This document shows, one piece after another, positions 1 to 64,000 of a stretch of 64,000 nucleotides of DNA. This stretch comes from Flavobacteriales bacterium (GTDB lineage Bacteria; Bacteroidota; Bacteroidia; Flavobacteriales; CAJXXR01): positions 48,208 to 112,207 of the forward strand of contig CBDEVQ010000092.1 in the NCBI GenBank assembly GCA_965243605.1. Reading direction: 5' to 3'. A program made the translations under genes and the position numbers. The notes below the pieces were generated by a model. That model did no database searches, had not been told where the DNA came from, and saw only the letters and a program-made list of their open reading frames with translations. Positions within the stretch are counted from its first letter, which is position 1; each line of letters begins with the position of its first letter.

Positions 1-3000
1 ATTCATCTGGAGTATTTACTGTAACCTTAAATATTACTGGGGATGCCTTATGTGGAAACGTATCCGATTCTACAACTATAGTAGATTACATTGAGGTTGG
101 AGAGTTAGAACCTCTAACACCTGTGAGTTGTAATACACCTTTTACATATAACAGTTCAGCAAAAGTAAATTATCTGAAATTAGGAGGTTTAGAGCATTAT
201 CCAAATATCAATCAAGCCCTTGTGGATTATACTTGTGCGAACGATATTAGCGTTCAAGTAGGTACAAAGATTCCATTTTACTTTACAGCCAATGGTTCTA
301 TTGATAAAATGAACATTTTTATTGATTATGATAATTCTGGAAGTTTTACCGAAAATGAAGAAGTATATAACGATTACTTATCTGGGGTTTCTGCATTCGA
401 TTCTATTGTTTTATTTACCAGTCAAACGGCAATAGAATATAATACACCATTAAGAATGCGTGTTATTTTATCCGAAAATGAAACGTCTGATGGGTGTAGT
501 CAAATAGGCGTAACTGGATCTTCTATTGGTCAACAATTAGATTATAGAATTACATTATTAGAAAATGAAAACCCACCAATTGCGGACCTTAGTTTTGTTG
601 ATTTAAGTCCTAATAATGGTGCTCAATTCACAATTAACGACACCATTCAATTTTTAGATATTTCTCAAAATTTACCAGAAAACTATTATTGGGAGTTTCC
701 AGGAGGAGAACCTTTAACAAGTACGGAGGAAAATCCTAAAGTTACCTATAGTAATCCAGGGTTTTATGGCGCAAATTTAAAGGTGGATAACAGTTTTGGT
801 GTAGATTCAATTGCCAAAACTCACCTTTTCCAAGTCACTAATAACATCAATATCTGTGAAACATCCAGTTCTAATGTAACGGCCGGAACGCTTTTTGACT
901 CTGGAGGACCATTATGGAACTATGATGATAATGAAAATTGTTCTTTTTTAATAGATCCAGGGTGTGCGGAATCAATTACATTATCGTTTTCTAGTTTCCA
1001 TACCAGAAACTATTACGATTATATTCGAGTATATGATGGAGCGGATAATACAGGAATATTAATCCTTGAACATTCTGGGGCAATCCTACCAGGTGATGCG
1101 ATTGCATTAAGTGGTAAAATGTATATTGAATTTACATCTGGACCTTATTATACAAACTATAGTGGTTGGGTAGCCAATTGGTACTCTACTGTACCTAGTA
1201 CGACACCTGTAGCTGATTTTACAACCATTGATACGATCTTTCCTTTAAATTATCCAATCCATTTTTCAGAATCGGCATCATCTCATATACAACTTATGGA
1301 TTGGGATTTTGGAGATGGAACAACCTCTCAAGAATTTAATCCGACCCATCAATATACGACTCAAGGTTTAAAAGAAATTACTTTGTCTGTTTATAATTGC
1401 TTTGAGTACGATACCATTACAAAGTATATTTACATTGACGCGTCGCCACAAATTGAAATTATTCAAGATACAATACAGGTTGATATTCATTGTGCAACAG
1501 ATACAACCGTTTCGTTTGACGTTACCAATACGGATGGGGGTGACTTGTATTTTGAAGCCCATTCCAATAATTCAATAACAGATACTTTAAGTGTTTTAAT
1601 ATTGGCAAATGGTATGAACCAGAGTTGCTTAGATACAATTGCAAGTTATGTTACAGAAAATATTGAAAAATCTCAAATAGAATTTAAAGTATGTTCTACA
1701 GCTGCAGAAATAGAGCTTGGTTTAGCAGATAAAGATCTTGTGATTTTACCGCGTATTTATATTAATGGCTCAGTTAAATCGGCATTAAGTTTAGAATTAA
1801 ATGAATTTGTGAACGATGGACGTCGTGTTTTAATGCTTGGTTCAGATTGGGATGATGTTATGCACTCAACGTCTACCTATTCTTATAGTAGTAATTCAGT
1901 AATTCCAGTAGTTATTAATGAACACCCCATCATAGATTCTATTCCAATTATTGGTGGAAATGGTTATAAGTATGCTAAAAACTTTACACACCCAGATTAT
2001 TTCTCAATATTAGAACATGAAGTGGTTTGGTACGCTGGTAAAGATTTAGTTGGAATTTTACCAAAAGGAGATGGAGAGGTTTATTATTTAGGATATGAAT
2101 ATAATTGCAATTTTTTTCCGAGCGCATCAGATTATGCTAAAACTATGTTTAATTCGACTATAAATTACATTTATAGAGAAGTTGTTCCTACATGGTTAAA
2201 TGTAGATGAACCTTATCAATTATTGGGACTAAATGATACAACAACAGTCTTTTTTGATATCAATACTGCTGGAATGTACGAAGGACATCACTTCGATTCT
2301 ATACAGGTTTATTCAAACGATTCGGCAAACCCAGTTACTCAAGTATTTGTGGATGTAAATATAGAATCCGCTTATGATTTACAAACGATTGACACCTTAA
2401 ATTTGGCATCAATATATCAATTTGGGACCGTGTCGGATAGTTTCGAGATATCGAATAACGCCTGTGAAACGATTGTGTTTGACTCCATAACCTTTGATCA
2501 TACCAATGTTACTATCTCACAATCTTCAGACAGTATATTAGGCTATGAAGAACATACTTTTGTTTTAACGTATTCTAGTGATTCGAGTGAGGTCATACAT
2601 GAACATATAAAATTTTATTACGATGGACAGGTTAAAGACATTTTAATACTGGCCGAATGTATACCAGCGGCTATTTTAACGTATTCACCACCAACAATTA
2701 TAGATTCGGTACAGCAATGTAATGACTCTGTTATTACAACCTTCACTCTATACAATTTAGGAGAAAACCCTTTGTCAGGAACTCTATTAAGAGAAGATTC
2801 TTTGTCTGTTTTTGAAGGTGCTGGTCTGAAATTCTTTGAAGGTTTCGAGTCAACATATACAAACCACTGGCTTCAAACAGCACCAAATACGTTTAACACC
2901 CTATTAGATCCTTCAATTAACTCGAACGTTCTTCATGTAAATTATCCAACCAATAGTAACCAAACCTTGTATAGGCCAATTGAAGAAAATGCAATTGACT

Positions 3001-6000
3001 ATATTGCTTTTACAATGAATAGAAGCTATTCTCAAGCAACAAATGCAAAGTTGAGTATTGGGTCTGGAGGAGCAACACCTACCGCTGGAATATGTGAAAT
3101 TCAATTTAGAAATGGACAAACGCGTTTTCGTTTTGGTGGAGGTAATTATAGAAATTATTATACGAATACCTCCATTTATTACCATGTAGAATTTAAGAAT
3201 ATCAACTACGAATTAAAAACATTCGATTTATATATAAACGAAAATCTTTTAGAATCTAATGTGTCATTTTTTGATGAATCCGTAGTCAATAATCAAATTG
3301 CTTTAGAATCAGGAACCACGTTAAGTTCATCTAGACGTTTGTATATAGATGATATTAAAGTGGGGAATTTTCAGAATTCATTTTGGATGAACTCAGTAGA
3401 TACCATACAGATTAATCCTGGTGACTCACAGCAAATAGAATTAACCTTACTATCGGAAGGGTTAAATGAAGGATGGTATAATGGATATATTAGCTTTAAT
3501 ACCAATGCGATTAATTTTGACGATAGTATAAACGTTCAGTTTAAAGTTACGGGAGATCCTGTTTTAGAAATTCCGAATCTTTGGAAAAGTTTAGAAAGTG
3601 TTCAACAATACGATACAAAACGAGATAGTGTTATTGTTTATAACACCGGATGTAGTGAATTAGAAATTACATCCATCGCCAATCTACGTTCAGAATATAC
3701 CCTTAGTTATAGTTCTAATTTGGTACCACCAGATGATAGTGCTTGGGTATATATAGATTTTGCACCGCTTACGGTTGATATATTTGAAGATACCATTACA
3801 GTTTATACGAATAACAATACCAGCTATTTTTATCTGACTGGAGAAAGTGATGGACTTGCCATTTTACATTTAGATGCTTATAATACGGTATTAACGGGGA
3901 GTGAATGTGATGGAGAACAATCTATAGAACTGGACATTCATAACTTGGGAAGTATACCATTACTTACTGAAATTAATAAAATCACCCGTTTTACGGATAA
4001 TTTTGAATCCAACATAATATCTTCATTTTGGGAATATTCAGATGGTATAGAAGTAGGAGCAGGATGTGGAACCATTGCTGGTCAAAATTCACTAATATTT
4101 AATGGTGGTGGTATTCGTGTTTTAGAATCTAAAACTATTAGAATTACGGAGGAAACGGTTTTTAGCTACAAGGTAAAATCTGGTGATGAAGAATGTAATA
4201 CACCGTCTGGTTCTATGTACTTTAAATTGTATTATTCTTTAGATAATGGAGTAAACTGGATTCTTCATCAACAGTTTTACCCGTATGCATCTTCTGTTAA
4301 TCCTGTTAATATAACTGAAACGTTTAGTGATGATATGCTAAACAAACCAATCCGATTTAAATTTGAACAAGATAACCATGACGGAAATCAAACGGATATT
4401 TGGATGTTGGATGATGTTCGTATTATAGATTATTCGAGTGCGTTAGGAGATATTTCGGTTTTACCAGGAGATTCTTTAAACTTTACAACATCTGTTAATT
4501 ATTCCGATTTTAGTAATGGATTGAATATATTAAAATACAGTTTGGAGTCTAATGACCCGATTAATCCAATACAAACTTATATATGTTCGTTATATGTTAA
4601 TGCACCACCATGTGCTAACTTTACACCAGAGCTATCTACACCATGTAGCGGAACAGTTAATATGAACGCCTTTTATAGAAATCTACCAAGTACGGTAACG
4701 TGGGAGTTTGGAGATGCATCAAACTCAATTGATACTTACCCTGTTCATGAATACGAGTCGAGTGGAACGCATACCATAACCATGTATGCTTGTAATGCCA
4801 ATGGGTGTGATACCATAGTGAAATCTATACAGGTATTAGAAATTATTGGAGCACGTAGTAATGCCTGTATTCCAACCGCAACTTTAACTGCTATTGGGGA
4901 TGTTGTAGAATTTAAACTGGGTAATATTTTTAATGAAACCACTTCTAATGGATTTAACCATGAAGATTTTACATGTACCGATACCACAACATTAATACCT
5001 GGTGCAGATTATAAATTCGAAATAAAAACCGCAAAGGCTTCAAACAAACATATTGCCATTTGGTTAGACCTTAATAATGATGGAACCTTCCAAGACAGTG
5101 AGTTGTTGTATGATAAACCTCAAATTACAACCCCTTTAGTAGATTCTATTTTTATTCCTATTACGGCCGAAAGAGAAAAGCCGCTTAGGTTAAGGGTAAT
5201 GAGCGATAGAAGGAATGCTCAGGTAACACCTTGTATGGGACTAGAGGCGCAATATGAAGATTATTCCGTTTACGTTAGTAATTCCAAAATTATTCCTGAA
5301 CCAAGGTTTTCATATGTTGAAACGGATTTGTGTTTAGGTACATTTGAATTTAATAACACCTCGTATTATACTCCAGACACCTATTATTGGAATTTTGGAG
5401 ATGGAACGTATTCTAATGAAGAAAATCCAATCCATACGTTTGGAGATCGAAAGCCATATAATGTAAGTTTAACGGTTGGAAATTCTGTTGGAAACAAAAC
5501 CTTAACTCAACAAATTACACCAAATAGACCAAGTAGCCAAGTTGAGGTAATTGCTAAGGATTTGTCCGTTAATAATCCAATCGTTTTTTCTGTAGATTCT
5601 TCGGAATTCACAGATGCTATATGGGATTTTAATACAGGTAATACGTATACAGGGTTACAAGTTTCTGTTAATCTTCCAATAGCTAAAGTATACCCATATA
5701 GCATACAACTTATGCATGTTACGGGTTGTGAACAATTGTATAAAGATACGTTTGATTTAAGTGTGGTTAACGAGACGTTTTTACCCTTATACCCAAATCC
5801 AAATTCGGGAACGTTTACAGTAGAGGCACCAATCAAAGATTATTATGTTTTTGACTCGATGGGGAATGAAGTGTATAGATTTATTGGAGATACGTACATT
5901 TCCAATCAAATTGTACGCTTAAATCATTTAGCGGATGGTCAATATATCATAAAAGCAAAATTAGAGAACCAACAAACCCGAATGGCTAAAATAACCATAA

Positions 6001-6008
6001 TTAAGTAG
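1..6008 (+). CDS. Giant multidomain secreted protein, 5'-truncated by the window edge (PKD repeats, CUB-like module, two GEVED-like modules, T9SS C-terminal sorting domain)
   Basis: The frame of ORF 123..6008 stays open back to base 3 (SSGVFTVTLNITGDALCGNVSDSTTIVDYIEV, which looks like the end of a PKD module). The GTG at 123 is therefore not the true start. Four W(D/E/N)FGDG..NP.H.Y PKD signatures are present. There is a CUB-like block, TAGTLFDSGGP...YIRVYDGADNTG. Two GEVED-like ends are present (QQLDYRITL; AQYEDYSVYV). The C-terminus is LYPNPNSGTFTV...GQYIIKAKL...KITIIK. Confidence 0.9.
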   Translation, partial: SSGVFTVTLNITGDALCGNVSDSTTIVDYIEVGELEPLTPVSCNTPFTYNSSAKVNYLKLGGLEHYPNINQALVDYTCANDISVQVGTKIPFYFTANGSIDKMNIFIDYDNSGSFTENEEVYNDYLSGVSAFDSIVLFTSQTAIEYNTPLRMRVILSENETSDGCSQIGVTGSSIGQQLDYRITLLENENPPIADLSFVDLSPNNGAQFTINDTIQFLDISQNLPENYYWEFPGGEPLTSTEENPKVTYSNPGFYGANLKVDNSFGVDSIAKTHLFQVTNNINICETSSSNVTAGTLFDSGGPLWNYDDNENCSFLIDPGCAESITLSFSSFHTRNYYDYIRVYDGADNTGILILEHSGAILPGDAIALSGKMYIEFTSGPYYTNYSGWVANWYSTVPSTTPVADFTTIDTIFPLNYPIHFSESASSHIQLMDWDFGDGTTSQEFNPTHQYTTQGLKEITLSVYNCFEYDTITKYIYIDASPQIEIIQDTIQVDIHCATDTTVSFDVTNTDGGDLYFEAHSNNSITDTLSVLILANGMNQSCLDTIASYVTENIEKSQIEFKVCSTAAEIELGLADKDLVILPRIYINGSVKSALSLELNEFVNDGRRVLMLGSDWDDVMHSTSTYSYSSNSVIPVVINEHPIIDSIPIIGGNGYKYAKNFTHPDYFSILEHEVVWYAGKDLVGILPKGDGEVYYLGYEYNCNFFPSASDYAKTMFNSTINYIYREVVPTWLNVDEPYQLLGLNDTTTVFFDINTAGMYEGHHFDSIQVYSNDSANPVTQVFVDVNIESAYDLQTIDTLNLASIYQFGTVSDSFEISNNACETIVFDSITFDHTNVTISQSSDSILGYEEHTFVLTYSSDSSEVIHEHIKFYYDGQVKDILILAECIPAAILTYSPPTIIDSVQQCNDSVITTFTLYNLGENPLSGTLLREDSLSVFEGAGLKFFEGFESTYTNHWLQTAPNTFNTLLDPSINSNVLHVNYPTNSNQTLYRPIEENAIDYIAFTMNRSYSQATNAKLSIGSGGATPTAGICEIQFRNGQTRFRFGGGNYRNYYTNTSIYYHVEFKNINYELKTFDLYINENLLESNVSFFDESVVNNQIALESGTTLSSSRRLYIDDIKVGNFQNSFWMNSVDTIQINPGDSQQIELTLLSEGLNEGWYNGYISFNTNAINFDDSINVQFKVTGDPVLEIPNLWKSLESVQQYDTKRDSVIVYNTGCSELEITSIANLRSEYTLSYSSNLVPPDDSAWVYIDFAPLTVDIFEDTITVYTNNNTSYFYLTGESDGLAILHLDAYNTVLTGSECDGEQSIELDIHNLGSIPLLTEINKITRFTDNFESNIISSFWEYSDGIEVGAGCGTIAGQNSLIFNGGGIRVLESKTIRITEETVFSYKVKSGDEECNTPSGSMYFKLYYSLDNGVNWILHQQFYPYASSVNPVNITETFSDDMLNKPIRFKFEQDNHDGNQTDIWMLDDVRIIDYSSALGDISVLPGDSLNFTTSVNYSDFSNGLNILKYSLESNDPINPIQTYICSLYVNAPPCANFTPELSTPCSGTVNMNAFYRNLPSTVTWEFGDASNSIDTYPVHEYESSGTHTITMYACNANGCDTIVKSIQVLEIIGARSNACIPTATLTAIGDVVEFKLGNIFNETTSNGFNHEDFTCTDTTTLIPGADYKFEIKTAKASNKHIAIWLDLNNDGTFQDSELLYDKPQITTPLVDSIFIPITAEREKPLRLRVMSDRRNAQVTPCMGLEAQYEDYSVYVSNSKIIPEPRFSYVETDLCLGTFEFNNTSYYTPDTYYWNFGDGTYSNEENPIHTFGDRKPYNVSLTVGNSVGNKTLTQQITPNRPSSQVEVIAKDLSVNNPIVFSVDSSEFTDAIWDFNTGNTYTGLQVSVNLPIAKVYPYSIQLMHVTGCEQLYKDTFDLSVVNETFLPLYPNPNSGTFTVEAPIKDYYVFDSMGNEVYRFIGDTYISNQIVRLNHLADGQYIIKAKLENQQTRMAKITIIK

Positions 6009-6065
6009 GTTATTGCCTAAGGAATACGCTTAATAACGTTAGATATATTTCTAACAAATTAATTA

Positions 6066-6104
6066 TAGACCAGCTACCAATAGGGAGCTGGTCTATTTTG
6101 TTTT
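6066..6104 (+). terminator. Rho-independent terminator after the giant gene
   Basis: TAGACCAGCT-accaataggg-AGCTGGTCTA gives a 10-bp perfect stem, followed by TTTTGTTTT, 58 nt after the stop at 6008. Confidence 0.75.
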
Positions 6105-6407
6105 ACTTGGGTAGATGTTGCATATAATTTACGTTGTGTTTTGTATTAATTACTTAGTAGTTAAGTATGTGTGTTTATTACATCGATCTGTTTATTAAGC
6201 GTGTTAATCGAATAATAACAACCAATAGTCCAAAAATGTATAGATCATAGATGGCTAATAATATCTTTGAAACAGTGAGAATAATTAGCTAAATTATTCT
6301 TCTAAAATTTTATTAAGTAAATATTATAGCCAGAGTGCATTATTGCTTCTATGGCAGCTATTATACCTGTATTTCTATTTTAATTCAGTGCTTTAAGACG
6401 ATCTGAA

Positions 6408-6524
6408 TTAAGCGGCAATGTAAAATCCGGAGAAATAAATCTTTCAAACTTCCCAAGTGGACTGTATAGCATTCAATTTAAAGATGCCACTATGGTTAGA
6501 TCTATAAAATTTGTATTAAATTAA
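6408..6524 (+). pseudogene. Orphan 3' fragment of an array gene (last ~38 codons of the alpha-type CTD plus stop) at the left edge of the array
   Basis: It reads LSGNVKSGEINLSNFPSGLYSIQFKDATMVRSIKFVLN*. The canonical 17-nt spacer ttaacaattagagcgtt and the A1 ATG follow. No upstream coding part and no start codon are present. Confidence 0.85.
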
Positions 6525-6541
6525 TTAACAATTAGAGCGTT

Positions 6542-8461
6542 ATGAGAATACTAACCATATTAAGTTATTTATTTTATTTATGTATTAGTTTGAATGGGAA
6601 TAGCCAAACCATCACGGTTCAGAATTTAGACGATTCAGGAATAGGTTCTCTGCGTAATGCTATTTCTAATGCCAATTCAGGCGATACCATACGTTTTAAT
6701 CCCATGTTAATTGCTCAAGGGAGTGATACTTTGGTACTAGATACAGTAATAAATATTGATAAAGATTTGGTAATAAATGGACTTTATGATAGCGAGGATA
6801 CCTTGTTTTTGTCTTCTAAAACAAATAGAAGTATATTCTTTGTTGATTCTGTAGATAATATATTGCTTGATAGCCTTTGTTTGTTAGCAGATACAAGTGA
6901 TAATATTGACCCCTATATCACTTATTTTGTTTATTCAAATGTATTAGTTTCAAATTGTTTTTTTAAAGGGTACACCAAAATTATTTTACATACTTGGCAG
7001 TCAAATTTGACCATTGTTGGTTCGATGGTTTTGGGATTACATTCTCCACAATCATTTCCTAAAATAAGTTATGCAACGCAAGGTGATATTTTTAGAGAAT
7101 GTAATATAACGAATTCGGTGTTTAAGTTAGAAAATTCAAATAGCACAGGTTTCTATATAGAAACTGGAGGTAATAAGATAAATAACAACATACATATAGA
7201 AAATTCTTACTTTTCAAATTTCAAAACACTAATTTATGGTCTTAATACTGTAAATGTTGTAAAGAATACATTTAATAATTCTTTGATTAAGACAGGTGAA
7301 CCCAATAGAGGTTTTTATACCAGAAATATTGCATTAACTGTAAAAGCTTCAACCTTTACTATTACAGATAGTAACAGAGTACAAAATACAATTTTAAGCA
7401 TAGGAACGCCTTACGGACCTATTGAGCCAATTCCACTAGATACTATTAAGTTAAATTTTACAAATTGTACATTTAATGGAGGTCTTTATGAAGATACTCT
7501 TTATGGGAGCTTTACTGATAGTAATTATTTGGATTACTTCGGTCCAGACTTAGATGAGCTAAAAATAACAAGTTGTATTTTTAATGATATTAACGGATTT
7601 AACGAATTGCCTATAGACTCTTCAGGAGGATATAATCTATTTAGTTTTCCTCAAAATATTGGCTTAGATTCAACAGACCAAACCAATGTTCTGGTGTCTG
7701 ATATTAACTTGGGACCCTTACAAAACAATGGAGGGTATACACCTACACATCTACCAAACTACCAATCTTTAGCGTTTAATTCGGGTAATCCGAACGATAC
7801 AAGCTCAGCCCAAAACGGAGCCATCATACAACGCCGAGATATTGGGTCAGCAGAAATACAAGCTGTCCTAACCATAGACACAACAGAGCATTGCGGTACA
7901 TCCTATAATTGGCGAGCAGACACCCTTACCGAAACAGATATTCATTTTGATTTTGAAGAATCTACTACAGGAGGGCACGATAGTGTTTTTGCTTTAGATT
8001 TAACCTTAGATTACATGGATGCTCTAGCTATTAGCGATGGTGGAGCCTTACAAGCCAATATCACTGATGCAAGCTATCAATGGATAGATTGTTCAACCCA
8101 TTTACCATTGTTTGGCGAAACCAACCAAACCCTTACACCCAATATAGCGGGAACCTATGCCGTTGTTGTTTCCAATGGAATTTGTACCGATACTTCGGCC
8201 TGTGTATTTATCGATAATTTGAGTGTAGAAGAGCATAACCCAAACCTTCCTCTTATTAGAGTAACCAACCAAACCATATTCTTTAATCCAAGCAATTCTC
8301 TATTATCCCATTATATAATTTACAATAGTCAAGGACAATCCGTTGTAAGCGGCAACGTAAAATCTGGAGAAATAAACCTTTCAAACTTCCCAAGTGGACT
8401 GTATAGCATTCAATTTAAAGATGCCACTATGGTTAGATCTATAAAATTTGTATTAAATTAA
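6542..8461 (+). CDS. Array copy A1: T9SS-targeted right-handed beta-helix family protein (signal a, core class I, hybrid CTD)
   Basis: 639 aa. Signal peptide MRILTILSYLFYLCISLNGNSQ. N-cap TITVQNLDDSGIGSLRNAISNANSGDTIRFNP (CSLREA-like). C-cap LGPLQNNGGYTPTHL...QRRDIGSAEIQ (choice-of-anchor-Q-like). The first half of the CTD is unique (HNPNLPLIRVTNQTIFF...); the second half is alpha type. The core is unique apart from a tail shared with A6 (PLDT(I/L)KLNFTNCTFNGGLYEDTLYG). Confidence 0.9.
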   Translation: MRILTILSYLFYLCISLNGNSQTITVQNLDDSGIGSLRNAISNANSGDTIRFNPMLIAQGSDTLVLDTVINIDKDLVINGLYDSEDTLFLSSKTNRSIFFVDSVDNILLDSLCLLADTSDNIDPYITYFVYSNVLVSNCFFKGYTKIILHTWQSNLTIVGSMVLGLHSPQSFPKISYATQGDIFRECNITNSVFKLENSNSTGFYIETGGNKINNNIHIENSYFSNFKTLIYGLNTVNVVKNTFNNSLIKTGEPNRGFYTRNIALTVKASTFTITDSNRVQNTILSIGTPYGPIEPIPLDTIKLNFTNCTFNGGLYEDTLYGSFTDSNYLDYFGPDLDELKITSCIFNDINGFNELPIDSSGGYNLFSFPQNIGLDSTDQTNVLVSDINLGPLQNNGGYTPTHLPNYQSLAFNSGNPNDTSSAQNGAIIQRRDIGSAEIQAVLTIDTTEHCGTSYNWRADTLTETDIHFDFEESTTGGHDSVFALDLTLDYMDALAISDGGALQANITDASYQWIDCSTHLPLFGETNQTLTPNIAGTYAVVVSNGICTDTSACVFIDNLSVEEHNPNLPLIRVTNQTIFFNPSNSLLSHYIIYNSQGQSVVSGNVKSGEINLSNFPSGLYSIQFKDATMVRSIKFVLN

Positions 8462-8478
8462 TTAACAATTAGAGCGTT

Positions 8479-10371
8479 ATGAGAATACTAACCATATTAA
8501 GTTATTTATTTTGTTTATGTATTAGTTTGAATGGGAATAGCCAAACTATAACTGTTCAGAATTTAGACGATTCAGGGATTGGTTCTCTGCGTGATGCTAT
8601 TTCTAATGCCAATTCAGGCGATACCATACGTTTTAATCCAATGTTACTATCACAAGGGAGTGATACCTTGGTGTTAGATACAGTAATTAATATTGATAAA
8701 GATTTAGTGATAAAAGGGCTTTATGATGATGAGGATACGTTGTTTTTGTCTGTGTCAGACAATCAGTCATTCTTCCTTGTTGATACTGTTGAAAGTTTTA
8801 CGCTTGATAGTGTTGTTTTAATATCGTCAATAAATAATACTCCAAGTACATGGATTATAGTTTTTGAATCATTAATTAATATAGATAATTCTATTTTTAG
8901 AGGAGCTAAAAGTACTGTATTGATGTTATCAGAATCTCCATTTATAATACAAAATAGTTTTTTTTCTATAAACAATTTTCTAGTTTTTGGAGGAACACCC
9001 AATATTATTACTTGCGGATTTAATACAGATAAATTAAGGACAATAAGAATAGAATCTACTATATTTCAGGTTATTGGTGCTTCAAATGGACTTGATGTGA
9101 GATTTACAAGTAATCAGGATAGTAATAATGTAATAATTAGGAATTGTTATCTTAATAATTTTAGGAGTTTGTTATTTGGCCATTTTCGTGTAGAAATAAT
9201 AAATAGTACTTTTAATAACTCTCCTTTTGATATTGGTCACCCAATGATATCAGGGGGTATTCCTGAAAGAAATGCTTTTATTTTGGCTAACACTTCGACT
9301 TTTTCTTTAACTGATATTGGATATTTACAAAACCCTATCTCTTGTATAGGTTCACCAACAAACCCTTTTGATCCACCTCCTTCAGATATATTTGAATTAC
9401 AATTTAATAATTGCACTTTCAATGGAGGAACTTATGACAGCAATTCCTATGAAGATTACTTCGGTCCAGACTTAGATGAGCTAAAAATAACAAGTTGTAT
9501 TTTTAATGATATTAACGGATTTAACGAATTGCCTATAGACTCATCAGGAGGCTATAACTTATTTAGTTTTCCTCAAAGCATAGGTTTAGATTCAACAGAC
9601 CAAACCAATGTTCTGGTGTCTGATGTCAACTTAGGACCATTACAAAACAACGGAGGGTTTACACCAATACATCTACCAAACTACCAATCTTTAGCGTTTA
9701 ATTCGGGTAATCCGAACGATACAAGCTCTGCTCAAAATGGAGCCATTATACAACGCCGAGATATTGGGGCAGCAGAAATACAAGCTGTCCTAACCATAGA
9801 CACAACAGAGTATTGCGGTACATCCTATAATTGGCGAGCAGACACCCTTACTGAAACAGATATTCATTTTGATATTGAAGAGTCTACCAATGGTGGATAC
9901 GATAGTGTTTTTGCTTTAGATTTAACCTTAGATTACATGGATGCTCTAGCCATTAGCGATGGTGGAGCCTTACAAGCCAATATTTCTGATGCAACATACC
10001 AATGGATGGATTGTTCAACCCATTTACCATTGTTTGGCGAAACCAACCAAACCTTTACACCCAGTATAGCGGGAACCTATGCGGTTGTTGTTTCCAATGG
10101 AATTTGTACCGATACTTCGGCCTGTGTATTTATCGATAATTTGAGTGTAGAAGAGCAGGTGCAATCCTTTGTATTTGTAAAGAATCATGTTTTGTATTTT
10201 AACGGGTTAGAAAATGCAGAGTTTAACATCTATAATAGCCTTGGGCAGAATATTTTAAGCGGCAATGTAAAATCCGGAGAAATAGACCTTTCAAACTTCC
10301 CAAGTGGACTGTATAGCATTCAATTTAAAGATGCCACTATGGTTAGATCTATAAAATTTGTATTAAATTAA
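8479..10371 (+). CDS. Array copy A2 (signal a, core class II, CTD alpha)
   Basis: 630 aa with the same architecture. The core is homologous to B4 (both begin LSVSDNQSFFLVDTVESFTLDS). The last ~305 aa are identical to A3. Confidence 0.9.
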   Translation: MRILTILSYLFCLCISLNGNSQTITVQNLDDSGIGSLRDAISNANSGDTIRFNPMLLSQGSDTLVLDTVINIDKDLVIKGLYDDEDTLFLSVSDNQSFFLVDTVESFTLDSVVLISSINNTPSTWIIVFESLINIDNSIFRGAKSTVLMLSESPFIIQNSFFSINNFLVFGGTPNIITCGFNTDKLRTIRIESTIFQVIGASNGLDVRFTSNQDSNNVIIRNCYLNNFRSLLFGHFRVEIINSTFNNSPFDIGHPMISGGIPERNAFILANTSTFSLTDIGYLQNPISCIGSPTNPFDPPPSDIFELQFNNCTFNGGTYDSNSYEDYFGPDLDELKITSCIFNDINGFNELPIDSSGGYNLFSFPQSIGLDSTDQTNVLVSDVNLGPLQNNGGFTPIHLPNYQSLAFNSGNPNDTSSAQNGAIIQRRDIGAAEIQAVLTIDTTEYCGTSYNWRADTLTETDIHFDIEESTNGGYDSVFALDLTLDYMDALAISDGGALQANISDATYQWMDCSTHLPLFGETNQTFTPSIAGTYAVVVSNGICTDTSACVFIDNLSVEEQVQSFVFVKNHVLYFNGLENAEFNIYNSLGQNILSGNVKSGEIDLSNFPSGLYSIQFKDATMVRSIKFVLN

Positions 10372-10388
10372 TTAACAATTAGAGCGTT

Positions 10389-12269
10389 ATGAGAATACTA
10401 ACCATATTAAGTTATTTATTTTGTTTATGTATTAGTTTGAATGGGAATAGCCAAACTATAACTGTTCAGAATTTAGACGATTCTGGGGTTGGCTCTTTAC
10501 GTGATGCTATTTCTAATGCCAATTCAGGTGATACCATCCGTTTTAATCCAATGTTACTATCACAAGGGAGTGATACCTTGGTGTTAGATACAGTAATTAA
10601 TATTGATAAAGATTTAGTGATAAAAGGGCTTTATGATGATGAGGATACGTTGTTTTTGTCTTCTTTGGAGAATAGACGTTTGTTCCATTTTGATACAGTA
10701 GATTATGTACTACTTGATAGCCTGTTTTTTGTGGCAGATACAAGTAATGATGCTGATGATTATGTAATTACTTTTCTACATTCAGAGGGTTTTATTTCAA
10801 ATTCTTTTTTTAAGGGATATAATAAAAATGTTTTAGTTTCTTGGCAATCATCTTTGAATCTTTATGGGTGTTTTTTAAACAATGATATAAATACTAATGC
10901 ATCTATTGTCTTTTTGTCAAATGGAGATAATCTTTGCATTTTGAACATTACGTCTACATATATACAAAATAACGGTGTTGGATATGATTTTGATATAAGA
11001 TTAGCAGGAAATAAAAATAATAATCACATTATTATAGAAGATTCGTACTTTAAAAATTCTAAAAGTTTATATTTCGGTCATTTATTTACCGAAATAAGGC
11101 GTAGTACGTTTGAAAATTCAACAATTGATATTGGTCATGAATCTGTTATTGGTGGAACGAGCGAAAGAGACATTACATTGAATGTCATGAGCTCTACATT
11201 TTCTATTTCTGATTCTACAGATAATAAAAATAGTATATCTTGTATAGGTACACCTTATGGACCAATAGAATCTCCTCCTTTAGATTTTTTTCAGTTACAA
11301 TTTAAAAATTGCACATTTAGCGGAGGTGTATATGATAGTGCTTCATACGAAGATTATTTCGGCCCCGATTTAGATGAACTAAAAATAACAAGTTGCATAT
11401 TCAATGATATTAACGGATTTAACGAATTGCCTATAGACTCATCAGGAGGCTATAACTTATTTAGTTTTCCTCAAAGCATAGGTTTAGATTCAACAGACCA
11501 AACCAATGTTCTGGTGTCTGATGTCAACTTAGGACCATTACAAAACAACGGAGGGTTTACACCAATACATCTACCAAACTACCAATCTTTAGCGTTTAAT
11601 TCGGGTAATCCGAACGATACAAGCTCTGCTCAAAATGGAGCCATTATACAACGCCGAGATATTGGGGCAGCAGAAATACAAGCTGTCCTAACCATAGACA
11701 CAACAGAGTATTGCGGTACATCCTATAATTGGCGAGCAGACACCCTTACTGAAACAGATATTCATTTTGATATTGAAGAGTCTACCAATGGTGGATACGA
11801 TAGTGTTTTTGCTTTAGATTTAACCTTAGATTACATGGATGCTCTAGCCATTAGCGATGGTGGAGCCTTACAAGCCAATATTTCTGATGCAACATACCAA
11901 TGGATGGATTGTTCAACCCATTTACCATTGTTTGGCGAAACCAACCAAACCTTTACACCCAGTATAGCGGGAACCTATGCGGTTGTTGTTTCCAATGGAA
12001 TTTGTACCGATACTTCGGCCTGTGTATTTATCGATAATTTGAGTGTAGAAGAGCAGGTGCAATCCTTTGTATTTGTAAAGAATCATGTTTTGTATTTTAA
12101 CGGGTTAGAAAATGCAGAGTTTAACATCTATAATAGCCTTGGGCAGAATATTTTAAGCGGCAATGTAAAATCCGGAGAAATAGACCTTTCAAACTTCCCA
12201 AGTGGACTGTATAGCATTCAATTTAAAGATGCCACTATGGTTAGATCTATAAAATTTGTATTAAATTAA
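10389..12269 (+). CDS. Array copy A3 (signal a, core class III, CTD alpha)
   Basis: 626 aa. The core is homologous to B5 (SSLENR..F..DTVDY.LLDSL...IRLAGNKNNN). The C-terminal half is identical to A2. Confidence 0.9.
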   Translation: MRILTILSYLFCLCISLNGNSQTITVQNLDDSGVGSLRDAISNANSGDTIRFNPMLLSQGSDTLVLDTVINIDKDLVIKGLYDDEDTLFLSSLENRRLFHFDTVDYVLLDSLFFVADTSNDADDYVITFLHSEGFISNSFFKGYNKNVLVSWQSSLNLYGCFLNNDINTNASIVFLSNGDNLCILNITSTYIQNNGVGYDFDIRLAGNKNNNHIIIEDSYFKNSKSLYFGHLFTEIRRSTFENSTIDIGHESVIGGTSERDITLNVMSSTFSISDSTDNKNSISCIGTPYGPIESPPLDFFQLQFKNCTFSGGVYDSASYEDYFGPDLDELKITSCIFNDINGFNELPIDSSGGYNLFSFPQSIGLDSTDQTNVLVSDVNLGPLQNNGGFTPIHLPNYQSLAFNSGNPNDTSSAQNGAIIQRRDIGAAEIQAVLTIDTTEYCGTSYNWRADTLTETDIHFDIEESTNGGYDSVFALDLTLDYMDALAISDGGALQANISDATYQWMDCSTHLPLFGETNQTFTPSIAGTYAVVVSNGICTDTSACVFIDNLSVEEQVQSFVFVKNHVLYFNGLENAEFNIYNSLGQNILSGNVKSGEIDLSNFPSGLYSIQFKDATMVRSIKFVLN

Positions 12270-12286
12270 TTAACAATTAGAGCGTT

Positions 12287-14182
12287 ATGAGAATACTAAC
12301 CATATTAAGTTATTTATTTTGTTTATGTATTAGTTTGAATGGGAATAGCCAAACCATCACGGTTCAGAATTTAGACGATTCTGGGGTTGGCTCTTTACGT
12401 GATGCTATTTCTAATGCCAATTCAGGTGATACCATCCGTTTTAACCCTATGTTACTTTCACAGGGAAGTGATACTTTAGTATTAGATACAGTGATTAATA
12501 TTGATAAAGATTTAGTGATAAAAGGGCTTTATGATAGCGAGGATACCTTGTTTTTAACTACAGGAGACAATCAATCATTTTTTTATATTGATTCAGTAGA
12601 AAATCTAATTATTGATAATTTGGTATTTATATTTGATTCTATATTTTTAATTAGTAATCATGATTTTATAAATGCGCGGAATTCAAAAGTAAAATTATCA
12701 AATTCAATATTTAGAGGGAATAGAGATGAAATTTTGTCTTTTTGGCAATCTTCATTAGAAATATTGAATTGTAAATTCAATATTAAAATGACTGAACAAT
12801 ATAGTTCATTAATAGTTTATTTGACAAATGGCGAAAGTTATAGAGAATTTAAGATAATAAACTCTTTATTAAAATTAAATGGTGAAATATTAGGGAATAG
12901 TATTGATATAAGACTTAAGGGAAATAAAAATAATAATCATTTTATCATAGAAAATTCATACTTTAAAAATTCTAAAAGTTTATATTTCGGTCATTTAATA
13001 ATAAATATCAATCAATGTACATTCGAAAATTCACCTATTGATATTGGGCATGGACTTATGGGAGGTGTTACAACTGAAAGAGATATTACATTGAATGCAA
13101 TGAGTTCGACATTTTCTATTTCTGATTCGACAGATAACCAAAATAGTATCTCTTGTATAGGTACACCTTATGGACCAATAGAATCTCCTCCTTTAGATTT
13201 TTTTCAGTTACAATTTAAAAATTGCACATTTAGCGGAGGTGTATATGATAGTGCTTCATACGAAGATTATTTCGGTCCCGATTTAGATGAACTAAAAATA
13301 ACAAGTTGTATTTTTAATGATATTAATGGCTTTAATGAATTACCTATTGACTCTTCAGGTGGATATAACTTATTTAGTTTTCCTCAAAGCATAGGATTAG
13401 ATTCAACAGACCAAGCTAATGTTCTGGTGTCTGATATTAACTTGGGGCCCTTACAAAACAATGGAGGGTATACACCTACACATCTACCAAACTACCAATC
13501 TTTAGCGTTTAATTCGGGTAATCCGAACGACACAAGCTTTGCCCAAAACGGAACCATCATACAACGCCGAGATATAGGAGCTGCAGAAATACAAGCTGTC
13601 CTAACCATAGACACAACAGACTATTGCGGTACATTCTATAATTGGCGAGCAGACACCCTTACCGAAACAGATATTCATTTTGATATTGAAGAATCTACTA
13701 CAGGAGGGTACGATAGTGTTTTTGCCATAGATTTAACCTTAGATTATATTGATGCTATAGCCATAAGTGATGGAGGCGAATTAACAGCCAATAGTTCTGA
13801 TGCGACCTACCAATGGATGGATTGTTCAACCCATTTACCATTGTTTGGTGAAACTAACCAAACCCTTACACCCAGTATAGCGGGAACCTATGCGGTTGTT
13901 GTTTCCAATGGAATTTGTACCGATACTTCGGCCTGTGTATTTATCGATAATTTGAGTGTAGAAGAGCAGGTGCAATCCTTTGTATTTGTAAAGAATCATG
14001 TTTTGTATTTTAACGGGTTAGAAAATGCAGAGTTTAACATCTATAATAGCCTTGGGCAGAATATTTTAAGCGGCAATGTAAAATCCGGAGAAATAGACCT
14101 TTCAAACTTCCCAAGTGGACTGTATAGCATTCAATTTAAAAATGCCACTATGGTTAGATCTATAAAATTTGTATTAAATTAA
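12287..14182 (+). CDS. Array copy A4 (signal a, chimeric core IV/III, CTD alpha)
   Basis: 631 aa. The first part of the core resembles A5/B1 (RNSKVKLSNSIFRGNRDEILSFWQSSLEILNCKF). The second part resembles A3 (NKNNNHFIIENSYFKNSKSLYFGH...SSTFSISDSTDNQNSISCIGTPYGPIESPPLDFFQLQFKNCTFSGGVYDSASYE). Confidence 0.9.
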   Translation: MRILTILSYLFCLCISLNGNSQTITVQNLDDSGVGSLRDAISNANSGDTIRFNPMLLSQGSDTLVLDTVINIDKDLVIKGLYDSEDTLFLTTGDNQSFFYIDSVENLIIDNLVFIFDSIFLISNHDFINARNSKVKLSNSIFRGNRDEILSFWQSSLEILNCKFNIKMTEQYSSLIVYLTNGESYREFKIINSLLKLNGEILGNSIDIRLKGNKNNNHFIIENSYFKNSKSLYFGHLIININQCTFENSPIDIGHGLMGGVTTERDITLNAMSSTFSISDSTDNQNSISCIGTPYGPIESPPLDFFQLQFKNCTFSGGVYDSASYEDYFGPDLDELKITSCIFNDINGFNELPIDSSGGYNLFSFPQSIGLDSTDQANVLVSDINLGPLQNNGGYTPTHLPNYQSLAFNSGNPNDTSFAQNGTIIQRRDIGAAEIQAVLTIDTTDYCGTFYNWRADTLTETDIHFDIEESTTGGYDSVFAIDLTLDYIDAIAISDGGELTANSSDATYQWMDCSTHLPLFGETNQTLTPSIAGTYAVVVSNGICTDTSACVFIDNLSVEEQVQSFVFVKNHVLYFNGLENAEFNIYNSLGQNILSGNVKSGEIDLSNFPSGLYSIQFKNATMVRSIKFVLN

Positions 14183-14199
14183 TTAACAATTAGAGCGTT

Positions 14200-16113
14200 A
14201 TGAGAATACTAACCATAATAAGTTATTTATTTTATTTATGTATTAGTTTGAATGGGAATAGCCAAACCATCACGGTTCAGAATTTAGACGATTCTGGGGT
14301 TGGTTCTTTACGCGATGCTATTTCTAATGCCAATTCAGGCGATACCATCCGTTTTAACCCTATGTTAATTGCTCAAGGGAGTGATACTTTAGTATTAGAT
14401 ACAGTAATAAGTATTGACAAAGATTTAGTGATAAAAGGGCTTTATGATAGCGAGGATACCTTGTTTATGTCTGCATTAGATAATCAGAATTTGTTTTTCA
14501 TAGATAGTGTTGAAAGTATGGTTATGGATAGTTTAGTTTATCATATTGGCTTAATAAATACTTTTACAAGTTCCGATTTATTTCGGGTGCGTAATTCAAA
14601 CGTTCAAATATATAATTCAATATTTTTGGGGCATAGAGATGAAGTATTATCTTTTTGGCAATCGTCTTTAGAAATTTCAAATTGTAAGTTTATTAGTTTA
14701 GAGAGTTTATATTCGAGTTCTATTATTATATTTTCAACGAATGGGGATGTGCCAAGAGAGCTTAGGGTTATTAATTCTGAATTTGAATTTAATAATACTC
14801 TCACTTCTAAAGTTATTATTAGAACTGGTGGTGATAAAAGTAATAATCTTATTTATTTTAAAAACGCCTATTTTTCTAATATCAAGACTTTGATTTATGG
14901 CCACAATACTATTGATATTTCTAATTGTACTTATGAAAATGCTCATATACAAACAGGTGAACCTTCAGTTGGGTTTGCATTTATTAGAGATATTACATTA
15001 ACTGCAAAATCATCAACTTTTACTATTACTGACACTAATCAAGTCCAAAATACAATTTTATGTATAGGAACACCTTATGGACCTATTGAACCTGTTCCTT
15101 TAGATGTCCTTGAGTTAAATTTAATAAATAGTACGTTTAATGGTGGAATTTACGAAGACGTTATTTATGGAACTGGTTATGATAGTAATTATTTGGATTA
15201 CTTCGGTCCCGATTTAGATGAACTAAAAATAACAAGTTGTATTTTTAATGATATTAATGGCTTTAATGAATTACCTATTGACTCTTCAGGTGGATATAAC
15301 TTATTTAGTTTTCCTCAAAGCATAGGATTAGATTCAACAGACCAAGCTAATGTTCTGGTGTCTGATATTAACTTGGGGCCCTTACAAAACAATGGAGGGT
15401 ATACACCTACACATCTACCAAACTACCAATCTTTAGCGTTTAATTCGGGTAATCCGAACGACACAAGCTTTGCCCAAAACGGAACCATCATACAACGCCG
15501 AGATATAGGAGCTGCAGAAATACAAGCTGTCCTAACCATAGACACAACAGACTATTGCGGTACATTCTATAATTGGCGAGCAGACACCCTTACCGAAACA
15601 GATATTCATTTTGATATTGAAGAATCTACTACAGGAGGGTACGATAGTGTTTTTGCCATAGATTTAACCTTAGATTATATTGATGCTCTAGCCATAAGTG
15701 ATGGAGGCGAATTAACAGCCAATAGTTCTGATGCGACCTACCAATGGATGGATTGTTCAACCCATTTACCATTGTTTGGTGAAACTAACCAAACCCTTAC
15801 ACCCAGTATAGCGGGAACCTATGCGGTTGTTGTTTCCAATGGAATTTGTACCGATACTTCGGCCTGTGTATTTATCGATAATTTGAGTGTAGAAGAGCAG
15901 GTGCAATCCTTTGTATTTGTAAAGAATCATGTTTTGTATTTTAACGGGTTAGAAAATGCAGAGTTTAACATCTATAATAGCCTTGGGCAGAATATTTTAA
16001 GCGGCAATGTAAAATCCGGAGAAATAAACCTTTCAAACTTCCCAAATGGACTGTATAGCATTCAATTTAAAAATGCCACTATGGTTAGATCTATAAAATT
16101 TGTATTAAATTAA
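14200..16113 (+). CDS. Array copy A5 (signal a, core class IV, CTD alpha)
   Basis: 637 aa. The core is homologous to B1/B3. The C-terminal ~305 aa differ from A4 at only ~3 residues. Confidence 0.9.
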   Translation: MRILTIISYLFYLCISLNGNSQTITVQNLDDSGVGSLRDAISNANSGDTIRFNPMLIAQGSDTLVLDTVISIDKDLVIKGLYDSEDTLFMSALDNQNLFFIDSVESMVMDSLVYHIGLINTFTSSDLFRVRNSNVQIYNSIFLGHRDEVLSFWQSSLEISNCKFISLESLYSSSIIIFSTNGDVPRELRVINSEFEFNNTLTSKVIIRTGGDKSNNLIYFKNAYFSNIKTLIYGHNTIDISNCTYENAHIQTGEPSVGFAFIRDITLTAKSSTFTITDTNQVQNTILCIGTPYGPIEPVPLDVLELNLINSTFNGGIYEDVIYGTGYDSNYLDYFGPDLDELKITSCIFNDINGFNELPIDSSGGYNLFSFPQSIGLDSTDQANVLVSDINLGPLQNNGGYTPTHLPNYQSLAFNSGNPNDTSFAQNGTIIQRRDIGAAEIQAVLTIDTTDYCGTFYNWRADTLTETDIHFDIEESTTGGYDSVFAIDLTLDYIDALAISDGGELTANSSDATYQWMDCSTHLPLFGETNQTLTPSIAGTYAVVVSNGICTDTSACVFIDNLSVEEQVQSFVFVKNHVLYFNGLENAEFNIYNSLGQNILSGNVKSGEINLSNFPNGLYSIQFKNATMVRSIKFVLN

Positions 16114-16126
16114 TAATTAAAACGTT

Positions 16127-18040
16127 ATGAGAATACTAACCATATTAAGTTATTTATTTTGTTTAGGTATTAGTTTTAATGGGAATAGCCAAACCATCAC
16201 GGTTCAGAATTTAGACGATTCTGGGGTTGGCTCTTTACGTGATGCTATTTCTAATGCCAATTCAGGCGATACCATCCGTTTTAATCCCATGTTAATTGCT
16301 CAAGGGAGTGATACTTTAGTATTAGATACAGTAATAAGTATTGACAAAGATTTAGTGATAAAAGGGATTTATGATAGCGAGGATACCTTGTTTTTGACTT
16401 GTATTAATAATCAAATGTTTTTTTTAATTGAAAGTATTGAGCTTTCAATGGATAGTATGATTTTTACATCTGCGTATTATAATTATTCAAATACATATTT
16501 TCTATATTTAAGAAACTCTGAAGTAAATATTTTAAATTCAAAATTCTTAGATTTTTCAGAAACGGTTCTATCTTCAGAACAATCGAATTTAACTATTAAT
16601 AATAGTTCATTTTTTTGTGACAGCTTATATTCACATTATCCTTTGGTATACCTAACTCAAGGTGATACGTTAAGAAAACTAAAAATTATAAAGTCAAAGT
16701 TTTTAATAAAGGAAAAGAATACAGTTGGTATAGTAGTTAGAACAGCTGGAAATAAGGAGAATAATAAGGTGATTATTCAAGATTCATATTTTGAAAATTT
16801 TGAAACATTAATATATGGTCATAACACCATAGATATTCAATATTCAACATTTAATAATTCACTAATTAAAACGGGAGAGCCTTATGTGGGGTTTGCATAT
16901 ATTAGAGATATTACATTAACTGTAAAATCTTCAACCTTTGCAATTACAGATTCTAATCAAGTTCAAAATACGATTTTATGTATTGGTACACCTTATGGAC
17001 CTATTGAGCCAGTTCCTTTAGATACTCTGAAGTTAAATTTTACAAATTGTACGTTTAATGGAGGTCTTTATGAAGATACTCTTTATGGGAACTTTACTGA
17101 TAGTAATTATTTGGATTATTTCGGCCCCGATTTAGATGAACTAAAAATAACAAGTTGTATTTTCAATGATATTAACGGATTTAACGAATTGCCTATTGAC
17201 TCTTCAGGTGGATATAACTTATTTAGTTTTCCTCAAAGCATAGGATTAGATTCAACTGACCAAGCTAATGTTCTGGTGTCTGATATTAATTTGGGGCCCT
17301 TACAAAACAATGGAGGGTATACACCTACACATCTACCAAACTACCAATCTTTAGCGTTTAATTCGGGTAATCCTAACGATACCATTTCTGCTCAAAATGG
17401 AGCCATTATACAACGTAGAGATATTGGATCAGCTGAAATACAAGCTATACTTACTGTAGATACTACTGAATATTGTGGCGAATTTTATGATTGGAGAGGG
17501 CAAATGTTAACCGAATCAGCTATCTATTCAGATATAGAAGTATCTACAACAGGATTAGATAGTGTTTTTGCCATAGATTTAACCTTAGAGTATTTAGATG
17601 CCCTAGCCATAAGTGATGGAGGCGAATTAACAGCCAATAGTTCTGATGCGACATACCAATGGATGGATTGTTCAACCTATTTACCATTGTTTGGCGAAAC
17701 CAACCAAACCCTTACACCCAGTATTGCGGGAACCTATGCGGTTGTTGTTTCCAACGGAATTTGTACCGATACTTCGGCCTGTGTATTTATCGATAATTTG
17801 AGTGTAGAAGAGCAAGAAGAATATTATGTTTTTATAAAAGATAATGTACTTCATCTTAATGGGATTAGTAGTATCAAAATAGATTATATTATTTATAACA
17901 GTTTAGGACAAAAGGTACTTCACTCAAATACCTCACAAGAAAAACAAGACCTCTCTTATTTAGAGTCAGGTGTCTATTATATTAGATTAATATCTGATAA
18001 AGTGAATGATAAAAAGTATAATAAATTTATTATTAAATAA
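16127..18040 (+). CDS. Array copy A6, last gene of block A (signal a, core class V, CTD gamma)
   Basis: 637 aa. The core segment TQGDTLRKLKIIKSKFLIKEKNTVGIVVRTAGNKENNKVIIQDSYFENFETLIYGHNT is shared with B6. The CTD ...DLSYLESGVYYIRLISDKVNDKKYNKFIIK differs from alpha and resembles the CTD of the 18529..23949 gene. Confidence 0.9.
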   Translation: MRILTILSYLFCLGISFNGNSQTITVQNLDDSGVGSLRDAISNANSGDTIRFNPMLIAQGSDTLVLDTVISIDKDLVIKGIYDSEDTLFLTCINNQMFFLIESIELSMDSMIFTSAYYNYSNTYFLYLRNSEVNILNSKFLDFSETVLSSEQSNLTINNSSFFCDSLYSHYPLVYLTQGDTLRKLKIIKSKFLIKEKNTVGIVVRTAGNKENNKVIIQDSYFENFETLIYGHNTIDIQYSTFNNSLIKTGEPYVGFAYIRDITLTVKSSTFAITDSNQVQNTILCIGTPYGPIEPVPLDTLKLNFTNCTFNGGLYEDTLYGNFTDSNYLDYFGPDLDELKITSCIFNDINGFNELPIDSSGGYNLFSFPQSIGLDSTDQANVLVSDINLGPLQNNGGYTPTHLPNYQSLAFNSGNPNDTISAQNGAIIQRRDIGSAEIQAILTVDTTEYCGEFYDWRGQMLTESAIYSDIEVSTTGLDSVFAIDLTLEYLDALAISDGGELTANSSDATYQWMDCSTYLPLFGETNQTLTPSIAGTYAVVVSNGICTDTSACVFIDNLSVEEQEEYYVFIKDNVLHLNGISSIKIDYIIYNSLGQKVLHSNTSQEKQDLSYLESGVYYIRLISDKVNDKKYNKFIIK

Positions 18041-18097
18041 TATGAAATAAAAAACTATGAAATTCTTTGACACAGATAGCAATTAAAACCAACAAGA

Positions 18098-18410
18098 GTG
18101 ATTCTCGATACATTTTTATTTCTCTGTCGTTCAATAAAACCACTCGAACAGACAGATTAAAAACAATAGTCGTTAAAATCACTCTAATGTTTGAGTTATA
18201 GTAGACATTCAGCGTGATTCTCGATACATTTTTATTTCTCTGTCGTTCAATAAAACCACTCGAACAGACAGATTAAAAACAATAGTCGTTAAAATCGCTC
18301 TAATGTTTGAGTTATAGTAGACATTCAGCGTGATTCTCGATACACTTTTATTTCTTTGTGGTTCAATAAAACTACTCGAATCGACAGGTAGTTGAAAACT
18401 AGACTTAGCC
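18098..18410. repeat. 116-bp direct tandem repeat: two near-identical units, a diverged partial third unit, and a degenerate partial unit just upstream
   Basis: The unit start gtgattctcgataca recurs at 18098, 18214 and 18330, giving a 116-bp period. Units 1 and 2 differ at one base that I saw (atcActc versus atcGctc). Each unit holds the hairpin CTGTCGTTC-aataaaaccactc-GAACaGACAG. Confidence 0.9.
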
Positions 18411-18528
18411 TGATTTATCCTACGTTCCAATTATTTTTCTGCTTTAAATCTTATTTATTAAATGTATTCAGTACGTAAATGGTGTGTTGCCATTTACGAT
18501 TATTATATCAATTTAAATTAATAACAAA

Positions 18529-21500
18529 ATGAAGATCAAAAAAGAACTCATTTTAATGCTATGTTTTGTAATGGGAAGTACCCACAGTATAGCACAAACC
18601 AGTACAACCTTATCCTACAATGGTAGTGATGAAGTGATTAAAAACCCTGAGCGCGGGTTAAGTTATAAAGCAGGGTATGTCGATTTATTTGTCGATGGGT
18701 ATTCTTATGATGGAGCTGTATCCTATCAATGGACTCATGAATTTCCTAACACAGCAAATACAACTCCACCAAGTTTTATTTCACGGTTTAGGAAAGATGC
18801 AGGAAATCACATACAAGAATTGCCAATTGGGTATCAATTTAAATCTACAGCACCTGATGGATTAATTACAGTGGATTCAGATTTAGATTTACCATTACAA
18901 GGGAATGATGAGTTACAAATTAGTTTTCCAAATCCTATGAATTCGAGTTATGATAATAGTTCTGATTTAGTGATAATTCATTATACAGATAATACAGCTA
19001 ACTCTAGAACAGTAAAATATAAAGCATTTCCAAGCGGAGTAGCAGGAAACTATAATGGGGGCTATGGGGATTTTGTTGCACCAGGTAATAATACTATATT
19101 TTCTAAAATAAACATTAGGAATATATCTGGTATTGGTGGACAAATTCAATCATTTTATGTTTTTCAAAATGATAATATTGCTGGTAATGCACCAATAGAA
19201 ATAGACATGAACGAACCGGTTATTTTAGAGTTAAGGTCGGATATCGAAGCATTTACGATAAACCACATAGACCGTTCAGGTGTTTTAGAAAATCGTATAG
19301 AATGTTCATCGCCACATATTGAACAAGCTGCTGACCAATTGAACAATTTTGAGGTTCGTACAGAGTTGTCATATAACCAAATACCTTTAGATATAAGTAC
19401 AGGAAGTTTAAGTACACCGTTTGGGAATCAGATAACGTATAACAACTCTAACCACAGCTTAAATATTACCGATGCTTTTTTTGATGCCCAAACCTATCAG
19501 CAAGCCAGTAATAACAATATTGAGTTAGACCAATGTTATATAGAAGAAAATGGTATCTCTTTAGTTGAACTTGAAGAGTATATTCATTTTTCAGAAGATA
19601 ATATTACGGCATCCTCGCCTCAATACCAATTAGAAACGGCAAGTGTTAATCGTACAAACAATGCGTTTAATCAAATTAAAAATCACGGATTAAAAGCCCA
19701 TCAGGTTACCAATTCAGATTTTAAGATGACGGCAAATAATCATATCTATAATGTGCCAGACGATGAACATTTCACGTATTTACAAAACATAATGGATGAA
19801 ACCAATACTGAAATCTATTCAGGTAATAATAGTCTTATCGCATTAAATACATTGGGGTGGATAAAAGACCAAGAAGATGCTAGTTTATATCGTCTTTCTC
19901 CAACATGGTTAAAAACATCAAAAGATAAGCATTACCTACATTCTGGTCAAGATGCATATTATGGTGAGTTTTTACCCAATGAAGAAAACACTCTACGTTC
20001 TAGCCACCAAAGGTCTTTATTTAGATACTCAGCAGCTGCATCTAACCCGAACTTTACAGGAAACGGATTTAACTCTAGTGGTATTGCAGCAGATGTAAAT
20101 ATTCAGCACTATCAGGAAACAGTCATGAAAAAAGTAAAAAACTATTTTCCTAATAAAAAAATGCTAACCGATATGGTTGTGGCATGGGAACATAAGTTTA
20201 CCTATCCACAAAACGGAGGAACCTATGACGATGCTGGAGAAGATGAGTTTGATGTAAACCCAAACCTTGGATATTACGATGATATGTTTGCCACAACCTA
20301 TGAGTATTTAGGAACTATTTGTGATGAACCACAATTTCATTCAGTTTCAACAGATTTTACATCTGATGGTAAAAAAGATTTATTCGTATTAGGAAAGTAT
20401 AGCGATAATTTTTGGATGCATGCTGATATGCCTTTATACTTTGACGATGCAACTTTTGGACAATCTTTTGGGGCAATGTCTAGCAACTGGACAAATAATG
20501 GACAGTTTGATTACGAAGCTCTTAAGGGAATGCTTACAGCATCGGATGAAGAGCAAAACCCATTTTTAGCAGCAAAAAAATTATTCCGTTTTAACTATAC
20601 CTCTTTTGATGTAACGTATAACAACTCAGAAACAATAGGGAAAAATATTTTTGAATTTGTAGAGCCAAACGGAAATGGAGCGATTGATAAATGGAAAAGC
20701 ACAGCAATAACACAGGCTGATGCTGATCAATACCAATTACCATATTCAACAGGATATTTTACACATGATAATAAATCGGTGTTCGATTATATTCGTGACC
20801 ATTTGGGGTATCGTTTAGAACTGCAGAACTTAGAAACAGAAATACAAGGAAATAATCTAACCGCAAAATTCCATATTCAAAATAAAGGATTTTCAGCACC
20901 TAAAAACCCAAGACAAATTTATGCGGTGCTTTTAGATGAGCAAGGACAACAAGTGCAACAACTACCTGTGAATATAGATGCTAATGAGTGGTTATCATGG
21001 ACAACCGATGCAAATTTAGATATTAAAAAAAATGATATAAACGGAACAAATTATACCGACTATACGTTAGAGGATGATTTTGACCCTATTAATTACAATA
21101 CCCATACAGTTCAAGCGACCTTTGATATGTCAGGTTTAACAACCTATGCTACATATTCTATAGCCTTATGGATGCCAGACCCCTCGGCAGATTTAAACAC
21201 TGCATCTAACCAAGTGGATTATGCTGTTAAATTAGCTAATAGACCAATTTCTATTGGTGCTCGTGGAGAAAATATTGTAGCGAGTTTTAAACGAGGTGTA
21301 AATCAAATGAATTTACCATCTAAATATATCTCTGCAAATACCTTAATAATCAATCAAAATGCTACATGGGCGTCTTTAATAGAACATAATAGAAATATTA
21401 CTATTCCTAATGGAAGAACACTTACCATTACCGGAACCCTTAAAATGCCGCAAGGCACAAAAATTCAAGTTCTAGAGGGAGGAAAACTAATTGTAAACGG

Positions 21501-23949
21501 AGGAACCATAACAAGTAATTGTGATGCGCCTTGGCTAGGGATAGATGTATTCGGTCATGAAGAGTTAAACCAAACTGCTGCCAGCGGACAAGGTGAAGTT
21601 GTACTCAAAAACAATGCCCGAATAGAATATGCTGTAGATGGTGTTGCCTTAATTGGGCATACTCAAAATGGAGACATTGCCTGGGGAACATCAGGAGGGA
21701 TTTTGTTAGCCGAAAACACAACCTTTTATAATTGTAGACGAGGTATAGAATTTATGGCATATACCAACTATAATACAACCTATACGCAAGAGCGAAGAAA
21801 TAAAGGCGTTATAAATAATTGTACGTTTCAATTTACCGATGCGTTTAATGACCTATATGGATACAATACCTATGGAGAACATTATATACCGGTAGGAATA
21901 AGCATGTGGGAAGTAGACCGTGTATTGGTAAAAGGATGTACATTTATTAATGAAATGTCAACCTTTAACACAAGCAATTATGTCCATAATAAATACGATG
22001 GTTATGGAATTATTAGCGTAGATGCTTCTCCATTTATACAACCTGTTTATCCACCTGGACCTATGCCTGGATCTGCTACTGATTGGAATAATTTTGAAGG
22101 ATTTGATATTGGAGTATATAAAGTTAATTTAAATGGTGGTACAAGCCCGATTAAAATTAAGGATAACGATTTTAGTGAAAATCGTGCAGGAATCTATATT
22201 GAAAATAGCCCTTTTGCAACGGTGGTGTTAAACGATATTAATGTGCCAAATTTAAACTTCGGATCAACAACCGAAGAAATAAATGCTGTAGGTTTGTATT
22301 TAACAGGAGCATCTAATTTTGAAGTGGAAGACAATACCTTTATCGGAAATGGCGCTTCATCTACCCACCATGATGGGGGATTGGTTATCGAAAACAGCTA
22401 TGCAACGGGCCCTCATAACGAAACCGTTTATAACAATGCATTTGATGATTTAGGATTTGGATTTTTAGCCTACGGCGAAAATGGAGATACCTATAACGAT
22501 AATGGCGTACCAACGTCTCGTGGATTAGAAATGGGATGTAATGATTTTGGACAAAATGATAACAATTATCAAGATTGGTATATCCATAATGGAGCATCTA
22601 TAAGCCCTGTACAAGGTTCAGGAAGTACACCAACAGGAAACCGTTTTTCAGATGACCCAATCACAACAGACAACCACGGACATATTTTTATTGGTGGTAC
22701 TTTTGAAATTACCGAGTATTTCCGTTTTGATCCCTATGAACATGACCCATCTGAATCTGATAATGCAAAAGTAGCCGTTACAAATACAGGGGCTTCATAC
22801 TCAGAAAGTCAAAGCTGTTCGTCTAACTTTGCATTAAGTGAGGATATTACCGAAGGAGATTTAAATAATCATTTTTCAGATCATGAACTTTTGAAATATA
22901 AACTATTTCAATTAAAAACGAGTTATAAAAACATTTTAAATGGAGGGGTTAAACCTGAAATTATGGATGTGTTACTGGATGCAAACAAAACCTCTCAAGA
23001 AGTAAGAGATGAACTTGTTAATGGGTCTCCCTATTTGGAAGATGAGGTATTAATTGCCGCCATTAAAAGAGAAATTCCACTAACCCAATGGCACTTAACC
23101 GAAATTTTGGTTTGGAATTCTCGATTAAGCAGGGCGGTTATGAGTGCTTTATATGAAGCTCAACCATTAACGCCATATCAATATAATTTGGTTGTAAATG
23201 CAGACAATGGTTCTCAACGATTATTGCTTGAAATGGATATTCACGAAAAACAAATGGAGTTAGCAAGATTAAAATCTGACCATGTGTTAAAAGCATGGAA
23301 TAATGAGGATATTAACTTCTATGATGAAGTGATTAAAGTCTATAACAATGAAGAAACCGAATTTGCTGTAGGGCAATGTATAGAGGCTGAATTGTCAAAT
23401 AAAAACTATACAGGAGCAACATCTCGATTAAATACCTTTATGGGGTCGAATTCAAATGCAGATTTTCAAACCTTTTATGATTTCAAGATTAACTTAAAAC
23501 AAAGTGGTCGTAATTGGTTTCAATTATCTGATAATGAATTAAGAACTTTAGATGATTTACAGGCAAGTAATAATTCGTTTATTGCTCCTAAAGTAGAAAA
23601 CATTAAACGTTTTATTAGTGGAGATAATCAAACCTTTACGCCATTACCAATAGACTTAACACAGCCACAAACTAAAAAAGCCTATGTTGGTAAACCATCA
23701 GATGAATCCTTTGAGAATATCCTTGAAGTGAAATATCTAAGTGGAGAACAAGCTCTAATGTTTATTAGTACAAAGCCTGGAGCGAGATTTACTATTGTAA
23801 ATGCACTTGGTCAGGTTGTAGAAACTGGAGAAATGGCAAATGCTGTTGAATACAAAGATGTATCTTACTTACAATCTGGAGTATATCATATCCGATTAAC
23901 CTCGGATGAAGTAAATAAAACACAACACGATAAATTTGTTGTTCGATAA
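18529..23949 (+). CDS. 1806-aa secreted protein between the two array blocks: glycoside-hydrolase-like N-terminal region (DUF4874/DUF4832-like), beta-helix region, T9SS CTD
   Basis: Signal peptide MKIKKELILMLCFVMGSTHSIAQ. NPERGL near the N-terminus, and later DHLGYRLELQNLETEIQGNNLTAKFHIQNKGFSAPKNPRQIYAVLLDE, which is DUF4832-like as I recall that family. PbH1-like coils follow (TLTITGTLKMPQGTKIQVLEGGKLIVNGGTITS...). The C-terminus is FTIVNALGQVVETGE...VSYLQSGVYHIRLTSDEVNKTQHDKFVVR. Confidence 0.8.
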   Translation: MKIKKELILMLCFVMGSTHSIAQTSTTLSYNGSDEVIKNPERGLSYKAGYVDLFVDGYSYDGAVSYQWTHEFPNTANTTPPSFISRFRKDAGNHIQELPIGYQFKSTAPDGLITVDSDLDLPLQGNDELQISFPNPMNSSYDNSSDLVIIHYTDNTANSRTVKYKAFPSGVAGNYNGGYGDFVAPGNNTIFSKINIRNISGIGGQIQSFYVFQNDNIAGNAPIEIDMNEPVILELRSDIEAFTINHIDRSGVLENRIECSSPHIEQAADQLNNFEVRTELSYNQIPLDISTGSLSTPFGNQITYNNSNHSLNITDAFFDAQTYQQASNNNIELDQCYIEENGISLVELEEYIHFSEDNITASSPQYQLETASVNRTNNAFNQIKNHGLKAHQVTNSDFKMTANNHIYNVPDDEHFTYLQNIMDETNTEIYSGNNSLIALNTLGWIKDQEDASLYRLSPTWLKTSKDKHYLHSGQDAYYGEFLPNEENTLRSSHQRSLFRYSAAASNPNFTGNGFNSSGIAADVNIQHYQETVMKKVKNYFPNKKMLTDMVVAWEHKFTYPQNGGTYDDAGEDEFDVNPNLGYYDDMFATTYEYLGTICDEPQFHSVSTDFTSDGKKDLFVLGKYSDNFWMHADMPLYFDDATFGQSFGAMSSNWTNNGQFDYEALKGMLTASDEEQNPFLAAKKLFRFNYTSFDVTYNNSETIGKNIFEFVEPNGNGAIDKWKSTAITQADADQYQLPYSTGYFTHDNKSVFDYIRDHLGYRLELQNLETEIQGNNLTAKFHIQNKGFSAPKNPRQIYAVLLDEQGQQVQQLPVNIDANEWLSWTTDANLDIKKNDINGTNYTDYTLEDDFDPINYNTHTVQATFDMSGLTTYATYSIALWMPDPSADLNTASNQVDYAVKLANRPISIGARGENIVASFKRGVNQMNLPSKYISANTLIINQNATWASLIEHNRNITIPNGRTLTITGTLKMPQGTKIQVLEGGKLIVNGGTITSNCDAPWLGIDVFGHEELNQTAASGQGEVVLKNNARIEYAVDGVALIGHTQNGDIAWGTSGGILLAENTTFYNCRRGIEFMAYTNYNTTYTQERRNKGVINNCTFQFTDAFNDLYGYNTYGEHYIPVGISMWEVDRVLVKGCTFINEMSTFNTSNYVHNKYDGYGIISVDASPFIQPVYPPGPMPGSATDWNNFEGFDIGVYKVNLNGGTSPIKIKDNDFSENRAGIYIENSPFATVVLNDINVPNLNFGSTTEEINAVGLYLTGASNFEVEDNTFIGNGASSTHHDGGLVIENSYATGPHNETVYNNAFDDLGFGFLAYGENGDTYNDNGVPTSRGLEMGCNDFGQNDNNYQDWYIHNGASISPVQGSGSTPTGNRFSDDPITTDNHGHIFIGGTFEITEYFRFDPYEHDPSESDNAKVAVTNTGASYSESQSCSSNFALSEDITEGDLNNHFSDHELLKYKLFQLKTSYKNILNGGVKPEIMDVLLDANKTSQEVRDELVNGSPYLEDEVLIAAIKREIPLTQWHLTEILVWNSRLSRAVMSALYEAQPLTPYQYNLVVNADNGSQRLLLEMDIHEKQMELARLKSDHVLKAWNNEDINFYDEVIKVYNNEETEFAVGQCIEAELSNKNYTGATSRLNTFMGSNSNADFQTFYDFKINLKQSGRNWFQLSDNELRTLDDLQASNNSFIAPKVENIKRFISGDNQTFTPLPIDLTQPQTKKAYVGKPSDESFENILEVKYLSGEQALMFISTKPGARFTIVNALGQVVETGEMANAVEYKDVSYLQSGVYHIRLTSDEVNKTQHDKFVVR

Positions 23950-23963
23950 AATGTGATTAACTT

Positions 23964-24010
23964 GTAAGCCCAAGGTGTTTAAAACCTTGGGCTTACCTAT
24001 TTATTTATAA
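23964..24010 (+). terminator. Rho-independent terminator after the 1806-aa gene
   Basis: GTAAGCCCAAGGT-gtttaaa-ACCTTGGGCTTAC gives a 13-bp perfect stem, followed by ctatttatttat. Confidence 0.75.
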
Positions 24011-24034
24011 AAATTATATTAAAAAGTAAACGCT

Positions 24035-25948
24035 ATGAAATACCTTAATGTGTATAATTTTATATATTGTTTGTTTTTTACGCTCACACTAACAGGGCAA
24101 ACTATTACGGTTCAGAATTTAGATGATTCAGGAATCGGTTCTCTGCGTGATGCTATTGATATAGCAAACTCAGGCGACACTATACGTTTTAATCCAATGT
24201 TACTATCGCAAGGGAGTGATACTTTAGTTCTAGATACTGTTATTAATATTGATAAGGATTTAGTAATAAAAGGGCTTTATGATGATGAGGATACTTTGTT
24301 TTTGTCTGCTATTGATGACCAGATGATGTTTTCTATAGATAGTGTTGAAAATATAGTTATGGATAGTTTGACTTTTGATATTGGCTCAATAAATACTTTT
24401 ACCAATTACGATTTCTTTTGGGTGCGAAATTCAAATATACAAATGTATAATTCAATGTTTTTAGGGTATAGAGATGAGGTTTTAACTTTTTGGCAATCAT
24501 CTTTAGAGATATTAAATTGTAAATTTACTAGTGGAAATAGTTTATTTCCGAGTTCTGTTATTATATTTTTAACAAATGGAGATGTGTCAAGACAGTTTAG
24601 AGTTGTTAATTCTGAGTTTAGATTTAATAATCCTCTTACTTCTGCAGTTATCATTAAAACAGGTGGCAATAAAAATAATAACCATATTTATTTTGAAAAT
24701 AATTATTTCTCTAATATAGGTACTTTAGTTTATGGTCATAATATGATTGATATTTTTAATAGCACCTATGAAAATGCTCATATACAAACAGGAGAGCCTT
24801 CTGTAGGATTTGCTTACATTAGAGACATTACATTAAATATAGAATCTTCAACTTTTACAATTAATGATGTTAATCAAGTACAAAACACCATTTTATGCAT
24901 AGGAACTCCTTATGGACCTATTGAGCCTGTTCCTCTAGATGTTCTTGAGTTAAATTTCACAAATTGTACGTTTAATGGAGGGATATATGTAGATACCGTT
25001 TATAATAACTTTTATGATAGTAATTATTTGGATTATTTCGGTCCAGATTTAGATGAGTTAAAAATAACAAGTTGTATTTTTAATGATATTAACGGATTTA
25101 ATGAATTACCTATAGACACTTCAGGTGGATATAATCTATTTAGTTTCCCTCAAAATATAGGTTTAGATTCTACAGACCAAGCTGATATTTTGGTTTCAGA
25201 TATTAATTTAGGATCATTACAAAACAACGGAGGGTCTACACCTACGCATTTACCAAGTTTTCAATCTTTAGCCTTTAACTCTGGTAATCCAAACGATACA
25301 AGCTCTGCTCAAAATGGGGATATTGTTCAACGTAGAGATATAGGAGCTGCTGAAATACAAGCTGTATTAACAGTTGATACTACAGAATACTGTGGAGAAA
25401 CTTATCAATGGAGAGAAGAAATACTGACGGAATCTAATATTCATTTTGACGTGCAAGAATCAACTACAGGAGGATATGATAGTGTTTTTGTTCTGGACTT
25501 AACTTTAGATTACATTGATGCTATTGCCATTAGTGATGGAGGGGAATTAAAAGCAAATATTTCTGATGCAACGTATCAGTGGATAGACTGCTCAACCAAT
25601 CAACCTTTATTCGGAGAAACGAATCAGGTTTTAACACCAAGTACAGAGGGAATCTATGCTGTTATTGTTTCAAGTTCTATTTGTACAGACACATCAAGTT
25701 GTGTGTATATTAATAATATAGGGTTAGAAGAGCAAGAGAAACACTTTGTATTTGTAAAAGATAAAATACTCTATTTAAATAATGTTAATAGCTATACCGA
25801 ATATAGTGTTTATAATAACTTAGGGCAAATCGTGTTTAAATTCAATACAGTAAAAAAACAACAGGATATAACTCATTTAAATTCAGGTGTGTATTTTATT
25901 GAGTTTAAAGATGAGAATATTCAACCAGTGAAATTTATTTTGGATTAA
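24035..25948 (+). CDS. Array copy B1, first gene of block B (signal b, core class IV, CTD beta)
   Basis: 637 aa. The signal MKYLNVYNFIYCLFFTLTLTGQ is unique to this copy. The core is essentially identical to B3. The CTD is ...YSVYNNLGQIVFKFNTVKKQQDITHLNSGVYFIEFKDENIQPVKFILD. Confidence 0.9.
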   Translation: MKYLNVYNFIYCLFFTLTLTGQTITVQNLDDSGIGSLRDAIDIANSGDTIRFNPMLLSQGSDTLVLDTVINIDKDLVIKGLYDDEDTLFLSAIDDQMMFSIDSVENIVMDSLTFDIGSINTFTNYDFFWVRNSNIQMYNSMFLGYRDEVLTFWQSSLEILNCKFTSGNSLFPSSVIIFLTNGDVSRQFRVVNSEFRFNNPLTSAVIIKTGGNKNNNHIYFENNYFSNIGTLVYGHNMIDIFNSTYENAHIQTGEPSVGFAYIRDITLNIESSTFTINDVNQVQNTILCIGTPYGPIEPVPLDVLELNFTNCTFNGGIYVDTVYNNFYDSNYLDYFGPDLDELKITSCIFNDINGFNELPIDTSGGYNLFSFPQNIGLDSTDQADILVSDINLGSLQNNGGSTPTHLPSFQSLAFNSGNPNDTSSAQNGDIVQRRDIGAAEIQAVLTVDTTEYCGETYQWREEILTESNIHFDVQESTTGGYDSVFVLDLTLDYIDAIAISDGGELKANISDATYQWIDCSTNQPLFGETNQVLTPSTEGIYAVIVSSSICTDTSSCVYINNIGLEEQEKHFVFVKDKILYLNNVNSYTEYSVYNNLGQIVFKFNTVKKQQDITHLNSGVYFIEFKDENIQPVKFILD

Positions 25949-25988
25949 CAACAACTATTCATTTTTAAATTATATAAACCTAAACCGT

Positions 25989-27872
25989 ATGACAAGGGTT
26001 ATTAAATCTATTAGTTTTATATGTTGTTTGTTTCTTACGCTCACACTAACAGGACAAACCATAACCGTTCAGAATTTAGACGATTCAGGAATAGGTTCTC
26101 TGCGTAATGCTATTTCTAATGCCAATTCAGGCGATACCATACGTTTTAATCCCATGTTAATTGCTCAAGGGAGTGATACTTTGGTACTAGATACAGTAAT
26201 AAATATTGATAAAGATTTAGTGATTAAAGGTATTTACGATAATCAAGATACTTTATTCATGTCGATAAAGAATGACAAGCTATTATTTGCTGTAGATTCT
26301 GTAAACGAAATAGTCTTTGATAGTTTAGTATTAATTTCCGATTCTAATTCAGTAATATACCCTTGGGGAACAAGTGCAATAGCTTTGAGTTATGTTAATT
26401 GTCAAATAAATAATTCATTATTTCTTGAGTTTACAAATAATCATATTTATTCGTGGGAATCCAATTTAAAAGTTAATAATTGTAATTTTTCTCATTATCA
26501 CCCTTATTCTAGTTTAATTTTTTTTGATACCTCAGGGGACTCAATTCAGAACTTGGAATTATCGAATGTAAATGTTAAGAGTTATACTAATCTAAGTTTT
26601 GGATTTGCTATGAGAACAGAAACATCAACTCAACTAGAAAAAATTAATATATTCTTTAAAAATTCTTATTTAAAGAATACAAAATCTTATTTTAATGGAA
26701 ATATAAACATTGATATTCTCAATAGTACTTTTGAAAATTCAATAATGGAATTAGGAGCTGAATATACTTCATCAGAAGCAACAGATTCAAAAATTATAGC
26801 AGAGATACAACAATCTACATTTACGGGAGATGTTAATGGAAATACTATTTTATGTTTAGAGCCTCAAACAACAACACCTCTTTTGATTGATTTTAAATTA
26901 AGATTGAATAATTGTACATTCAATGGAGGGAGTTATGATACAGAATCTTCCATTGATTATTTTGGAGAAAGTATAGATTCATTAAGTATAACAAGTTGCA
27001 TATTTAATGATATTAACGGATTTAACGAATTACCTATAGATTCATCAGGAGGATATAATCTATTTAGCTTTCCTCAAAGTATAGGCTTAGATTCTACAGA
27101 CCAAACCAATGTTTTGGTTTCAGATATTAATTTAGAACCACTACAAAACAACGGAGGATTTACACCTACGCATGTACCAAGTTATCAATCTTTAGCTTTT
27201 AACTCCGGTAATCCAAACGATACAAGTTTTGCTCAAAATGGAGCTATTATTCAACGTAGAGATATTGGAGCTGCTGAAATACAAGCTACTCTTACCATAG
27301 ACACTGTAGAGTATTGTGGAGAAGACTACGATTGGAGAAATGAAACACTTACGGAATCTAATATACACTTTGATGTTCAGGAATCTACCACAGGAGGATA
27401 TGATAGTGTTTTTGCTTTAGATTTAACCTTAGATTACATGGATGCTCTAGCCATTAGTGATGGGGGAGCCTTACAGGCCAATATTTCTGATGCAACATAC
27501 CAATGGATGGATTGTTTAACCCATTTACCATTGTTTGGCGAAACCAACCAAACCCTTACACCCAGTATAGCGGGAACCTATGCCGTTGTTGTTTCTAACG
27601 GAATTTGTACCGATACTTCGGCCTGTGTATTTATCGATAATTTGAGTGTGGAAGAGCAGGTGCAATCATTTGTATTTGTAAAGAATAATGTTTTGTATTT
27701 TAACGGGTTAGAAAATGCAGAGTTTAACATCTATAATAGCCTTGGGCAGAATGTTTTAAGCGGCAATGTAAAATTCGGAGAAATAAACCTTTCAAACTTC
27801 CCAAATGGACTGTATAGCATTCAATTTAAAAATGCCACTATGGTTAGATCTATAAAATTTGTATTAAATTAA
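25989..27872 (+). CDS. Array copy B2 (signal c, core class VI, unique and most divergent, CTD alpha)
   Basis: 627 aa. Signal MTRVIKSISFICCLFLTLTLTGQ, shared with B5. The core has no close partner in the window. DYFGESIDSLSITSCIFNDINGF is shared only with B6. Confidence 0.9.
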   Translation: MTRVIKSISFICCLFLTLTLTGQTITVQNLDDSGIGSLRNAISNANSGDTIRFNPMLIAQGSDTLVLDTVINIDKDLVIKGIYDNQDTLFMSIKNDKLLFAVDSVNEIVFDSLVLISDSNSVIYPWGTSAIALSYVNCQINNSLFLEFTNNHIYSWESNLKVNNCNFSHYHPYSSLIFFDTSGDSIQNLELSNVNVKSYTNLSFGFAMRTETSTQLEKINIFFKNSYLKNTKSYFNGNINIDILNSTFENSIMELGAEYTSSEATDSKIIAEIQQSTFTGDVNGNTILCLEPQTTTPLLIDFKLRLNNCTFNGGSYDTESSIDYFGESIDSLSITSCIFNDINGFNELPIDSSGGYNLFSFPQSIGLDSTDQTNVLVSDINLEPLQNNGGFTPTHVPSYQSLAFNSGNPNDTSFAQNGAIIQRRDIGAAEIQATLTIDTVEYCGEDYDWRNETLTESNIHFDVQESTTGGYDSVFALDLTLDYMDALAISDGGALQANISDATYQWMDCLTHLPLFGETNQTLTPSIAGTYAVVVSNGICTDTSACVFIDNLSVEEQVQSFVFVKNNVLYFNGLENAEFNIYNSLGQNVLSGNVKFGEINLSNFPNGLYSIQFKNATMVRSIKFVLN

Positions 27873-27885
27873 TAATTAAAACGTT

Positions 27886-29799
27886 ATGAGAATACTAACC
27901 ATATTAAGTTATTTATTTTGTTTATGTATTAGTTTTAATGGGAATAGCCAAACCATCACGGTTCAGAATTTAGACGATTCTGGGGTTGGCTCTTTACGTG
28001 ATGCTATTTCTAATGCCAATTCAGGCGATACTATACGTTTTAATCCAATGTTACTATCGCAAGGGAGTGATACTTTAGTTCTAGATACTGTTATTAATAT
28101 TGATAAGGATTTAGTAATAAAAGGGCTTTATGATGATGAGGATACTTTGTTTTTGTCTGCTATTGATGACCAGATGATGTTTTCTATAGATAGTGTTGAA
28201 AATATAGTTATGGATAGTTTGACTTTTGATATTGGCTCAATAAATACTTTTACCAATTACGATTTCTTTTGGGTGCGAAATTCAAATATACAAATGTATA
28301 ATTCAATGTTTTTAGGGTATAGAGATGAGGTTTTAACTTTTTGGCAATCATCTTTAGAGATATTAAATTGTAAATTTACTAGTGGAAATAGTTTATTTCC
28401 GAGTTCTGTTATTATATTTTTAACAAATGGAGATGTGTCAAGACAGTTTAGAGTTGTTAATTCTGAGTTTAGATTTAATAATCCTCTTACTTCTGCAGTT
28501 ATCATTAAAACAGGTGGCAATAAAAATAATAACCATATTTATTTTGAAAATAATTATTTCTCTAATATAGGTACTTTAGTTTATGGTCATAATATGATTG
28601 ATATTTTTAATAGCACCTATGAAAATGCTCATATACAAACAGGAGAGCCTTCTGTAGGATTTGCTTACATTAGAGACATTACATTAAATATAGAATCTTC
28701 AACTTTTACAATTAATGATGTTAATCAAGTACAAAACACCATTTTATGCATAGGAACGCCTTATGGACCTATTGAGCCTGTTCCTCTAGATGTTCTTGAG
28801 TTAAATTTCACAAATTGTACGTTTAATGGAGGGATATATGTAGATACCGTTTATAATAACTTTTATGATAGTAATTATTTGGATTATTTCGGTCCAGATT
28901 TAGATGAGTTAAAAATAACAAGTTGTATTTTTAATGATATTAACGGATTTAATGAATTACCTATAGACACTTCAGGTGGATATAATCTATTTAGCTTTCC
29001 TCAAAGTATAGGCTTAGATTCTACAGACCTAACCAATGTTTTGGTTTCAGATATTAATTTAGAACCACTACAAAACAACGGAGGATTTACACCTACGCAT
29101 GTACCAAGTTATCAATCTTTAGCTTTTAACTCCGGTAATCCAAACGATACAAGTTTTGCTCAAAATGGAGCTATTATTCAACGTAGAGATATTGGAGCTG
29201 CTGAAATACAAGCTACTCTTACCATAGACACTGTAGAGTATTGTGGAGAAGACTACGATTGGAGAAATGAAACACTTACGGAATCTAATATACACTTTGA
29301 TGTTCAGGAATCTACCACAGGAGGATATGATAGTGTTTTTGTTCTGGATTTAACTTTAGATTACATTGATGCTATAGCCATTAGCGATGGTGGAGCCTTA
29401 CAAGCCAATATTTCTGATGCAACATACCAATGGATGGATTGTTCAACCCATTTACCATTGTTTGGCGAAACCAACCAAACCTTTACACCCAGTATAGCGG
29501 GAACCTATGCGGTTGTTGTTTCCAATGGAATTTGTACCGATACTTCGGCCTGTGTATTTATCGATAATTTGAGTGTAGAAGAGCAGGTGCAATCCTTTGT
29601 ATTTGTAAAGAATCATGTTTTGTATTTTAACGGGTTAGAAAATGCAGAGTTTAACATCTATAATAGCCTTGGGCAGAATATTTTAAGCGGCAATGTAAAA
29701 TCCGGAGAAATAGACCTTTCAAACTTCCCAAGTGGACTGTATAGCATTCAATTTAAAGATGCCACTATGGTTAGATCTATAAAATTTGTATTAAATTAA
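27886..29799 (+). CDS. Array copy B3 (signal a, core class IV identical to B1, CTD alpha); a five-piece mosaic
   Basis: 637 aa. Going 5' to 3', it matches A6, then B1, then B2, then B4, then A2/A3 (see findings). Confidence 0.9.
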   Translation: MRILTILSYLFCLCISFNGNSQTITVQNLDDSGVGSLRDAISNANSGDTIRFNPMLLSQGSDTLVLDTVINIDKDLVIKGLYDDEDTLFLSAIDDQMMFSIDSVENIVMDSLTFDIGSINTFTNYDFFWVRNSNIQMYNSMFLGYRDEVLTFWQSSLEILNCKFTSGNSLFPSSVIIFLTNGDVSRQFRVVNSEFRFNNPLTSAVIIKTGGNKNNNHIYFENNYFSNIGTLVYGHNMIDIFNSTYENAHIQTGEPSVGFAYIRDITLNIESSTFTINDVNQVQNTILCIGTPYGPIEPVPLDVLELNFTNCTFNGGIYVDTVYNNFYDSNYLDYFGPDLDELKITSCIFNDINGFNELPIDTSGGYNLFSFPQSIGLDSTDLTNVLVSDINLEPLQNNGGFTPTHVPSYQSLAFNSGNPNDTSFAQNGAIIQRRDIGAAEIQATLTIDTVEYCGEDYDWRNETLTESNIHFDVQESTTGGYDSVFVLDLTLDYIDAIAISDGGALQANISDATYQWMDCSTHLPLFGETNQTFTPSIAGTYAVVVSNGICTDTSACVFIDNLSVEEQVQSFVFVKNHVLYFNGLENAEFNIYNSLGQNILSGNVKSGEIDLSNFPSGLYSIQFKDATMVRSIKFVLN

Positions 29800-29816
29800 T
29801 TAACAATTAGAGCGTT

Positions 29817-31712
29817 ATGAGAATACTAACCATATTAAGTTATTTATTTTATTTATGTATTAGTTTGAATGGGAATAGCCAAACCATCACGGTTCAGAAT
29901 TTAGACGATTCTGGGGTTGGCTCTTTACGTGATGCTATTTCTAATGCCAATTCAGGTGATACCATCCGTTTTAATCCCATGTTAATTGCTCAAGGGAGTG
30001 ATACTTTAGTATTAGATACAGTGATTAATATTGATAAAGATTTAGTGATAAAAGGGCTTTATGATGATGAGGATACGTTGTTTTTGTCTGTGTCAGACAA
30101 TCAGTCATTCTTCCTTGTTGATACTGTTGAAAGTTTTACACTTGATAGTCTAACTTTTATTTCAGATTCAATTTTCAATGCAAATATTGATTGTTTTAAG
30201 GTATTTGAATCTGGTTTATGCATTGAGAATTCTTCTTTTTTGGGTTTTAAAAAAAATGTATTGTTACTATATCAATCATCTCTTAGGTTTATTAATTCTA
30301 AAATTTTCACATATGATTATTTATCAATGTCTGGTGGAACCCCTCAATATATTTGGTGCTATACGGATGGAAATATCTTAAGAAATTTTGAAATTGTTTC
30401 TAGCGAAATTCAGGCTGGAAATTCAAACGGTTTATATATGACTCTCGGTGGTGTTCAAGACAGTAATAGTGTATTAATTAAAGATACTTATCTTTCTAAT
30501 TTTAGGAGTTGGTTGTTTGGTCATTTTAATTTAAAAATATTAAATAGTACCTTAGAAAACTCATATATTAATATCGGTCATCCTAATATTTCTGGAGGAA
30601 GTTTAGAAAGAAATGCTTTTATTTCGGCTAATGCTTCGACTTTTTCTTTAACTGATTTTGAAGATTTACAAAACCCTATTTCTTGTATCGGTTCACCAAC
30701 AAATCCCTTTGACCCACCTCCCTTAGATGTATTTGAATTACAGTTTGATAACTGTACATTTAATGGGGCTACATATGATAGTAGTTCATATGAAGATTAT
30801 TTCGGTCCCGATTTAGATGAACTAAAAATAACAAGTTGTATTTTTAATGATATTAATGGCTTTAATGAATTACCTATAGACTCATCTGGAGGATATAATC
30901 TATTTAGTTTTCCTCAAAGTATAGGTTTAGATTCTACAGACCAAGCTGATATTTCTGTTTCAGATATTAATTTAGAACCATTACAAAACAATGGAGGGTT
31001 TACGCCTACTCATGTACCAAATTATGAATCATTAGCCTTTAACTCAGGAAATCCAAACGATACAAGCTCTGCCCAAAACGGAGCTATTATTCAACGTAGA
31101 GATATAGGAGCTGCTGAAATACAAGCCGTACTTACTGTAGATACGACTGAATATTGTGGGGAATTTTACGATTGGAGAAATGAAACACTTACGGAATCTA
31201 ATATACACTTTGATGTTCAGGAATCTACCACAGGAGGATATGATAGTGTTTTTGTTCTGGATTTAACTTTAGATTACATTGATGCTATAGCCATTAGTGA
31301 TGGAGGGGAATTAAAAGCCAATATTTCTGATGCAAGCTATCAATGGATAGATTGTTCTACTAATCAACCTTTGTTTGGAGAAACAAATCAGGTTTTAACG
31401 CCAAATACAGAAGGAACCTATGCTGTTATTGTTTCAAGTTCTATTTGTACAGATACATCAAGTTGTGTGTATATTAATAATATAGGGTTAGAAGAGCAAG
31501 AGAAACGCTTTGTATTTGTAAAAGATAAAATACTCTATTTAAATAATGTTAATAGCTATACCGAATATAGTGTTTATAATAACTTAGGGCAAATCGTGTT
31601 TAAATTCAATACAGTAAAAAAACAACAGGATATAACTCATTTAAATTCAGGTGTGTATTTTATTGAGTTTAAAGATGAGAATATTCAACCAGTGAAATTT
31701 ATTTTGGATTAA
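29817..31712 (+). CDS. Array copy B4 (signal a, core class II, CTD beta)
   Basis: 631 aa. The core is homologous to A2. The CTD and the downstream junction are the same as in B1. Confidence 0.9.
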   Translation: MRILTILSYLFYLCISLNGNSQTITVQNLDDSGVGSLRDAISNANSGDTIRFNPMLIAQGSDTLVLDTVINIDKDLVIKGLYDDEDTLFLSVSDNQSFFLVDTVESFTLDSLTFISDSIFNANIDCFKVFESGLCIENSSFLGFKKNVLLLYQSSLRFINSKIFTYDYLSMSGGTPQYIWCYTDGNILRNFEIVSSEIQAGNSNGLYMTLGGVQDSNSVLIKDTYLSNFRSWLFGHFNLKILNSTLENSYINIGHPNISGGSLERNAFISANASTFSLTDFEDLQNPISCIGSPTNPFDPPPLDVFELQFDNCTFNGATYDSSSYEDYFGPDLDELKITSCIFNDINGFNELPIDSSGGYNLFSFPQSIGLDSTDQADISVSDINLEPLQNNGGFTPTHVPNYESLAFNSGNPNDTSSAQNGAIIQRRDIGAAEIQAVLTVDTTEYCGEFYDWRNETLTESNIHFDVQESTTGGYDSVFVLDLTLDYIDAIAISDGGELKANISDASYQWIDCSTNQPLFGETNQVLTPNTEGTYAVIVSSSICTDTSSCVYINNIGLEEQEKRFVFVKDKILYLNNVNSYTEYSVYNNLGQIVFKFNTVKKQQDITHLNSGVYFIEFKDENIQPVKFILD

Positions 31713-31752
31713 CAACAACTATTCATTTTTAAATTATATAAACCTAAACCGT

Positions 31753-33657
31753 ATGACAAGGGTTATTAAATCTATTAGTTTTATATGTTGTTTGTTTCTT
31801 ACGCTCACACTAACAGGACAAACCATAACCGTTCAGAATTTAGATGATTCCGGAACTGGTTCTTTACGTAATGCTATTTCTAATGCCAATTCAGGCGATA
31901 CTATACGTTTTAATCCCATGTTAATTGCTCAAGGGAGTGATACTTTGGTACTAGATACAGTAATAAATATTGATAAAGATTTGGTAATAAAAGGACTTTA
32001 TGATGAGGAAGATACTTTGTTTTTGTCTTCTTTGGAGAATAGAAGTATGTTTTCTATTGATACTGTAGATTATATATTACTTGATAGTCTTTGTTTAGTA
32101 GCTGATACAATCAGTTATAATAATAACTATACTATTAGTTTTGTTTATTCGGATGTTGTTGTTTCAAATTCTTTTTTTAAAGGATATAAAACAACTTTAT
32201 TATATGCTTGGCAATCTTCTTTGAATATTTATGGATGTAGTTTTTATAACGATATAAACACAAATGCATCAATTGTTTTTTTATCAAATGGAGACGAACT
32301 CAGAACTTTGAGTATTATTTCTAGCTTTTTGCAAAACAATAAGACAGGATATAATTTTGATATAAGATTAGCTGGTAATAAAAATAATAATAAAATTACT
32401 TTTGAAGATTCATATTTTAAAGATTCTAAAAGTTGGTTTTTTGGTCATCTATCTACTGACATAACATACTGTACATTTGAAAACTCTCCGTTAAGTTTTG
32501 GACATGAATCATTTGGCGGAGGAACCTTGGAAAGAGATATGACATTACTATGTCTCGGTTCAACATTTTTTATTTCAAATATTGATTATAGGCAAAACTC
32601 TTTCTCTTGTATAGGTACACCAACGAGCCCTTTTGCCCCTCCTCCTTCAGATTTTTTTGAATTACAGTTTAATAATTGTACTTTTAATGGAGGGGTTTAT
32701 ATAGATACAGCTTATGGAAATAATTACGATAGTAATTATTTGGACTACTTCGGACCAGATTTAGATGAGTTAAAAATAACGAGTTGTATTTTCAATGACA
32801 TCAACGGTTTTAATGAATTACCTATAGATTCATCAGGAGGATATAATCTATTTAGTTTTCCTCAAAGTATAGGCTTAGATTCTACAGACCAAGCAAATGT
32901 ATTGGTTTCAGATATTAATTTAGGACAATTACAAAACAACGGAGGATTTACACCAACACACTTACCAGGCTACGAATCTTTAGCGTTTAATGCAGGAAAC
33001 CCTAACGATACCAGTTCGGCTCAAAATGGGGAGATTATACAACGAAGAGATATTGGATCAGCTGAAATACAAGCTATACTTACTGTAGATACTACTGAAT
33101 ATTGTGGCGAATTTTATGATTGGAGAGGGCAAATGTTAACCGAATCAGCTATCTATTCAGATATAGAAGAATCTACAACAGGATTAGATAGTGTTTTTGC
33201 CATAGATTTAACCTTAGAGTATTTAGATGCCCTAGCCATTAGCGATGGAGGCGAATTAACAGCCAATAGTTCTGATGCGACCTACCAATGGATGGATTGT
33301 TCAACCCATTTACCATTGTTTGGTGAAACTAACCAAACCCTTACACCCAGTATAGCGGGAACCTATGCGGTTGTTGTTTCCAATGGAATTTGTACCGATA
33401 CTTCGGCCTGTGTATTTATCGATAATTTGAGTGTAGAAGAGCAGGTGCAATCCTTTGTATTTGTAAAGAATCATGTTTTGTATTTTAACGGGTTAGAAAA
33501 TGCAGAGTTTAACATCTATAATAGCCTTGGGCAGAATATTTTAAGCGGCAATGTAAAATCCGGAGAAATAGACCTTTCAAACTTCCCAAGTGGACTGTAT
33601 AGCATTCAATTTAAAGATGCCACTATGGTTAGATCTATAAAATTTGTATTAAATTAA
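31753..33657 (+). CDS. Array copy B5 (signal c, core class III, CTD alpha)
   Basis: 634 aa. The core is homologous to A3. The segment AILTVDTTEYCGEFYDWRGQMLTESAIYSDIE.STTGLDSVFAIDLTLEYLDALAISDGGELTANSSDATYQW is shared with A6. Confidence 0.9.
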   Translation: MTRVIKSISFICCLFLTLTLTGQTITVQNLDDSGTGSLRNAISNANSGDTIRFNPMLIAQGSDTLVLDTVINIDKDLVIKGLYDEEDTLFLSSLENRSMFSIDTVDYILLDSLCLVADTISYNNNYTISFVYSDVVVSNSFFKGYKTTLLYAWQSSLNIYGCSFYNDINTNASIVFLSNGDELRTLSIISSFLQNNKTGYNFDIRLAGNKNNNKITFEDSYFKDSKSWFFGHLSTDITYCTFENSPLSFGHESFGGGTLERDMTLLCLGSTFFISNIDYRQNSFSCIGTPTSPFAPPPSDFFELQFNNCTFNGGVYIDTAYGNNYDSNYLDYFGPDLDELKITSCIFNDINGFNELPIDSSGGYNLFSFPQSIGLDSTDQANVLVSDINLGQLQNNGGFTPTHLPGYESLAFNAGNPNDTSSAQNGEIIQRRDIGSAEIQAILTVDTTEYCGEFYDWRGQMLTESAIYSDIEESTTGLDSVFAIDLTLEYLDALAISDGGELTANSSDATYQWMDCSTHLPLFGETNQTLTPSIAGTYAVVVSNGICTDTSACVFIDNLSVEEQVQSFVFVKNHVLYFNGLENAEFNIYNSLGQNILSGNVKSGEIDLSNFPSGLYSIQFKDATMVRSIKFVLN

Positions 33658-33674
33658 TTAACAATTAGAGCGTT

Positions 33675-35588
33675 ATGAGAATACTAACCATATTAAGTTA
33701 TTTATTTTGTTTATGTATTAGTTTGAATGGGAATAGCCAAACCATCACGGTTCAGAATTTAGACGATTCTGGGGTTGGCTCTTTACGTGATGCTATTTCT
33801 AATGCCAATTCAGGTGATACCATCCGTTTTAATCCCATGTTAATTGCTCAAGGGAGTGATACTTTAGTATTAGATACAGTGATTAATATTGATAAAGATT
33901 TAGTGATAAATGGGCTTTATGATAGCGAGGATACCTTGTTTATGTCCTCTTTAGAGAATAGAAGAATGTTCCATTTTGATACTGTGGATTATATATTACT
34001 TGATAGCCTTTGTTTGTTAGCAGATACAACGAATGGTTTTAATAATACTATAATAAGTTTTGTTTATTCAGATGTAGTTGTTTCAAATTCTTTTTTTAAA
34101 GAATATAATAAAACTGTTTTAAATTCTTGGCAATCAAATTTAAACATAATAAATAGTTTAATTTCTAGTGATACTTTATATACATTTTATCCTTTAGTTT
34201 ATTCAACTCAAGGTGATACGTTAAGAAAACTAAAAATTATAAAGTCAAAGTTTTTAATAAAGGAAAAGAATACAGTTGGTATAGTAGTTAGAACAGCTGG
34301 AAATAAGGAGAATAATAAGGTGATTATTCAAGATTCATATTTTGAAAATTTTGAAACATTAATATATGGTCATAACACCATGGAGATTCAATATTCAACA
34401 TTTAATAATTCACTAATTAAAACGGGAGAGCCTTATGTGGGGTTTGCATATATTAGAGATATTACATTAACTGTAAAATCTTCAACCTTTGCAATTACAG
34501 ATTCTAATCAAGTCCAAAATACAATTTTATGTATAGGAACACCTTATGGACCTATTGAACCGGTTCCTTTAGATGTTCTTGAGTTAAATTTAACAAATTG
34601 TACGTTTAATGGCGGGATTTACGAAGACGTTATTTATGGAACTGGTTATGATAGTAATTATTTGGATTATTTTGGAGAAAGTATAGATTCATTAAGTATA
34701 ACAAGTTGCATATTTAATGATATTAACGGATTTAATGAATTACCTATAGACTCATCGGGAGGCTATAATCTATTTAGTTTTCCTCAAAATATAGGTTTAG
34801 ATTCTACAGACCAAGCCAGTGTTTTAATCTCTGATATTAATTTGGGATTACTACAAAACAATGGAGGATTTACTCCTACCCATCTACCAAACTATCAATC
34901 ATTAGCCTTTAACTCAGGTAATCCTAACGATACAAGTTTTGCTCAAAATGGAGCTATTATTCAACGTAGAGATATTGGAGCTGCTGAAATACAAGCTACT
35001 CTTACCATAGACACTGTAGAGTATTGTGGAGAAGACTACGATTGGAGAAATGAAACACTTACGGAATCTAATATACACTTTGATGTTCAGGAATCTACCA
35101 CAGGAGGATATGATAGTGTTTTTGTTCTGGATTTAACTTTAGATTACATGGATGCTATAGCCATTAGTGATGGAGGGGAATTAAAAGCTAATATTTCTGA
35201 TGCAACATACCAATGGATGGATTGTTTAACCCATTTACCATTGTTTGGCGAAACCAACCAAACCCTTACACCCAGTATAGCGGGAACCTATGCCGTTGTT
35301 GTTTCTAACGGAATTTGTACCGATACTTCGGCCTGTGTATTTATCGATAATTTGAGTGTGGAAGAGCAGGTGCAATCATTTGTATTTGTAAAGAATAATG
35401 TTTTGTATTTTAAAGGATTTAGTGAGGGTAAAATGGATTATATGATCTTTAATAATTTAGGACAACAGATACTGTACTCAAATACTTCACAGGAAGTACA
35501 AGATCTTTCCTATTTAGAATCAGGGGTTTATTTTATTGAATTTATGAGTAAACAGAATAGAAAGCCAATACAATTTATTATCAACTAA
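33675..35588 (+). CDS. Array copy B6, last gene of block B (signal a, chimeric core III/V, alpha-to-gamma-like hybrid CTD)
   Basis: 637 aa. The core starts like B5/A3 (SSLENRRMFHFDTVDYILLDSLCLLADT...SFVYSDVVVSNSFFK), then switches to the A6 segment. The CTD begins VQSFVFVKNNVLYF as in B2, then ends ...DLSYLESGVYFIEFMSKQNRKPIQFIIN. Confidence 0.9.
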   Translation: MRILTILSYLFCLCISLNGNSQTITVQNLDDSGVGSLRDAISNANSGDTIRFNPMLIAQGSDTLVLDTVINIDKDLVINGLYDSEDTLFMSSLENRRMFHFDTVDYILLDSLCLLADTTNGFNNTIISFVYSDVVVSNSFFKEYNKTVLNSWQSNLNIINSLISSDTLYTFYPLVYSTQGDTLRKLKIIKSKFLIKEKNTVGIVVRTAGNKENNKVIIQDSYFENFETLIYGHNTMEIQYSTFNNSLIKTGEPYVGFAYIRDITLTVKSSTFAITDSNQVQNTILCIGTPYGPIEPVPLDVLELNLTNCTFNGGIYEDVIYGTGYDSNYLDYFGESIDSLSITSCIFNDINGFNELPIDSSGGYNLFSFPQNIGLDSTDQASVLISDINLGLLQNNGGFTPTHLPNYQSLAFNSGNPNDTSFAQNGAIIQRRDIGAAEIQATLTIDTVEYCGEDYDWRNETLTESNIHFDVQESTTGGYDSVFVLDLTLDYMDAIAISDGGELKANISDATYQWMDCLTHLPLFGETNQTLTPSIAGTYAVVVSNGICTDTSACVFIDNLSVEEQVQSFVFVKNNVLYFKGFSEGKMDYMIFNNLGQQILYSNTSQEVQDLSYLESGVYFIEFMSKQNRKPIQFIIN

Positions 35589-35618
35589 TCCACCCGGTAG
35601 AATATATTTAAAAAATTC

Positions 35619-35642
35619 ATAAAGGATATATTTGTCCGTTAT
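35619..35642. promoter_or_regulatory. Candidate Rrf2/NsrR operator upstream of the regulator gene
   Basis: ATAAAGGAT-atattt-GTCCGTTAT is an imperfect inverted repeat with the same left half-site and 6-nt spacing as the site at 36131. It overlaps a TATATTTG box at 35627..35634. Confidence 0.4.
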
Positions 35643-35654
35643 TAAAATTGATTA

Positions 35655-35662
35655 TATATTTG
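35655..35662 (+). promoter_or_regulatory. Candidate Bacteroidota -7 promoter box (TAnnTTTG) for the Rrf2 gene
   Basis: TATATTTG lies 18 nt upstream of the ATG at 35681. It matches the TAnnTTTG consensus known for Bacteroidota primary-sigma promoters. Confidence 0.3.
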
Positions 35663-35680
35663 TCAACAAATTTAAACACT

Positions 35681-36109
35681 ATGTTTTCTAGATCTTGTGA
35701 ATATGGCTTAAGAGCCGTAATATATATAGCCCAACAATCTAACTTAGGGAATAAGGTAAGCTTAACCAAAATTTCTGAAGAGATTGATTCGCCTCAGGCG
35801 TTTACGGCTAAAATATTACAGCAACTCACAAGAAACAAGATTGTAAAATCGATAAAAGGACCCTATGGTGGCTTTATGATAGAACCCGAAAATATGAATA
35901 CCACTAAGCTAAGCGATGTTGTAGGCGTATTAGATGGCGATAAAATATATACGGGATGTGGTTTAGGTTTAAAACAATGCGATGCCAATTCACCTTGTCC
36001 TTTACATCATAAGTTTATTGAAATAAGAGAGAAACTGCGCGAAATGCTTGAAAGTAACAGTTTAAATGATGTATTAAAAGATATCGATTTAGTTTGGCTA
36101 AAACGATAG
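35681..36109 (+). CDS. Rrf2-family transcriptional regulator, NsrR-like by context
   Basis: MFSRSCEYGLRAVIYIA... is a typical Rrf2 N-terminal wHTH. A three-Cys cluster, CGLGLKQCDANSPC, could ligate Fe-S. The ORF-track start at 35648 is a TTG 11 codons upstream; I prefer the ATG at 35681. The gene sits next to ric and norB. Confidence 0.8.
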   Translation: MFSRSCEYGLRAVIYIAQQSNLGNKVSLTKISEEIDSPQAFTAKILQQLTRNKIVKSIKGPYGGFMIEPENMNTTKLSDVVGVLDGDKIYTGCGLGLKQCDANSPCPLHHKFIEIREKLREMLESNSLNDVLKDIDLVWLKR

Positions 36110-36130
36110 CTTTTTTTTTGCCTAAATTCC

Positions 36131-36155
36131 ATAAAGGATAAAAAGATCCTTTTAT
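36131..36155. promoter_or_regulatory. Candidate Rrf2/NsrR operator upstream of ric (alternatively a weak terminator hairpin of the regulator gene)
   Basis: ATAAAGGAT-aaaaag-ATCCTTTTAT is a palindrome lying 22 nt after the regulator stop and ~100 nt before the ric ATG. Confidence 0.4.
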
Positions 36156-36256
36156 ATTGTTTGAGAGATATCAGGATTAAAAGAAAGAGAGAATAACCAA
36201 AAAAACAAAACATAGATAGGCCTTGGGCTTAAGAATAACTTTTTAAACACAGAACC

Positions 36257-36970
36257 ATGACAATAGATAAAAACACCTTAGTAAGCGAGATTGTTGCCGA
36301 TAACTACAAAGCAGCAAGTGTATTTAAAAGTCATAAAATTGATTTTTGTTGTAACGGAAACCGTCCTTTAGAAACCGTTTGTAAAGGGGACTTAACGGTC
36401 GATGTATTGATCGATGAAATTTTAGAAACTCAAGCTCAAAAAAGTGAGTTGCCTGATTATCAATCTTGGGATATCGGATTTTTATCGGATTATATTTATC
36501 ATAACCACCATACCTATGTAGAGAAGCGCATTCCAGAACTTATGCAATTCCTACATAAAATAAGCCGTGTACATGGCGAAAACCATCCTGAATTAATAGA
36601 AGTATATCGTTTATTTTCTGAAAGTGCCGACGACTTAACCTTACATATGAAAAAAGAAGAACTCATTCTCTTTCCATATTTTAAGCAATTGGCACAAGCA
36701 CAAAAGGAGGGAGGTAAAGTGTCAGCATCTCAATTTCAAACGGTTCAAAGTCCAATTTCTATGATGCACCAAGAACATGATAATGAAGGCGATCGTTTTA
36801 GAAAAATAGCTGAATTAACCAATGACTATACACCACCTGGAGATGCGTGTACAACCTATCGAGTAGCGTTTTTAATGTTACAGGAGTTTGAAGCAGATTT
36901 ACATAAACACATCCATTTAGAGAATAACATTTTATTTAAACGTGCCATTAAATTAGAGCAGAGTTTATAG
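36257..36970 (+). CDS. ric: Iron-sulfur cluster repair di-iron protein (RIC; ScdA/YtfE family)
   Basis: ScdA-type N-terminus DFCCNGNRPLETVC. Hemerythrin-like His/Glu motifs are present (HNHHTYVEKRIPEL, HMKKEELILFP, QEHDNEGD, LHKHIHLENNILF). Confidence 0.85.
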   Translation: MTIDKNTLVSEIVADNYKAASVFKSHKIDFCCNGNRPLETVCKGDLTVDVLIDEILETQAQKSELPDYQSWDIGFLSDYIYHNHHTYVEKRIPELMQFLHKISRVHGENHPELIEVYRLFSESADDLTLHMKKEELILFPYFKQLAQAQKEGGKVSASQFQTVQSPISMMHQEHDNEGDRFRKIAELTNDYTPPGDACTTYRVAFLMLQEFEADLHKHIHLENNILFKRAIKLEQSL

Positions 36971-37035
36971 GTAACACCATGGTCGTGTAAACCGTACACC
37001 ACCATCCGTATCAAAATTAAAACTAAACCTTACAC

Positions 37036-39252
37036 ATGAGAAAAGTATGGATCGGATTTATTAGTGTAGTTCTACTATCCTTTTTAGCACTAATATGGGT
37101 TGGTACAGATATATACCAAACCCAACCACCAATGCCAGAGCAAGTCGTTTTGGCTGAAACCAATACGGTAGTATATACAAAGCAAGACATACAAACTGGA
37201 CAGAACGTTTGGGAATCTGTTGGAGGAATGGAAGTGGGTTCTATTTGGGGACACGGAAGTTATGTAGCTCCAGACTGGTCTGCTGATTGGATACATAAGG
37301 AAGCCTTGTTTATGTTAGATTATTGGGCAAAACAAGATTTTAACAAATCGTTTGACCAATTAAATGTTGAGCAACAAGGGGCCTTAAAAGCCAGATTGGT
37401 TAAAGATATAAAGACCAATTCTTTTAATCCAGACACAAAAATCATAACCATTTCTAAAGTACGTTATGAAGCCATTAAAAGCAACGTAAGGCATTATTCT
37501 AGGATTTTTAAAGATGGTCATGAAAAATACGCCATTCCAGAAGGGGCTTTAACCAATTCCGAAAAATTAGCTCAGCTAAACGCTTTTTTCTTTTGGACCT
37601 CTTGGGCCGCAAGTACCAACCGTCCGAACGAAGAATATACCTACACATCAAACTGGCCACATGAGCCTTTAATAAACAATACCATAACGGTAGATTCTCA
37701 GATTTGGTCTGGGTTTTCAATCATTTTACTTCTGTTGTTTATCGGAATTTTAGCCTATTACTACATTAGAAATCACGAAAAAGGTGAATTGGTTAATAAA
37801 CCCATTAGCGATCCGTTGTTAGGGATGGTTATGACCAGATCTCAAAAGGCCATATTAAAATACTTTGTAGTCATCTCATTGTTAATCGGATTACAAATTG
37901 TTTTAGGAATTGTAACGGTACACTATACCGTAGAAGGGCAAGCCTTTTTTGGATTTAATTTAGCAAGCTTTCTTCCGTATTCAATTTCGAGAACCTGGCA
38001 TACCCAATTGGCCGTGTTTTGGATTGCAGCCACATGGTTAGCAACAGGGTTATTTTTAGCCCCAATTATTAGTGGTAAACAAATGAAATATCAAGTATTT
38101 GGTATTAACTTCTTATTTGGAGCCCTTTTAGTTATTGTTTTAGGATCTATGTTTGGAGAGTGGTTAGGTGTACATCAATTTTTAGATTTAACCACGAACT
38201 TTTTCTTCGGACACCAAGGATATGAATACATGGACTTAGGTCGATTTTGGCAAATATTCTTAGGAATTGGGTTAATATTATGGATGATTATGGTGGGTAG
38301 ACATGTCATGTTTGCCATTCGTAAAAAAGACGATTCAAAGCATTTATTAATCATTCTGTTAGTATCTGTAGTGGCCATAGGAATGTTTTTCTTTTCGGGA
38401 TTAATGTATGGTGAAAATTCAAGTCTTCCCGTAATTAATTATTGGCGTTGGTGGCTGGTACACCTTTGGGTAGAAGGATTCTTTGAGGTATTCGCTACTG
38501 TAATTATTGCCTTTATATTTTCTAAAATGAAAATTGTATCTCCAAGTACAGCCGGAAAAGTATCTATTGCATCGGCAACCATATTTTTAGCAGGAGGTAT
38601 CATAGGAACATTACACCATCTTTATTTTTCTGGAACACCAGTACAAGCCATTGCGTTAGGCGCAACATTTAGTGCATTAGAAGTGGTGCCCTTAACTTTA
38701 ATGGGATTTGAAATAAGAGAAAACTGGAATATTCTAAAAAGTAGAGAATGGATTCAGAAATACAAATGGCCCATTATGTTTTTTATCGCTGTGGCATTTT
38801 GGAATCTGATAGGAGCTGGAGTATTTGGTTTCTTAATTAATCCACCAATTGCACTGTATTATATTCAAGGTTTAAATACAACAGCAGTACATGCCCACAC
38901 CGCATTGTTTGGAGTATATGGTATGCTAGGAATGGGATTCATCTTAATATGCTTGCGTTTTTACTCAGATCGTATTTGGAAGAATGTAAAATTAAAACGT
39001 GCCTTTTGGTTTTTAAATATAGGATTAATAGCCATGGTTGTTTTAAGTCTTTTACCAATTGGTATTATTCAAGCGTATACGTCTATAACAGAAGGGTATT
39101 CGTATGCTCGTGATGCCGAACTGCTTTACTCTCCAACCGTTCAGACCCTAAAATGGTTAAGAATGATAGGAGATATTATTTTCTCGGTAGGAATATTCTA
39201 TTTCATATGGTTTACAATTTCTGAAACCATGTATTGCATTAAGAAAAAATAA
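37036..39252 (+). CDS. norB: Nitric-oxide reductase large subunit, single-chain quinol-type (qNor-like, 738 aa)
   Basis: An N-terminal TM helix plus a periplasmic extension is followed by a 12-TM heme-copper-oxidase-like core containing WWLVHLWVEGFFEVF and later conserved His residues (GTLHHLYFSG, TAVHAHTALFGVYG). Confidence 0.85.
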   Translation: MRKVWIGFISVVLLSFLALIWVGTDIYQTQPPMPEQVVLAETNTVVYTKQDIQTGQNVWESVGGMEVGSIWGHGSYVAPDWSADWIHKEALFMLDYWAKQDFNKSFDQLNVEQQGALKARLVKDIKTNSFNPDTKIITISKVRYEAIKSNVRHYSRIFKDGHEKYAIPEGALTNSEKLAQLNAFFFWTSWAASTNRPNEEYTYTSNWPHEPLINNTITVDSQIWSGFSIILLLLFIGILAYYYIRNHEKGELVNKPISDPLLGMVMTRSQKAILKYFVVISLLIGLQIVLGIVTVHYTVEGQAFFGFNLASFLPYSISRTWHTQLAVFWIAATWLATGLFLAPIISGKQMKYQVFGINFLFGALLVIVLGSMFGEWLGVHQFLDLTTNFFFGHQGYEYMDLGRFWQIFLGIGLILWMIMVGRHVMFAIRKKDDSKHLLIILLVSVVAIGMFFFSGLMYGENSSLPVINYWRWWLVHLWVEGFFEVFATVIIAFIFSKMKIVSPSTAGKVSIASATIFLAGGIIGTLHHLYFSGTPVQAIALGATFSALEVVPLTLMGFEIRENWNILKSREWIQKYKWPIMFFIAVAFWNLIGAGVFGFLINPPIALYYIQGLNTTAVHAHTALFGVYGMLGMGFILICLRFYSDRIWKNVKLKRAFWFLNIGLIAMVVLSLLPIGIIQAYTSITEGYSYARDAELLYSPTVQTLKWLRMIGDIIFSVGIFYFIWFTISETMYCIKKK

Positions 39253-39274
39253 ACGGGATAAGTTGTTTTTTTTG

Positions 39275-39312
39275 AGCGTTATTAAAACCAAGGTTTTAAT
39301 AACGCTTTTTTT
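39275..39312 (+). terminator. Rho-independent terminator after norB
   Basis: AGCGTTATTAAAACC-aa-GGTTTTAATAACGCT gives a 15-bp perfect stem, followed by TTTTTT. Confidence 0.85.
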
Positions 39313-39423
39313 ATGGTTAAAAGTTTCTATAAGAAAGGCATAAACCTAAGATAAATGCTATCTTTAAAGAAGCACAAATTGTATATCGTGTATTTTAAAT
39401 AGAGGCTTAAATATTAAATAAGA

Positions 39424-41412
39424 ATGCATAAAGAAAATACAGAACATAACCATTCCTGTAATCATCAACATGGTCATGGTATTTTTGGTAAAAATACCGA
39501 ATTATACTATGCTGGATTGTCCGGACTATTTTTAATAATTGGATTTGTATTGGTACAATTTAACGTGGTGAGTTATACCATAGGTATAGCCTTTTATGTG
39601 GTGTCCTATTATTTTGGAGGGTATTTTGCTTTGTTAGAAGCCAAAGAGAAGATTCTTAAAGGTGAATTTGAAATTGACTTCTTAATGATAATAGCAGCGG
39701 TTGGAGCGGCTTATATAGGGAGTTGGGAAGAAGGAGCCTTACTCTTGTTTTTGTTTAGTATTGGTCATGCTTTAGAGCATTATGCCATGAACAAAGCTCA
39801 AAGAACCATAGAATCTTTAGGCGATTTAACGCCAAAAACAGCCATATTAAAACAGAATGGAGATCTTAAAGAGGTTCATGTTAGTGCCTTAAAAATAAAT
39901 GATATTATTATTGTTCGTCCAAACACAAAGGTTGCTGCCGATGGGGTTGTAATCGCAGGAGCATCCTCTGTAAATGAGTCGTCTATTACAGGAGAAAGTA
40001 TGCCTGTAGAAAAAATTACGGTACACGATGAATCTGAAATATACAGAGAATTTGAACATATAGACCGAGAACATGTTGTGTTTACAGGTTCTATTAATGG
40101 CGATCATACACTTGAAGTACAAGTTTTAAGATTAAGTGAAGATTCAACCATTGCCCGTTTGGTGAAAATGGTAAGTGAAGTCGAAACCAAGAAATCACCA
40201 ACACAACGGTTAACTAAAAAATTTGAGAAATGGTTTGTCCCTTTCGTTATCGTATTGGTTTTTCTTTTGTGTTTTGCCTACCTCATTGTAAATGAGTCTT
40301 TTAATGAAAGTTTATATAGAGCCATTTGTGTATTAGTCGCTTCAAGTCCTTGTGCATTAGCTATTTCTACACCGAGTGCCGTATTAAGTGCCGTTGCTCG
40401 TGCGGCAAAAGGTGGTGTATTGATAAAAGGGGGTAAAGCCCTTGAAGAGTTAGGTCATGTTAAAGCGATTGCCTTTGATAAAACCGGAACGTTAACAGAA
40501 GGAAAACCTAAAGTTACAGATGTTGTTATTGTAGAGGGAACAGAACCTCAATCCTTTTACCATATGGTTTATGCCGTTGAGCGTTTGAGTAATCACCCAT
40601 TAGCAAAATCTATAGCGAAATATTGTAAACCCGAATTAAAAGCGGAAAGTCTTAGAGAGGCCGAAAACATTACCGTTATTCAAGGAATGGGTATACAAGC
40701 AGAATACAACAACCATAAGTTGTATATCGGAAATGTAAAACTAATGGACAAGTATAATATAGAGGTTGTTAATGAAATAAAGGACAGAATAGATGCGTTT
40801 TTAGAAGAAGGGAAAACCTTAGTAATTGTTGCCTATAATGCGGCCATTACTGGTGTAATTTGTATTATGGATACGCCTAGAGTCAACGCGTCATCAACTC
40901 TAAAACAATTAAAAAATATTGGAATAAATCAAATGATTATGCTAACCGGAGATCATCAAAATGTTGGTGAGTCTATTGCGCATTCTATTGGATTAACAGC
41001 GGTTAAAGGTGGCTTGTTACCAGAAGATAAAGTAACGGCCATTAAGGCTTTGCAAAATGAATTTGGTAAAATAGCCATGGTTGGCGATGGAGTAAATGAT
41101 GCACCGGCCTTAGCCTCAAGTAATGTAGGTATAGCCATGGGAGCAGCAGGAAGCGAAGTGGCGTTAGAAGCTGCAGATGTTGCCTTGATGTCAGATAAAA
41201 TAGAAACGTTACCTTTTGTTATAGGATTAAGTAGAGCGTCTAAACGAATAATTAAACAAAATTTGTGGATTAGCTTAAGCGTTGTGGCTATTCTTATTCC
41301 CATCACCATATTAGGGTTAACCAACATAGGTTGGGCTGTTCTATTTCATGAAGGGTCTACACTGATTGTAGTTCTTAATGCTTTAAGGTTGTTGGGGTAT
41401 TCTTCGAAATAA
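39424..41412 (+). CDS. Heavy-metal translocating P1B-type ATPase with P1B-4-like signatures (probable Co/Zn-type exporter)
   Basis: TGES, DKTGTLT, MLTGDH and GDGVNDAPAL motifs are present. The transmembrane SPC motif (ASSPCALAISTP) and HEGSTLIVVLNA match the P1B-4 pattern as I recall it. The N-terminus is His-rich (HKENTEHNHSCNHQHGHG), and no ferredoxin-fold CxxC metal-binding domain is present. Confidence 0.85.
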   Translation: MHKENTEHNHSCNHQHGHGIFGKNTELYYAGLSGLFLIIGFVLVQFNVVSYTIGIAFYVVSYYFGGYFALLEAKEKILKGEFEIDFLMIIAAVGAAYIGSWEEGALLLFLFSIGHALEHYAMNKAQRTIESLGDLTPKTAILKQNGDLKEVHVSALKINDIIIVRPNTKVAADGVVIAGASSVNESSITGESMPVEKITVHDESEIYREFEHIDREHVVFTGSINGDHTLEVQVLRLSEDSTIARLVKMVSEVETKKSPTQRLTKKFEKWFVPFVIVLVFLLCFAYLIVNESFNESLYRAICVLVASSPCALAISTPSAVLSAVARAAKGGVLIKGGKALEELGHVKAIAFDKTGTLTEGKPKVTDVVIVEGTEPQSFYHMVYAVERLSNHPLAKSIAKYCKPELKAESLREAENITVIQGMGIQAEYNNHKLYIGNVKLMDKYNIEVVNEIKDRIDAFLEEGKTLVIVAYNAAITGVICIMDTPRVNASSTLKQLKNIGINQMIMLTGDHQNVGESIAHSIGLTAVKGGLLPEDKVTAIKALQNEFGKIAMVGDGVNDAPALASSNVGIAMGAAGSEVALEAADVALMSDKIETLPFVIGLSRASKRIIKQNLWISLSVVAILIPITILGLTNIGWAVLFHEGSTLIVVLNALRLLGYSSK

Positions 41413-41460
41413 ATACAACATTAAGAAGGAATAGAATAGGTTAACACAAAGGTTATTAGA

Positions 41461-42006
41461 ATGGAGATTATTAAAATGAAACTTTTACAACTCAATAAAG
41501 AAGAGTTATTCAAATTTAAGCCAGAGAAAACATCTAAAATATATTTTTATCATGGTAAATTTTATACAAAGAATCCTATAAATAAATTTAAGCGTAAATC
41601 TAAAAAAGAAACCAAAGAAGTATATCAAGAGTTATGGTTTCATTGGGAATTAAAAAGAGGAACAAAGGTAACTCGTGAGGAATATCTTGGTGAAGCAAGT
41701 TATACGCCATTAGGATATTGTCGTCAGATTAATGCATTTGTGACCAATGAAAATGTCGTTGAAATGTTAAACTCTAAAGTAGAAATAGATTTTGACTATA
41801 GACCTCAAGAACATGATATGCTTGTTATTAATCCAGTCTATAAAAACCAGAATGCATTACCAGCTAATAGTCCATTTCCTATATATAGGGGAATTGGAAT
41901 TGCTTTTATTTATCAAGTAGATCAGTGGGTGGTTAATAAAGGTTTTGATCAATTAGATTACGATTATGAATTTTTTAGTTGTGGAGTTGCTGAAATTGAA
42001 TTTTGA
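41461..42006 (+). CDS. Hypothetical protein (181 aa, no recognisable motif)
   Basis: Clean ORF in an otherwise coding-dense region. No signal peptide or TM segment is evident. Confidence 0.55.
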   Translation: MEIIKMKLLQLNKEELFKFKPEKTSKIYFYHGKFYTKNPINKFKRKSKKETKEVYQELWFHWELKRGTKVTREEYLGEASYTPLGYCRQINAFVTNENVVEMLNSKVEIDFDYRPQEHDMLVINPVYKNQNALPANSPFPIYRGIGIAFIYQVDQWVVNKGFDQLDYDYEFFSCGVAEIEF

Positions 42007-42165
42007 AACGTTGTGTCTTCCATTAGGTTTAAGGATACAAAGTGTATTTTGACACCAAAAGTAAAAATAGGATAGCTTATTTATTTTGTCGTTTATCCAT
42101 ATGTTCTCAGAATTTATTATGTAAATTAGAATACCATTCAAATATAACTTTTAATTTATTTAATA

Positions 42166-43659
42166 ATGAAAATTGGAAAACATGAAATTTCTATTTTAGA
42201 TCTATCGATTGCCTTTGTATTATTAATCTTAACGGCTGTTTTTGTCTTTGGTTTTTTTACTTTACTAACCGATGCCATTCGGTATGTCACCTTAGATCCT
42301 TATGATAAGGAATTAATATTTTCAGGAGAATATAGATTGTATTTTAATCTGTTTTACGCTGGTTTAGGGCTCTTAATTGGTCAATCGTTTGCATTATACT
42401 ATTTACTTCCCAGGCTACCCTTACCGTCTTATTTTAAGACCCAAATACTAAATGATAATCAATGGGTCATATGGTCGGTTTTGCTGTTAGTGATAAAGGG
42501 TATAGCCATATTGGTAAGCTATAGAATGATTTTTATGAGCGATTCATTAACGGCAATGGTACCCCTGATAGTTTGTATCATGTTAACCATATTAGGTGTT
42601 ATGTTTATTTATTCTTGGAATGGAATAAGACGGTATATATTAGGTACACGCATAATGGTATTAATGGTTGGTTTTCTTTTCTATTCGTCCTTGTCTTTTT
42701 TAATTGCACATATTTCTTTTATAGATCGCCAAACTATAGATGAAATGGCATTGAACAATAATGTGGTACATACACATGATATTCAATATCCAGAAGCAGA
42801 ATGGGGAAGGAAGATTAAACGAAAATCCTTGGTTATTGATCTTGTGATTGGGAAGAATCCTAAAACTCAAGAAGTAGAGGTGTTTTATGAGAATAATTTA
42901 GTGCCTTTAAATAGTTTGGATTCTGTGTTGTTTAGCGTTAGGAATTCTTTTAGAATGGAAGAATTAAAATTTACAACAATAGGTTTACGGGCAGATAAAC
43001 ATTTAAAAGTAAAAGATATATTACCTATTCTTGAACGGTTATACATTAGTGGACAAAAACGCATTTTATTTTATGTAAATATATTCGATGAGCCTTTTAT
43101 GGCTGATCCAGTATTTTCATTTAAACTATCAGAAGCAATATTTTATGATTATTTGAATGGGAAATTAGATAGCTTAGATGTAAAAAAGACAAAATACTCA
43201 TTATCTACTCCTCCTTTACATACAATTATTTCAAATTATTATATTCCAAATAATGGTGTTGATGTATACGTATCTCAAGAAAAATCTTATATAAATCAGC
43301 ATGAGAAATTTTCAGTTCTTTCCATGACCAATAAATTAAGTGAAGCATTTAAGCAAGATGAGGCGAGTACTATTACATTTTATTTTGTAGATGAGAATAT
43401 AACACTTGGTGAATATATAAATACGAAAAGTCAAATATATAAGGCATACCATGAATTGAGGAATGAGTATGCTATGCAACATTTTAGCAAATTCTATGAA
43501 GATCTAAATTCCAATAACCGTAGAAGCATCAGAAAACAATATCCAATCAATATTATGGAGTTTGGGTTAAAGAGTATAAACAAAGAAAGAATGGACGCTT
43601 TTTTTATAGAACAAAAGGAACTTTACCATAAAAGATGGATGTGGATTTGTTTGCCATAG
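42166..43659 (+). CDS. Multi-pass membrane protein of unknown function with a ~300-aa soluble C-terminal region
   Basis: About 6 hydrophobic helices in the first ~190 aa. The C-terminal part has segments loosely reminiscent of ExbD/TolR-type folds (TTIGLRADKHLKVKDILPILERLYISGQKRILFYV), but this is not securely assignable. Confidence 0.6.
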   Translation: MKIGKHEISILDLSIAFVLLILTAVFVFGFFTLLTDAIRYVTLDPYDKELIFSGEYRLYFNLFYAGLGLLIGQSFALYYLLPRLPLPSYFKTQILNDNQWVIWSVLLLVIKGIAILVSYRMIFMSDSLTAMVPLIVCIMLTILGVMFIYSWNGIRRYILGTRIMVLMVGFLFYSSLSFLIAHISFIDRQTIDEMALNNNVVHTHDIQYPEAEWGRKIKRKSLVIDLVIGKNPKTQEVEVFYENNLVPLNSLDSVLFSVRNSFRMEELKFTTIGLRADKHLKVKDILPILERLYISGQKRILFYVNIFDEPFMADPVFSFKLSEAIFYDYLNGKLDSLDVKKTKYSLSTPPLHTIISNYYIPNNGVDVYVSQEKSYINQHEKFSVLSMTNKLSEAFKQDEASTITFYFVDENITLGEYINTKSQIYKAYHELRNEYAMQHFSKFYEDLNSNNRRSIRKQYPINIMEFGLKSINKERMDAFFIEQKELYHKRWMWICLP

Positions 43660-43808
43660 TATTTAAATAAAGTTTGGCTAAGCTTATGTTAATTTAATAA
43701 TATATAATTCATAAAAGGATAAAATATATTGCTTTGTATATTCTCTCGAATAAAAGGCTTTTATCCCTATTTTAATTTTAAATTGCAAGACTTTAAATAA
43801 TTTATATA

Positions 43809-45146
43809 ATGATAATATTTTATTGCATTTTGTCGCTACTAATCTCTTGGATTTGGATTGACTATTTTAGATTAATAGATGTTTTTGAAAAAGAGAATAT
43901 AAAAAAAATTATACCCGCTTTCTTAATAGGAGCAGTCTCTATTTCTATTGTATATGGTATTGATGAATACATTTTGGTGTATTCTACTTTAGACTATAAC
44001 GGGACGTTTTTTAATGATTTAATATACAGTATACTCCATGTAGGCCTAGTGGTAGAGGTTGTTAAAATTATTCCATTTTATATTGTTTATAAGCTGTTTA
44101 AAAAAGAATTTAATGAACCCGTAGATTATTTAGTTTACATATGTACCACGGCATTAGGGTTCGCTGCTATTGAAAATGTCTTCCATTTTATGAGTGGAAA
44201 TCTTTATATAATTAATGAACAAGCTATATTATCTACAATTAGTCATTTATTTAATGCCTCATTAGTGGCTTATGGAATTATACAATTTAAATTTTCACCT
44301 TCTAAAGTATCAAATTCAGTACTTGTAAAGTATATATTATTTGCCATTCTATCCCATGGAGTATTTGATTTTATTAAGTTCTATTTTACATCGTTTGAAT
44401 CCTATATCATAATTGTTTCCTATTTTTTATTCACCATATCGTTTTTTGCATCCATTTTGAATAATGCGCTGAATAATTCATCTTATTTTTCGTATAAACA
44501 TGTTATTAATTCAGATCTTGTTGCTAAACGACTATTGTTGTATTATGGTATTTTATTTGGTTTAGAAGTAGTGGCCGTCTCTATTATTAAAGGTAGCGTT
44601 TTGGCAGGTGGAATAATGATACCTTTCATGATTTTTAAATCTGGAATTATTTTAGGAATTACAATTTTAAGACTAAGCCGATTTAAACTTATAAAAGATC
44701 GATGGAATCCATTGGTATTTGAGTTGCCTTTTTCGATAGAAGCATCAGAAGATGAATTAGGATATACAAGATATAGCATCGATGTAAAAGGGAATTCTTA
44801 CAATGAAATGTATATAAATGCATATTATCAAACCGATTGTTTACTTAAGTTTATTGGGAAACGTAAGAATTTGGTTTTATCCGCTTATGTGAAAGATAAG
44901 TACTTTACGGTGAATGATAAACCTTTTTATGAAATTGAAAGAAACGACTCCGAAAACAAAGATCAAACGCTTGTTTTATTTCCAAAAGAATCTGGAGAAA
45001 AATTTATTTCCGGTAAATCAGATAAATATCCCATTGCTGGATTAATGACTCTTCAAAATGGTAAAGCAATCGGAGATGATTTAACGATTAAAGACTTTAA
45101 ATTTAATGCTTGGGTTGTAATGAAACCAGTAAAGAAAACATCTTAA
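43809..45146 (+). CDS. PrsW-family-like intramembrane protease homologue with an extra C-terminal soluble domain
   Basis: Polytopic N-terminal ~290 aa containing GFAAIENVFH and HGVFDF (HxxxD), which resemble PrsW motifs. The first EExxK motif is degenerate (VVEVVK). Confidence 0.5.
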   Translation: MIIFYCILSLLISWIWIDYFRLIDVFEKENIKKIIPAFLIGAVSISIVYGIDEYILVYSTLDYNGTFFNDLIYSILHVGLVVEVVKIIPFYIVYKLFKKEFNEPVDYLVYICTTALGFAAIENVFHFMSGNLYIINEQAILSTISHLFNASLVAYGIIQFKFSPSKVSNSVLVKYILFAILSHGVFDFIKFYFTSFESYIIIVSYFLFTISFFASILNNALNNSSYFSYKHVINSDLVAKRLLLYYGILFGLEVVAVSIIKGSVLAGGIMIPFMIFKSGIILGITILRLSRFKLIKDRWNPLVFELPFSIEASEDELGYTRYSIDVKGNSYNEMYINAYYQTDCLLKFIGKRKNLVLSAYVKDKYFTVNDKPFYEIERNDSENKDQTLVLFPKESGEKFISGKSDKYPIAGLMTLQNGKAIGDDLTIKDFKFNAWVVMKPVKKTS

Positions 45147-45826
45147 TCCATTAATTTATAACCAACACCTCTGGCATTTACAATTTTAATGGTCGGGTCT
45201 TTAGATAGCTTTTTTCTTAATTTAGTAATAAAAACATCCATACTTCTTGCCGAAAAGAAATCATCATTATCCCAAAGTTTTTTAAGAATGACAGAACGAT
45301 CCAAGACTTGGTTTTTGTTTTTTATGAGATGAAATAAAAGTTGAGATTCTCGATGAGTTAGTAAAACGGGTTCTTCATTTTCATAATGAAGAGATTGTTT
45401 AGGGAAATTAAATGTAAATAACCCTAAGGTAAGAACATCCTGGTCTTTTTTGGTTTTAATACGGTTTAGTAAATTGTTTATTCTAACAATTAATTCCTCC
45501 ATACTAAAAGGCTTTTTAAGGTAATCGTTACCACCAATTGTAAAGCCTTCTACCACGTCTTTAGCTTGAGATTTAGAGGTTAAGAAAATAATAGGAATGT
45601 CGTCATTTTCTTGACGTATTTCTTTGGCCAAGGTAAACCCATCTTTCTTTGGCATCATAATATCTAAAACCAACAATTCAATATCTTCAGATTTATATAC
45701 CTCATATGCTTCTTCTCCATTTTTAACTAAATGAACAATAAAATCTCTCGTTTCAAGACTCTCTTTAATAATCTGTCCGAGTGAAGGTTCATCTTCAGCC
45801 AGTAATATGGTTATAGGTTTACGCAT
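45143..45826 (-). CDS. OmpR/PhoB-family response regulator
   Basis: REC domain (ILLAEDE, LLVLDIMMPKKDG, KKPF) plus a winged-helix output domain (DVFITKLRKKL...ARGVGYKL). Confidence 0.9.
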   Translation of the reverse strand: MRKPITILLAEDEPSLGQIIKESLETRDFIVHLVKNGEEAYEVYKSEDIELLVLDIMMPKKDGFTLAKEIRQENDDIPIIFLTSKSQAKDVVEGFTIGGNDYLKKPFSMEELIVRINNLLNRIKTKKDQDVLTLGLFTFNFPKQSLHYENEEPVLLTHRESQLLFHLIKNKNQVLDRSVILKKLWDNDDFFSARSMDVFITKLRKKLSKDPTIKIVNARGVGYKLMD

Positions 45827-47369
45827 AAGGCATCGTAATTTTAAAAATTGTATACTTAGACTTGAAGCTTAAAGTCAATTGTCCATGATGTTTATCTATT
45901 ATTTTTTTAGAATAATATAAACCTATTCCAAATCCTTTTATATTGTGTGTATTTCCTGAAGGTTGCCTGTAAAATTTTTCGAATAAATATTGGGTATCCG
46001 TTTTCGATAAAGATTGTCCAGAATCTTTAATCGAAATCTCTAAAAGTCCACCAAGTCTACGAACATCAATATTGATATCATCTCCACCGTATTTTAAAGC
46101 ATTATCGATAAGGTTGTTAATGACATTTTCAAAATGAAATACATCGACCTTTGAGATAAGATTTTCACAGTTGCTACTAAACGTAATGTTTTTATTTGGG
46201 TGTTGAATTTTAAATTTAGCCTGTACGGTTTCAACCAACTCAATAATATTGACTTCTTCCTTAAATAATTCAATATTGTTAGAATCTAAAGTTGCTGTCT
46301 CCAATAGTTTTTCTACCATGGTGTTCAGTTTGTCTAATTGCTCTTTAGACATATCTAAATAGGTTTCGGAACGTTCTGGGTGTTTAGATGCATTAAAATT
46401 TCTAATGCTTTCTAAGGCTACAGAAATAGTGGCAATAGGTGTTTTAAATTCATGTGTAATATTGCTAATGAAATCATTTTTTATTTCACCAATTTGCTTT
46501 TGTTTCTGTATAACCTTTAATAAATAAAACAAACAAGAAATAATGGCTAAAATTAGAATGGCAGATATTAATAGACCAACATAAATTCGTTTTAGTATAG
46601 GAAGTTTAATATCCGAAAATGAAAGTTTAATTTGGGCATCTTGAGGTAAATACACCGACTCGGAATTCACATGTAATGGGAAATGGTTAGAATTGGGATT
46701 GTTTTTTAATAGAATCTCATCGATAGAATTTTTATAATTCAATTCAAAATCGAACGCCATGTCGTTCTTTTGCAATTTATCTAATAATATTTCATTTATC
46801 TTAACAACATCCAATGTATCACTGGTTAATGAAATTACAATTTGTGATGTTAATTGCTGAAAACTTTCTTCAATAGCAATATCAATATACCCATGCTCTC
46901 CTGTTAAATTCTTAAAATAGTGCTCCAAAGAATCGGGTAGTGTGTCATTTGAAAACTCTTCTTTAATAACCATAATTCGTTGAGAATCTTTTGGTAAAGT
47001 AATATCGGGTAGTTTTAGTTTACGCTTTAAACTATCTATAGTACTATGAAGAAGTTGTTGAGGTAATGTTTGGTTAGAGGCATTGGGTTTAAAAATATGC
47101 ACGGCCATACTGTCTAGGGTGTTATTAATAAACCCCAAGGAATTCACAGCACTAGTATCGTTATACGTCGCTTTAAATGTCGATTTTTCCTTAGCAATAT
47201 TCGCATAATATTCTTCTATAGATTCATCAAGTACATGTTGAATATCTTGAATATACTCCTGTTTATTAGAGACATAATTTTTATAGTTCCAATACACCTG
47301 TATACCTACAGTTGCAATAACAACTAAGGTAATACTATATAAGATCCATTTATAATTTTCTTGTTTCAT
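45819..47369 (-). CDS. Sensor histidine kinase
   Basis: Two TM segments flank a ~240-aa extracytoplasmic region. H-box ITHEFKTPIATI, N-box LIDNALKYG, G-box GFGIGLYYSKKII. It overlaps the regulator gene by 8 nt. Confidence 0.9.
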   Translation of the reverse strand: MKQENYKWILYSITLVVIATVGIQVYWNYKNYVSNKQEYIQDIQHVLDESIEEYYANIAKEKSTFKATYNDTSAVNSLGFINNTLDSMAVHIFKPNASNQTLPQQLLHSTIDSLKRKLKLPDITLPKDSQRIMVIKEEFSNDTLPDSLEHYFKNLTGEHGYIDIAIEESFQQLTSQIVISLTSDTLDVVKINEILLDKLQKNDMAFDFELNYKNSIDEILLKNNPNSNHFPLHVNSESVYLPQDAQIKLSFSDIKLPILKRIYVGLLISAILILAIISCLFYLLKVIQKQKQIGEIKNDFISNITHEFKTPIATISVALESIRNFNASKHPERSETYLDMSKEQLDKLNTMVEKLLETATLDSNNIELFKEEVNIIELVETVQAKFKIQHPNKNITFSSNCENLISKVDVFHFENVINNLIDNALKYGGDDINIDVRRLGGLLEISIKDSGQSLSKTDTQYLFEKFYRQPSGNTHNIKGFGIGLYYSKKIIDKHHGQLTLSFKSKYTIFKITMPYA

Positions 47370-47491
47370 TACTCAAAAATAAAACTTAAGAAACCAATAA
47401 ACAAGCGGATAACACTCGTTAACACTGGATAACTATATTATGAAGGCCAAATCTCAACCTTTGTAATGTAGAATTATAAAAGAACGTTAAG

Positions 47492-48331
47492 ATGACACAT
47501 TTAAAGAAAACATGGGTATGTATTTGTATTGGAATTTCAACCTTAAGCGTTGCACAAGATTTTAATGGAATAGCCACCTATAAGTCTAAGCAGAATTTTG
47601 AAATGGAAATTGATACTGCACAGATGCAAGGTATGGGGAGTCAAATCATGGATATGTTGAGAAAGCAATTTGAAAAAGAGTTTGTTTTAAAATTTAACCA
47701 ATATGAGTCTCTATATACGGAAGATAAAGAACTGGAAGCTCCTCAACCCGAAGGTTTGGTTCTAACGATAGAAGAAACAGGTGGTGCAGATCATATATAC
47801 AAAAATACCAAAGAAAAGCGATATGTTAATCAGAGTGAGAATTTTGGTAAGATGTTTCTTATAAAAGATAAGCTTGAAGATTTAGATTGGAAGTTGTTGA
47901 ACGAAACAAAAACGATTGGAGAATACACGTGTTATAAAGCTGTTTTAAAACGTGAGGTAATGGTTATGGAAGATCAATTACTGGTAAATCCATCAGAAGA
48001 TGAAAACAACGAACCTAAAACAGAGCTTAAGAAAATGGAGATTGTTGCCTGGTATACACCTCAAATACCTGTGAACACAGGTCCAGATTTATTCTATGGT
48101 TTACCTGGTCTTATCTTACAGGTGACCAGCGATGATAAAACGATGATATGTAGTAAGCTGGTTTTAAATCCAAAATCGAAAGTTGAAATAAAAGAACCTG
48201 TTAAAGGAAAGGTTATAACTCAAGAAAAATATAGAGTAGTTATGGAGAAAAAATTGAAACAAATTCAAGAAAATAGACCTGAGTTTGGTGATGGAGACGG
48301 AGAGTCTATAGAAATTAGAATAGGTCAGTAA
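47492..48331 (+). CDS. GLPGLI-family protein
   Basis: Signal peptide plus the eponymous motif YGLPGLILQV. The family is restricted to Bacteroidota. Confidence 0.85.
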   Translation: MTHLKKTWVCICIGISTLSVAQDFNGIATYKSKQNFEMEIDTAQMQGMGSQIMDMLRKQFEKEFVLKFNQYESLYTEDKELEAPQPEGLVLTIEETGGADHIYKNTKEKRYVNQSENFGKMFLIKDKLEDLDWKLLNETKTIGEYTCYKAVLKREVMVMEDQLLVNPSEDENNEPKTELKKMEIVAWYTPQIPVNTGPDLFYGLPGLILQVTSDDKTMICSKLVLNPKSKVEIKEPVKGKVITQEKYRVVMEKKLKQIQENRPEFGDGDGESIEIRIGQ

Positions 48332-48363
48332 TATCCATTAATAACACGATTAATATTATCTAT

Positions 48364-51046
48364 ATGAAAGCCTTACTTCTTTTTTTTATACTACCATTAC
48401 AGTTGTTTGCACAAGTTCGGTTATCCGGACTTGTGACAGATAGCTTGAACAATCCTTTGGAATTAGCCAATATTATGGCCATAAATGAAGATACCGATGA
48501 AATTGATGCATTTGGGGTATCTAATTCGGAAGGGAAGTTTATTTTAGAACTCCACACCAATGCCAATTACATGCTTAAAATAAGCTATGTAGGTATGAAA
48601 GAACTACAAGAGCCAATTAAAACAAATACAGAATCCATAGAGCATACCGTTGTTTTAAAAGAGGACTCTAGACTAAAAGAGCTTGAACTTGTTTATGAAA
48701 TGCCAATTACCATCAATGGAGATACATTAACCTATAAAACGGATGCGTTTACAAATGGTACCGAAAAAAAATTAGAGGAAGTATTGGATAAGTTACCAGG
48801 GGTTGAGGTTACCGAAGACGGTGAGATTAAAGTTGAAGGAAAAACCGTTAACAAAATAATGGTTGAAGGAAAAACCTTTTTTGATGGAGATACTAAACTG
48901 GCAACAAAAAACATTCCTGCAGACGCTTTAGAAAAGGTTGAGGTGTTAAAGAATTTTACTGAGGTGGGTATGATGAAAAACCTTGGGGGAAATGAAGATA
49001 ATGTAGCTATTAATGTAAAGTTAAAAGAGGGTAAAAAGAATTTTGGTTTGGTGAAATTACAGCAGGGGTAGGACCGGATAATAGACATTTAATACACCCA
49101 AATTGTTTTACTATAGCCCAAAATACAGTGTGAATCTTATTACGGATATTAATAATATTGGAGAAATTCCATTTACGATAAACGATTATTTTAAATTTTC
49201 GGGCGGATTTAGTGCCTTAAATTCTGGAACGTCATTAAATTTTAACGATCCGGCCTTGCAGTTTTTAATGGCGCAGAATAACCGAGCTAAGTCCGTAGAT
49301 ACAAAATTTGGCGCGCTTAACTTAAATTATACACTACGTAAAGATCTAGATTTAAATGGGTTTTTAATTTTATCTGACTCTAAAACAACCTTAAAGGAAG
49401 AGAGTCAGAGAACATATTTTTCGTCATCATTGCCAGATGAAACAACCAATAGTGATGTCTTGCAAAATAACACATTGGGCCTTTTAAAACTATCGTTAAA
49501 ATACGAGCCCAATTCAAGTTTATATATGACATACGAAGCCTTTGGAAAACATTCTGAGCAAAAACAGGACAATCTATTTGTATCTTCGGTATACAACCGA
49601 ATAGAAGAAACGCAACGCTTAAATCCGAAAAGCCTTAAACAAAACATCGGGTTATATAAATCCTTTTCGACCAAAGATATTTTGTCCTTTGAATTACAAC
49701 ATACCTATAAAGACGAAGATCCATTTTACAATGCCATACAACAACAATCAGGTCTTTCTCAATTTGTAAATGTATTACCTATAGATACTAATCAGAATGC
49801 CTATAGATTAAATCAGGATAAATTTGTGAAAACCAATAAAATAGATGTTAAATCAAAATATTGGTACATATTAAACAAAAAAAGTAATATTAGTACAAAT
49901 GCAGGATTCTCAAGAAGTACTCAGAATTTTAATACCCGCCTATACCAAACCTTAGATGATTTAAGCGTAAAACCCTTAGGCTCAGAAGGTGTTAAGAGTG
50001 TAAACGCGGTAGAGTATACGATTAACGATGTGTATTTTGGGGCGCAATACCGTTTAAAAGCTGGAATATTCACCTTACATCCTGGTGTTAATGTACATCA
50101 CTATCAAGTTGAAAACAACCAAAATAACATTGAAACGGCTCAAACATTTAATCGTATCCTTCCAAGCATGAACCTTAGATTGCAGTTTAAAAAATCTGAA
50201 CATATGACATTAAGGTATTCTGCACAAAATCAATTTACAGATATAAATACCCTTGCCGAAGGTATAATCTTAAACAGATACAATAGTTTATACCAAGGGA
50301 ATAAATTATTAGAAAGTTCATTAAATCATGTTTATTCAATTGGGTACTTTAATTTTAATCAATTTAGTTTCACCAATATATTTGCCAACGTAAATTATAC
50401 CAAAACCGAAGATCCAATTTCTATTAATACAATGTTTTTAGGGAATGCAGAGCAGGCAGGGCTAGATCAGATAGGAGGTCCGCTAAATTCTAATTTTGCA
50501 AACGAAAGTTTAAATGCAGATATCAATATAGAAAAAACAATACGTAAAATTAAAGGTCGTTTAGAAGGTCGATTTTCTTATTCTAAATTCAATCAATTCT
50601 TAAACGATGAACGAGAAGTGAATGAATCCTTAAATCAGAATTATACAATAAGTCTGAAAACAAATTTTAGAAAACGACCAAATTTGGAAATTGGGTATCA
50701 AGTGAATATAGATCACTATCATCAAGTTGGTAGAGTATCTAAGTTTTATAATCACCAACCCTATGTAAAGCTAAAAGCCAAATTCTTAAAATCGTTTCTA
50801 TTACATATAGATTATACCCATTATACGTATACGGATGAACATACCGTTTTGAATCGATATGGTTTTTTAAATGCAAATTTAAGTTATCAGAAAAAAGATG
50901 CTAAACTAGAATATAAATTTCAGGTTTCTAATATCTTAAACAATACATCCATTAATTCTAATAACTCTAATGCTTGGAACACGTCTACCACTTGGTTTTA
51001 TGTGCAACCTCGATACATGGTATTAAGTGCAACGTATCATCTATAA
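48364..51046 (+). pseudogene. Outer-membrane beta-barrel / TonB-dependent-receptor-like gene (CarboxypepD_reg N-domain) broken by two 1-nt frameshifts
   Basis: ORFs 48364..49071 and 49103..51046 are the two ends of one gene. The 20-codon bridge FWFGEITAGVGPDNRHLIHPN is open only in the third frame (49041..49103). The frame changes sit at the T-run 49041..49044 and at 49103/49104. Confidence 0.8.
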
Positions 51047-51229
51047 AGAATAGCAGGAATACAAATTCCTGTTATTTATATCTAATTGCTTATTGTATTA
51101 ATAGGTTGTGGTATATGCGAATATTAATGGGATATAAGAATCTGAATGCGTTAGTGTTATTTTTATCTTAAATTGCAGATCAATCATTACAATCATTATA
51201 TATTTGTGCCATTAATAGGATTCTTTATT

Positions 51230-54200
51230 ATGAAAAAATCAATATTTATCTTTTTTATAATCTTTTGTGTTTTTCAGAAATACGAAAGTTATGGACAGGC
51301 ATTAAATGGAATATATACCATAGGAGGAACTACTCCGGATTATACCACGATTAATGATGCTGTTGAAAGTGTGGAAACGAATGGAATAGATGGCAATGTG
51401 ATCTTTAATATTCGATCTGGAGTTTATAATGAGCAAATACGGATTAATACATATAGTGGAAGTCCCCAATTTAATGTTGTTTTTCAATCTGAATCAGGAA
51501 ATTATTCGGATGTTATTGTAAAACATACCCATACTTCGGCATTAGAAGATGAAAACTATACCTTATTTATTGATGGAGCTGACCATTTAACGTTTAATGG
51601 AATCACCTTTCAAGCCACACCGTCCACAACGAATAATACGCAGTTATTTAGTAGAGTTTTATTTATTAATCAAAACTCTGATCACTTAACTTTTCTGGGA
51701 AATCACTTTAAATCATGGTATAGCATTTCGTTATCATCTCTTTTTGGACTTAACGATTGTATTTATATTTCTGATGAAGATAATGATAGTCTTCATTTTG
51801 AAGCAAATCTTGTTGAAGGAGGGTATGTTGGACTTCATCAAGAGGGAGGGAATAGTCAGGCTATTTTTAATCAAGATATTCAAGTAAACGATAATCAATT
51901 CATTAGTCAAAAAATGAAGGGATTAGAGATTGATCGTACTGAACATGTATTTATTTCGGGTAATATATTTAATTCAGTTAGATCTATTGGAATTCAAGTT
52001 GGTAATTGTGAAAAAGGTTTAGTTGTTAAGAATAATAAAATTGTTTTAGGATCTGGAGAGAAAGGAATTTCAATATTTGGTATTCCATCTGATCCCAATT
52101 ACTTTCAAGGTGTAGTAAATAATATGATTTACGATACTGAGAATCCAAATAATCCAGATGTTAAAGGAATCATCAGTTTACAAAATGATGCTTTACTTTT
52201 TGCATATAATTCTATCCAGGTTTCATCAAATTATTTGGGATCAGCTTGTTTATCAATTGTTGGTGGAGATTCAATCGTATTATACAATAATATATTATCC
52301 AATCTTGGAGGTGGAGTTTGTGTACGTAGTGTAAATACCAATGGAACTTTAATTTCGAATAACAATAATTATCATTATACAGGTTATGTACTCGCTAATT
52401 TAGATGGATCTAATTATTTTTCGGTTGATGACTTAATGGACATTGGAATTGATTCTTTATCATATAATGTAGATCCATTATTTTTATCTGATTCCATTTT
52501 AATTCCATTAAATAATCAATTATATGATTCTGGTAGACCAATTATTGACGTTCTAGATGATTATTTTGAAAATATTAGACCTGTTGATTCAACGAATATT
52601 GGAATTTACGAAGGTGATTTTCCACATGTAGATGTCGGTATTGAATCATCTACCTTAAACACAAATAATGGATGTGCAAACGATTCTGTACCTATATATG
52701 TATCTATTAAAAATTATGGAGATTCAGTATTAACATCAACTCAAATTATTTTAGACGCAACGGATACCGTAGTTTGGAGTGGTAGTTTAGCTCAATTTGA
52801 AATTGCTGATAGTATATTCTGTGGCTTTTTTGTTTATGAGGAAAGTTTAGATAGCTCATTTTTTATTAGGGTAGCAAACCCAAATGGTCAATCAGATATT
52901 CTTTCGTTTAATAACGTCTTACAGATTAATACTCAGTCAGCCATGTCTGGTCAATATACGATTGGAGATTCGTTAAAAGATTTTAGTTCGTTTACAGAAG
53001 CCATAGAACGTTTAATAGATAGAGGAGTATGTGGACCAACCATTTTTAATATAGATTCTGGAATTTATAATGAACAATTGATTATTCCAGAAATCATAGG
53101 CGCATCTATAAATAATACAATCACTTTTCAGTCTGCTGGTTTAGATAGTACATTAGTAGAATTAAATTATGCACATCTTAATAGTTGGACCAATTATGTT
53201 GTTTTATTAGATGGAACGAATTACATACACTTTAAGCATTTAACAATTAAATCTACAACCTCTCAAGGTAAAGTAGTAATTGCTAAAGGTTTTGCTGGTA
53301 ACAATGTGTTTGAACAAAACATAATTTCTGGTAATTCTGGAAATTTAATGGAATTTATTGCCAATAATCAAAACAAAATTAACAACAATCGAATTGCTAA
53401 TAATAGATTTATCGAAGGTGGTGTACAAATTTGGTTTAAAGGACCACAGCAATTCAATACCACTACCAATTCTGAGAATAATGAAATCTATGGGAATATA
53501 TTTGTTGGACCTTGTAATAAAAGTATAGATTTAACAGGACAAATAAATCCCACAATAATAAACAATGTATTTGAAGGCATTCGCTTAGGAGATAATATTA
53601 ACCTAAGCTACTGTTCAGGTATAATACATATAGATCGTAATGAATCATTTTCTAAAAGTTATGGGAACCATGCATTTTTAGCAATTAACCATGTACAAGG
53701 AACATCTATAAACCCGATCTTAATTAGAAATAATTTTATAATGCGTACTAATGGAGGGTATGATTCTGGAATCAGTTTGGCATCATCCTCGCATATAAGG
53801 ATTCTACACAATAATTTTAATATACTAGAAGGTGTCGATGATAGAGTTATCTTCTTTGGGAGTAGCTTATCTAACATAAGTATATTAAACAATGTTATGA
53901 AAGTTGCTGGTGGACATCATTTCTACTATTTTAGTCAGTTTGCCAATCCAAATGCAATTGTGTCAGATTATAATGTGTTTTACACCGATGAAAACCAATC
54001 TTTTAATTGGGAAGGAACAGGAGATTATACGCTAAATGGGTGGCAAAGTACATATCTACAAGACAGTAATAGTCTGTTTGCTACCATTATCTATGAGAGC
54101 GATACGAATTTGCACATTTCAAATTCCATAGCGTTTTATGGCAATGGTATACCATTGGATGATGTTCTTATAGATATAGATTTAGAGCCTAGAGATACGG

Positions 54201-54775
54201 CATTACCTTGTAGAGGAGCCGATGAGTTTGTTATTGATAATGCCACTTATGTAGATTTAGAATTAATTGATATTCTATATCCAGATGTAAATGCATGCTT
54301 ATCTACAGATTCGTTAAAAATTAGAATTCACAATAAATCCTTTATTCCAGTTAACACCTTCAATGTACGTTGGGTATTATTTGATCATACGACGGATACG
54401 GTAGAATTTACTCAAACTATTTTACCAGGAGACACTGCAGATTTTAATCTTGGAGCTTATAATTTTGTGGAAAATACGTTCTATAATTTCAATTTTGATG
54501 TCTTTAATATCAATGGAGAATCTGACGATTACTATAATGATAACTTTAAAGAAATAGAGTATTATTATCTTAATCAAATAAAGATTTATTCAGATGTGGA
54601 TGAGGAATGTAATACAGATACTGAATTATTTGTGAAGCGCATTCCAGGAGGACAAATTTTATGGTCTACTGGGGAAACTGACAATAGAATATATGTGACT
54701 TCTCCTGGAGTTTACAGCGTAACTGTAACACATGAGAATGGATGTATTGTAACCGATAGCATAACTATTTATTAA
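51230..54775 (+). CDS. Large secreted right-handed beta-helix repeat protein with two internally duplicated modules and no T9SS CTD
   Basis: I prefer the ATG at 51230 (MKKSIFIFFIIFCVFQKYESYGQ signal) to the TTG at 51173. The module openers LNGIYTIGGTTPDYTTINDAVE...IFNIRSGVYNEQI (51302) and MSGQYTIGDSLKDFSSFTEAIE...IFNIDSGIYNEQL (52943) are paralogous. Many PbH1-like coils are present. The protein ends in a small Cys module, WSTGETDNRIYVTSPGVYSVTVTHENGCIVTDSITIY. Confidence 0.85.
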   Translation: MKKSIFIFFIIFCVFQKYESYGQALNGIYTIGGTTPDYTTINDAVESVETNGIDGNVIFNIRSGVYNEQIRINTYSGSPQFNVVFQSESGNYSDVIVKHTHTSALEDENYTLFIDGADHLTFNGITFQATPSTTNNTQLFSRVLFINQNSDHLTFLGNHFKSWYSISLSSLFGLNDCIYISDEDNDSLHFEANLVEGGYVGLHQEGGNSQAIFNQDIQVNDNQFISQKMKGLEIDRTEHVFISGNIFNSVRSIGIQVGNCEKGLVVKNNKIVLGSGEKGISIFGIPSDPNYFQGVVNNMIYDTENPNNPDVKGIISLQNDALLFAYNSIQVSSNYLGSACLSIVGGDSIVLYNNILSNLGGGVCVRSVNTNGTLISNNNNYHYTGYVLANLDGSNYFSVDDLMDIGIDSLSYNVDPLFLSDSILIPLNNQLYDSGRPIIDVLDDYFENIRPVDSTNIGIYEGDFPHVDVGIESSTLNTNNGCANDSVPIYVSIKNYGDSVLTSTQIILDATDTVVWSGSLAQFEIADSIFCGFFVYEESLDSSFFIRVANPNGQSDILSFNNVLQINTQSAMSGQYTIGDSLKDFSSFTEAIERLIDRGVCGPTIFNIDSGIYNEQLIIPEIIGASINNTITFQSAGLDSTLVELNYAHLNSWTNYVVLLDGTNYIHFKHLTIKSTTSQGKVVIAKGFAGNNVFEQNIISGNSGNLMEFIANNQNKINNNRIANNRFIEGGVQIWFKGPQQFNTTTNSENNEIYGNIFVGPCNKSIDLTGQINPTIINNVFEGIRLGDNINLSYCSGIIHIDRNESFSKSYGNHAFLAINHVQGTSINPILIRNNFIMRTNGGYDSGISLASSSHIRILHNNFNILEGVDDRVIFFGSSLSNISILNNVMKVAGGHHFYYFSQFANPNAIVSDYNVFYTDENQSFNWEGTGDYTLNGWQSTYLQDSNSLFATIIYESDTNLHISNSIAFYGNGIPLDDVLIDIDLEPRDTALPCRGADEFVIDNATYVDLELIDILYPDVNACLSTDSLKIRIHNKSFIPVNTFNVRWVLFDHTTDTVEFTQTILPGDTADFNLGAYNFVENTFYNFNFDVFNINGESDDYYNDNFKEIEYYYLNQIKIYSDVDEECNTDTELFVKRIPGGQILWSTGETDNRIYVTSPGVYSVTVTHENGCIVTDSITIY

Positions 54776-54781
54776 AACAAA

Positions 54782-57451
54782 ATGAAACTAAACCAATTTT
54801 TAACCCTTAGATTATTCATGTTTTGTTTTATGTTGATATCAACAGGAATAGCACAACAGATTAAAGATAAAACCTATTATTTTGATCAAGCTCATGAATT
54901 TTTAAATTATATAGACGATTATAAGGAGCTTCCGGATGGAATTTTAATTGCTGGAAGAATCGGAACGTATTATAATTCAAATTCTGTAATTCTAAAAATT
55001 AATTTTAATGGTCAATTAATTTGGTCTACTAAAGATACAGCTCCTTTAGAATATAACATGAATGGTAAAATTGAATTTGAGGCCTTTGAAAGTCATCATG
55101 TTTATGGTATTTCCATAAGAGGGGATCAAAATTCAGATTACCATGCTGATGTGTGGAAACTTAATATGGATAATGGACGTTTTGAATGGTCGAATACATA
55201 TACAAATATTATCAATTGGGGATATGAAGTTTTAGATTATGATTCCAATTATTTGATTTGTGCTTTTCAAAATTCGGATGGGCATAAGTTAAGAGTACTC
55301 GATAAAGTGGATGGACACCTTGAAGATAGTACATCATTTGATGCGATTTATTTAACTTTAGATATAGAGAAAGATATAAATGGAAATGTCTACTTTTTAA
55401 CGGATAATGAATTAACCAAATTTTCTGGAAGACAATGGGATCAAGAGATTTGGAATCGATCTTATTCTCATTTAGATGTAGAATTAGGAAAATTACATGA
55501 ATTGTATATTGATAAATATGATGAGGTATATTTGTTTGGTGAAAGCGATTTTTCATCCAGTTATAGATCAGTAATAATAAAAGTGAATACCCATACAGGG
55601 TTCAGCCTTTGGGCAAAAAGGTTATATGGTATTCATAATAATTGGTTAAAAAGCTTTATTGATGACGCTGACAAATTATACACCACCTATCAAAATGAAA
55701 TTAATGGAAATGGATCGTTCAATTTAAAAGTTCTTGACAAACAAACGGGGCAAATAGAACAGGATACAATTTACTCTATTGAGGTCTTGGGAGATCCAAA
55801 TGGTCTATCTAATGGGGCTTCTGCATTCTCACTAGATAAAGATTGTAATGGAGATATTTATTTTACAGGCTATTATGGCGGTGGTAATAATGGACCTGGA
55901 GCATGGGGGATACTTAAAGTAGATGGGAATAGTTACAATAAATTATACGATTTAACCATAACTAAAGACTCTTTAAATGTTGATGGATCAAGTATAGGTC
56001 TAGGATGTCTTATTGTTGATGATGTTCCTATTTTCTTAGGTCATCAAGATAGTTCTCAGTCAGAAACACCAGAGGCACATATGGTTTCAATTGACCCTAC
56101 AGATGGACAAATTGAAATGAAAATTCATATTAGTGGAGAAAATTTAGAAAAATCTTTAGTTAAGGAATTAATACGAGACGAACATAATACATACACCTTT
56201 ATTCAAGAAGGTGCGTTTTTAACTATAGAGAAGTATAATAAATTTGAAAATATAATATGGGAGAATACCGTTTCTAATTCCTATTTTAATGCGGGACAAA
56301 TGGAAACAGACATCGATTATATGTTTGCAACGATGTATAACTTAAATAGAGATTCTATTGCTGTAAATAATAACAATGAGAGTTTAAATTGGATGCTCAT
56401 AAAGCAAATCGATCTTTTTTCTGGAGATGTAGAGTTTACAGATAGTATTCCTTTTAATGGGCAGAAAGGGTTTTCTTATGAAATAGAGGTTGACCAAGAT
56501 GAAGCCTATATCTTTTTCACAAGAAACGATTCAAATTATTGTGCTCGATGGAAAGAGGATACGATTGATTCTATTGTATTTTTAGAGTTATCTAGTGATC
56601 AGTTACTATACCAAGGACGTAAAGACCTTGTTTTAGAAAAAGATGCAAATACATATTTAACCTTAGGATCACAAAATGTGTATTCTTTAAATAAGGCAGA
56701 TATGACACTTACCAACACTTGGAATTACCCGACTGATAGAACTTATTATTATGGGAAAATACAAGGCGATTCATTATTTATGGTTGGTCATGATGTTAAT
56801 AATATGTCAATTGTAACGTGTTTAAACATAAATGGAATGACAGTTTTATGGGAAGAAATGTATGAGCAAAACGAGTCTTTATATAATCTGCAAATAGATA
56901 CGACCAATCATATATTTGTTACGGGGTTACAAAACAACGCATTAGTGATTAGAGAGATCGTTCCTCAAAATGGATCTTCTGTATGGGAATATGTTTCAAA
57001 TCCAATACTCGGATCAAAGTCCATTCCACATGATTTTATTTATAATAAGCATCAAAATAAACTCGTTGTTACAGGAACGAAGGACTATTTAAATGGGTAT
57101 TCTAATCTATTTATTTCTACCGTAAGTATTCAAGGCGATTTATTGTTTGATTATGAAGAAAATAATGGGTTGGAAGGTAGGAATTACGGGAATGCAATTG
57201 CCGTAGTAAATGATTCTATTACCTGGGTTGGAGGACAAATTCACACGATTTCTAAGCCAAAAAGTGGTGTTATTTATTCCATAGTAGATACATTGATAGA
57301 AGATAATACGTCTAACATTTCTCAAGTGGAATACGGAAGTAATAAGCATAATGTTTTTGTTTATCCGAACCCAACTTCTAAAGTATTACATATAGATGGA
57401 GTTGAACGTTTTGATTATATAATCCATGATAATATTGGGCGATTAATAGTA
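54782..57451 (+). pseudogene. Secreted beta-propeller-like repeat protein (BamB/PQQ-like W-containing repeats), 5' part; its T9SS CTD is interrupted by an IS element
   Basis: Signal peptide MKLNQFLTLRLFMFCFMLISTGIAQQ. The CTD begins VFVYPNPTSKVLHIDGVERFDYIIHDNIGRLIV, then reads into the IS end (WYFYLCW*, annotated ORF end 57475). Confidence 0.85.
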
Positions 57452-57507
57452 TGGTATTTCTACCTTTGTTGGTAGAGTAAGTTAAGACAAAACTTATTTT
57501 AGCAGTT

Positions 57508-57813
57508 ATGAAGAGAAGTACTTACGAAGAATCCTTTAAGTTAATGATAATGGATTTATACAAAGGCGGACAATCGATGTCTAGCTTATCGTCTGAATAT
57601 TCAATAAATTTGAATATGTTATATCGTTGGCGTCGAGAATATTTAAACCCAAAGCGTCCCAGTTTTACGGGCAGAGGCAATGCAGCTTTGACTGATGAAC
57701 AAAAAGAACTAAAGCATTTAAAAGAAAAATTAAAAGATGTAACCATGGAACGTGACATCTTAAAAAAGGCAGTAAGCATTTTCTCCAAGAAAGACAGAAC
57801 AGGTACGCTATAA
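57508..57813 (+). CDS. IS3-family transposase OrfA (HTH / leucine-zipper part)
   Basis: 101 aa with YRWRREY and a heptad Leu stretch. The slippery heptamer A AAA AAG lies at 57762..57768, in the zero frame of orfA. Confidence 0.9.
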   Translation: MKRSTYEESFKLMIMDLYKGGQSMSSLSSEYSINLNMLYRWRREYLNPKRPSFTGRGNAALTDEQKELKHLKEKLKDVTMERDILKKAVSIFSKKDRTGTL

Positions 57814-57815
57814 TT

Positions 57816-58682
57816 TTGGAATATTCAGCAACCTATTGTGTCGAGAAGATGTGTAAGTCTTTAAATATAAGTTCTAATGCGTATTATTCATGGAAACGTA
57901 GGCTAGATATAGAACGTTCTAGCATCACAATAGAATTAAAAGAGTCTATTCAAGCGGTTTATGCAGAAAATAGAGGATTGTACGGAGCTCCTAAACTCCA
58001 AAAAGCTCTAGAGAGAAAAGGTGTTTTTTACTCGAGGTCTTATATTTCTAGATTGATGAAAGAAATGGGGCTATATTCTAAGACACGTAGGAAATTTACT
58101 AATACAACGGACTCAAATCATAGTCATAGAGTAGAAGAAAATCATTTAGATCGGAATTTTGAGGTATTAGAACTTGGGAAAGTATGGGTATCGGATATTA
58201 CTTATATCAAAGTTAATCAGACCTGGCAATATTTAACTACAATGATTGATTTAGCAGACCGTAAGGTTGTAGGGTGGTCTGTAAGTTCTAATCTAACAGC
58301 TACAGATACTGTTATTACAGCTTGGAAACATGCGCGATTAAATCGAAATATAGAAGATGACTTTATATTACACTCGGATCGTGGAGTACAATATACATGT
58401 GATGATTTTAAACAGATTATTAACTTAAATACAAAAGCGAAACAATCTATGAGTAGAAAAGGAAATTGCTGGGATAATGCCGTTGCCGAGTCTTTTTTTA
58501 AAACAATTAAAACTGAACTATGCTACCTCATTACATTTGAATCTAAGAAACATTTGGAGACCGAAATCTTTAAATATATGAACTGGTATAATAACTCTAG
58601 ATTACACTCTACTCTAGACTACAAAACACCTACCGAAAAAGAACAAGAATTAAGATACAAACAAATTAAACGAGTGGCTTAA
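57816..58682 (+). CDS. IS3-family transposase OrfB (DDE/rve catalytic part), probably expressed as an OrfAB fusion by -1 frameshifting
   Basis: The orfB frame is open from 57756, which covers the A6G site. DDE residues lie in the contexts WVSDITYI, HSDRGVQYT and NAVAESFFKTIKTE. Confidence 0.9.
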   Translation: MEYSATYCVEKMCKSLNISSNAYYSWKRRLDIERSSITIELKESIQAVYAENRGLYGAPKLQKALERKGVFYSRSYISRLMKEMGLYSKTRRKFTNTTDSNHSHRVEENHLDRNFEVLELGKVWVSDITYIKVNQTWQYLTTMIDLADRKVVGWSVSSNLTATDTVITAWKHARLNRNIEDDFILHSDRGVQYTCDDFKQIINLNTKAKQSMSRKGNCWDNAVAESFFKTIKTELCYLITFESKKHLETEIFKYMNWYNNSRLHSTLDYKTPTEKEQELRYKQIKRVA

Positions 58683-58715
58683 CTTTTTCTACCAAATTTT
58701 GTAGGAATATCAGTA

Positions 58716-58832
58716 TCTGAATCGAATAAAAAAGAAAATATCATTAATGTTGAAAACCTATTAAATGGTACTTATATAATTGAAATTAGACATCAGAATT
58801 GGACTGAAGTATTTAAGTTTGTTAAGTTTTAA
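58716..58832 (+). pseudogene. Displaced 3' end (last 38 codons of the T9SS CTD) of the IS-interrupted gene 54782..
   Basis: It reads SESNKKENIINVENLLNGTYIIEIRHQNWTEVFKFVKF*, in frame with ...GRLIV once the IS and one copy of GTA are removed. Confidence 0.85.
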
Positions 58833-58890
58833 AGATTAGAGAATCAATATTAAACAATGGGTATAGACCTTAAATCTGTATAAATAATCG

Positions 58891-59592
58891 ATGCTTATGA
58901 AATATATTATTAGCCTATTACTTTTTATTCCATTGGTGTTACATGCGGAATATAATAGTGTTCAAATTGCATTTGATATCGAATTAAAGGATGGAAGTCT
59001 GATACATGGGTATAAAGAAATGAGAAATCACGATTTTAAGGTCTCTCATAAAAAATACCTTAAAAATGACCTCCAATTATTTCTTAAGAATGAATCTGTT
59101 AAGGAACCAGGAGAATATGGATACTATTCAGAAAGGATACGATATAAATATCAATCAAGTTATGTATATCAATTATTGGATCCAAAAGAAATAATTATAA
59201 GTGATATTGATACGCTTATTATAACTGAATTGATTAATGATTCTTTCATTATTAATTTAACAGGGACGTATACAATAGAAGATACCATTTGGATGAATAC
59301 CAGTTCTATAGTACATTATACGTACAATGAATTTATGTGTTCTAACGATGTTTTTATACATTCGGCAAAAGGAATTCCAATTCTAATTCAACAAGAATTG
59401 GCGTTAATCGTTGATAGGTATAAGGATAAGATTGAATTAATGTATAAAAAAATAGAGGATCAAATTGATTCTGATGAAGATTATGAACGATTGATGAAAG
59501 ACCTTTATCACGATAGAGAAAAAGCCTTGGAACCTTATTTTAGAACTTATAAAAGTTTAAAAAAAGCAACCGTAGTCATGTGTACGTGTTAA
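58891..59592 (+). CDS. Hypothetical secreted protein (233 aa)
   Basis: N-terminal signal-like segment MLMKYIISLLLFIPLVLHA. No recognisable domain. Confidence 0.6.
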   Translation: MLMKYIISLLLFIPLVLHAEYNSVQIAFDIELKDGSLIHGYKEMRNHDFKVSHKKYLKNDLQLFLKNESVKEPGEYGYYSERIRYKYQSSYVYQLLDPKEIIISDIDTLIITELINDSFIINLTGTYTIEDTIWMNTSSIVHYTYNEFMCSNDVFIHSAKGIPILIQQELALIVDRYKDKIELMYKKIEDQIDSDEDYERLMKDLYHDREKALEPYFRTYKSLKKATVVMCTC

Positions 59593-59760
59593 TAAACAAA
59601 AAAAGTAATATTAGAACAAAGTAGGATGCTTAAGAAGTAGGCAGGGTTTTAATACTAGATCTTAAATAGCACATTAATTAACTCTATTAATTCTAATGTC
59701 TGGAATACTTCTACCACTTGGTTTTATATATAACCTGGGTACACGGCCTAACATTTTTAA
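59590..59760 (+). pseudogene. Decayed relic of a second outer-membrane barrel gene (paralogue of 48364..51046) with a large internal deletion
   Basis: 59590..59656 aligns with 49870..49935 (taaacaaaaaaagtaatattag.acaaa...aagaagta..cag..ttttaatac). 59675..59760 aligns with the 3' end at 50950..51046 (aattctaatg.ctggaa.ac.tctaccacttggttttat...). No intact frame remains. Confidence 0.65.
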
Positions 59761-59801
59761 ATTCATGACAGTGAGTTGTTAATCCAAAATATTAACGATA
59801 T

Positions 59802-59845
59802 AAAACGACAATAGATCATATTTGAATATGATCTATTGTCGTTTT
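59802..59845. terminator. Perfect 20-bp-stem hairpin between convergent genes (bidirectional terminator candidate)
   Basis: AAAACGACAATAGATCATAT-ttga-ATATGATCTATTGTCGTTTT has an A-run on one side and a T-run on the other. Confidence 0.8.
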
Positions 59846-59886
59846 ATTCTAAGAAAACTAAAAAGTCGAATAAAATCGATTAATAA

Positions 59887-60288
59887 TTATCGTTTATAAG
59901 TAGGTTCAATAATACTTGTACCTTCAAATATTTTTAGTGTTAAAGTGGTATTCGTTAATTCTTTAATCGTAATGACTTGAGAATCGTCTGAAGTATAGTG
60001 AATCGTTAACGATTCACCATTTAATGAATATGTAGAAGATAATATATCGTCTATATCTTCACAGTTTGGTCCTGAATAGTGTGTTGCTATGAAATTGGTA
60101 GTTGTAAATTCAATCGTTTGTTGATCCTCACAATCTGTTAATGGTTCTAGAATATTATTTCTTTTTACCTCGTGTATTTTCCATTTACCTTCAATACTTG
60201 CTTCCGAAGAATCATCATCTTTATTGTCGCAAGAAAATAGGGTGAAAGAAGCCAAAGCTATGGCTGAAATTAATTTTAATTTTTTCAT
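59887..60288 (-). CDS. Lipocalin-like-domain lipoprotein (paralogue 1)
   Basis: 133 aa. Lipobox TLFSC, then DNKDDDSSEASIEGKWKIHEV. About 55-60% identical by eye to the downstream paralogue. Confidence 0.8.
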   Translation of the reverse strand: MKKLKLISAIALASFTLFSCDNKDDDSSEASIEGKWKIHEVKRNNILEPLTDCEDQQTIEFTTTNFIATHYSGPNCEDIDDILSSTYSLNGESLTIHYTSDDSQVITIKELTNTTLTLKIFEGTSIIEPTYKR

Positions 60289-60370
60289 GATAAGGTATAA
60301 TTAAGGCAGTAGTATAACGTTTTAAAAAGGGTTAATGTGCCTATAATAATTATTTTAATTTTTGATTTTT

Positions 60371-60408
60371 GTATAAAAATAAAGCAGACGTATGAAGCAT
60401 ACATCTGC
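60371..60408 (-). terminator. Terminator of the upstream lipoprotein paralogue
   Basis: On the minus strand, GCAGATGTATG-ctt-CATACGTCTGC (one mismatch) is followed by TTTATTTTTAT. Confidence 0.6.
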
Positions 60409-60457
60409 CTAAGTATCTGAGATAAACAAAACTCAATTGATCTATCTTTTAATATAC

Positions 60458-60859
60458 TTAACGTTTAAACGTTGTTTCTATCGGGAATACACTTTCACTC
60501 ACTGTAAACGTTAACGTACTACTTGTTAATTCCTTAATGATTGCTTGAAATACCTCTCCATCTGTTGTTGATACCAATAGTATTTCCCCATCTAAAGAAT
60601 AAGAAGATGTTTCAATGTCGTCTACTTCGTCACAATTCGCTCCATAATAACTAGTCGCTATGGTTTGGGTAGATGTAAATTCAACTGTTTGGTGATCTTC
60701 ACAATCTGTTAATGGTTGAATAACATTGTTTATTTTTCTTTCATGCATAGTCCATAAACCCTCAATGCTTGCATCCGAAGAATCATCGTCTTTGTTGTCG
60801 CAAGAAAATAAGGTTAAAGAAGCTAAAGCAATGGCTGAAATAAATTTAAATTTTCGCAT
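60458..60859 (-). CDS. Lipocalin-like-domain lipoprotein (paralogue 2)
   Basis: 133 aa. Lipobox TLFSC, DNKDDDSSDASIEGLWTMHE. Same length and same Cys positions as paralogue 1. Confidence 0.8.
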   Translation of the reverse strand: MRKFKFISAIALASLTLFSCDNKDDDSSDASIEGLWTMHERKINNVIQPLTDCEDHQTVEFTSTQTIATSYYGANCDEVDDIETSSYSLDGEILLVSTTDGEVFQAIIKELTSSTLTFTVSESVFPIETTFKR

Positions 60860-60947
60860 AATATTGTTTAATTAATGACTGCAAATATAAGTATATATTA
60901 AAAGAATTGTTAATATTCAATGTCGAAATTCTACTTCTTGTATTATT

Positions 60948-61730
60948 CTATTTTGTCATTTTTAATCCGAAATAAGTAAATAATATACCACCCAAAAATA
61001 GAATCCAGTATACCATATTGAATTTCAGCTCGAATAAGTAGGTGTAGAAATTGTTTCCCGTAATAAAATCAATGGCCCAAAGACTATTACAAATAAAATG
61101 AAGGAGGATAGAATACCCAATTTTATTGGTTTTAATAAATATATACCCACTCATTAAGCCAAAAATAAATGCAGGAATAAGCGTATTCGGTGTTTCTAAG
61201 TGAATTAATGAAAAGCAAATACTAGATACTAGAATGGTTATATTTTGATTATTTGTTTGGAGTAAACGAGAAATTAGATATTTTCTAAAAAACAATTCTT
61301 CAAATATAGGTGCTATCACTAAAGTAGCCATGAGTTTATAAACGGTTGTTATACGAGAATTATCATAGATAGAACTGTGTTTAATGATGTCCTGTTGGTT
61401 AAAATGATTTAATAAATTATCAACATCTGAAAATGGCGATTTTATCAACTCATACCCAATCCCAATACAAAAAATGGAACTTAATATTTTAAGATTTCGA
61501 ATGTCTAAGTCTTCTTTATTAATCCAATTTTGATAGGGCTTCCAGAAGAAATAAAAAAATATTAGGAACCCACAGATTGGAGCAAAGGTTCTAAAGAGTC
61601 CTAACCCATGATTATAATAATCAATATTGGTTTCATCGATTTGTTTGAAAATAAAAATGATACTCATTCCTATTAAACTCTGAATAGCAACTAAAAGAAT
61701 AGTATGTAATAAGGCATGTTGTATTTTCAA
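60948..61730 (-). CDS. CPBP-family intramembrane glutamic endopeptidase (CAAX protease / Abi family)
   Basis: Polytopic. Motifs PIFEELFFRKYL (EExxxR), FSLIHL (FxxxH) and LHFICNS (HxxxN). Confidence 0.85.
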   Translation of the reverse strand: MKIQHALLHTILLVAIQSLIGMSIIFIFKQIDETNIDYYNHGLGLFRTFAPICGFLIFFYFFWKPYQNWINKEDLDIRNLKILSSIFCIGIGYELIKSPFSDVDNLLNHFNQQDIIKHSSIYDNSRITTVYKLMATLVIAPIFEELFFRKYLISRLLQTNNQNITILVSSICFSLIHLETPNTLIPAFIFGLMSGYIFIKTNKIGYSILLHFICNSLWAIDFITGNNFYTYLFELKFNMVYWILFLGGILFTYFGLKMTK

Positions 61731-62013
61731 TGTTGTATTAATTTTTAATGAGTGTTCTATTTAATATTAATTCTTTAAAATGATGATTAGGTGTGTGAAT
61801 TAAATACCCTTCCTGCTTTAGGACGCTAATTACTTTGCTTAAATTATAACTCTTCTCATTTAATTTTTTAAGAATAGGTTGAAGTGATTTTGTTGTTTCA
61901 ATAAATTTGTAAAGAAAATACGGATCTATTACACCAAATTCAAGACCATATTATGGCAATAGAATCTTTCATTCAGTTCATTTGAATTTTAATATGCGAA
62001 TAAATCAATCGGT

Positions 62014-63270
62014 TTACCAAATTTTATCCAATGTCAATTTATTGGTTTTAAATTGCTGAATTTCACTCCAGTTTTCGTCATTATCATAAACGTCTTCATT
62101 AATAATAGCATCAATAGTCCTGCTTACAATAAGCTGATTTAATGCCTTGTCAAATATAAATTCAATTCGTCTAAATTGCGTTCCGTCTTCCGAATCGTTT
62201 TTGATGATGTTAAGAGCGATACCTGAATTATACTTTTGTATGTTAGCAGATTTTATCTGATTATTAAGTGCTTTATTTTGAGCATTAATACTTAAGGTAT
62301 TAGAAGAATCTGCAAGAGCGAAATAGACTCCTTTATGGATGAATAATACATCTAATCGCCCATCGTTATTAACATCAACCTTTAAATAATATTTAGGGAG
62401 TGTATGCTCATTAAACTCTTTTTGCATTAATGATTTTAATGGAGAATCTGGAATCGGTAATTGTGGGTAGTCATTAACTGGTTTAACGGAATGACCATTG
62501 TATAATGTAACATTTGTAGAGGAATGTGTGAGGAAGTCAATGGAATTTGAAATATCTATAATTCCAGAAATATCGATACCTTCAAACGCAAAAGAATATT
62601 TATAAATATATATATAATCACTAACCGGGTCTATATATATTTCACTGGAGTAATCTTCACTATACATTCCATCTCCACTAAATCCAGTACTTCCACATGA
62701 AAATATATTTATACCATCCCAACATAATGATTCTGTACCGTTATATCCTCCACAATATTCACCTACAAAGGTAAGAATGATGGTTTCTAGTCCAGATTGA
62801 CTATCATAAGAACTAGAGATTTCATAAGGATTATCTGTTTTACTTTCATGAACATAAATAATAGAGTCCATCTTCTTAATTAATATTTTATTTTCAGATT
62901 GAAGAAAGTAAACTGTAGAATCTCTAGAACTTTGTACCATATGTTTAGGAAACATGGTTAACGAAGAATGTATATAGCCAGAATCAAGCGGAGTTGCCAC
63001 ATGAATCCAATAATGATTATTTAACCCATTTTGCTTTATAGAATGTTTACGTCCTAAATATTGTAATGGTGAATCTATAGATAAGTTCGCCATAACGAGA
63101 CTATCCATATCGGGTCCATTTCTTAAATTAACAAGATCTGCTATAAGAATTATAGAATCCTGTTGGTTTATAGATTGTGGAATTTTGGAATAGGTTGGTA
63201 TATAAGTTTGAGATTGTCCGAATGTAATGGATTGAAAAGAGATAAATATTAGAATGGCAATATATTTCAT
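62014..63270 (-). CDS. Hypothetical secreted protein (418 aa)
   Basis: Signal peptide MKYIAILIFISFQSITFGQ. An SH3b-like stretch (LVNLRNGPDMDS...) and one FG-GAP/VCBS-like Ca-binding-looking loop (VDVNNDGRLDVLFI) are seen, neither securely. Confidence 0.6.
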   Translation of the reverse strand: MKYIAILIFISFQSITFGQSQTYIPTYSKIPQSINQQDSIILIADLVNLRNGPDMDSLVMANLSIDSPLQYLGRKHSIKQNGLNNHYWIHVATPLDSGYIHSSLTMFPKHMVQSSRDSTVYFLQSENKILIKKMDSIIYVHESKTDNPYEISSSYDSQSGLETIILTFVGEYCGGYNGTESLCWDGINIFSCGSTGFSGDGMYSEDYSSEIYIDPVSDYIYIYKYSFAFEGIDISGIIDISNSIDFLTHSSTNVTLYNGHSVKPVNDYPQLPIPDSPLKSLMQKEFNEHTLPKYYLKVDVNNDGRLDVLFIHKGVYFALADSSNTLSINAQNKALNNQIKSANIQKYNSGIALNIIKNDSEDGTQFRRIEFIFDKALNQLIVSRTIDAIINEDVYDNDENWSEIQQFKTNKLTLDKIW

Positions 63271-63273
63271 ATG

Positions 63274-63870
63274 TTATTCTATTAAAATATTATAATCGGT
63301 TAATAAACCATGAATTTCATCTTTGGAAAATTTACAGCCATCAACTTTGTTTTCCTTAAGAATAATAGAGTAATTATAGGCCTCTCTAAAATCAGCCTTT
63401 ATTAAGTTTGTAAATTGAAATTGGGCAAGATTTAAATTAGATTTCGAAAATTGACTTTGTTCCAAATTGGCCTCAATAAAATCAGCTTCCGTTAAATCGC
63501 AGTCAATAAATGCAGTCTTTTTTAACTTGAGTTTATAAAAAGAAGAATACATTAAATTACAAGCGTTAAATGAAAAGCTTAATAAAAAGGGTTTACAATC
63601 TTTAAAATTAACGCCCATAATCTTACAAGATTTAAAATCAACATTTTGAAAACTTGTATGATCCACTTTAGCCATACTAAAATCACAAAGTTCAAAGGTA
63701 CAATCTATAAAATTGGATTTAGATAGGTTGGTGTTTGTGAAATTACATCCTATAAACGAACAATCCTCGAAGTCTGTTGGTGAGAAATCTGTAATAGAGA
63801 AATCTTTATTCTTAAATGTTTCGTCTTCAAATGTTTTTATTTTCATAAATATATTCTTTTGCATTTTCAT
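63274..63870 (-). CDS. Pentapeptide-repeat protein
   Basis: Continuous A(D/N)LxX-type pentapeptides (CSFIGCNFTNTNLSKSNFIDCTFELCDFSMAKVDHTSFQNVDFKSCKIMGVNF...). The start is ambiguous among ATGs at 63870, 63864 and 63846. Confidence 0.85.
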   Translation of the reverse strand: MKMQKNIFMKIKTFEDETFKNKDFSITDFSPTDFEDCSFIGCNFTNTNLSKSNFIDCTFELCDFSMAKVDHTSFQNVDFKSCKIMGVNFKDCKPFLLSFSFNACNLMYSSFYKLKLKKTAFIDCDLTEADFIEANLEQSQFSKSNLNLAQFQFTNLIKADFREAYNYSIILKENKVDGCKFSKDEIHGLLTDYNILIE

Positions 63871-64000
63871 AATACCATTTTTATGAAAACATCTATTTTG
63901 TACTTAGTATTTATATCATGCAAATGTAATCAAATTCTAAATCAATATTATTATAACATTATTTAACATATTGGTGTTTTTTGAGTGTTAAAATTTAAGT

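Follow-up and report, generated by a model that had tools for sequence, protein, structure and literature searches.

A relic half sorting domain at the left boundary of a concertedly evolving array of T9SS cargo genes

The locus and its two gene arrays

The window, by which we mean the whole 64,000-nt stretch of DNA that was analysed, opens with a gene on the plus strand for an M4-peptidase/PKD/CUB protein with a T9SS sorting domain, of which the 3' 5.9 kb lie within the window (123..6008). It is followed on the same strand by six paralogous genes of ~630 aa each (A1-A6, 6542..18040), by the gene for a DUF4832 protein of 1806 aa (18529..23949) that separates the A array from the B array, and by six further paralogs (B1-B6, 24035..35588), downstream of which lie Rrf2, ScdA and NorB. 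All 12 paralogs are complete genes, each encoding a signal-peptide head, a choice-of-anchor Q domain and a T9SS type A sorting domain at the C-terminus (CTD). Several CTD types can be distinguished among them: alpha in A2-A5, B2, B3 and B5, beta in B1 and B4, gamma in A6, delta in B6, and a hybrid in A1. We refer to the first and second halves of the alpha CTD as alpha1 and alpha2, and to the divergent first half of the A1 CTD as epsilon1. A1 is the first complete member of the array (6542..8461, plus strand, 639 aa) and is built of an MRILT signal-peptide head, a variable core, the choice-of-anchor Q domain and the hybrid CTD. The gene family is rare in protein databases: 17 close members (at least 56% identity) were found among 5.8 billion protein clusters, and 12 of these 17 come from the window's own contig. 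Two family members, P0013 and P0017, are encoded on one 298-kb ENA contig.

A half sorting domain upstream of A1

The 533 nt that separate the peptidase gene from A1 (6009..6541) hold a stub of 117 nt (6408..6524, plus strand) that corresponds to the alpha2 half of a T9SS type A sorting domain together with its stop codon, but has neither a start codon nor a first half. Its translation in one frame reads LSGNVKSGEINLSNFPSGLYSIQFKDATMVRSIKFVLN, followed by the stop. An in-frame TAA lies eight codons 5' of the stub (6381-6383), ATG, GTG and TTG are absent between this TAA and the stub, and no plus-strand ORF of at least 20 aa covers 6408..6524. Of the 72 positions of the TIGR04183 model, the stub peptide covers 39-71, the second half of the sorting domain, and when it is compared with the whole profile (TIGR04183 / PF18962) it stays below the threshold, at 18.5 bits versus a cut-off of 23, whereas the full alpha CTD (32.3 bits on TIGR04183) and the hybrid CTD of A1 (35.5 bits) both exceed it. 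Nor does the stub form the C-terminus of a translated protein with an N-terminal signal peptide, given the upstream stop, the missing start and an internal TGA in the copy of a related genome (see below). The stub is thus an untranslatable relic at the left boundary of the array.

Between the stub and A1 lies the canonical 17-nt spacer TTAACAATTAGAGCGTT (6525..6541, plus strand), which has the same letters at six internal spacers and is conserved at 17 of 17 positions in the related genome. A blastn search with 6408..6560, that is, with the stub, the spacer and the start of A1, returned four internal junctions at 98.7% identity over 153 nt (10255, 12153, 29683 and 33541; E 4.8e-58) and three further ones at 93-98%. 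The original prediction had described a start-less 117-bp copy of the alpha tail with the 17-nt spacer directly 5' of A1, to be compared with the other CTD-spacer junctions, and the ORF, blastn, spacer and TIGR04183 results bear out that description.

One relative can be examined at the stub boundary, an independently assembled metagenome contig from sample ERZ928181 (L029). It carries an ortholog of the peptidase (P0029, about 92% identical; 91.5% at the nucleotide level) and is collinear with the window from the 3' end of the peptidase gene through the intergenic sequence, the stub and the spacer into A1' (721/805 identities, 90%), which is orthologous to A1 by its variable core. The stub of L029 (18124..18240) occupies the same place, with the same left flank and the same left edge as the stub of the window, from which it differs at 11 of 117 positions (90.6% identity), including a GGA to TGA change in frame. 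Since the same stub with the same edge is found in L029, it is older than the separation of the two lineages and does not stem from an assembly artefact. Near-identical repeat arrays are generally prone to misassembly, and the stub might have been suspected to be a mis-joined repeat end, but the recurrence of the stub, its flanks and its spacer in an independent assembly from another sample refutes this idea, to which we attach next to no credence. A full gene without a breakpoint at this position in related genomes would have spoken against the original prediction; L029 has the same fragment with the same edge and no full gene. We rejected the argument that the uninterrupted contig (k=127) through the L029 stub proves that no other alpha2 copies exist there, since a stub that has decayed has no exact 127-mer in common with live copies.

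Upstream of the stub, two features are conserved in L029. The first is a hairpin with a 10-bp stem and a 10-nt loop, followed by the T-run TTTTGTTTT (6066..6095, plus strand), which emerged as an inverted repeat in a self-blastn comparison and is likely, judging from its sequence, the intrinsic terminator of the M4 peptidase/PKD gene; a consensus terminator scanner missed it because of the 10-nt loop. The second is a non-coding stretch of 157 nt on the plus strand (6251..6407) that contains a Bacteroidetes-type -7 motif, TATCTTTG (TAnnTTTG), at 6262..6269, itself conserved in L029. This stretch is the best-conserved part of the intergenic region, with 94.3% identity to L029, compared with 84% for 6101..6250 and likewise 84% for 4-fold sites within the final 1 kb of the peptidase gene. 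No -7-type motif is present within 200 nt of any internal gene start in the arrays. Going by the motif match, 6251..6407 is a candidate promoter or leader of A1 or of the A array, and the stub may simply lie within the leader of an A1-A6 transcript.

A more specific proposal is that the stub acts in cis, the upstream tail and spacer carrying leader, translation-initiation or promoter signals for the next gene, such that A1 would need the stub, which would then be more than neutral debris. The perfect conservation of the spacer between the genomes and across junctions is consistent with this proposal, as is the conserved 157-nt stretch, whose TAnnTTTG motif has no counterpart near internal gene starts and which suggests one leader that contains the stub. 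However, the conservation of the stub itself (90.6%) is indistinguishable from that of the local 4-fold sites (84%), and the sole promoter-like element inside it, AAAATTTG, reads TCTG in L029. Moreover, an Rfam search gave no credible match, and a scan for sigma-70 promoters and terminators revealed no enrichment of such sites, although such a scan is of little use for Bacteroidota. We therefore regard a cis-acting role as very unlikely.

Junction modules in the window and in related loci

The stub is the outermost copy of a module that recurs throughout the arrays and consists of alpha2, a spacer of 17 nt (or 13 nt) and the MRILT signal-peptide head of the next gene. In the window, this module occurs at 8 of the 10 internal junctions and at the stub, nine copies in total, and the five loci of relatives that were examined yielded a single copy, the stub itself. 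The first internal copy of alpha2 with its 17-nt spacer is that of A1 (8346..8478), followed by those at 10255..10388 (A2 to A3), 12153..12286, 14066..14199, 29683..29816 and 33541..33674; alpha2 is followed by a 13-nt spacer at 15997..16126 and 27756..27885, all on the plus strand. A second module joins beta2 over 40 nt to an MTRVIKS head, and a third joins the tail of the DUF4832 gene over 85 nt to an MKYLN head. The 13-nt spacer variant, TAATTAAAACGTT, is found at 16114..16126 (A5/A6) and at 27873..27885 (B2/B3), in both cases linked to an alpha2 haplotype of three substitutions, and this common spacer and haplotype are evidence that the two arrays have exchanged sequence over the intervening DUF4832 gene.

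Along each gene, identity between the paralogs forms a mosaic. Conserved ends of ~200 nt (5') and ~900 nt (3') enclose a hypervariable core (45-85% identity), and a nearest-paralog map reveals that the closest relative of a gene changes along its length. There are 30 blocks of exact identity of at least 150 nt, with starts scattered over the 3' half of the gene (e.g. at nt 985, 1027, 1469, 1577 and 1710), and these blocks run through the CTD and the spacer to end 34-158 nt into the next gene. The stub takes part in this pattern: 6441..6636, comprising stub, spacer and A1 head, is identical over 196 nt to the B3/B4 junction (29716..29911), 23 kb away. In the homogenised parts, paralogs resemble each other more than they resemble their orthologs, the conserved 3' half of A1' being 90-99% identical to A2' and B' of its own genome versus 83% to its ortholog A1, and the stub of the window being 98.7% identical to in-genome tails versus 90.6% to its positional ortholog in L029. 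With paralogs closer than orthologs and with mosaic tracts that change partners, the tandem family evolves in concert, as a mosaic of identity blocks. The same comparisons indicate that sequence has probably been exchanged recently between the stub and the array, in either direction. Since the divergence of the stub from its ortholog (9.4%) is not clearly different from that of the local 4-fold sites (16%), the argument for conversion draws mainly on within-genome identity.

The original prediction had proposed a repeating or converting unit that runs from mid-CTD to mid-CTD. For the array as a whole, this phase of repetition or conversion does not hold, because the starts of the identity blocks are scattered and the alpha CTD of seven genes continues uninterrupted across the point equivalent to 6408. 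The proposal fits the hybrid tail of A1, and that tail only.

Related loci place the stub in time. A second contig from sample ERZ928181 (L025) opens with a CTD second half, after which come an 85-nt spacer, a single A-type gene (A2') with a gamma tail, the DUF4832 gene, a single B gene with a delta tail and Rrf2; its gamma tail is the ortholog of the A6 tail and its delta tail the ortholog of the B6 tail. That L029 and L025 belong together is inferred from their common sample, from gene order and from the reading frame, with L029 ending 26 nt before the homolog of the A1 join described below. Together, they bring the assembled family genes of the closest relative to 2+1, a lower bound in view of the gap between the two contigs, compared with 6+6 in the window. 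Two other loci (L026 and L027) have the DUF4832 gene with a single B copy, and another (L028) has the DUF4832 gene with a single copy in a different context. In a more distant relative (L030, 44% aa identity), the peptidase gene is followed 4 nt later by FUR and then by Rrf2, ScdA and NorB (16240..17209), the A/DUF4832/B block of ~29.6 kb being absent, which implies that the whole block is an insertion in the lineage of the window. A remnant of FUR was found neither in 6009..6407 nor elsewhere in the window.

Since the stub is older than the expansion specific to the window, it is not the footprint of that expansion, and the suggestion that it might be the footprint of the founding duplication is not supported; a simple duplication leaves no orphan. 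The other half of that suggestion, that a former upstream copy was deleted, survives as one inferred origin, namely the deletion of a former leftmost member.

Searches with the C-terminus of the peptidase retrieved only PKD-domain relatives (26-72% identity) and no ortholog from genome contigs, and no ortholog from metagenome contigs. Exact-protein look-ups with A1 and the peptidase of the window, and with P0013 and P0017, found no record. An exact 24-nt alpha2 pattern had no match in metagenome contigs, and an exhaustive HMMER search returned no alpha-type CTD of more than 52% identity anywhere; no external source of alpha2 is known.

Three further observations concern the related loci. The ends of L029 (19950..20031) and L025 (1..200) lie 26 nt apart within the same CTD, and L025 begins at the very base that is homologous to the A1 join (GTAAG). 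That the contigs break at the join could reflect a repeat, a strain polymorphism that interrupted the assembly, or coincidence. In the opening of L025 (1..196), the tail, the head and the 85-nt spacer between them, which contains a hairpin, match the junction of DUF4832 tail, spacer and B head (window 23850..24034; L025 7800..7979) at 79-83% nucleotide identity. This opening is therefore a paralog of the third module and a second instance of a duplicated unit that begins within the second half of a CTD, which implies that a unit of CTD second half, spacer and next gene has been duplicated more than once at this locus. Repeated duplication of such units supports the mid-CTD idea in spirit, though no fixed phase follows from it for the array as it stands. 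Finally, the Rrf2-ScdA-NorB segment (window 35648..39252) is 96-97% identical at the nucleotide level to that of the relatives L025 and L026, the peptidase gene 91.5% and the DUF4832 gene 88.5%. Divergence is thus strongly heterogeneous across the locus, and this may reflect recombination between lineages.

Coinciding breakpoints and the origin of the stub

A likelihood change-point analysis placed the edge of stub homology at 6408 (support 6408-6409), with 24% identity to alpha tails on the left and 97-98% on the right. The same analysis placed the switch in the A1 tail at 8346 (support 8343-8349 against A5, up to 8379 against A2), with 56% identity on the left and 97% on the right. The stub edge and the A1 switch therefore fall on the same point of the CTD within 1 nt, in agreement with the breakpoint that had been predicted for both. 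At variance with that prediction, the A1 sequence before the switch is not unique but a divergent, homologous first half of a CTD, with which the hybrid as a whole attains the TIGR04183 score given above. This epsilon1 island of 110 nt (8236..8345, plus strand) has array-consensus sequence on both sides: the first mismatch of A1 to the alpha genes is at 8236, and identity over the 300 nt upstream is 94%. G8345 and C8350 of A1 confine the join to the 4-nt TAAG, which is common to alpha2 (TTAAGC), A1 (GTAAGC) and the tail of the relative (GTAAGT); A1 keeps G8345, as in the GTAAGT that opens L025, and follows alpha2 from C8350. For two random breakpoints in a CTD of 230 nt, the chance of falling within 3 nt of each other is ~3%, by our reckoning, and the coincidence is thus unlikely to be fortuitous. 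No special affinity ties the stub to A1, since it differs from the alpha2 of A1 at three sites, compared with two for the haplotype of A2, A3, B3 and B5.

How could two breakpoints come to coincide? We favour, at roughly even odds (about 0.5), a scenario in which the outermost junction module was truncated and left the stub as its relic, which continues to trade sequence with live junctions and gave rise to the coinciding A1 join. Before the lineages split, a former leftmost member would have lost its body and the first half of its CTD, or else an inserted block would have lost its end; since a simple tandem duplication leaves no orphan, one has to assume a deletion or a truncated insertion as well. 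Having kept its junction module, the stub could then have recombined non-allelically with live junctions, which would have kept the stub of the window fresh, the stub of L029 having drifted to the point of carrying a TGA. Position 6408 would be the last base of array homology, and an unequal exchange or one-sided conversion with the stub module could join the first half of A1 to alpha2 only at, or to the right of, the 6408-equivalent point. Such an exchange would have made the epsilon1|alpha2 tail of A1, joined within the 4-nt microhomology TAAG. Because the homology of the array ends at 6408, the A1 join would fall there as well and the two breakpoints would coincide. That epsilon1 is an island flanked by consensus speaks for the stub as the partner, since the island would have been overwritten had the donor been a full alpha copy with its anchor in the gene body. 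Against this partner stands that the L029 sequence stops before the second half of A1'. Furthermore, alpha1 is not present upstream of the stub and cannot derive from it, and a full alpha CTD must therefore have existed independently.

The epsilon1|alpha2 join of A1 also has the form expected of the novel join of a tandem duplication if the unit was 6408..8345, the sequence of L029 ending 26 nt short of the homologous point. The stub itself, being present in L029, is ruled out as such a novel join.

It is conceivable that the truncation of the stub and the A1 join are separate events that both struck a favoured site, after the YNxLGQ motif at TAAG, either because unlike CTD types have their best in-register microhomology there or because only swaps at a sub-domain boundary give a working sorting signal. 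The 20 nt that encode YNxLGQ are the best-conserved stretch among all CTD types, TAAG is common to alpha2, A1 and the tail of the relative, a second half appears to have been grafted again in the opening of L025 with its likeness to the DUF4832 tail, spacer and B head, and the hybrid CTD is a valid match to TIGR04183. However, the sequence to the left of the stub is not a CTD, and a hotspot of homology therefore cannot explain the edge of the stub. In addition, the A1 join lies 7 nt past the conserved motif rather than inside it, and the ~3% chance estimated above weighs against two unconnected events. We consider such independent events unlikely.

Alternatively, both breakpoints could descend from one hybrid tail. 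The lost leftmost gene would have been a tandem duplicate of A1 that already combined a non-alpha first half with alpha2; the step at 6408 would have been inherited and the truncation itself would lie 15-25 nt further upstream. If so, remnants of a first half should still be discernible to the left of 6408, and some comparisons hint at them. In an anchored ungapped comparison, 9 of the 15 positions upstream of 6408 match non-alpha first halves (8-9/15 for epsilon, gamma and delta; p ~0.03), whereas only 4/15, and 7/30 over the longer stretch, match alpha1. Within this interval, TTAAGACGA (6393..6401) resembles TTAGGACAA (LGQ) in register, gapped blastn to the A1 tail extends 5' to 6358, and an anchored global alignment gave p ~0.003, albeit with lengths chosen post hoc. 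Yet the anchored comparison loses its significance when 30-60 nt are taken, the 120 nt 5' of the stub align locally no better than by chance (p 0.6), and the nhmmer alignment of the family starts only at 6404. A tblastn search for other remnants of the family (gene body, variable core) in 6009..6407 and in other intergenic regions found none. Tested in four ways, a continuation of the stub as a decayed first half is marginal at best and would amount to a weak hint. Moreover, as alpha2 was still essentially intact when the lineages split, a divergence of ~45% would be unexpected for a remnant of equal age, unless alpha2 alone had been refreshed by conversion. A common descent from one hybrid tail thus appears quite unlikely.

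Returning to the relic of a truncated junction module, such a remnant is of an ordinary sort. Tandem arrays that evolve in concert by unequal crossing-over and gene conversion leave truncated relics of paralogs at their edges. The locus resembles them in its partial, non-coding boundary copy, in the in-genome copies that are closer than orthologs, in its mosaic blocks and in a copy number that varies between close relatives. It differs from the usual case in that the homogenised unit is centred on the junction, composed of half a secretion signal, a spacer and the next signal peptide, whereas the cores are hypervariable, and in that the edge of the relic matches a hybrid join in a neighbouring live gene. 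Silent, promoterless partial cassettes also serve antigenic variation, as in pilS of Neisseria, vls of Borrelia and the msp2 pseudogenes of Anaplasma. Like these cassettes, the stub is a start-less truncated copy beside expressed paralogs with which it probably engages in gene conversion; unlike them, it is a conserved tail without variable sequence, next to 12 complete genes rather than one expression site. A silent donor cassette supplies variable sequence that is copied to an expression site, and the stub, with its conserved CTD half only, has none to offer.

A parallel in terms of secretion is found in Porphyromonas gingivalis, where domain rearrangement and gene conversion have been described among the T9SS cargo genes kgp, rgpA and hagA (PMC5266723). 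There as here, paralogs for T9SS surface proteins with a conserved C-terminal domain recombine in modules and diversify in this way. In P. gingivalis, the adhesin domains of dispersed genes are exchanged and the CTD stays whole (PMC5266723), whereas the genes studied here form a tandem array that exchanges junction modules, with a CTD that is itself divided into two interchangeable halves. No relic half-CTD is mentioned in the passages of that article that were consulted (PMC5266723).

The stub is thus an ordinary by-product of gene-array evolution that calls for no new mechanism. It is nevertheless a dated landmark of the growth of the array, older than the split from a relative with 2+1 assembled family genes, and it makes visible that the homogenised part of the repeat is the junction and not the gene. 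The A1 tail, in turn, illustrates that a T9SS sorting domain made of halves of different ancestry still scores as valid on the profile. For annotation, the stub serves as a warning that an "intergenic" region of 533 nt can hold a pseudogene fragment, and CTD-based gene calls and short-read assemblies will break at it.

The array, with its hypervariable cores, homogenised junctions and 12 copies compared with three assembled in the closest relative, is more interesting than the stub. One could go further and propose that the tail-spacer-head junction is a selected, portable recombination handle that shuffles and amplifies the hypervariable cores among the secreted choice-of-anchor Q proteins of this bacterium, with CTD halves that are freely exchangeable and with the stub as a permanent left anchor or template that seeded the alpha junctions of the 12-gene expansion; we would call this a long shot. 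With regard to the cores themselves (6800..7600 in the window and the equivalents in all 12 paralogs), which lie between homogenised ends, those of B1 and B3 are identical over ~1 kb (24179..25143 and 28030..28994) and those of A6 and B6 are 96-100% identical. Such distant sharing of cores looks like a cassette-like shuffling among T9SS cargo genes. Lastly, the intergenic region between A6 and the DUF4832 gene contains 2.5 tandem copies of a 116-nt unit at 95% identity (18098..18387), with related copies at the equivalent place in the relative (L025, about 2150..2400); among the candidates for its nature are regulatory elements, small RNAs and REP-like elements.

What the first reader, a model, noticed from the sequence alone, without database searches (positions are those of the whole stretch)
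9505..10455. ~950 bp of apparent 100% identity linking A2/A3 and A3/A4 across gene boundaries
The tract from about 9505 through the A2 stop, the spacer and the first ~65 bp of A3 repeats at about 11403..12352 (offset 1898). The last ~305 aa of A2 and A3 are identical, and the DNA lines I compared were identical. Identity starts just after differing codons (gttgtatttttaatgat versus gttgcatattcaatgat). It ends inside the next gene's signal or N-cap (ccaaactataactgtt versus ccaaaccatcacggtt). A4 and A5 show the same near-identity over their 3' halves, with about 3 aa differences. The homogenised unit therefore runs from mid-gene to the next gene's 5' end. This phase is expected for unequal crossover or conversion, not for whole-gene duplication.
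Basis: seen in the sequence. Interest (0 to 1): 0.6.

Follow-up and report, generated by a model that had tools for sequence, protein, structure and literature searches.

The report
Recent recombination tract in tandem surface-protein genes
Two neighbouring gene junctions in a 12-copy array of secreted beta-helix protein genes from a marine Flavobacteriaceae bacterium share 952 identical bases, the freshest trace of ongoing recombination that keeps gene ends alike while reshuffling variable middles; this kind of process is already well known in bacteria.

Summary
Window 9505-10456 equals 11403-12354 exactly: 952 bp at offset 1898, running from codon 343 of A2 through the stop and the 17-nt spacer into nt 68 of A3, and likewise from A3 into A4. 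The other 44 pairs of equivalent junction blocks differ at 13-337 positions. The tract spans 415 consecutive family-polymorphic sites, against a maximum of 51 in 2000 permutations.

It is the youngest of many exchanges among 12 tandem paralogs, arranged as two six-gene arrays. These encode T9SS-secreted beta-helix proteins with a choice-of-anchor Q domain. Each gene has a conserved 5' end, a hypervariable core and a conserved 3' half, so the conserved block straddles every gene junction.

A3 is a chimera. It matches A4 at 51 of 53 informative sites just upstream of the breakpoint, then A2 at 58 of 58. I favour gene conversion. An unequal crossover that created A3 remains possible, but needs a later overwrite of about 780 nt.

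Exact tracts also link non-adjacent genes and the two arrays. Related genomes carry one paralog per site, and two near-identical strains differ by a swapped core cassette. This is a new member of a known kind and moderately interesting. No read data were available to rule out an assembly artefact.

The parts
9505..10456 (+). Copy 1 of the 952-bp exact tract: A2 codon 343 to the stop, the 17-nt spacer, and A3 nt 1-68
11403..12354 (+). Copy 2 of the 952-bp exact tract: A3 codon 339 to the stop, the 17-nt spacer, and A4 nt 1-68
11379..11413 (+). Exchange interval inside A3. Upstream of it A3 follows A4 (51 of 53 informative sites); downstream it follows A2 (58 of 58). It contains three synonymous changes at 11396, 11399 and 11402 whose combination is unique to A3.
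11238..11362 (+). 125-bp exact A3/A4 match (= 13151-13275) just upstream of the breakpoint. It is part of a ~165-nt A4-like stretch of A3.
6542..18040 (+). Array A, six tandem paralogs: A1 6542-8461, A2 8479-10371, A3 10389-12269, A4 12287-14182, A5 14200-16113, A6 16127-18040. Spacers are 17 nt four times and 13 nt once.
24035..35588 (+). Array B, six tandem paralogs: B1 24035-25948, B2 25989-27872, B3 27886-29799, B4 29817-31712, B5 31753-33657, B6 33675-35588. Spacers are 40, 13, 17, 40 and 17 nt.
6408..6541 (+). Remnant upstream of A1: the last 117 nt of a paralog's coding sequence plus the 17-nt spacer, 98.5% identical to the A2, A3, B3 and B5 ends, with no gene body before it. It marks the phase of the repeat unit at the array edge.
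18529..23949 (+). 1806-aa T9SS protein with a DUF4832 domain that separates the two arrays
24179..24906 (+). 728-bp exact tract between B1 and B3 (= 28030-28757), followed after one mismatch by 236 more bp. It runs through the hypervariable core, so whole cores are copied too.
13271..14095 (+). A4/A5 near-identical 3' half: 486 bp (13271-13756) and 338 bp (13758-14095) exact, with one mismatch between them (= 15202-16026)
11953..12444 (+). 492-bp exact inter-array tract: the A3-A4 junction equals the B5-B6 junction (33341-33832)
29375..29850 (+). 476-bp exact tract at the B3-B4 junction, identical to both the A2-A3 junction (9947-10422) and the A3-A4 junction (11845-12320)
25744..26080 (+). 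337-bp exact tract: the B1-B2 junction equals the B4-B5 junction (31508-31844). This is the 40-nt-spacer junction type.

Best explanation
The 952-bp identity is a very recent exchange by homologous recombination between repeat units misaligned by one unit in array A. Most likely it is a non-reciprocal gene-conversion tract that copied the '3' half, spacer, next-gene start' block between the A2-A3 and A3-A4 junctions; the direction is unknown. It is the newest event in a family that is a recombinational mosaic. The 12 paralogs encode secreted proteins with a signal peptide, a right-handed beta-helix, a choice-of-anchor Q domain, Ig-like domain(s) and a T9SS sorting domain. Their conserved 5' ends and 3' halves supply the homology for strand exchange. 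Tracts stall at the hypervariable beta-helix core (30-50% nucleotide divergence). Junction blocks are therefore homogenised patchily, and cores are reassorted into new contexts or occasionally copied whole. Shown here: the tract, its significance, the breakpoint in A3, the family-wide mosaic, and cassette replacement between related strains. Inferred: the mechanism (RecA-type conversion), the direction, and any selective benefit from varying a surface or secreted protein repertoire.
For: The tract is exact and includes the spacer and synonymous sites. Unconverted paralog 3' halves have dS 0.3-1.3 with dN/dS 0.03-0.15, so purifying selection cannot produce zero differences. The permutation test gave 415 concordant polymorphic sites against a maximum of 51. 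The other junction-block pairs differ at 13-337 positions, and the three most similar pairs are all adjacent junctions. The three-way site pattern switches from A4-like (51 of 53) to A2-like (58 of 58), Fisher p = 7e-31. Each gene's nearest paralog changes repeatedly along its length. Of 30 exact tracts of at least 150 nt, 11 are inter-array and 12 are non-adjacent within an array. Reciprocal crossover between the arrays would delete or duplicate the DUF4832 gene, so these point to conversion. Only half of the 1898-bp unit is identical. Independent support for homology-guided replacement comes from strains L001 and L003. Their NorB dS is 0.024, and they differ almost only in gene nt ~260-730 of their single paralog, starting at the conserved/core border. 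The A4 core is found in L003's gene at species-level divergence (dS 0.20), while its flanks are non-orthologous (dS ~0.77).
Against: No read-level or independent assembly evidence is available for the window's contig. A3's layout, with the 5' part like its downstream neighbour and the 3' part like its upstream neighbour, abutting within 35 nt, is exactly what an unequal crossover produces. Under pure conversion that abutment needs either an older A3/A4 relationship or a breakpoint hotspot. Non-reciprocity and direction cannot be established from one genome.
Confidence: 0.6

Rival explanations
1. Unequal crossover (tandem duplication). Misaligned sister chromosomes crossed over between A4 (5' part) and A2 (3' part) at about A3 nt 991-1025, creating A3 as a hybrid gene and adding one unit to the array. 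Later, about 780 nt of A3 or A4 (gene nt 69 to ~850) was overwritten from another source.
For: A3 has the predicted hybrid order around a single 35-nt interval. The offset equals one repeat unit. Both ends of the predicted 1898-bp duplicated unit are (near-)identical: 952 bp, plus about 165 bp with 4 mismatches. Copy number varies between relatives, which have one paralog where the window has six, and the whole ~30-kb region is absent in L006. The most similar junction pairs are neighbours.
Against: The middle ~780 nt of the predicted duplicate is 8% diverged in the 5' conserved part and about 20-40% diverged in the core. No donor for either version of that segment exists in the window. The ~165-nt A3/A4 stretch has 4 mismatches against 0 in 952 bp, so it looks older, unless the three clustered changes arose with the junction. 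Inter-array and non-adjacent tracts show that conversion operates here anyway.
Confidence: 0.27
2. Assembly or polishing artefact. The two junction blocks are highly similar but not identical in the real genome, and repeat collapse or multi-mapped-read polishing made them identical; or the array order was mis-joined through repeats.
For: Exact repeats of 300-950 bp are hard to resolve with short reads. The source is an unnamed 135-kb contig, possibly a metagenome-assembled genome. The contig of relative L001 breaks exactly at this gene family.
Against: All 12 ORFs are intact and of consistent length and architecture. The boundaries are sharp and fall at synonymous polymorphisms that other copies share. 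The same kind of sharply bounded replacement is seen between independently assembled strains L001 and L003, and L003 and L004 come from different samples and pipelines. Background third-position divergence of 20-30% in this block would let reads map uniquely.
Confidence: 0.07
3. Purifying selection alone, or recent whole-gene duplication, explains the identity.
For: The region encodes the most conserved protein segment of the family.
Against: Third-position diversity in this block averages 0.2-0.4 across paralogs, and dS reaches 1.3. The tract includes the non-coding spacer, starts mid-gene and ends in the next gene. A2 and A3 differ by about 44% in the core.
Confidence: 0.01
4. A dedicated diversity-generating mechanism, either a diversity-generating retroelement (DGR) or a programmed system with one expression site and silent cassettes, drives the pattern.
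For: The layout of a variable segment flanked by conserved segments resembles cassette systems.
Against: No reverse transcriptase was found among the ORFs scanned. Core differences involve all base pairs and 120 indel columns, with no adenine bias. All 12 copies are complete genes with a start codon, signal peptide and CTD, so there are no silent cassettes.
Confidence: 0.03

Closest known systems
Interparalog (ectopic) gene conversion and concerted evolution in bacterial multigene families, for example Helicobacter babA/babB and Neisseria opa (recalled from general knowledge, not tested here)
   Same: Long identity tracts with abrupt ends that cover synonymous and non-coding sites, mosaic phylogeny along the gene, and dependence on flanking homology.
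   Different: Here there are 12 complete tandem genes in two arrays. Homogenisation is patchy: deep allelic classes with dS up to ~1.3 persist in the 'conserved' parts. The homogenised block straddles gene junctions.
Flavobacterium psychrophilum array of consecutive leucine-rich-repeat protein genes in a ~21-kb region (PMC8400371)
   Same: A Flavobacteriaceae genome with a long run of consecutive paralogous repeat-protein genes, in a repeat-rich region that needed hybrid long-read assembly, with copy number differing between isolates.
   Different: A different protein fold (LRR versus beta-helix with choice-of-anchor Q). That paper reports copy-number differences, not conversion tracts or cassette exchange.
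Porphyromonas gingivalis surface virulence factors such as the gingipain and HagA adhesin domains, which show domain rearrangement and allelic exchange (PMC5266723)
   Same: T9SS cargo with a conserved C-terminal domain. Variants form a mosaic unrelated to strain phylogeny, attributed by the authors to homologous recombination and gene conversion.
   Different: Those are dispersed genes with modular adhesin domains in a host-associated pathogen. This case is a tandem array in a marine Flavobacteriaceae bacterium with a single variable beta-helix core.
Programmed antigenic-variation cassette systems: Neisseria pilE/pilS, Borrelia vlsE (PMC3828179), Mycoplasma genitalium MgPa/MgPar (PMC2169797)
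   Same: Variable segments bounded by conserved sequence that guides segmental conversion and produces mosaic surface proteins.
   Different: Those systems have one expression site and silent, truncated donors. Here every copy is a complete gene, and no evidence of high-frequency switching is available.
Chlamydia polymorphic membrane protein (Pmp) family
   Same: Distant homologues of these proteins carry the Pmp repeat (PF02415) and Beta_helix (PF13229) domains. Both are paralogous families of beta-helix surface proteins.
   Different: Pmps are autotransporters (type V secretion). These proteins have a T9SS sorting domain, and the window's own proteins do not reach Pfam thresholds for PF02415.

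Membership tests
Interparalog gene conversion / concerted evolution | Identity tract significantly longer than expected from the family's polymorphism | tested here: met
   415 consecutive concordant polymorphic sites against a maximum of 51 in 2000 permutations. 0 differences against 13-337 in the other junction-block pairs.
Interparalog gene conversion / concerted evolution | Homogenisation extends to synonymous and non-coding positions | tested here: met
   The tract includes the 17-nt spacer and all third positions. Elsewhere in the family the same block has dS 0.3-1.3.
Interparalog gene conversion / concerted evolution | Abrupt boundaries with a change of nearest relative across them | tested here: met
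   A3 matches A4 at 51 of 53 sites and then A2 at 58 of 58. The nearest-paralog map shows the same along every gene.
Interparalog gene conversion / concerted evolution | Non-reciprocal transfer: the donor is unchanged and there is no copy-number change | not testable with these tools
   This needs the ancestral or a sister-strain array. No conspecific genome was found.
Unequal-crossover tandem duplication | Hybrid gene with the 5' part of the downstream neighbour and the 3' part of the upstream neighbour | tested here: met
   A3 is A4-like upstream of 11379-11413 and A2-identical downstream.
Unequal-crossover tandem duplication | Two adjacent copies of a full repeat unit (1898 bp) of equal age | tested here: not met
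   Only 952 bp plus about 165 bp are (near-)identical. The intervening ~780 nt is 8-40% diverged.
Programmed antigenic-variation cassette system (pilE/pilS type) | A single expression locus with silent, truncated donor cassettes | tested here: not met
   All 12 copies are complete ORFs of 626-639 aa with a start codon, signal peptide and CTD. The only truncated piece is the 134-bp remnant (117 nt of coding sequence plus spacer) at 6408-6541.
Programmed antigenic-variation cassette system (pilE/pilS type) | High-frequency switching within a clonal population | not testable with these tools
   This requires population long-read sequencing.
T9SS type A cargo protein | C-terminal type A sorting domain (TIGR04183) above the curated cut-off | tested here: met
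   25.7-31.9 bits against a cut-off of 23. The Pfam PF18962 hit is just below its cut-off. The modelled C-terminus matches the RgpB CTD.
Choice-of-anchor Q / right-handed beta-helix surface protein | NF041518 domain above its cut-off, and a parallel beta-helix fold | tested here: met
   NF041518 scores 29-30 bits against a cut-off of 25. The AlphaFold model is confident over aa 22-340 as stacked strands. Foldseek hits are tailspikes, PL6 and pectate lyases and VexL, with probability 0.97-1.0 but low TM-scores because the query has several domains.
Diversity-generating retroelement target | A nearby reverse transcriptase with a template repeat, and adenine-specific substitutions | tested here: not met
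   No RT domain in the ORFs scanned. The substitution spectrum involves all base pairs, and the core has 120 indel columns.

The most novel reading that the evidence does not exclude
The two arrays may be a standing library of beta-helix 'specificity cassettes' for secreted or surface T9SS proteins. The conserved junction blocks would act as portable homology arms that let cores of about 470-770 nt be exchanged among 12 co-oriented complete genes and between strains. The cores themselves would be old polymorphisms shared across species and maintained by balancing selection, for example from phage or grazer pressure or from polysaccharide-ligand diversity. That would be a recombination-based diversification system in free-living marine Flavobacteriaceae, analogous in logic to pathogen antigenic variation but without silent cassettes.
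Probability: 0.25. Interest if true: 0.6.

Novelty: new member of a known kind. Interest (0 to 1): 0.36.

Why it matters
The finding documents, at base-pair resolution, how a large tandem family of T9SS-secreted beta-helix proteins evolves in an uncultured marine Flavobacteriaceae lineage. Gene ends and junctions are patchily homogenised, and variable cores are reassorted. The same core cassettes turn up in different gene positions in related species, and near-identical strains differ by a cassette swap. There is a practical warning as well: such arrays break or mislead short-read assemblies, and gene trees built from whole genes in this family would be meaningless. Biologically, the locus is a candidate for surface or ligand-specificity variation in free-living marine bacteria. 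The underlying mechanism, interparalog recombination, is textbook.

Tried and rejected
(1) I looked for the window's own contig or a conspecific assembly to validate the tract. Exact-protein look-ups for A2 and P0001 were not on record. The genome-contig scan found only a 32% match over the CTD in Taishania pollutisoli. Both metagenome scans, one with peptide patterns and one with a degenerate DNA pattern for RRDIGAAEIQA, returned nothing. Look-ups for P0012, P0017 and P0047 were also not on record.

(2) Purifying selection as the cause of identity is rejected by synonymous-site diversity and dS.

(3) Simple unequal crossover as the sole event is rejected, because only half of the unit is identical.

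(4) A DGR is rejected: no reverse transcriptase, no adenine bias, many indels.

(5) A silent-cassette antigenic-variation system is rejected, because all copies are complete genes.

(6) I searched for a promoter in each junction block using the Bacteroidetes -7 motif TAnnTTTG. There was no match within 200 nt upstream of any paralog except B1 at -104, so there is no evidence that junction conservation reflects promoters. With 13-40-nt spacers, co-transcription is more likely.

(7) Positive selection on the core is not supported on average. Pairwise dN/dS is 0.14-0.64, higher than the flanks at 0.03-0.24 but below 1. No site-level tests were run.

(8) I checked whether the three A3-specific changes at the breakpoint occur together in any relative. 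They do not, although each state exists singly in other paralogs.
Full report
OBSERVATION. An ungapped comparison at offset 1898 shows one uninterrupted identical run, 9505-10456 = 11403-12354 (952 bp). It is the longest exact repeat in the region. The run goes from A2 nt 1027 (codon 343) through the A2 stop and the 17-nt spacer to nt 68 of A3, and equally from A3 nt 1015 to nt 68 of A4. The six mismatches that bracket the tract (9498, 9501, 9504; 10457, 10460, 10463) are all third-codon positions. A2 and A3 share an identical C-terminal run of 308 aa, and A4 and A5 differ at 3 of their last 305 aa.

CONTEXT. The window is low-GC (~32%). It carries 12 co-oriented paralogs of 626-639 aa in two six-gene arrays, A1-A6 at 6542-18040 and B1-B6 at 24035-35588. 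A 1806-aa DUF4832 protein separates the arrays, and a 1961-aa PKD/CUB/GEVED protein lies upstream. Both of these large proteins also have T9SS sorting domains. The paralogs exceed the curated NCBIfam cut-offs for a choice-of-anchor Q domain (aa ~382-435) and a T9SS type A sorting domain. Distant homologues carry Chlam_PMP and Beta_helix domains.

An AlphaFold model (mean pLDDT 70) is confident for aa 22-340 as stacked beta strands. Its best PDB matches are right-handed parallel beta-helices: phage tailspikes, PL6 and pectate lyases, and VexL. C-terminal parts match Ig-like domains and the RgpB C-terminal domain. NorB encoded downstream is at most 84% identical to named taxa, all of them marine Flavobacteriaceae, with Cellulophaga closest.

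ARCHITECTURE OF VARIATION. The 12 proteins share a conserved N-terminal region (mature aa ~22-90), a hypervariable core (aa ~90-330) and a conserved C-terminal half. In the core, diversity at codon positions 1+2 (0.25-0.5) approaches that at position 3 (0.4-0.6). In the conserved parts, diversity at positions 1+2 is mostly 0.02-0.10, while third positions still differ at 0.2-0.4. Pairwise dS between unconverted 3' halves is 0.3-1.3 with dN/dS 0.03-0.15. Core dN/dS is 0.14-0.64.

So the 'conserved' parts are old alleles held by purifying selection, and zero differences over 952 bp cannot be explained by selection. Because the genes are tandem with spacers of 13-40 nt, the conserved 3' half, the spacer and the next gene's conserved 5' end form one continuous homology block of about 1.1 kb that straddles each junction. 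This is why the identical unit appears 'out of phase' with the genes. The junctions come in three discrete types, with 17-, 13- and 40-nt spacers, and each type occurs in several places. Upstream of A1 there is a 134-bp stretch, the last 117 nt of a paralog's coding sequence plus the 17-nt spacer, with no gene body before it (6408-6541). The same phase is therefore visible at the array edge.

SIGNIFICANCE. In a Sawyer-type test, the A2/A3 tract spans 415 consecutive family-polymorphic columns. The longest run for any pair in 2000 column permutations was 51. Among the ten equivalent junction blocks (~950 nt each), the other 44 pairs differ at 13-337 positions. The three most similar pairs are all neighbouring junctions: A2A3/A3A4 with 0 differences, A4A5/A5A6 with 13, and B2B3/B3B4 with 36.

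THE EVENT. At sites where A2 and A4 differ, A3 agrees with A4 at 51 of 53 sites in alignment columns 856-1078, and with A2 at 58 of 58 sites from column 1087 to the end (Fisher p = 7e-31). The exchange interval is A3 11379-11413, which corresponds to A2 9481-9515. It contains three synonymous changes whose combination is unique to A3. Each individual state does exist in other paralogs.

This hybrid order, with the 5' part like the downstream neighbour and the 3' part like the upstream neighbour, is what an unequal crossover produces. Such an event would, however, leave two identical 1898-bp units. Only 952 bp, plus about 165 bp carrying 4 mismatches, at the two ends of that unit are alike. The ~780 nt between them are 8% diverged in the 5' conserved part and about 20-40% diverged in the core. 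I therefore prefer a conversion tract laid onto an older A3/A4 relationship (confidence about 0.6) over crossover followed by later overwriting (about 0.27). One genome cannot settle the matter.

FAMILY-WIDE MOSAIC. Each gene's nearest paralog changes repeatedly along its length. There are 30 exact tracts of at least 150 nt. Six link adjacent genes, 12 link non-adjacent genes within one array, and 11 link the two arrays about 20 kb apart; 11 of the 30 cross a gene junction. Examples are B1/B3 at 728+236 bp through the core, A3-A4/B5-B6 at 492 bp, A2-A3 and A3-A4 against B3-B4 at 476 bp, A4/A5 at 486+338 bp, and B1-B2/B4-B5 at 337 bp. A reciprocal crossover between the arrays would delete or duplicate the DUF4832 gene, so the inter-array tracts argue for non-reciprocal conversion. 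Homogenisation is patchy. Several deep allelic classes persist in each segment; for example, the CTDs of B1 and B4 are identical to each other but about 47% different from the A2-A5/B2/B3/B5 class.

RELATIVES. L001 (ENA) and L003/L004 (JGI and Logan, different samples) come from a sister species. Housekeeping dS against the window is 0.17-0.24. They are syntenic with the window but have a single paralog between DUF4832 and Rrf2, and L001 has one more upstream of DUF4832. L005 has DUF4832 plus one paralog in a different context. In the more distant L006, the homologue of the PKD/CUB protein is followed directly by FUR, Rrf2, ScdA and NorB, so the whole ~30-kb array region is absent. The CTDs of the last genes, A6 and B6, are about 7% different from their positional counterparts in L001 and L003.

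Cores behave differently. The A4 core matches the core of L003's single gene (5.8% nucleotide difference, dS 0.20, the species level), although their flanks are non-orthologous (dS ~0.77). The A6 core matches L005's (7.1%). L001 and L003 are near-identical strains (NorB dS 0.024). Across 5.5 kb they differ almost only within gene nt ~260-730 of the paralog, beginning exactly at the conserved/core border. Core cassettes are thus old, shared across species, and replaced by recombination in the conserved flanks on short timescales.

RIVALS REJECTED OR DOWN-WEIGHTED. Purifying selection and whole-gene duplication are excluded by the synonymous-site and spacer identity and by the boundaries. A DGR is excluded: no reverse transcriptase in the scanned ORFs, no adenine bias, and many indels. 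A silent-cassette antigenic-variation system does not fit, because all copies are complete genes. An assembly or polishing artefact cannot be excluded without reads. I give it about 0.07, because all ORFs are intact, the boundaries coincide with polymorphisms shared by other copies, and independently assembled relatives show the same kind of sharply bounded replacement.

COMPARISON WITH KNOWN SYSTEMS. This is interparalog recombination with patchy concerted evolution in a tandem bacterial surface- or secreted-protein family, which is a well-known kind of process. Close parallels are the consecutive LRR-protein genes of Flavobacterium psychrophilum, whose copy number varies between isolates (PMC8400371), and the mosaic T9SS surface factors of Porphyromonas gingivalis, attributed to recombination and gene conversion (PMC5266723). 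In logic it resembles the cassette systems of pathogens such as vlsE (PMC3828179) and MgPa/MgPar (PMC2169797), both listed, but it lacks their defining expression-site and silent-donor layout. The protein family itself is narrow: full-length homologues were found on only a handful of contigs.

VERDICT. It is a new member of a known kind and of moderate interest. The most interesting reading still open is that the arrays are a selected library of beta-helix specificity cassettes exchanged through conserved junction 'arms'.

Noticed in passing
window 18098-18387: A 116-nt tandem repeat (2.5 copies, 95% matches) lies in the 488-bp gap between A6 and the DUF4832 gene. The region is conserved in relative L001 (L001 2154-2888, ~89% identical). 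Its function is unknown; it may be regulatory or a terminator region.
   Followed up: partly
L001 8240-8707 versus L003 (its paralog gene at 3304-5205): Two near-identical strains (NorB dS 0.024) differ almost only by a replaced ~470-nt core cassette in their single paralog, with smaller patches at gene nt 20-140 and in the 3' half. The donor is unknown. It is not the other paralog seen in L001, whose core is 39% different.
   Followed up: partly
window 6009-35647 versus L006 320-9019: In the more distant relative L006, the homologue of the PKD/CUB protein (there 2576 aa, with an M4 peptidase N-terminus) is followed directly by FUR and Rrf2. The whole ~30-kb region of array A, DUF4832 and array B is therefore a lineage-specific island.
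   Followed up: partly
window 18529-23949: The DUF4832 T9SS protein is much more diverged from its L001 orthologue (dS 0.59, dN 0.074) than neighbouring housekeeping genes are (dS 0.17-0.24). Its CTD-coding 3' end resembles that of A6 (~70% over 99 nt). L001's contig starts inside another gene that ends with a DUF4832-type CTD, upstream of its first paralog.
   Followed up: partly
A2 aa 345-440 (window ~9511-9798): The most sequence-conserved stretch of the family, around the choice-of-anchor Q domain (ITSCIFNDINGFNELPID...RRDIGAAE), is the least confidently modelled part of the protein, with pLDDT 30-40.
   Followed up: no
window 42025-43513: A ~1.5-kb segment holding most of a 497-aa ORF (42166-43659, no Pfam family) is present in the window but absent from the otherwise collinear L001 and L003. 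L006 has two ORFs without any Pfam family (494 and 490 aa) at the corresponding place.
   Followed up: no
window 57816-58682: An IS3-family transposase ORF (rve, HTH_21) lies downstream of a 1200-aa Beta_helix protein (51173-54775) and an 897-aa protein with no family hit (54782-57475).
   Followed up: no
window 59887-60288 and 60458-60859 (- strand): Two adjacent 133-aa lipocalin-like (PF13648) paralogs form another small tandem duplication.
   Followed up: no
window 24035-24110, 25989-26070, 31753-31830: B1, B2 and B5 carry signal-peptide sequences different from the other nine paralogs (MKYLNVYNF... in B1, MTRVIKSISF... in B2 and B5). The B2/B5 type always follows the 40-nt spacer junction. 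The relatives' genes have this second type of 5' end.
   Followed up: partly

Follow-up and report, generated by a model that had tools for sequence, protein, structure and literature searches.

The window, by which we mean the whole 64-kb stretch of DNA that was analysed, contains two tandem arrays of six genes each (A1-A6 and B1-B6; n = 12 copies). Each of the 12 copies is an intact ORF (626-639 aa) with an N-terminal leader and a sorting domain, and the only array fragment is a 134-nt relic at 6408-6541. The arrays, and the four genes that matter most here, are located as follows.

6542-18040, forward strand: array A, six co-oriented full-length paralogs, spacers of 13-17 nt
24035-35588, forward strand: array B, six co-oriented full-length paralogs, spacers of 13-40 nt
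10389-12269, forward strand: gene A3, partner of the A4 3'-core tract
12287-14182, forward strand: gene A4, 631 aa
16127-18040, forward strand: gene A6, partner of the B6 tract
33675-35588, forward strand: gene B6, 637 aa, a patchwork of at least eight segments that differ in nearest paralog

The A4 protein consists of a signal peptide, a beta-helix with a variable core, a choice-of-anchor Q C-cap, an Ig-like region and a T9SS C-terminal sorting domain, in that order, and the family is made up of right-handed beta-helix proteins, putatively secreted by the T9SS, whose caps are conserved and whose central core is hypervariable. The signal peptide is putative, the leader being recognized by eye from its hydrophobic sequence. 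The choice-of-anchor Q profile (NCBIfam NF041518) matches at aa ~380-440 in all three proteins tested, with scores of 34.1 (A4), 30.0 (B6) and 31.6 bits (B2) that exceed the curated cut-off of 25 bits. For the sorting domain, TIGR04183 gives 25.9 bits for A4 and 27.3 for B2 (cut-off 23 bits) and 22.6 for B6, just under it, while the PF18962 scores of 20.6-22.6 are below the cut-off of 27. The Chlam_PMP repeat PF02415 has no match in A4, B6 or B2 at E ≤ 0.01; it is present only in distant homologues of the family (P0019-P0028), which carry it along with PF13229. Since every copy is complete and the spacers are short, the 12 genes are probably co-transcribed. A scan for Bacteroidetes-type promoter motifs gave three matches, none of them upstream of an array gene.

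AlphaFold2 models have pLDDT values of 80-95 across aa ~23-345 and a regular three-strand periodicity, and their best Foldseek matches are the PL6 lyase 6qps, RbmB (9ozl), AlgE4, polygalacturonases and tailspikes (E of 7e-5 to 1e-3, probability ~1.0, yet with low TM-scores of 0.28-0.47). The predicted fold is thus that of a right-handed parallel beta-helix of the pectate-lyase-like type. A scan of genome contigs found relatives at 27-50% identity in Flavobacteriales/Salibacteraceae MAGs. The contig index held no exact match to A4, B6, P0013 or P0017, and scans of metagenome contigs with protein patterns, and then with a conserved 26-mer, gave no matches. Searches of the literature on gene conversion in T9SS genes, on choice-of-anchor proteins and on mosaics of Pmp proteins turned up no account of this family.

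The initial annotation of this DNA had proposed that the variable cores of A4 and B6 are chimeras of other cores in the window. The coordinates and motifs that it gave for them are right (~12548-13270 and ~33936-34670). The A4 core and its parts are listed here, with columns (cols) referring to the alignment.

12548-13270, forward strand: A4 variable core, cols 265-1035
12668-12777, forward strand: the sole part with class IV (A5/B1/B3) affinity, cols 391-500; 70-82% nucleotide identity, 96% bootstrap
12867-12902, forward strand: ancient junction zone, where the dense mismatch to A3 ends; MaxChi breakpoint at 12883/12884
12903-13150, forward strand: class III-like segment, 72-90% identical to A3, an old relationship; 98% bootstrap with A3/B5/P0007
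13151-13275, forward strand: recent conversion tract shared with A3 (11238-11362), 0 mismatches in 125 nt
13271-13756, forward strand: identity with A5, 486 nt, 0 mismatches

In 60-nt sliding windows the best match of the A4 core is A5/B1/B3 from 12614 to 12790 (55-82%) and A3 from 12896 to 13250 (78 rising to 100%), and from 13286 onward it is A5 (100%). MaxChi, which was run on informative sites inside the core, places a breakpoint between the A5-like and A3-like parts (left 76:45, right 20:118; permutation p ≤ 0.0005), and neighbor-joining trees of separate segments place A4 with class IV for cols 391-500 and with class III for cols 631-855. The proposed switch from class IV to class III is therefore real, but the class IV portion is confined to that one block, and cols 265-390 and 501-618 are unlike every other copy. 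More generally, the parents named for A4 and B6 are close only in the recent tracts; elsewhere they are relatives at 55-90% identity. The recent A4 tracts meet at 13271-13276, the border between core and C-cap, where the match changes from A3 to A5. In the A3-identical stretch (13151-13275) the relative P0001, a copy in a related strain (L019, 3304-5205), is only 87-91% identical to A4, and in the 3' core a cluster of A3 and A4 (97% bootstrap) is nested within a group of A3, A4, P0001 and P0007. Judged from these sequences, the 3' core appears to have been homogenised in a lineage-specific manner in A3 and A4.

The B6 core and its parts are as follows.

33936-34670, forward strand: B6 variable core
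33936-34130, forward strand: class III-like 5' core, 75-90% identical to B5/A3/A1, identical to none
34130-34137, forward strand: junction from class III-like to class V-like, placed by MaxChi; aa 152-154
34137-34204, forward strand: older, eroded class V-like stretch, ~75% identical to A6/P0016
34205-34513, forward strand: recent conversion tract shared with A6 (16654-16962), 2 mismatches in 309 nt; aa 178-279
34504-34669, forward strand: segment nearest A5 (15035-15200), 6 mismatches in 166 nt, 100% bootstrap
34665-34725, forward strand: segment nearest B2 (GESIDSLS variant), start of the C-cap

The best match in 60-nt windows is B5/A3/A1 from 33942 to 34110 (75-90%), A6 from 34170 to 34500 (92-100%) and A5 from 34506 to 34620 (95-98%), followed by B2. 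MaxChi finds two breakpoints, one between B5-like and A6-like sequence at 34130-34137 (left 68:10, right 15:192) and one between A6-like and A5-like sequence at 34503-34514 (left 116:5, right 4:23), both with permutation p ≤ 0.0005. Segment trees agree, placing B6 with class III for cols 265-500 (87-92% bootstrap), with A6 for cols 501-855 (98-100%) and with A5 for cols 856-1035 (100%). The reading of B6 as a class III start joined to a class V segment common to A6 holds by MaxChi, by the segment trees and by the length of the shared run (p = 2e-4). Both A6 and B6 keep the common tract. The A6 core differs from its orthologue P0016 by ~2% upstream of col ~590 and by ~8-10% downstream, and since the tract is more diverged from P0016 than is the rest of A6, A6 may have been the recipient.

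For both cores, then, the nearest relative changes along the sequence, as had been claimed, and the PHI test for the core (p = 0.001) supports this together with the sliding windows, MaxChi and trees (96-100% bootstrap). The longest runs of concordant polymorphic sites (148 for B6-A6, 74 for A4-A3 and 32 for B6-A5) each have a permutation p of 2e-4. The breakpoints do occur in the hypervariable region, as proposed, but they are not specific to it: the patchwork extends equally through the signal peptide, caps, Ig-like region and C-terminal sorting domain, and other exact tracts join A2 to A3 (885 nt) and B1 to B3 (758 nt). The near-exact tracts adjoin regions of only 50-60% identity among paralogs. 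Median dS is 0.55-0.78 in the conserved flanks with dN/dS of 0.05-0.07, values that mark them as old copies, kept by purifying selection and interspersed with patches that have not diverged at all; in the core, dS is ~1.2 and dN/dS 0.4-0.57. Phylogenetic incongruence between segments, and tracts of identity longer than expected by chance, are the pattern that interlocus gene conversion would be expected to leave.

We considered whether the older layers could have arisen without recombination, with the class IV-like and class III-like affinities of A4 reflecting shared ancestry and uneven rates along the core. The modest identities (55-84%), the diffuse older junctions lying off local identity peaks and the two stretches in which A4 resembles no class are what such a history would give. 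The incompatible groupings at 96% and 98% bootstrap and the significant MaxChi and PHI results speak against it, and uneven rates leave the 99-100% tracts unexplained; we regard this explanation as improbable. An assembly artefact, in which reads of near-identical tandem copies were mis-joined or paralogs were homogenised by short-read polishing, is suggested by exact repeats among paralogs of up to 885 nt, which is beyond short-read resolution. Against it, neither A4 nor B6 has a 5' core copied from another paralog, both being unique sequences, the A6/B6 tract differs at two positions, B6 is the same in a protein database (P0010) as in the window, and the whole A4-type mosaic with its junction recurs in two contigs from one other strain (JGI and Logan, possibly from the same sample). 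We consider such an artefact extremely unlikely.

The proposal also held that the exchanges occur at coil boundaries of the beta-helix, and this is not supported by the placement of eight junction intervals on the AlphaFold models. Two of the eight fall cleanly in a PB3-to-PB1 turn, and such a turn is also contained in a third, wide interval; three are in the PB2-PB3 loop or over PB2, and the remaining two are in the long terminal loop of the core. PB3-to-PB1 turns comprise 27-32% of residues (and non-strand residues ~50%), so that two or three of eight at boundaries is the same as chance. The class III-like to class V-like junction of B6 is in a turn between PB3 and the next PB1, within the conserved WQS motif, while the ancient junction of A4 (aa 198-205) is in mid-coil, in the loop between PB2 and PB3. 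Homologous exchange that is in register preserves the helix register at any site, and a constraint to coil boundaries is therefore needless. With respect to local parental identity, the recent junctions are at the 80th-97th percentile and the old ones at the 25th-57th, a mixed result over eight junctions.

The same observations bear on programmed variation, in which a dedicated mechanism would swap coils as cassettes at defined coil boundaries, comparable to antigenic variation or a shufflon. Conserved frames with variable cores in arrays, different cores at one genomic position in strains with 99.5% identity in the flanking genes, and the two sharp B6 junctions at PB3-to-PB1 turns all lend it some plausibility. 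But junctions occur in the various loop types about as often as chance predicts, tracts fade out gradually and have no fixed ends, and neither a recombinase or invertase nor specific inverted repeats adjoin the arrays. No recombinase is found near them, the sole integrase-fold gene being an IS3-type transposase at 57816-58682, and the inverted repeats are limited to AT-rich pairs of 20-28 nt that look like chance matches, with all copies co-oriented; variation driven by a shufflon or invertase was rejected on these grounds. A silent-cassette system was likewise rejected, given 12 intact ORFs, spacers of 13-40 nt and a single relic as the only fragment; with a signal peptide and sorting domain in every copy, the arrays have no expression site served by silent cassettes. 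No reverse transcriptase was seen among the ORFs scanned (part of those in the window), and the core differences, which include indels and all base types, do not look like diversity-generating retroelement variation. Programmed variation is, in our judgment, highly unlikely.

Comparison with related strains gives an indication of the age of the layers. P0001 carries a complete A4-type core straight across the ancient junction, with 87-100% nucleotide identity to A4 over cols 226-855, in a strain whose neighbouring genes are ~96% identical to those of the window. Between A4 and P0001, pS is 0.11-0.24 in the core and 0.50-0.54 in the flanks, compared to a genomic baseline of 0.16-0.20 for neighbouring orthologues; for A6 and P0016 it is 0.06 in the 5' core and 0.42-0.59 in the flanks. 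Core types thus persist across strains and flanks do not. Because the P0001 core matches across the junction, at a core pS like that of neighbouring orthologues, A4 is an inherited core type and not one freshly assembled from the copies now present. P0001 and P0007, both from related strains, part at the same junction as the A4 ancient zone. The suggestion that new cores are made from existing ones therefore stands in part: segments have been reassorted, and a class III-like 5' core is followed by four or more different downstream segments, among them those of A3, B5, B6/A1 and the relative P0017, but A4 itself is not new. Recombination of cores has plausibly multiplied the repertoire. A distant MAG array (L001) was tried as an independent replicate of mosaicism and set aside, its paralogs being too diverged to score (10-50% aa identity in the core).

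Some segments may have been imported from other strains by homologous allelic replacement rather than copied from a paralog in the same genome. Strains R1 and R2 have flanking genes that are 99.5% identical and different cores at the same position; the 3' part of the differing gene block is ~20% diverged, and its 3' edge is inside the core, at the same junction near col ~630. This difference is possibly the result of an exchange between strains. Syntenic loci in relatives have one gene compared to six in the window, with different cores, these strain comparisons being of metagenome contigs that are possibly paths through collapsed arrays. Import is also consistent with the B6 class III-like 5' core, which has no close donor in the window, and with core types that are common to strains at orthologue-like divergence but at different positions. 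On the other hand, the partners of the 99-100% tracts are in the same window, and 3' cores cluster by genome. We regard import as a tentative possibility; it complements conversion within the genome, and both may have operated together.

Several known systems share features of this locus. Silent-cassette antigenic variation, as in Neisseria pilE/pilS, Borrelia vlsE, Anaplasma msp2 and Treponema tprK, also produces mosaic variable regions between conserved flanks through segmental gene conversion, but the window has neither a single expression site nor truncated silent donors. In Helicobacter pylori babA/babB/sabA and Neisseria opa, full-length expressed paralogs swap internal segments to give chimeric surface proteins. 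As here, conserved ends provide the homology for exchange; those families are dispersed in the genome, have beta-barrel or other folds and belong to host-associated pathogens, whereas the window has its genes for T9SS cargo in tandem and comes from a Flavobacteriales-like genome that is apparently environmental. The chlamydial Pmp proteins (PF02415 repeats) are clustered beta-helix surface paralogs that vary between strains, but are type V autotransporters, unlike the putatively T9SS-secreted family described here, whose members A4, B6 and B2 do not match that repeat. Beta-helix phage tailspikes and receptor-binding proteins share the fold and a modular exchange behind a conserved N-terminal part, but swap whole domains, whereas the proteins of the window are cellular and exchange occurs inside the helix.

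The closest known analogue, by comparison of organization, is the tandem LRR surface-protein locus of Flavobacterium psychrophilum (Duchaud 2007; Castillo 2015; re-analysed in PMC10392669). Both are in Flavobacteriia and consist of head-to-tail paralog arrays (up to 19 there, 6+6 here) in which each protein has a conserved signal peptide at the N-terminus, a solenoid in the middle and, at the C-terminus, a T9SS signal (a predicted one here), and both are strain-variable loci with conserved flanking genes and recombination signatures within the locus; the junctions in the window arrays would fit homologous exchange. The arrays and strain differences are therefore shared, but the LRR solenoid and varying repeat number are not: here a right-handed beta-helix capped by a choice-of-anchor Q domain forms the solenoid, and length is nearly constant (626-639 aa), which indicates that diversity comes from in-register swaps of non-identical coils and not from repeat number.

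Our preferred explanation, which we hold to be likely, is that A4 and B6 are real patchworks of sister copies produced by homologous recombination (interlocus gene conversion) among co-oriented paralogs. The N-cap and C-cap are kept constant by purifying selection, and the central coils are ancient, highly diverged types. General homologous recombination between co-oriented copies, presumably of the RecA type, would repeatedly write stretches of one paralog into another, with unequal crossing-over that alters copy number as a probable companion. Because exchange is in register, a tract may end anywhere, including within the core, and leave the beta-helix intact. The outcome is a gene-wide patchwork with layers of differing age. 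In A4, the junction at ~12867-12902 is old and inherited, the last 125 nt of the core are recent and common to A3, and the sequence 3' of 13271 is a recent copy common to A5. In B6, the recent 309-nt tract shared with A6 is nested in older class III-like and class V-like segments. The mosaic build and its statistical support, the unequal ages of the layers and the persistence of core types between strains are what the data demonstrate. The older junctions, which lie off the peaks of local parental identity, presumably also arose by homologous exchange. All copies are presumably co-expressed from array promoters, and the variety of the cores may reflect selection for diverse surfaces or binding properties, be it to evade phage or grazers or to bind different polysaccharides.

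A more far-reaching reading, which we offer as speculative and somewhat doubtful, is that the locus is a fast-turnover T9SS beta-helix battery, the beta-helix counterpart of the F. psychrophilum LRR locus. In-register coil cassettes would be exchanged among co-expressed paralogs and between strains at <0.5% genome divergence, with R1 and R2 as an example; frequency-dependent selection by phage, grazers or changing polysaccharide targets would maintain them, and the old cores would represent trans-strain polymorphism. If such strain-level replacement is true, the locus marks strong diversifying selection in an uncultured lineage. With respect to the family itself, the right-handed beta-helix, its caps unchanged, tolerates in-register swaps of central coils even where the two types have only ~50% identity, which makes these proteins a natural guide to the engineering of beta-helix binders. 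A chimera found in a single genome is not necessarily recent and may instead be an old type that was inherited, and the locus bears on how environmental Bacteroidota diversify their T9SS surface proteins.

The window contains two head-to-tail arrays, A and B, each of six complete paralogs of 626-639 aa and each preceded by the gene for a giant T9SS protein.

Giant T9SS protein genes and beta-helix paralogs (window positions)
123-6008, giant T9SS protein upstream of array A (PKD, CUB and GEVED domains)
6542-8461, A1, array A
8479-10371, A2, array A
10389-12269, A3, array A
12287-14182, A4, array A
14200-16113, A5, array A
16127-18040, A6, array A
18529-23949, giant T9SS protein upstream of array B (DUF4832)
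24035-25948, B1, array B
25989-27872, B2, array B
27886-29799, B3, array B
29817-31712, B4, array B
31753-33657, B5, array B
33675-35588, B6, array B

The spacers between paralogs are only 13-40 nt long and fall into three recurring exact types; an identical 40-nt spacer joins B1 to B2 (25949-25988) and B4 to B5 (31713-31752), and exact types also occur at 16114-16126 and 27873-27885. Each type goes with one upstream sorting-domain type and one downstream leader type, so that the junction of gene end, spacer and gene start is itself a shared module. Directly 3' of the DUF4832 gene and 40 nt ahead of B1 is a GC-rich, terminator-like hairpin (AAGCCCAAGG...CCTTGGGCTT, 23966-23994); on that reading, array B would have a promoter of its own.

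Each paralog consists of a signal-peptide-like leader, a conserved N-terminal region and a variable core (roughly aa 88-330), followed by a conserved choice-of-anchor Q region (NF041518 match above cut-off), an Ig-like stretch and a T9SS type A sorting domain. Against TIGR04183, the sorting domains of A4 and B2 exceed the cut-off and that of B6 falls just short of it. In the AlphaFold2 models of A4 and B6 (overall pLDDT 74 and 70), aa ~23-345 form a right-handed three-stranded beta-helix with pLDDT 80-95, and Foldseek matches it to PL6 lyases, RbmB, AlgE4, polygalacturonases and phage tailspikes (E 7e-5 to 1e-3, with low TM-scores). On this predicted fold, the variable core corresponds to the central coils of the helix, with both caps conserved.

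In the initial annotation, the core limits of A4 and B6 are correct and the class motifs are present, and its observation that the two cores are mosaic is confirmed: the nearest paralog shifts along both of them, and the best parent is constant in neither. In 60-nt windows, the nearest paralogs of A4 are A5/B1/B3 (12614-12790), A3 (12896-13250) and A5 (from 13286); those of B6 are B5/A3/A1 (33942-34110), A6 (34170-34500), A5 (34506-34620) and, beyond that, B2. MaxChi, applied to informative sites within the core only, places breakpoints at 12883/12884 in A4 (left 76:45, right 20:118) and at 34130-34137 (left 68:10, right 15:192) and 34503-34514 (left 116:5, right 4:23) in B6, each with permutation p<=0.0005. 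Segment-by-segment trees disagree with high support. Along the paralog alignment (core at about columns 265-1035), A4 groups with core class IV (A5, B1, B3; 96% bootstrap) in columns 391-500 and with class III (A3, B5; 98%) in columns 631-855, while B6 groups with class III in columns 265-500 (87-92%), with A6 in columns 501-855 (98-100%) and with A5 in columns 856-1035 (100%). In a GENECONV-style run test, the pairs B6-A6, A4-A3 and B6-A5 each reach p=2e-4, and PHI for the core yields p=0.001. A1 appears to be another chimera, the third, built like B6, judging from a class III-like 5' core (68-85% nt identity to B6/A3/B5) and a 3' core nearest to A6 (89-95% at columns 901-1035).

Both mosaics combine tracts of very different age. 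B6 34205-34513 matches A6 16654-16962 at all but 2 of its 309 positions. The 68 nt immediately 5' of this tract (34137-34204) are only ~75% identical to A6, and the class III-like 5' core of B6 is 75-90% identical to B5/A3/A1, with an exact match to none. A4 equals A3 over 13151-13275 only (0/125 mismatches); going 5', identity drops gradually to 72-84% until ~12903, then breaks down over 12867-12902. Starting at 13271, A4 equals A5 for 486 nt. Its class IV affinity is limited to 12668-12777, and columns 265-390 and 501-618 resemble no other copy.

Besides the paralogs of the window itself, a protein search yielded six close relatives in other assemblies, and three of their loci were fetched: R1 (contigs L019 and L020, protein P0001), R2 (L021, P0009 and P0007) and R3 (L022, P0016). 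Between the window and R1/R2, the identity of the neighbouring genes (Rrf2, RIC, NorB, P-type ATPase, PrsW) is 92-98% and their synonymous divergence (pS) 0.08-0.21; for NorB, the values are 96.3-96.5% nt identity and pS 0.155-0.165. The whole A4-type core is present in P0001 (87-100% nt identity, columns 226-855), unbroken across the proposed class IV/III junction. Core pS between A4 and P0001 is orthologue-like (0.11 for the 5' part, 0.24 for the 3' part), and that of the conserved flanks is 0.50-0.54, as high as for random paralog pairs; A6 and P0016 show the same pattern (5' core 0.06, flanks 0.42-0.59). By its continuity and orthologue-like pS, the A4-type core is an inherited, stable type, whose internal junction is older than the split of these genomes; the part that has changed is the frame around it. 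A fresh origin of A4 from existing cores, as first proposed, is thus not borne out. That the chimeric cores are products of assembly is unlikely, since A4 and B6 each have a unique 5' core sequence and the mosaic of A4 is seen again in contigs from another strain.

In columns 856-1035, where A4 equals A3, P0001 is only 87-91% identical to A4 and carries other variants, common to P0007, the A3-like gene of R2, a strain nearly identical to R1. A3 and A4 cluster in the tree (97% bootstrap) inside a group of A3, A4, P0001 and P0007, the mark of a 3' core that is still being homogenised within lineages.

Where the window has six paralogs after the DUF4832 gene (24035-35588), each of the three related metagenome contigs has one (L019 3304-5205; L021 7980-9872; L022 9805-11721), with a different core type in each. 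In R1 (P0001) and R2 this gene lies alone between DUF4832 and Rrf2, and the R3 contig stops before Rrf2. The R1 and R2 genes combine a B1-like leader with a B6-like sorting domain, the outcome that deletion by unequal recombination, or collapse in assembly, would produce. P0009 (L021 197-2122) occupies the same position as A6, last before DUF4832, and the two are 85-96% identical in the sorting-domain region; their cores are of class V (A6) and class IV (P0009), and R3 has its class V core (P0016) after DUF4832, so that core types are found at different positions in different genomes. R3 has an aconitase and a MacB/FtsX gene upstream of DUF4832 (L022 55-3789) and no array A there; array A and the PKD/CUB giant protein may thus have arisen by insertion or by expansion in one lineage. 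The DUF4832 giant protein also appears to be fast-evolving or recombining: its gene is only 85-86% identical (nt; pS 0.41-0.45) to its R2 and R3 counterparts, set against a baseline, taken from R1/R2, of ~96% in neighbouring genes.

R1 and R2 are themselves 99.5% identical in both NorB and DUF4832. The flanks of their single paralogs have 0 mismatches per 50 nt, and mismatches within the gene are dense only in columns 255-630, moderate in columns 638-771 and then sparse; the step at column ~630 falls at the same column as the junction of A4 with A3. Provided that the contigs are faithful, replacement of a block of the core, ending 3' within the hypervariable region, would have taken place within 0.5% genome divergence. 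The difference may instead reflect different paths taken by the assemblers through a multi-copy array, against which stand the concordance of Logan and JGI contigs, a small separate patch of differences in the leader, and a break in the R2 contig that lies inside an upstream paralog and not at the single paralog compared.

Eight junction intervals were placed on the DSSP strings of the A4 and B6 models, in which PB1, PB2 and PB3 are the three strands of each coil.

Junction intervals and their structural position
B6 aa 152-154, at a PB3-to-PB1 turn
B6 aa 177-178, PB3-to-PB1 turn (end of PB3)
R1/R2 3' edge, aa 248-267, wide: PB3, PB3-to-PB1 turn and start of next PB1
A4 aa 198-205, in or over the PB2-PB3 region
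A4 aa 273-288, in or over the PB2-PB3 region
B6 aa 277-280, in or over the PB2-PB3 region
A4 aa 328-330, long loop closing the core
B6 aa 328-332, long loop closing the core

The proposed placement of junctions at coil boundaries finds no support in these models: two to three of the eight fall at PB3-to-PB1 turns, the chance level for turns that make up 27-32% of residues in the region (non-strand residues, ~50%). Such a constraint is mechanistically unnecessary, because exchange at aligned homologous positions keeps the helix in register whatever its end point. Local conservation tends to be high at recent junctions (80th-97th percentile of parental identity), as homologous recombination would predict, and not at old ones (25th-57th), in a sample too small for a conclusion.

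Across the 12 copies, the conserved flanks have a median dS of 0.55-0.78 and dN/dS of 0.05-0.07, so the copies are old, and their caps are kept alike by purifying selection, not by wholesale homogenisation. On this old background lie patches of zero divergence (A2=A3, 885 nt; B1=B3, 758 nt; A4=A5, 486 nt), and a map of groups at 95% identity is a patchwork over the entire gene, leader and sorting domain included. Core synonymous sites are saturated (dS ~1.2), with dN/dS of 0.4-0.57. At the 70% aa level, class III-like first coils have at least four downstream continuations (A3, B5, B6/A1 and P0017, a related protein), and the last two core segments are of only 3-6 types, found across 5' classes; segments have thus been reassorted. 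The idea that new cores arise by recombination is partly supported: recombination and reassortment stand; the fresh origin of A4 and the coil-boundary placement do not.

All copies are co-oriented and complete, and no recombinase or specific inverted repeat was found flanking the array copies. The sole integrase-fold gene is that of an IS3-family transposase (rve, HTH_21; 57816-58682), ~22 kb downstream of array B and with no evident link to the arrays. Just upstream of A1, a 134-nt relic of a paralog 3' end (6408-6541; the last 117 nt of the sorting domain plus a 17-nt spacer) is 98.5% identical to the end of A2 and probably marks a copy upstream that was lost or truncated, hence array contraction or expansion. 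This relic and the paralog copy number, which varies between strains, both fit unequal crossing-over. General homologous recombination among tandem paralogs, with some import from other strains, would be the most economical mechanism. A6 is ~2% diverged from its orthologue P0016 upstream of column ~590 and 8-10% downstream, a step near the 5' edge of the A6/B6 tract (column 558), so that A6 may be the recipient of this tract.

Among described systems, the tandem LRR locus of Flavobacterium psychrophilum comes closest. It encodes up to 19 head-to-tail surface proteins, all with a T9SS signal and a conserved leader; its content is strain-specific, its flanking genes are conserved, and it shows signs of recombination as well as changes reported after phage challenge (PMC10392669). 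The two share architecture and taxonomic class. They differ in that the solenoid here is a beta-helix, and in that its diversity stems from unlike coils swapped in register, at constant length and with repeat number unchanged. A silent-cassette antigenic-variation system, a shufflon and a Pmp-repeat protein were also considered and rejected, their defining features having been tested and found absent. Tandem arrays of the window's beta-helix family occur in more distant Flavobacteriales MAGs as well; one such contig (L001 4481-22281) has at least six tandem members, and its 2013-aa ORF, with two N-cap motifs, looks like fused units. Tandem arrays thus seem to be a general habit of this beta-helix family.

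Follow-up and report, generated by a model that had tools for sequence, protein, structure and literature searches.

In the Drosophila Rsp satellite, variant low-copy units lie at the ends of the array (PMC5411766). Among bacterial surface proteins exported by the T9SS, those encoded by rgpA, kgp, and hagA of Porphyromonas gingivalis swap adhesin modules by homologous recombination, through domain rearrangement and allelic exchange (PMC5266723). The sorting domain of such proteins, the CTD, ends in a functionally relevant motif, and CTDs are not freely swappable between species (PMC11285876); the C-terminal 22 residues of the CTD, containing motifs D and E, are needed for export (PMC3120885).

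Here we analyze a locus in a Flavobacteriales bacterium in which twelve paralogous genes encoding predicted T9SS cargo form two tandem blocks of six on either side of a single giant cargo gene. The whole stretch of DNA that was analyzed, 64,000 nucleotides of contig CBDEVQ010000092.1, is referred to as the window. We favor, with a probability of roughly 70%, a reading in which the interior of the array has been homogenized by gene conversion, its outer ends are ancestral, and the gamma CTD of the last gene of block A is a mosaic with an ancient tail resembling that of the giant gene. The features are as follows.

6409..6541, + strand: A0 remnant, directly 5′ of A1; true left boundary of block A
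6542..18040, + strand: block A, genes A1–A6, each with a signal peptide, a predicted beta-helix body (choice-of-anchor Q), and a T9SS type A CTD; spacers of 17, 17, 17, 17, and 13 nt
8222..8461, + strand: hybrid CTD of A1, with a unique head (HNPNLPLIRVTNQTIFF...) and an alpha tail from ~8346
11845..12444, + strand: alpha junction module (example), consisting of alpha CTD, 17-nt spacer, and MRILTIL signal peptide
17815..18040, + strand: gamma CTD of A6, orthologous to the CTD of P0004 on the related contig L001
18041..18528, + strand: A6-to-giant spacer, unique DNA, orthologous to a 349-nt spacer of L001
18529..23949, + strand: giant gene, 1806 aa, predicted T9SS cargo with a DUF4832 domain; CTD tail at 23857–23946
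23950..24034, + strand: giant-to-B1 spacer, 85 nt, with a 13-bp terminator-like hairpin at 23964–23996
24035..35588, + strand: block B, genes B1–B6, the 5′ end of B1 being of the type seen in relatives; spacers of 40, 13, 17, 40, and 17 nt
25691..26080, + strand: beta junction module, consisting of beta CTD, 40-nt spacer, and MTRVIKS signal peptide
35412..35588, + strand: remainder of the gamma-prime CTD of B6, beginning where B6 departs from alpha; its tail is not giant-like

The assignment of these genes to T9SS cargo draws on profile scores, leader sequences, and structural models. With the NCBIfam model TIGR04183 (cut-off 23 bits), scores were 26.6 bits for A6, 25.7 for A2 (alpha), 31.9 for B1 (beta), 28.4 for the giant protein, and 26.8 for U1961, and B6 fell just under the cut-off at 22.6. 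With Pfam PF18962 (cut-off 27), A6, B6, and the giant protein scored 20.6–22.2 bits and B1 27.2. The CTD variants sit at the extreme C-terminus and match these models at or near the cut-offs. Every copy tested scored 29–30 bits with NF041518 (choice-of-anchor Q, cut-off 25). All twelve copies start with a hydrophobic leader, a putative Sec signal peptide, that ends in ...NSQ/TITV or ...TGQ/TITV; these endings agree with the Q-rule, a Gln after the cleavage site as usual in Bacteroidota (PMC5837995).

In an AlphaFold2 model of A6 (mean pLDDT 54 over the whole model), residues ~570–625 of the CTD have pLDDT values of 71–85. Foldseek matched this region to 8glk_D, the NucA CTD in a T9SS complex (TM 0.75, rmsd 2.5 Å), and also to the RgpB CTD (7pq4), with E-values that are weak and, given the poor whole model, are of qualitative use only. 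The A6 CTD is therefore best described as modeled with the Ig-like beta-sandwich fold of T9SS type A CTDs. Residues 100–250 form stacked beta-strand rungs (pLDDT 70–95), and the best fold matches, none at E ≤ 1e-3, are beta-helix proteins: tailspikes, the PfbA adhesin, and pectate lyases. Distant homologues bear Beta_helix and Chlam_PMP Pfam domains. The twelve genes are thus predicted to encode T9SS-secreted beta-helix surface proteins.

The preliminary description had counted seven copies with an alpha CTD and two with a beta CTD, and copy-to-copy nucleotide and protein comparison confirmed this. The alpha CTDs (A2, A3, A4, A5, B2, B3, and B5) share 98–100% nucleotide identity, and the beta CTDs of B1 and B4 are identical at 74 of 75 residues; B4 is an interior copy, yet beta rather than alpha. 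The main types (alpha, beta, and gamma) are at most 42% identical to each other. Four to five CTD types, differing mainly in the terminal hairpin, occur in this one paralogue family at this one locus. The last gene of each block does differ from the others, as had been proposed, with the CTDs of A6 and B6 each unique within the array. The divergence of A6 from alpha sets in precisely at 17815/17816, right behind SVEEQ, whereas B6 is identical to B2 up to ~35411 and differs from there on.

The first genes of the blocks had also been called atypical, which holds only in part. A1 does have a hybrid CTD, but it is not a true edge of the array because the A0 remnant lies upstream. This remnant consists of the final 38 codons of an alpha CTD and the stop codon (6409–6524), followed by a 17-nt spacer (6525–6541); in an ungapped alignment with the 3′ end of A3 it shows 2 mismatches from 6409 on and no similarity 5′ of 6409. 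The switch from unique head to alpha tail in A1 (~8346) matches the start position of the A0 remnant within 1–2 nt. The signal peptide of B1 is unique in the window over its first half, but its second half is common to B2 and B5. CTD type here follows position in the array, not any detected difference in cargo type, which matters for annotation.

Four metagenome contigs from related organisms (L001–L004), all assembled from short reads, and six proteins of relatives were available for comparison. On L001 the order is X, P0004 (with a gamma CTD), the giant gene, P0010, and then Rrf2, ScdA, and NorB; P0010 combines a B1-type signal peptide with a B6-type CTD. On L002 and L003 the order is the same beginning with the giant gene, and P0011 is the single gene at the B position; both contigs start inside the giant gene, so that position A lies outside them. 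On the more distant L004 the giant gene is followed by P0002, the sole family gene there. The giant gene and a family gene are thus adjacent on all four related contigs, notwithstanding the genes that flank them. L001 and L004, the two contigs for which spacer sequences are shown, have a conserved giant-to-B1 spacer.

Against this background, A6 and B6 switch from paralogue-like to orthologue-like sequence exactly at the CTD boundary. Over the 130 nt 5′ of 17815, A6 is ~98% identical to alpha copies and ~71–78% identical to P0004; inside the CTD, identity to P0004 is 87–97% (123 bits) and identity to any paralogue is at most 68%. The last 240 nt of B6 together with 60 nt downstream show 92.7% nucleotide identity to P0010 and 93% to P0011, whereas the last 240 nt are 64% identical to alpha. 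At the other end of block B, the 5′ end of B1 and its upstream spacer are collinear with L001 (88%). The alpha CTD and the MRILTIL signal peptide are both missing from all six proteins of relatives, and the alpha junction module appears confined to this genome. Because the edge features match gene ends of the relatives at syntenic positions, the CTDs of A6 and B6 and the 5′ end of B1 are most simply read as the ancestral syntenic ends of the array. The earlier proposal that edge copies escape homogenization is borne out in this form: the ends are orthologous to the ends of the same-position genes of the relatives, and the interior alpha junction is absent from the six proteins. We also considered B6 as having acquired a hybrid CTD in this genome, and rejected this since P0010 and P0011 already contain this CTD in full, down to the 17 alpha-like residues with which it opens.

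Each related contig has one B-position gene, and L001, the one contig that extends to position A, has a single gene there too, versus six and six in the window. These single-copy counts come from metagenome assemblies in which the B-position genes could be collapsed arrays; a 5.8-billion-protein search found no further family fragments from the samples of the relatives, which argues against collapse. The copy number may have grown in this genome or shrunk in the relatives. Variable beta-helix cassettes are common to other species at 91–94% identity and at other positions, which suggests that the multi-copy state is old. A search with A6 of a genome contig collection that does not include close relatives returned only a partial match of 33% identity in Taishania pollutisoli. 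Metagenome contigs scanned with the family alignment yielded no match closer than 49% identity, and that over short stretches; two of these distant homologues were checked, and neither adjoins a DUF4832 gene.

The homogenized portions of the array are the gene ends and the flanking conserved parts, and a central cassette of ~250 residues stays highly diverse. The alpha junction module occurs nine times, counting the truncated A0 remnant upstream of A1. Alpha junction tracts show 0–3 mismatches over 340–950 nt both within and between blocks. The junction modules are the longest near-identical tracts of the array and are common to both blocks. For example, 11845–12444 in block A and 29375–29974 in block B differ at 1 of 600 nt, and the beta junction module (25691–26080) is duplicated at 31455–31844 with 1 mismatch in 390 nt. 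Between these junctions, which are 99–100% identical, the variable cassettes have diverged from one another by 25–45%. Along the genes, the clustering of copies is mosaic and changes approximately every 90 nt, with A and B copies intermixed.

The preliminary description had attributed this pattern to unequal exchange, which as the only cause does not fit. Near-identical tracts in A and B lie across the giant gene, and a reciprocal exchange between them would delete or duplicate that gene, so conversion is needed to account for them; together with the cluster changes every ~90 nt, the inter-block near-identity points to gene conversion rather than unequal exchange alone. The very different ages of the parts of a single copy likewise require conversion. 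A duplication of block A to give block B was rejected because the near-identical inter-block tracts are not collinear.

We also weighed a model without any ongoing homogenization, in which the array is young, arose by a few segmental duplications, and has ends that simply lay outside the duplicated unit. The junction modules do resemble primary duplication joints: B1–B2 and B4–B5 have a common junction, in the relatives the giant-to-B spacer ends in a stretch homologous to ~33 nt of the 40-nt spacer of that junction (all but the first 6–7 nt), and the start of the A0 remnant falls at a defined CTD phase. Simple nested duplications, however, would not be expected to intermix A and B copies with cluster changes every ~90 nt, and segments of the copies give incongruent clustering rather than a single consistent tree. 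The disparity between diverged cassettes and near-identical junctions also speaks for conversion, and we regard this model as very improbable.

We propose that the array is reshaped by homologous recombination, for the most part gene conversion of the non-reciprocal kind, along with a degree of unequal exchange. One junction module (alpha CTD, 17- or 13-nt spacer, and MRILTIL) would have spread through the interior of both blocks, and a second (beta CTD, 40-nt spacer, and MTRVIKS signal peptide) is present twice. Overwriting a divergent segment would need homology on either side, a requirement that the sequence patterns fit. At the final CTD of either block, and likewise at the 5′ end where block B starts, the neighboring DNA is unique, so these segments would lack one anchor. 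The A6-to-giant spacer, which carries 2.5 copies of a 116-nt tandem repeat (18098–18387) and has no credible match in Rfam, is such unique DNA, so A6 would be without a downstream homology anchor. With one anchor missing, the outer ends would not be overwritten and would be retained in their ancestral form. The beta copies (B1 and B4) and the head of the A1 CTD are divergent and have homology on both sides, and they have not been erased; two-sided homology thus appears permissive but not sufficient.

The second part of the earlier proposal concerned the gamma CTD, which was said to resemble the CTD of the giant gene in the terminal copies, and whose clustering with it, to the exclusion of alpha and beta, was proposed as a test. 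The resemblance is upheld for A6 and for its last 30 residues only. The giant-like tail of A6 (17948–18037) is identical to that of the giant protein at 17 of 30 residues in an ungapped alignment (64 of 93 nt, 69%), and the family-type head (~17815–17947) is unrelated to that of the giant protein, with 8 of the first 44 CTD residues identical. The Smith–Waterman score of the A6 tail with the giant tail is 102, compared with 55 for B6, 47 for beta, and 31 for alpha. The background consisted of 33 unrelated CTD tails from fetched loci and library matches; against it A6 scored a mean of 41.8 (sd 14.7, maximum 65) and the giant tail a mean of 36.4 (maximum 62), so that B6 lies within background, and only 1 of 528 background pairs reached 102. 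The likeness of the A6 and giant tails thus far exceeds chance. The match takes in loop residues and loop length (SD.VN....KF), the shared loop being 2 residues longer than in other family CTDs and lying outside the generic motifs. Across species, the giant tail is identical at 29–30 of 30 residues and the gamma tail at 28 of 30 (A6 and P0004). The giant-like tail is common to P0004, the A6 orthologue, and in part to P0002.

The proposed clustering was not recovered. In trees of the whole CTD, gamma falls within the family clade (65–75% bootstrap) and joins the giant CTD in 0.5% of replicates. In head-only trees, 76% of replicates unite gamma with gamma-prime, P0013, and P0016, and 0% unite it with the giant CTD. 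In trees of the tail alone, A6 and P0004 join the giant tails in 37% of replicates and in another 30% with P0002 included (~67%). In a phmmer search of a 1.84-billion-protein library, the giant CTD scored 33.7 bits, level with alpha and below more than 13 unrelated CTDs. The gamma CTD thus appears from these comparisons to be a mosaic, with a family-type segment of ~44 residues followed by a terminal beta-hairpin akin to that of the giant protein.

These data bear on the model in which unequal crossing-over alone shaped the array and in which the terminal gamma CTDs owe their origin or their persistence to exchange with the giant gene, from whose CTD they would derive. The tail likeness is real and specific, the tail-only trees recover it, and an A6-type gene is adjacent to the giant gene on L001 as well. 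The unrelated head, the whole-CTD trees, the phmmer ranking, the tail of B6, and the presence of a gamma-like tail in P0002, which is the sole family gene of L004, speak against it, as do the inter-block tracts discussed above. The codon is shared at 8 of the 17 identical residues, where codon usage predicts 8.15 (sd 1.9), and 17 of 31 third codon positions match. This comparison at identical residues reveals no excess of silent-site identity between the A6 and giant tails, and a sharp nucleotide breakpoint with a synonymous excess is absent. We consider this model improbable. Of the old exchange with the giant gene that had been suggested, what survives is a relationship of the tail, not of the whole CTD. 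Silent sites are saturated and the tail is common to orthologues, so any exchange predates these species; the likeness is not a by-product of the terminal position of A6.

Convergence or shared functional constraint, with the same variant selected in co-located cargo, is a further explanation of the tail likeness that we judge unlikely. The T9SS recognition motifs lie in the last ~22–30 residues of the CTD and include those needed for export (PMC3120885), and the limited interchangeability of CTDs between species (PMC11285876) fits selection on a functional C-terminal motif. Synonymous sites without a signal of descent and the constant adjacency of the giant gene and a family gene would also be expected under constraint. 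On the other hand, the alpha, beta, gamma-prime, and U1961 CTDs of the same cell lack this tail, the match extends to loop residues and loop length outside the generic motifs, and background scores this high occur only between evident homologues. Saturation of the silent sites means that homology and convergence are not separable by them. On the mosaic reading that we prefer, the likeness is probably an ancestral family trait or the result of a very old short exchange, and the relationship would have arisen before the species split and been maintained at the protein level.

A broader interpretation, which we find doubtful, is that the locus is a diversity-generating surface-protein array in which the A6/giant hairpin marks a functional pairing. 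If so, old beta-helix cassettes would be shuffled among twelve intact, predicted exportable genes, with the junction module of CTD, spacer, and signal peptide serving as portable homology arms. A pairing would further imply that A6 and the giant DUF4832 cargo might be recognized or anchored together by the T9SS, beyond their shared history. The array-edge effect itself is nothing unusual, and the locus adds one more case to a phenomenon already known; it involves no new mechanism and makes no long-standing question newly testable. Its value lies in being a clean bacterial, protein-coding case in which comparison with relatives identifies the edge variants as ancestral gene ends and the common interior variant as derived. 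These results also highlight that a T9SS sorting domain can be mosaic, the terminal hairpin needed for export having a history separate from that of the rest.

Compared with known systems, the CTDs agree with the TIGR04183 and PF18962 families in their C-terminal location and modeled beta-sandwich, and differ in occurring as four to five types at one locus. Like the P. gingivalis genes, these are mosaic genes that retain conserved CTDs; there, adhesin domains are shuffled among dispersed loci, whereas here the genes are in tandem, with several CTD types and mosaic heads and tails (PMC5266723). As in the concerted evolution of rDNA and satellites, of which Rsp is an example (PMC5411766), variant units lie at the array ends. 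Unlike those arrays, this one is built from twelve complete protein-coding genes rather than non-coding satellites, only the CTD, spacer, signal peptide, and flanking conserved parts are homogenized while the central cassette remains diverse, and the edge variants are demonstrably orthologous to the gene ends found at the same positions in relatives.

The locus comprises twelve paralogous secreted-protein genes in two tandem blocks, A1-A6 and B1-B6, with a giant gene between the blocks.

Main genes of the locus
123-6008, 1961-aa gene upstream of block A
6542-18040, block A, genes A1-A6, six paralogues of ~630 aa each
18529-23949, giant, 1806-aa gene between blocks A and B, carrying DUF4832
24035-35588, block B, genes B1-B6, six paralogues of ~630 aa each

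A T9SS type A sorting domain (CTD; TIGR04183/PF18962) forms the C-terminus of the paralogues, the giant, and the 1961-aa protein alike, and the paralogues also contain a choice-of-anchor Q domain. For A6, AlphaFold2 gave a model of low overall quality (mean pLDDT 54), with confident beta-helix rungs at residues ~100-250 and a confident CTD that superposes on the T9SS substrate CTD 8glk_D (TM 0.75). Mean pairwise nucleotide identity among the paralogues is ~87-90% over the ~270 nt that follow the signal peptide, 45-68% over the central ~800 nt, 74-90% over the ~700 nt 3′ of this region, and, as several CTD types exist, only ~70% in the CTD. The 1961-aa protein, which contains many PKD, CUB, and GEVED domains, does not begin with a recognisable signal peptide when read from its GTG start; translation may begin at another site, or the gene may have suffered damage.

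All twelve copies were checked, and the CTD classes assigned in the preliminary description are correct.

CTD types of the copies
alpha: A2, A3, A4, A5, B2, B3, B5
beta: B1, B4 (74/75 aa identical)
gamma: A6, leaving the alpha sequence exactly at 17815/17816
gamma-prime: B6, equal to B2 up to ~35411 and different beyond
hybrid: A1, a unique head with an alpha tail

A search of 5.8 billion proteins returned the twelve copies in the window and only six other full-length family members, all on metagenome contigs. On the first of these contigs (L001), whose flanking genes are ~88% identical to the window, the order is X (a partial gene, last 36 codons only on the contig), the family gene P0004, a 349-nt spacer, a 1807-aa giant, an 84-nt spacer, the family gene P0010, Rrf2, ScdA, and NorB. 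P0004 ends in a gamma CTD (123 bits versus A6, tail 28/30 identical). P0010 combines a B1-type signal peptide (77% identical) with a B6-type CTD, and B6 matches it at 92.7% nucleotide identity across the final 240 nt of the gene and the next 60 nt. Two further contigs (L002 and L003), both starting inside the giant and thus covering the locus from there onward, repeat this arrangement with a single B-position gene, P0011. A fourth (L004), ~82% identical to the window, has the giant and, after it, a single family gene, P0002; its gene neighbourhood is a different one. The alpha CTD and the MRILTIL signal peptide occur in none of the six relatives' proteins. Since the relatives' ends match those of the array and the alpha and MRILTIL variants are absent there, we infer that the ancestral, syntenic ends survive in the A6 CTD, the B6 CTD, and the 5′ end of B1, and that the common interior variant is derived. 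The conserved bodies of the relatives are nearest to B4 and B1. An origin of the B6 CTD as a hybrid born in this genome is ruled out by the alpha-like start that P0010 and P0011 also carry; it is more likely that alpha has its first 17 residues in common with the gamma-prime type.

Over the 130 nt before its CTD, A6 differs from the alpha copies at 3 positions, and its identity to the orthologue P0004 is only ~71-78%. Within the CTD the pattern is the opposite: P0004 is 87-97% identical, and no paralogue exceeds 68%. B6 likewise flips from paralogue-like to orthologue-like at its CTD. The junctions carry the longest near-identical tracts, which are common to both blocks and run from gene 3′ end through the spacer to the next gene's 5′ end.

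Near-identical tract pairs
11845-12444 and 29375-29974, 600 nt with 1 mismatch
29483-30052 and 33341-33910
25691-26080 and 31455-31844, beta junction

Copy clusters at 97% identity switch about every 90 nt, with A and B copies mixed. Gene conversion is probably the main route of homogenisation, since a reciprocal exchange across the two blocks would either lose the giant or double it. Overwriting a divergent CTD would need homology on both flanks; the last copy of each block has unique DNA downstream, so its CTD would persist. Two-sided homology is permissive, not sufficient, since beta (B1, B4) and the unique head of A1 survive in the interior. The edge copies lag the interior only modestly in homogenisation: identity to the closest paralogue over the conserved 3′ body is 0.94, 0.92, 0.89, and 0.94 for A1, A6, B1, and B6, compared with 0.99-1.00 for A2-A5, 0.95 for B2 and B3, 0.89 for B4, and 0.92 for B5.

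A1 had been counted among the edge copies. Its CTD is indeed an atypical hybrid, but A1 is not the true array edge, as an alpha remnant (6409-6524, the last 38 codons plus stop) lies directly upstream, followed by a 17-nt spacer (to 6541). The left break of the remnant falls within 1-2 nt of A1's own head-to-alpha switch point (8340-8350). Two novel joints at one phase may reflect a single rearrangement event or a preferred conversion-tract end.

The gamma CTD had also been said to resemble that of the giant. The resemblance holds for the last 30 residues and for A6 only, where 17/30 residues are shared ungapped (69% of nucleotides). Over the whole CTD, the expected clustering with the giant fails in both phmmer and tree. 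With the 74-aa A6 CTD as query and unrelated CTDs drawn from a 1.84-billion-protein library, phmmer gave 123 bits for P0004, 70-76 for B6, P0010, P0011, P0013, and P0016, 59 for P0002, 47 for beta, 35-39 for at least 13 unrelated single-domain CTDs, 32-34 for alpha, and 33.7 for the giant. Neighbour-joining on the whole CTD placed gamma within the family clade (65-75% bootstrap) and recovered gamma with the giant in 0.5% of replicates. Over the first 44 CTD residues A6 and the giant share 8/44 (BLOSUM score 5), and over the last 30 they score 101-102; head-only and tail-only trees conflict, matching this split.

Compared with 33 unrelated CTD tails, A6 reaches no more than 65 and the giant no more than 62; only 1/528 background pairs, apparently orthologous, attains the A6-giant level. 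This small background was partly picked for similarity to A6, so the result is conservative. Scores against the giant tail are 102 for A6, 97 for P0004, 68 for P0002, 55 for B6, 54 for P0013 and P0016, 47 for beta, and 31 for alpha. The tail corresponds to the last beta-hairpin of the A6 model; compared with the other family CTDs, gamma, P0002, and the giant have two extra residues in its loop. The giant tail is conserved at 29-30/30 across three species. By these comparisons the resemblance is real, ancient, confined to A6, and common to its orthologue. Convergence on the last ~22 CTD residues, which are critical for export (PMC3120885, PMC11285876), is a less likely reading and leaves the motif's absence from the same cell's other exported CTDs unaccounted for. 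Of the 17 shared residues, 8 use the same codon, versus 8.15 expected from codon usage, so the codons show no sign of a transfer that could be dated. The suggested old exchange with the giant survives only as a very old, short one; the gamma tail is either that or an ancestral family feature. The gamma-like tail of P0002, the sole family gene on the most distant contig, favours ancestry.

Duplication and reassortment extend beyond the CTDs. At L001 1-196, a giant-type CTD (KDLSGLSSGVYHIRLTSDVVNTTQHDKFVVQ) closes X, and between it and P0004 lies an 85-nt spacer, also of giant type; positions 37-192, which cover the 3′ part of this CTD and the spacer, share 88% identity with the corresponding sequence 3′ of the window's giant. 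This arrangement indicates that the module of giant 3′ end, spacer, and family gene is itself a duplicated unit. The window holds no counterpart of X. Beta divergence starts ~35 codons upstream of the CTD and runs via a 40-nt spacer into the next gene's different signal peptide. These spacers are identical (25949-25988 and 31713-31752), and all except their first 6-7 nt (~33 nt) is homologous to the end of the relatives' giant-to-B spacer. Next comes the MTRVIKS signal peptide, which is similar to the one in P0002. The beta junction looks like a primary duplication joint retaining a piece of the original upstream region. The A6-giant spacer holds a 116-nt tandem repeat (18098-18387; 2.5 copies, 95% identity; ~2 copies on L001), which has no match in Rfam, and a terminator-like hairpin (18474-18498) 3′ of it.

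The hypervariable central cassettes (residues ~91-335 of A1-B6) also occur in other species, at different positions: P0011 matches A4 (94%), P0013 matches B5 (94%), P0002 matches A6 (91%), and P0004 matches A5 (81%). The P0016 cassette has no counterpart in the window. The cassettes predate the species and seem to undergo reassortment. Elsewhere, an 897-aa ORF within 54782-58682 has just the first half of a T9SS CTD near its end (YPNPTSKVLHIDG...) and continues into unrelated residues, and the next ORFs (57508-57813 and 57816-58682) look by eye like IS3-family orfA and orfB; an insertion sequence appears to have removed the sorting domain from this cargo protein.

The array is not a new kind of system. 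Divergent end repeats around a homogenised centre are the textbook outcome of concerted evolution (e.g., PMC5411766), and this protein-coding locus likewise has divergent ends and a homogenised interior. Module shuffling, documented for the T9SS cargo genes of Porphyromonas gingivalis (PMC5266723), is also found here. The locus is a clear protein-coding case of an end-divergent array combined with cargo module shuffling.
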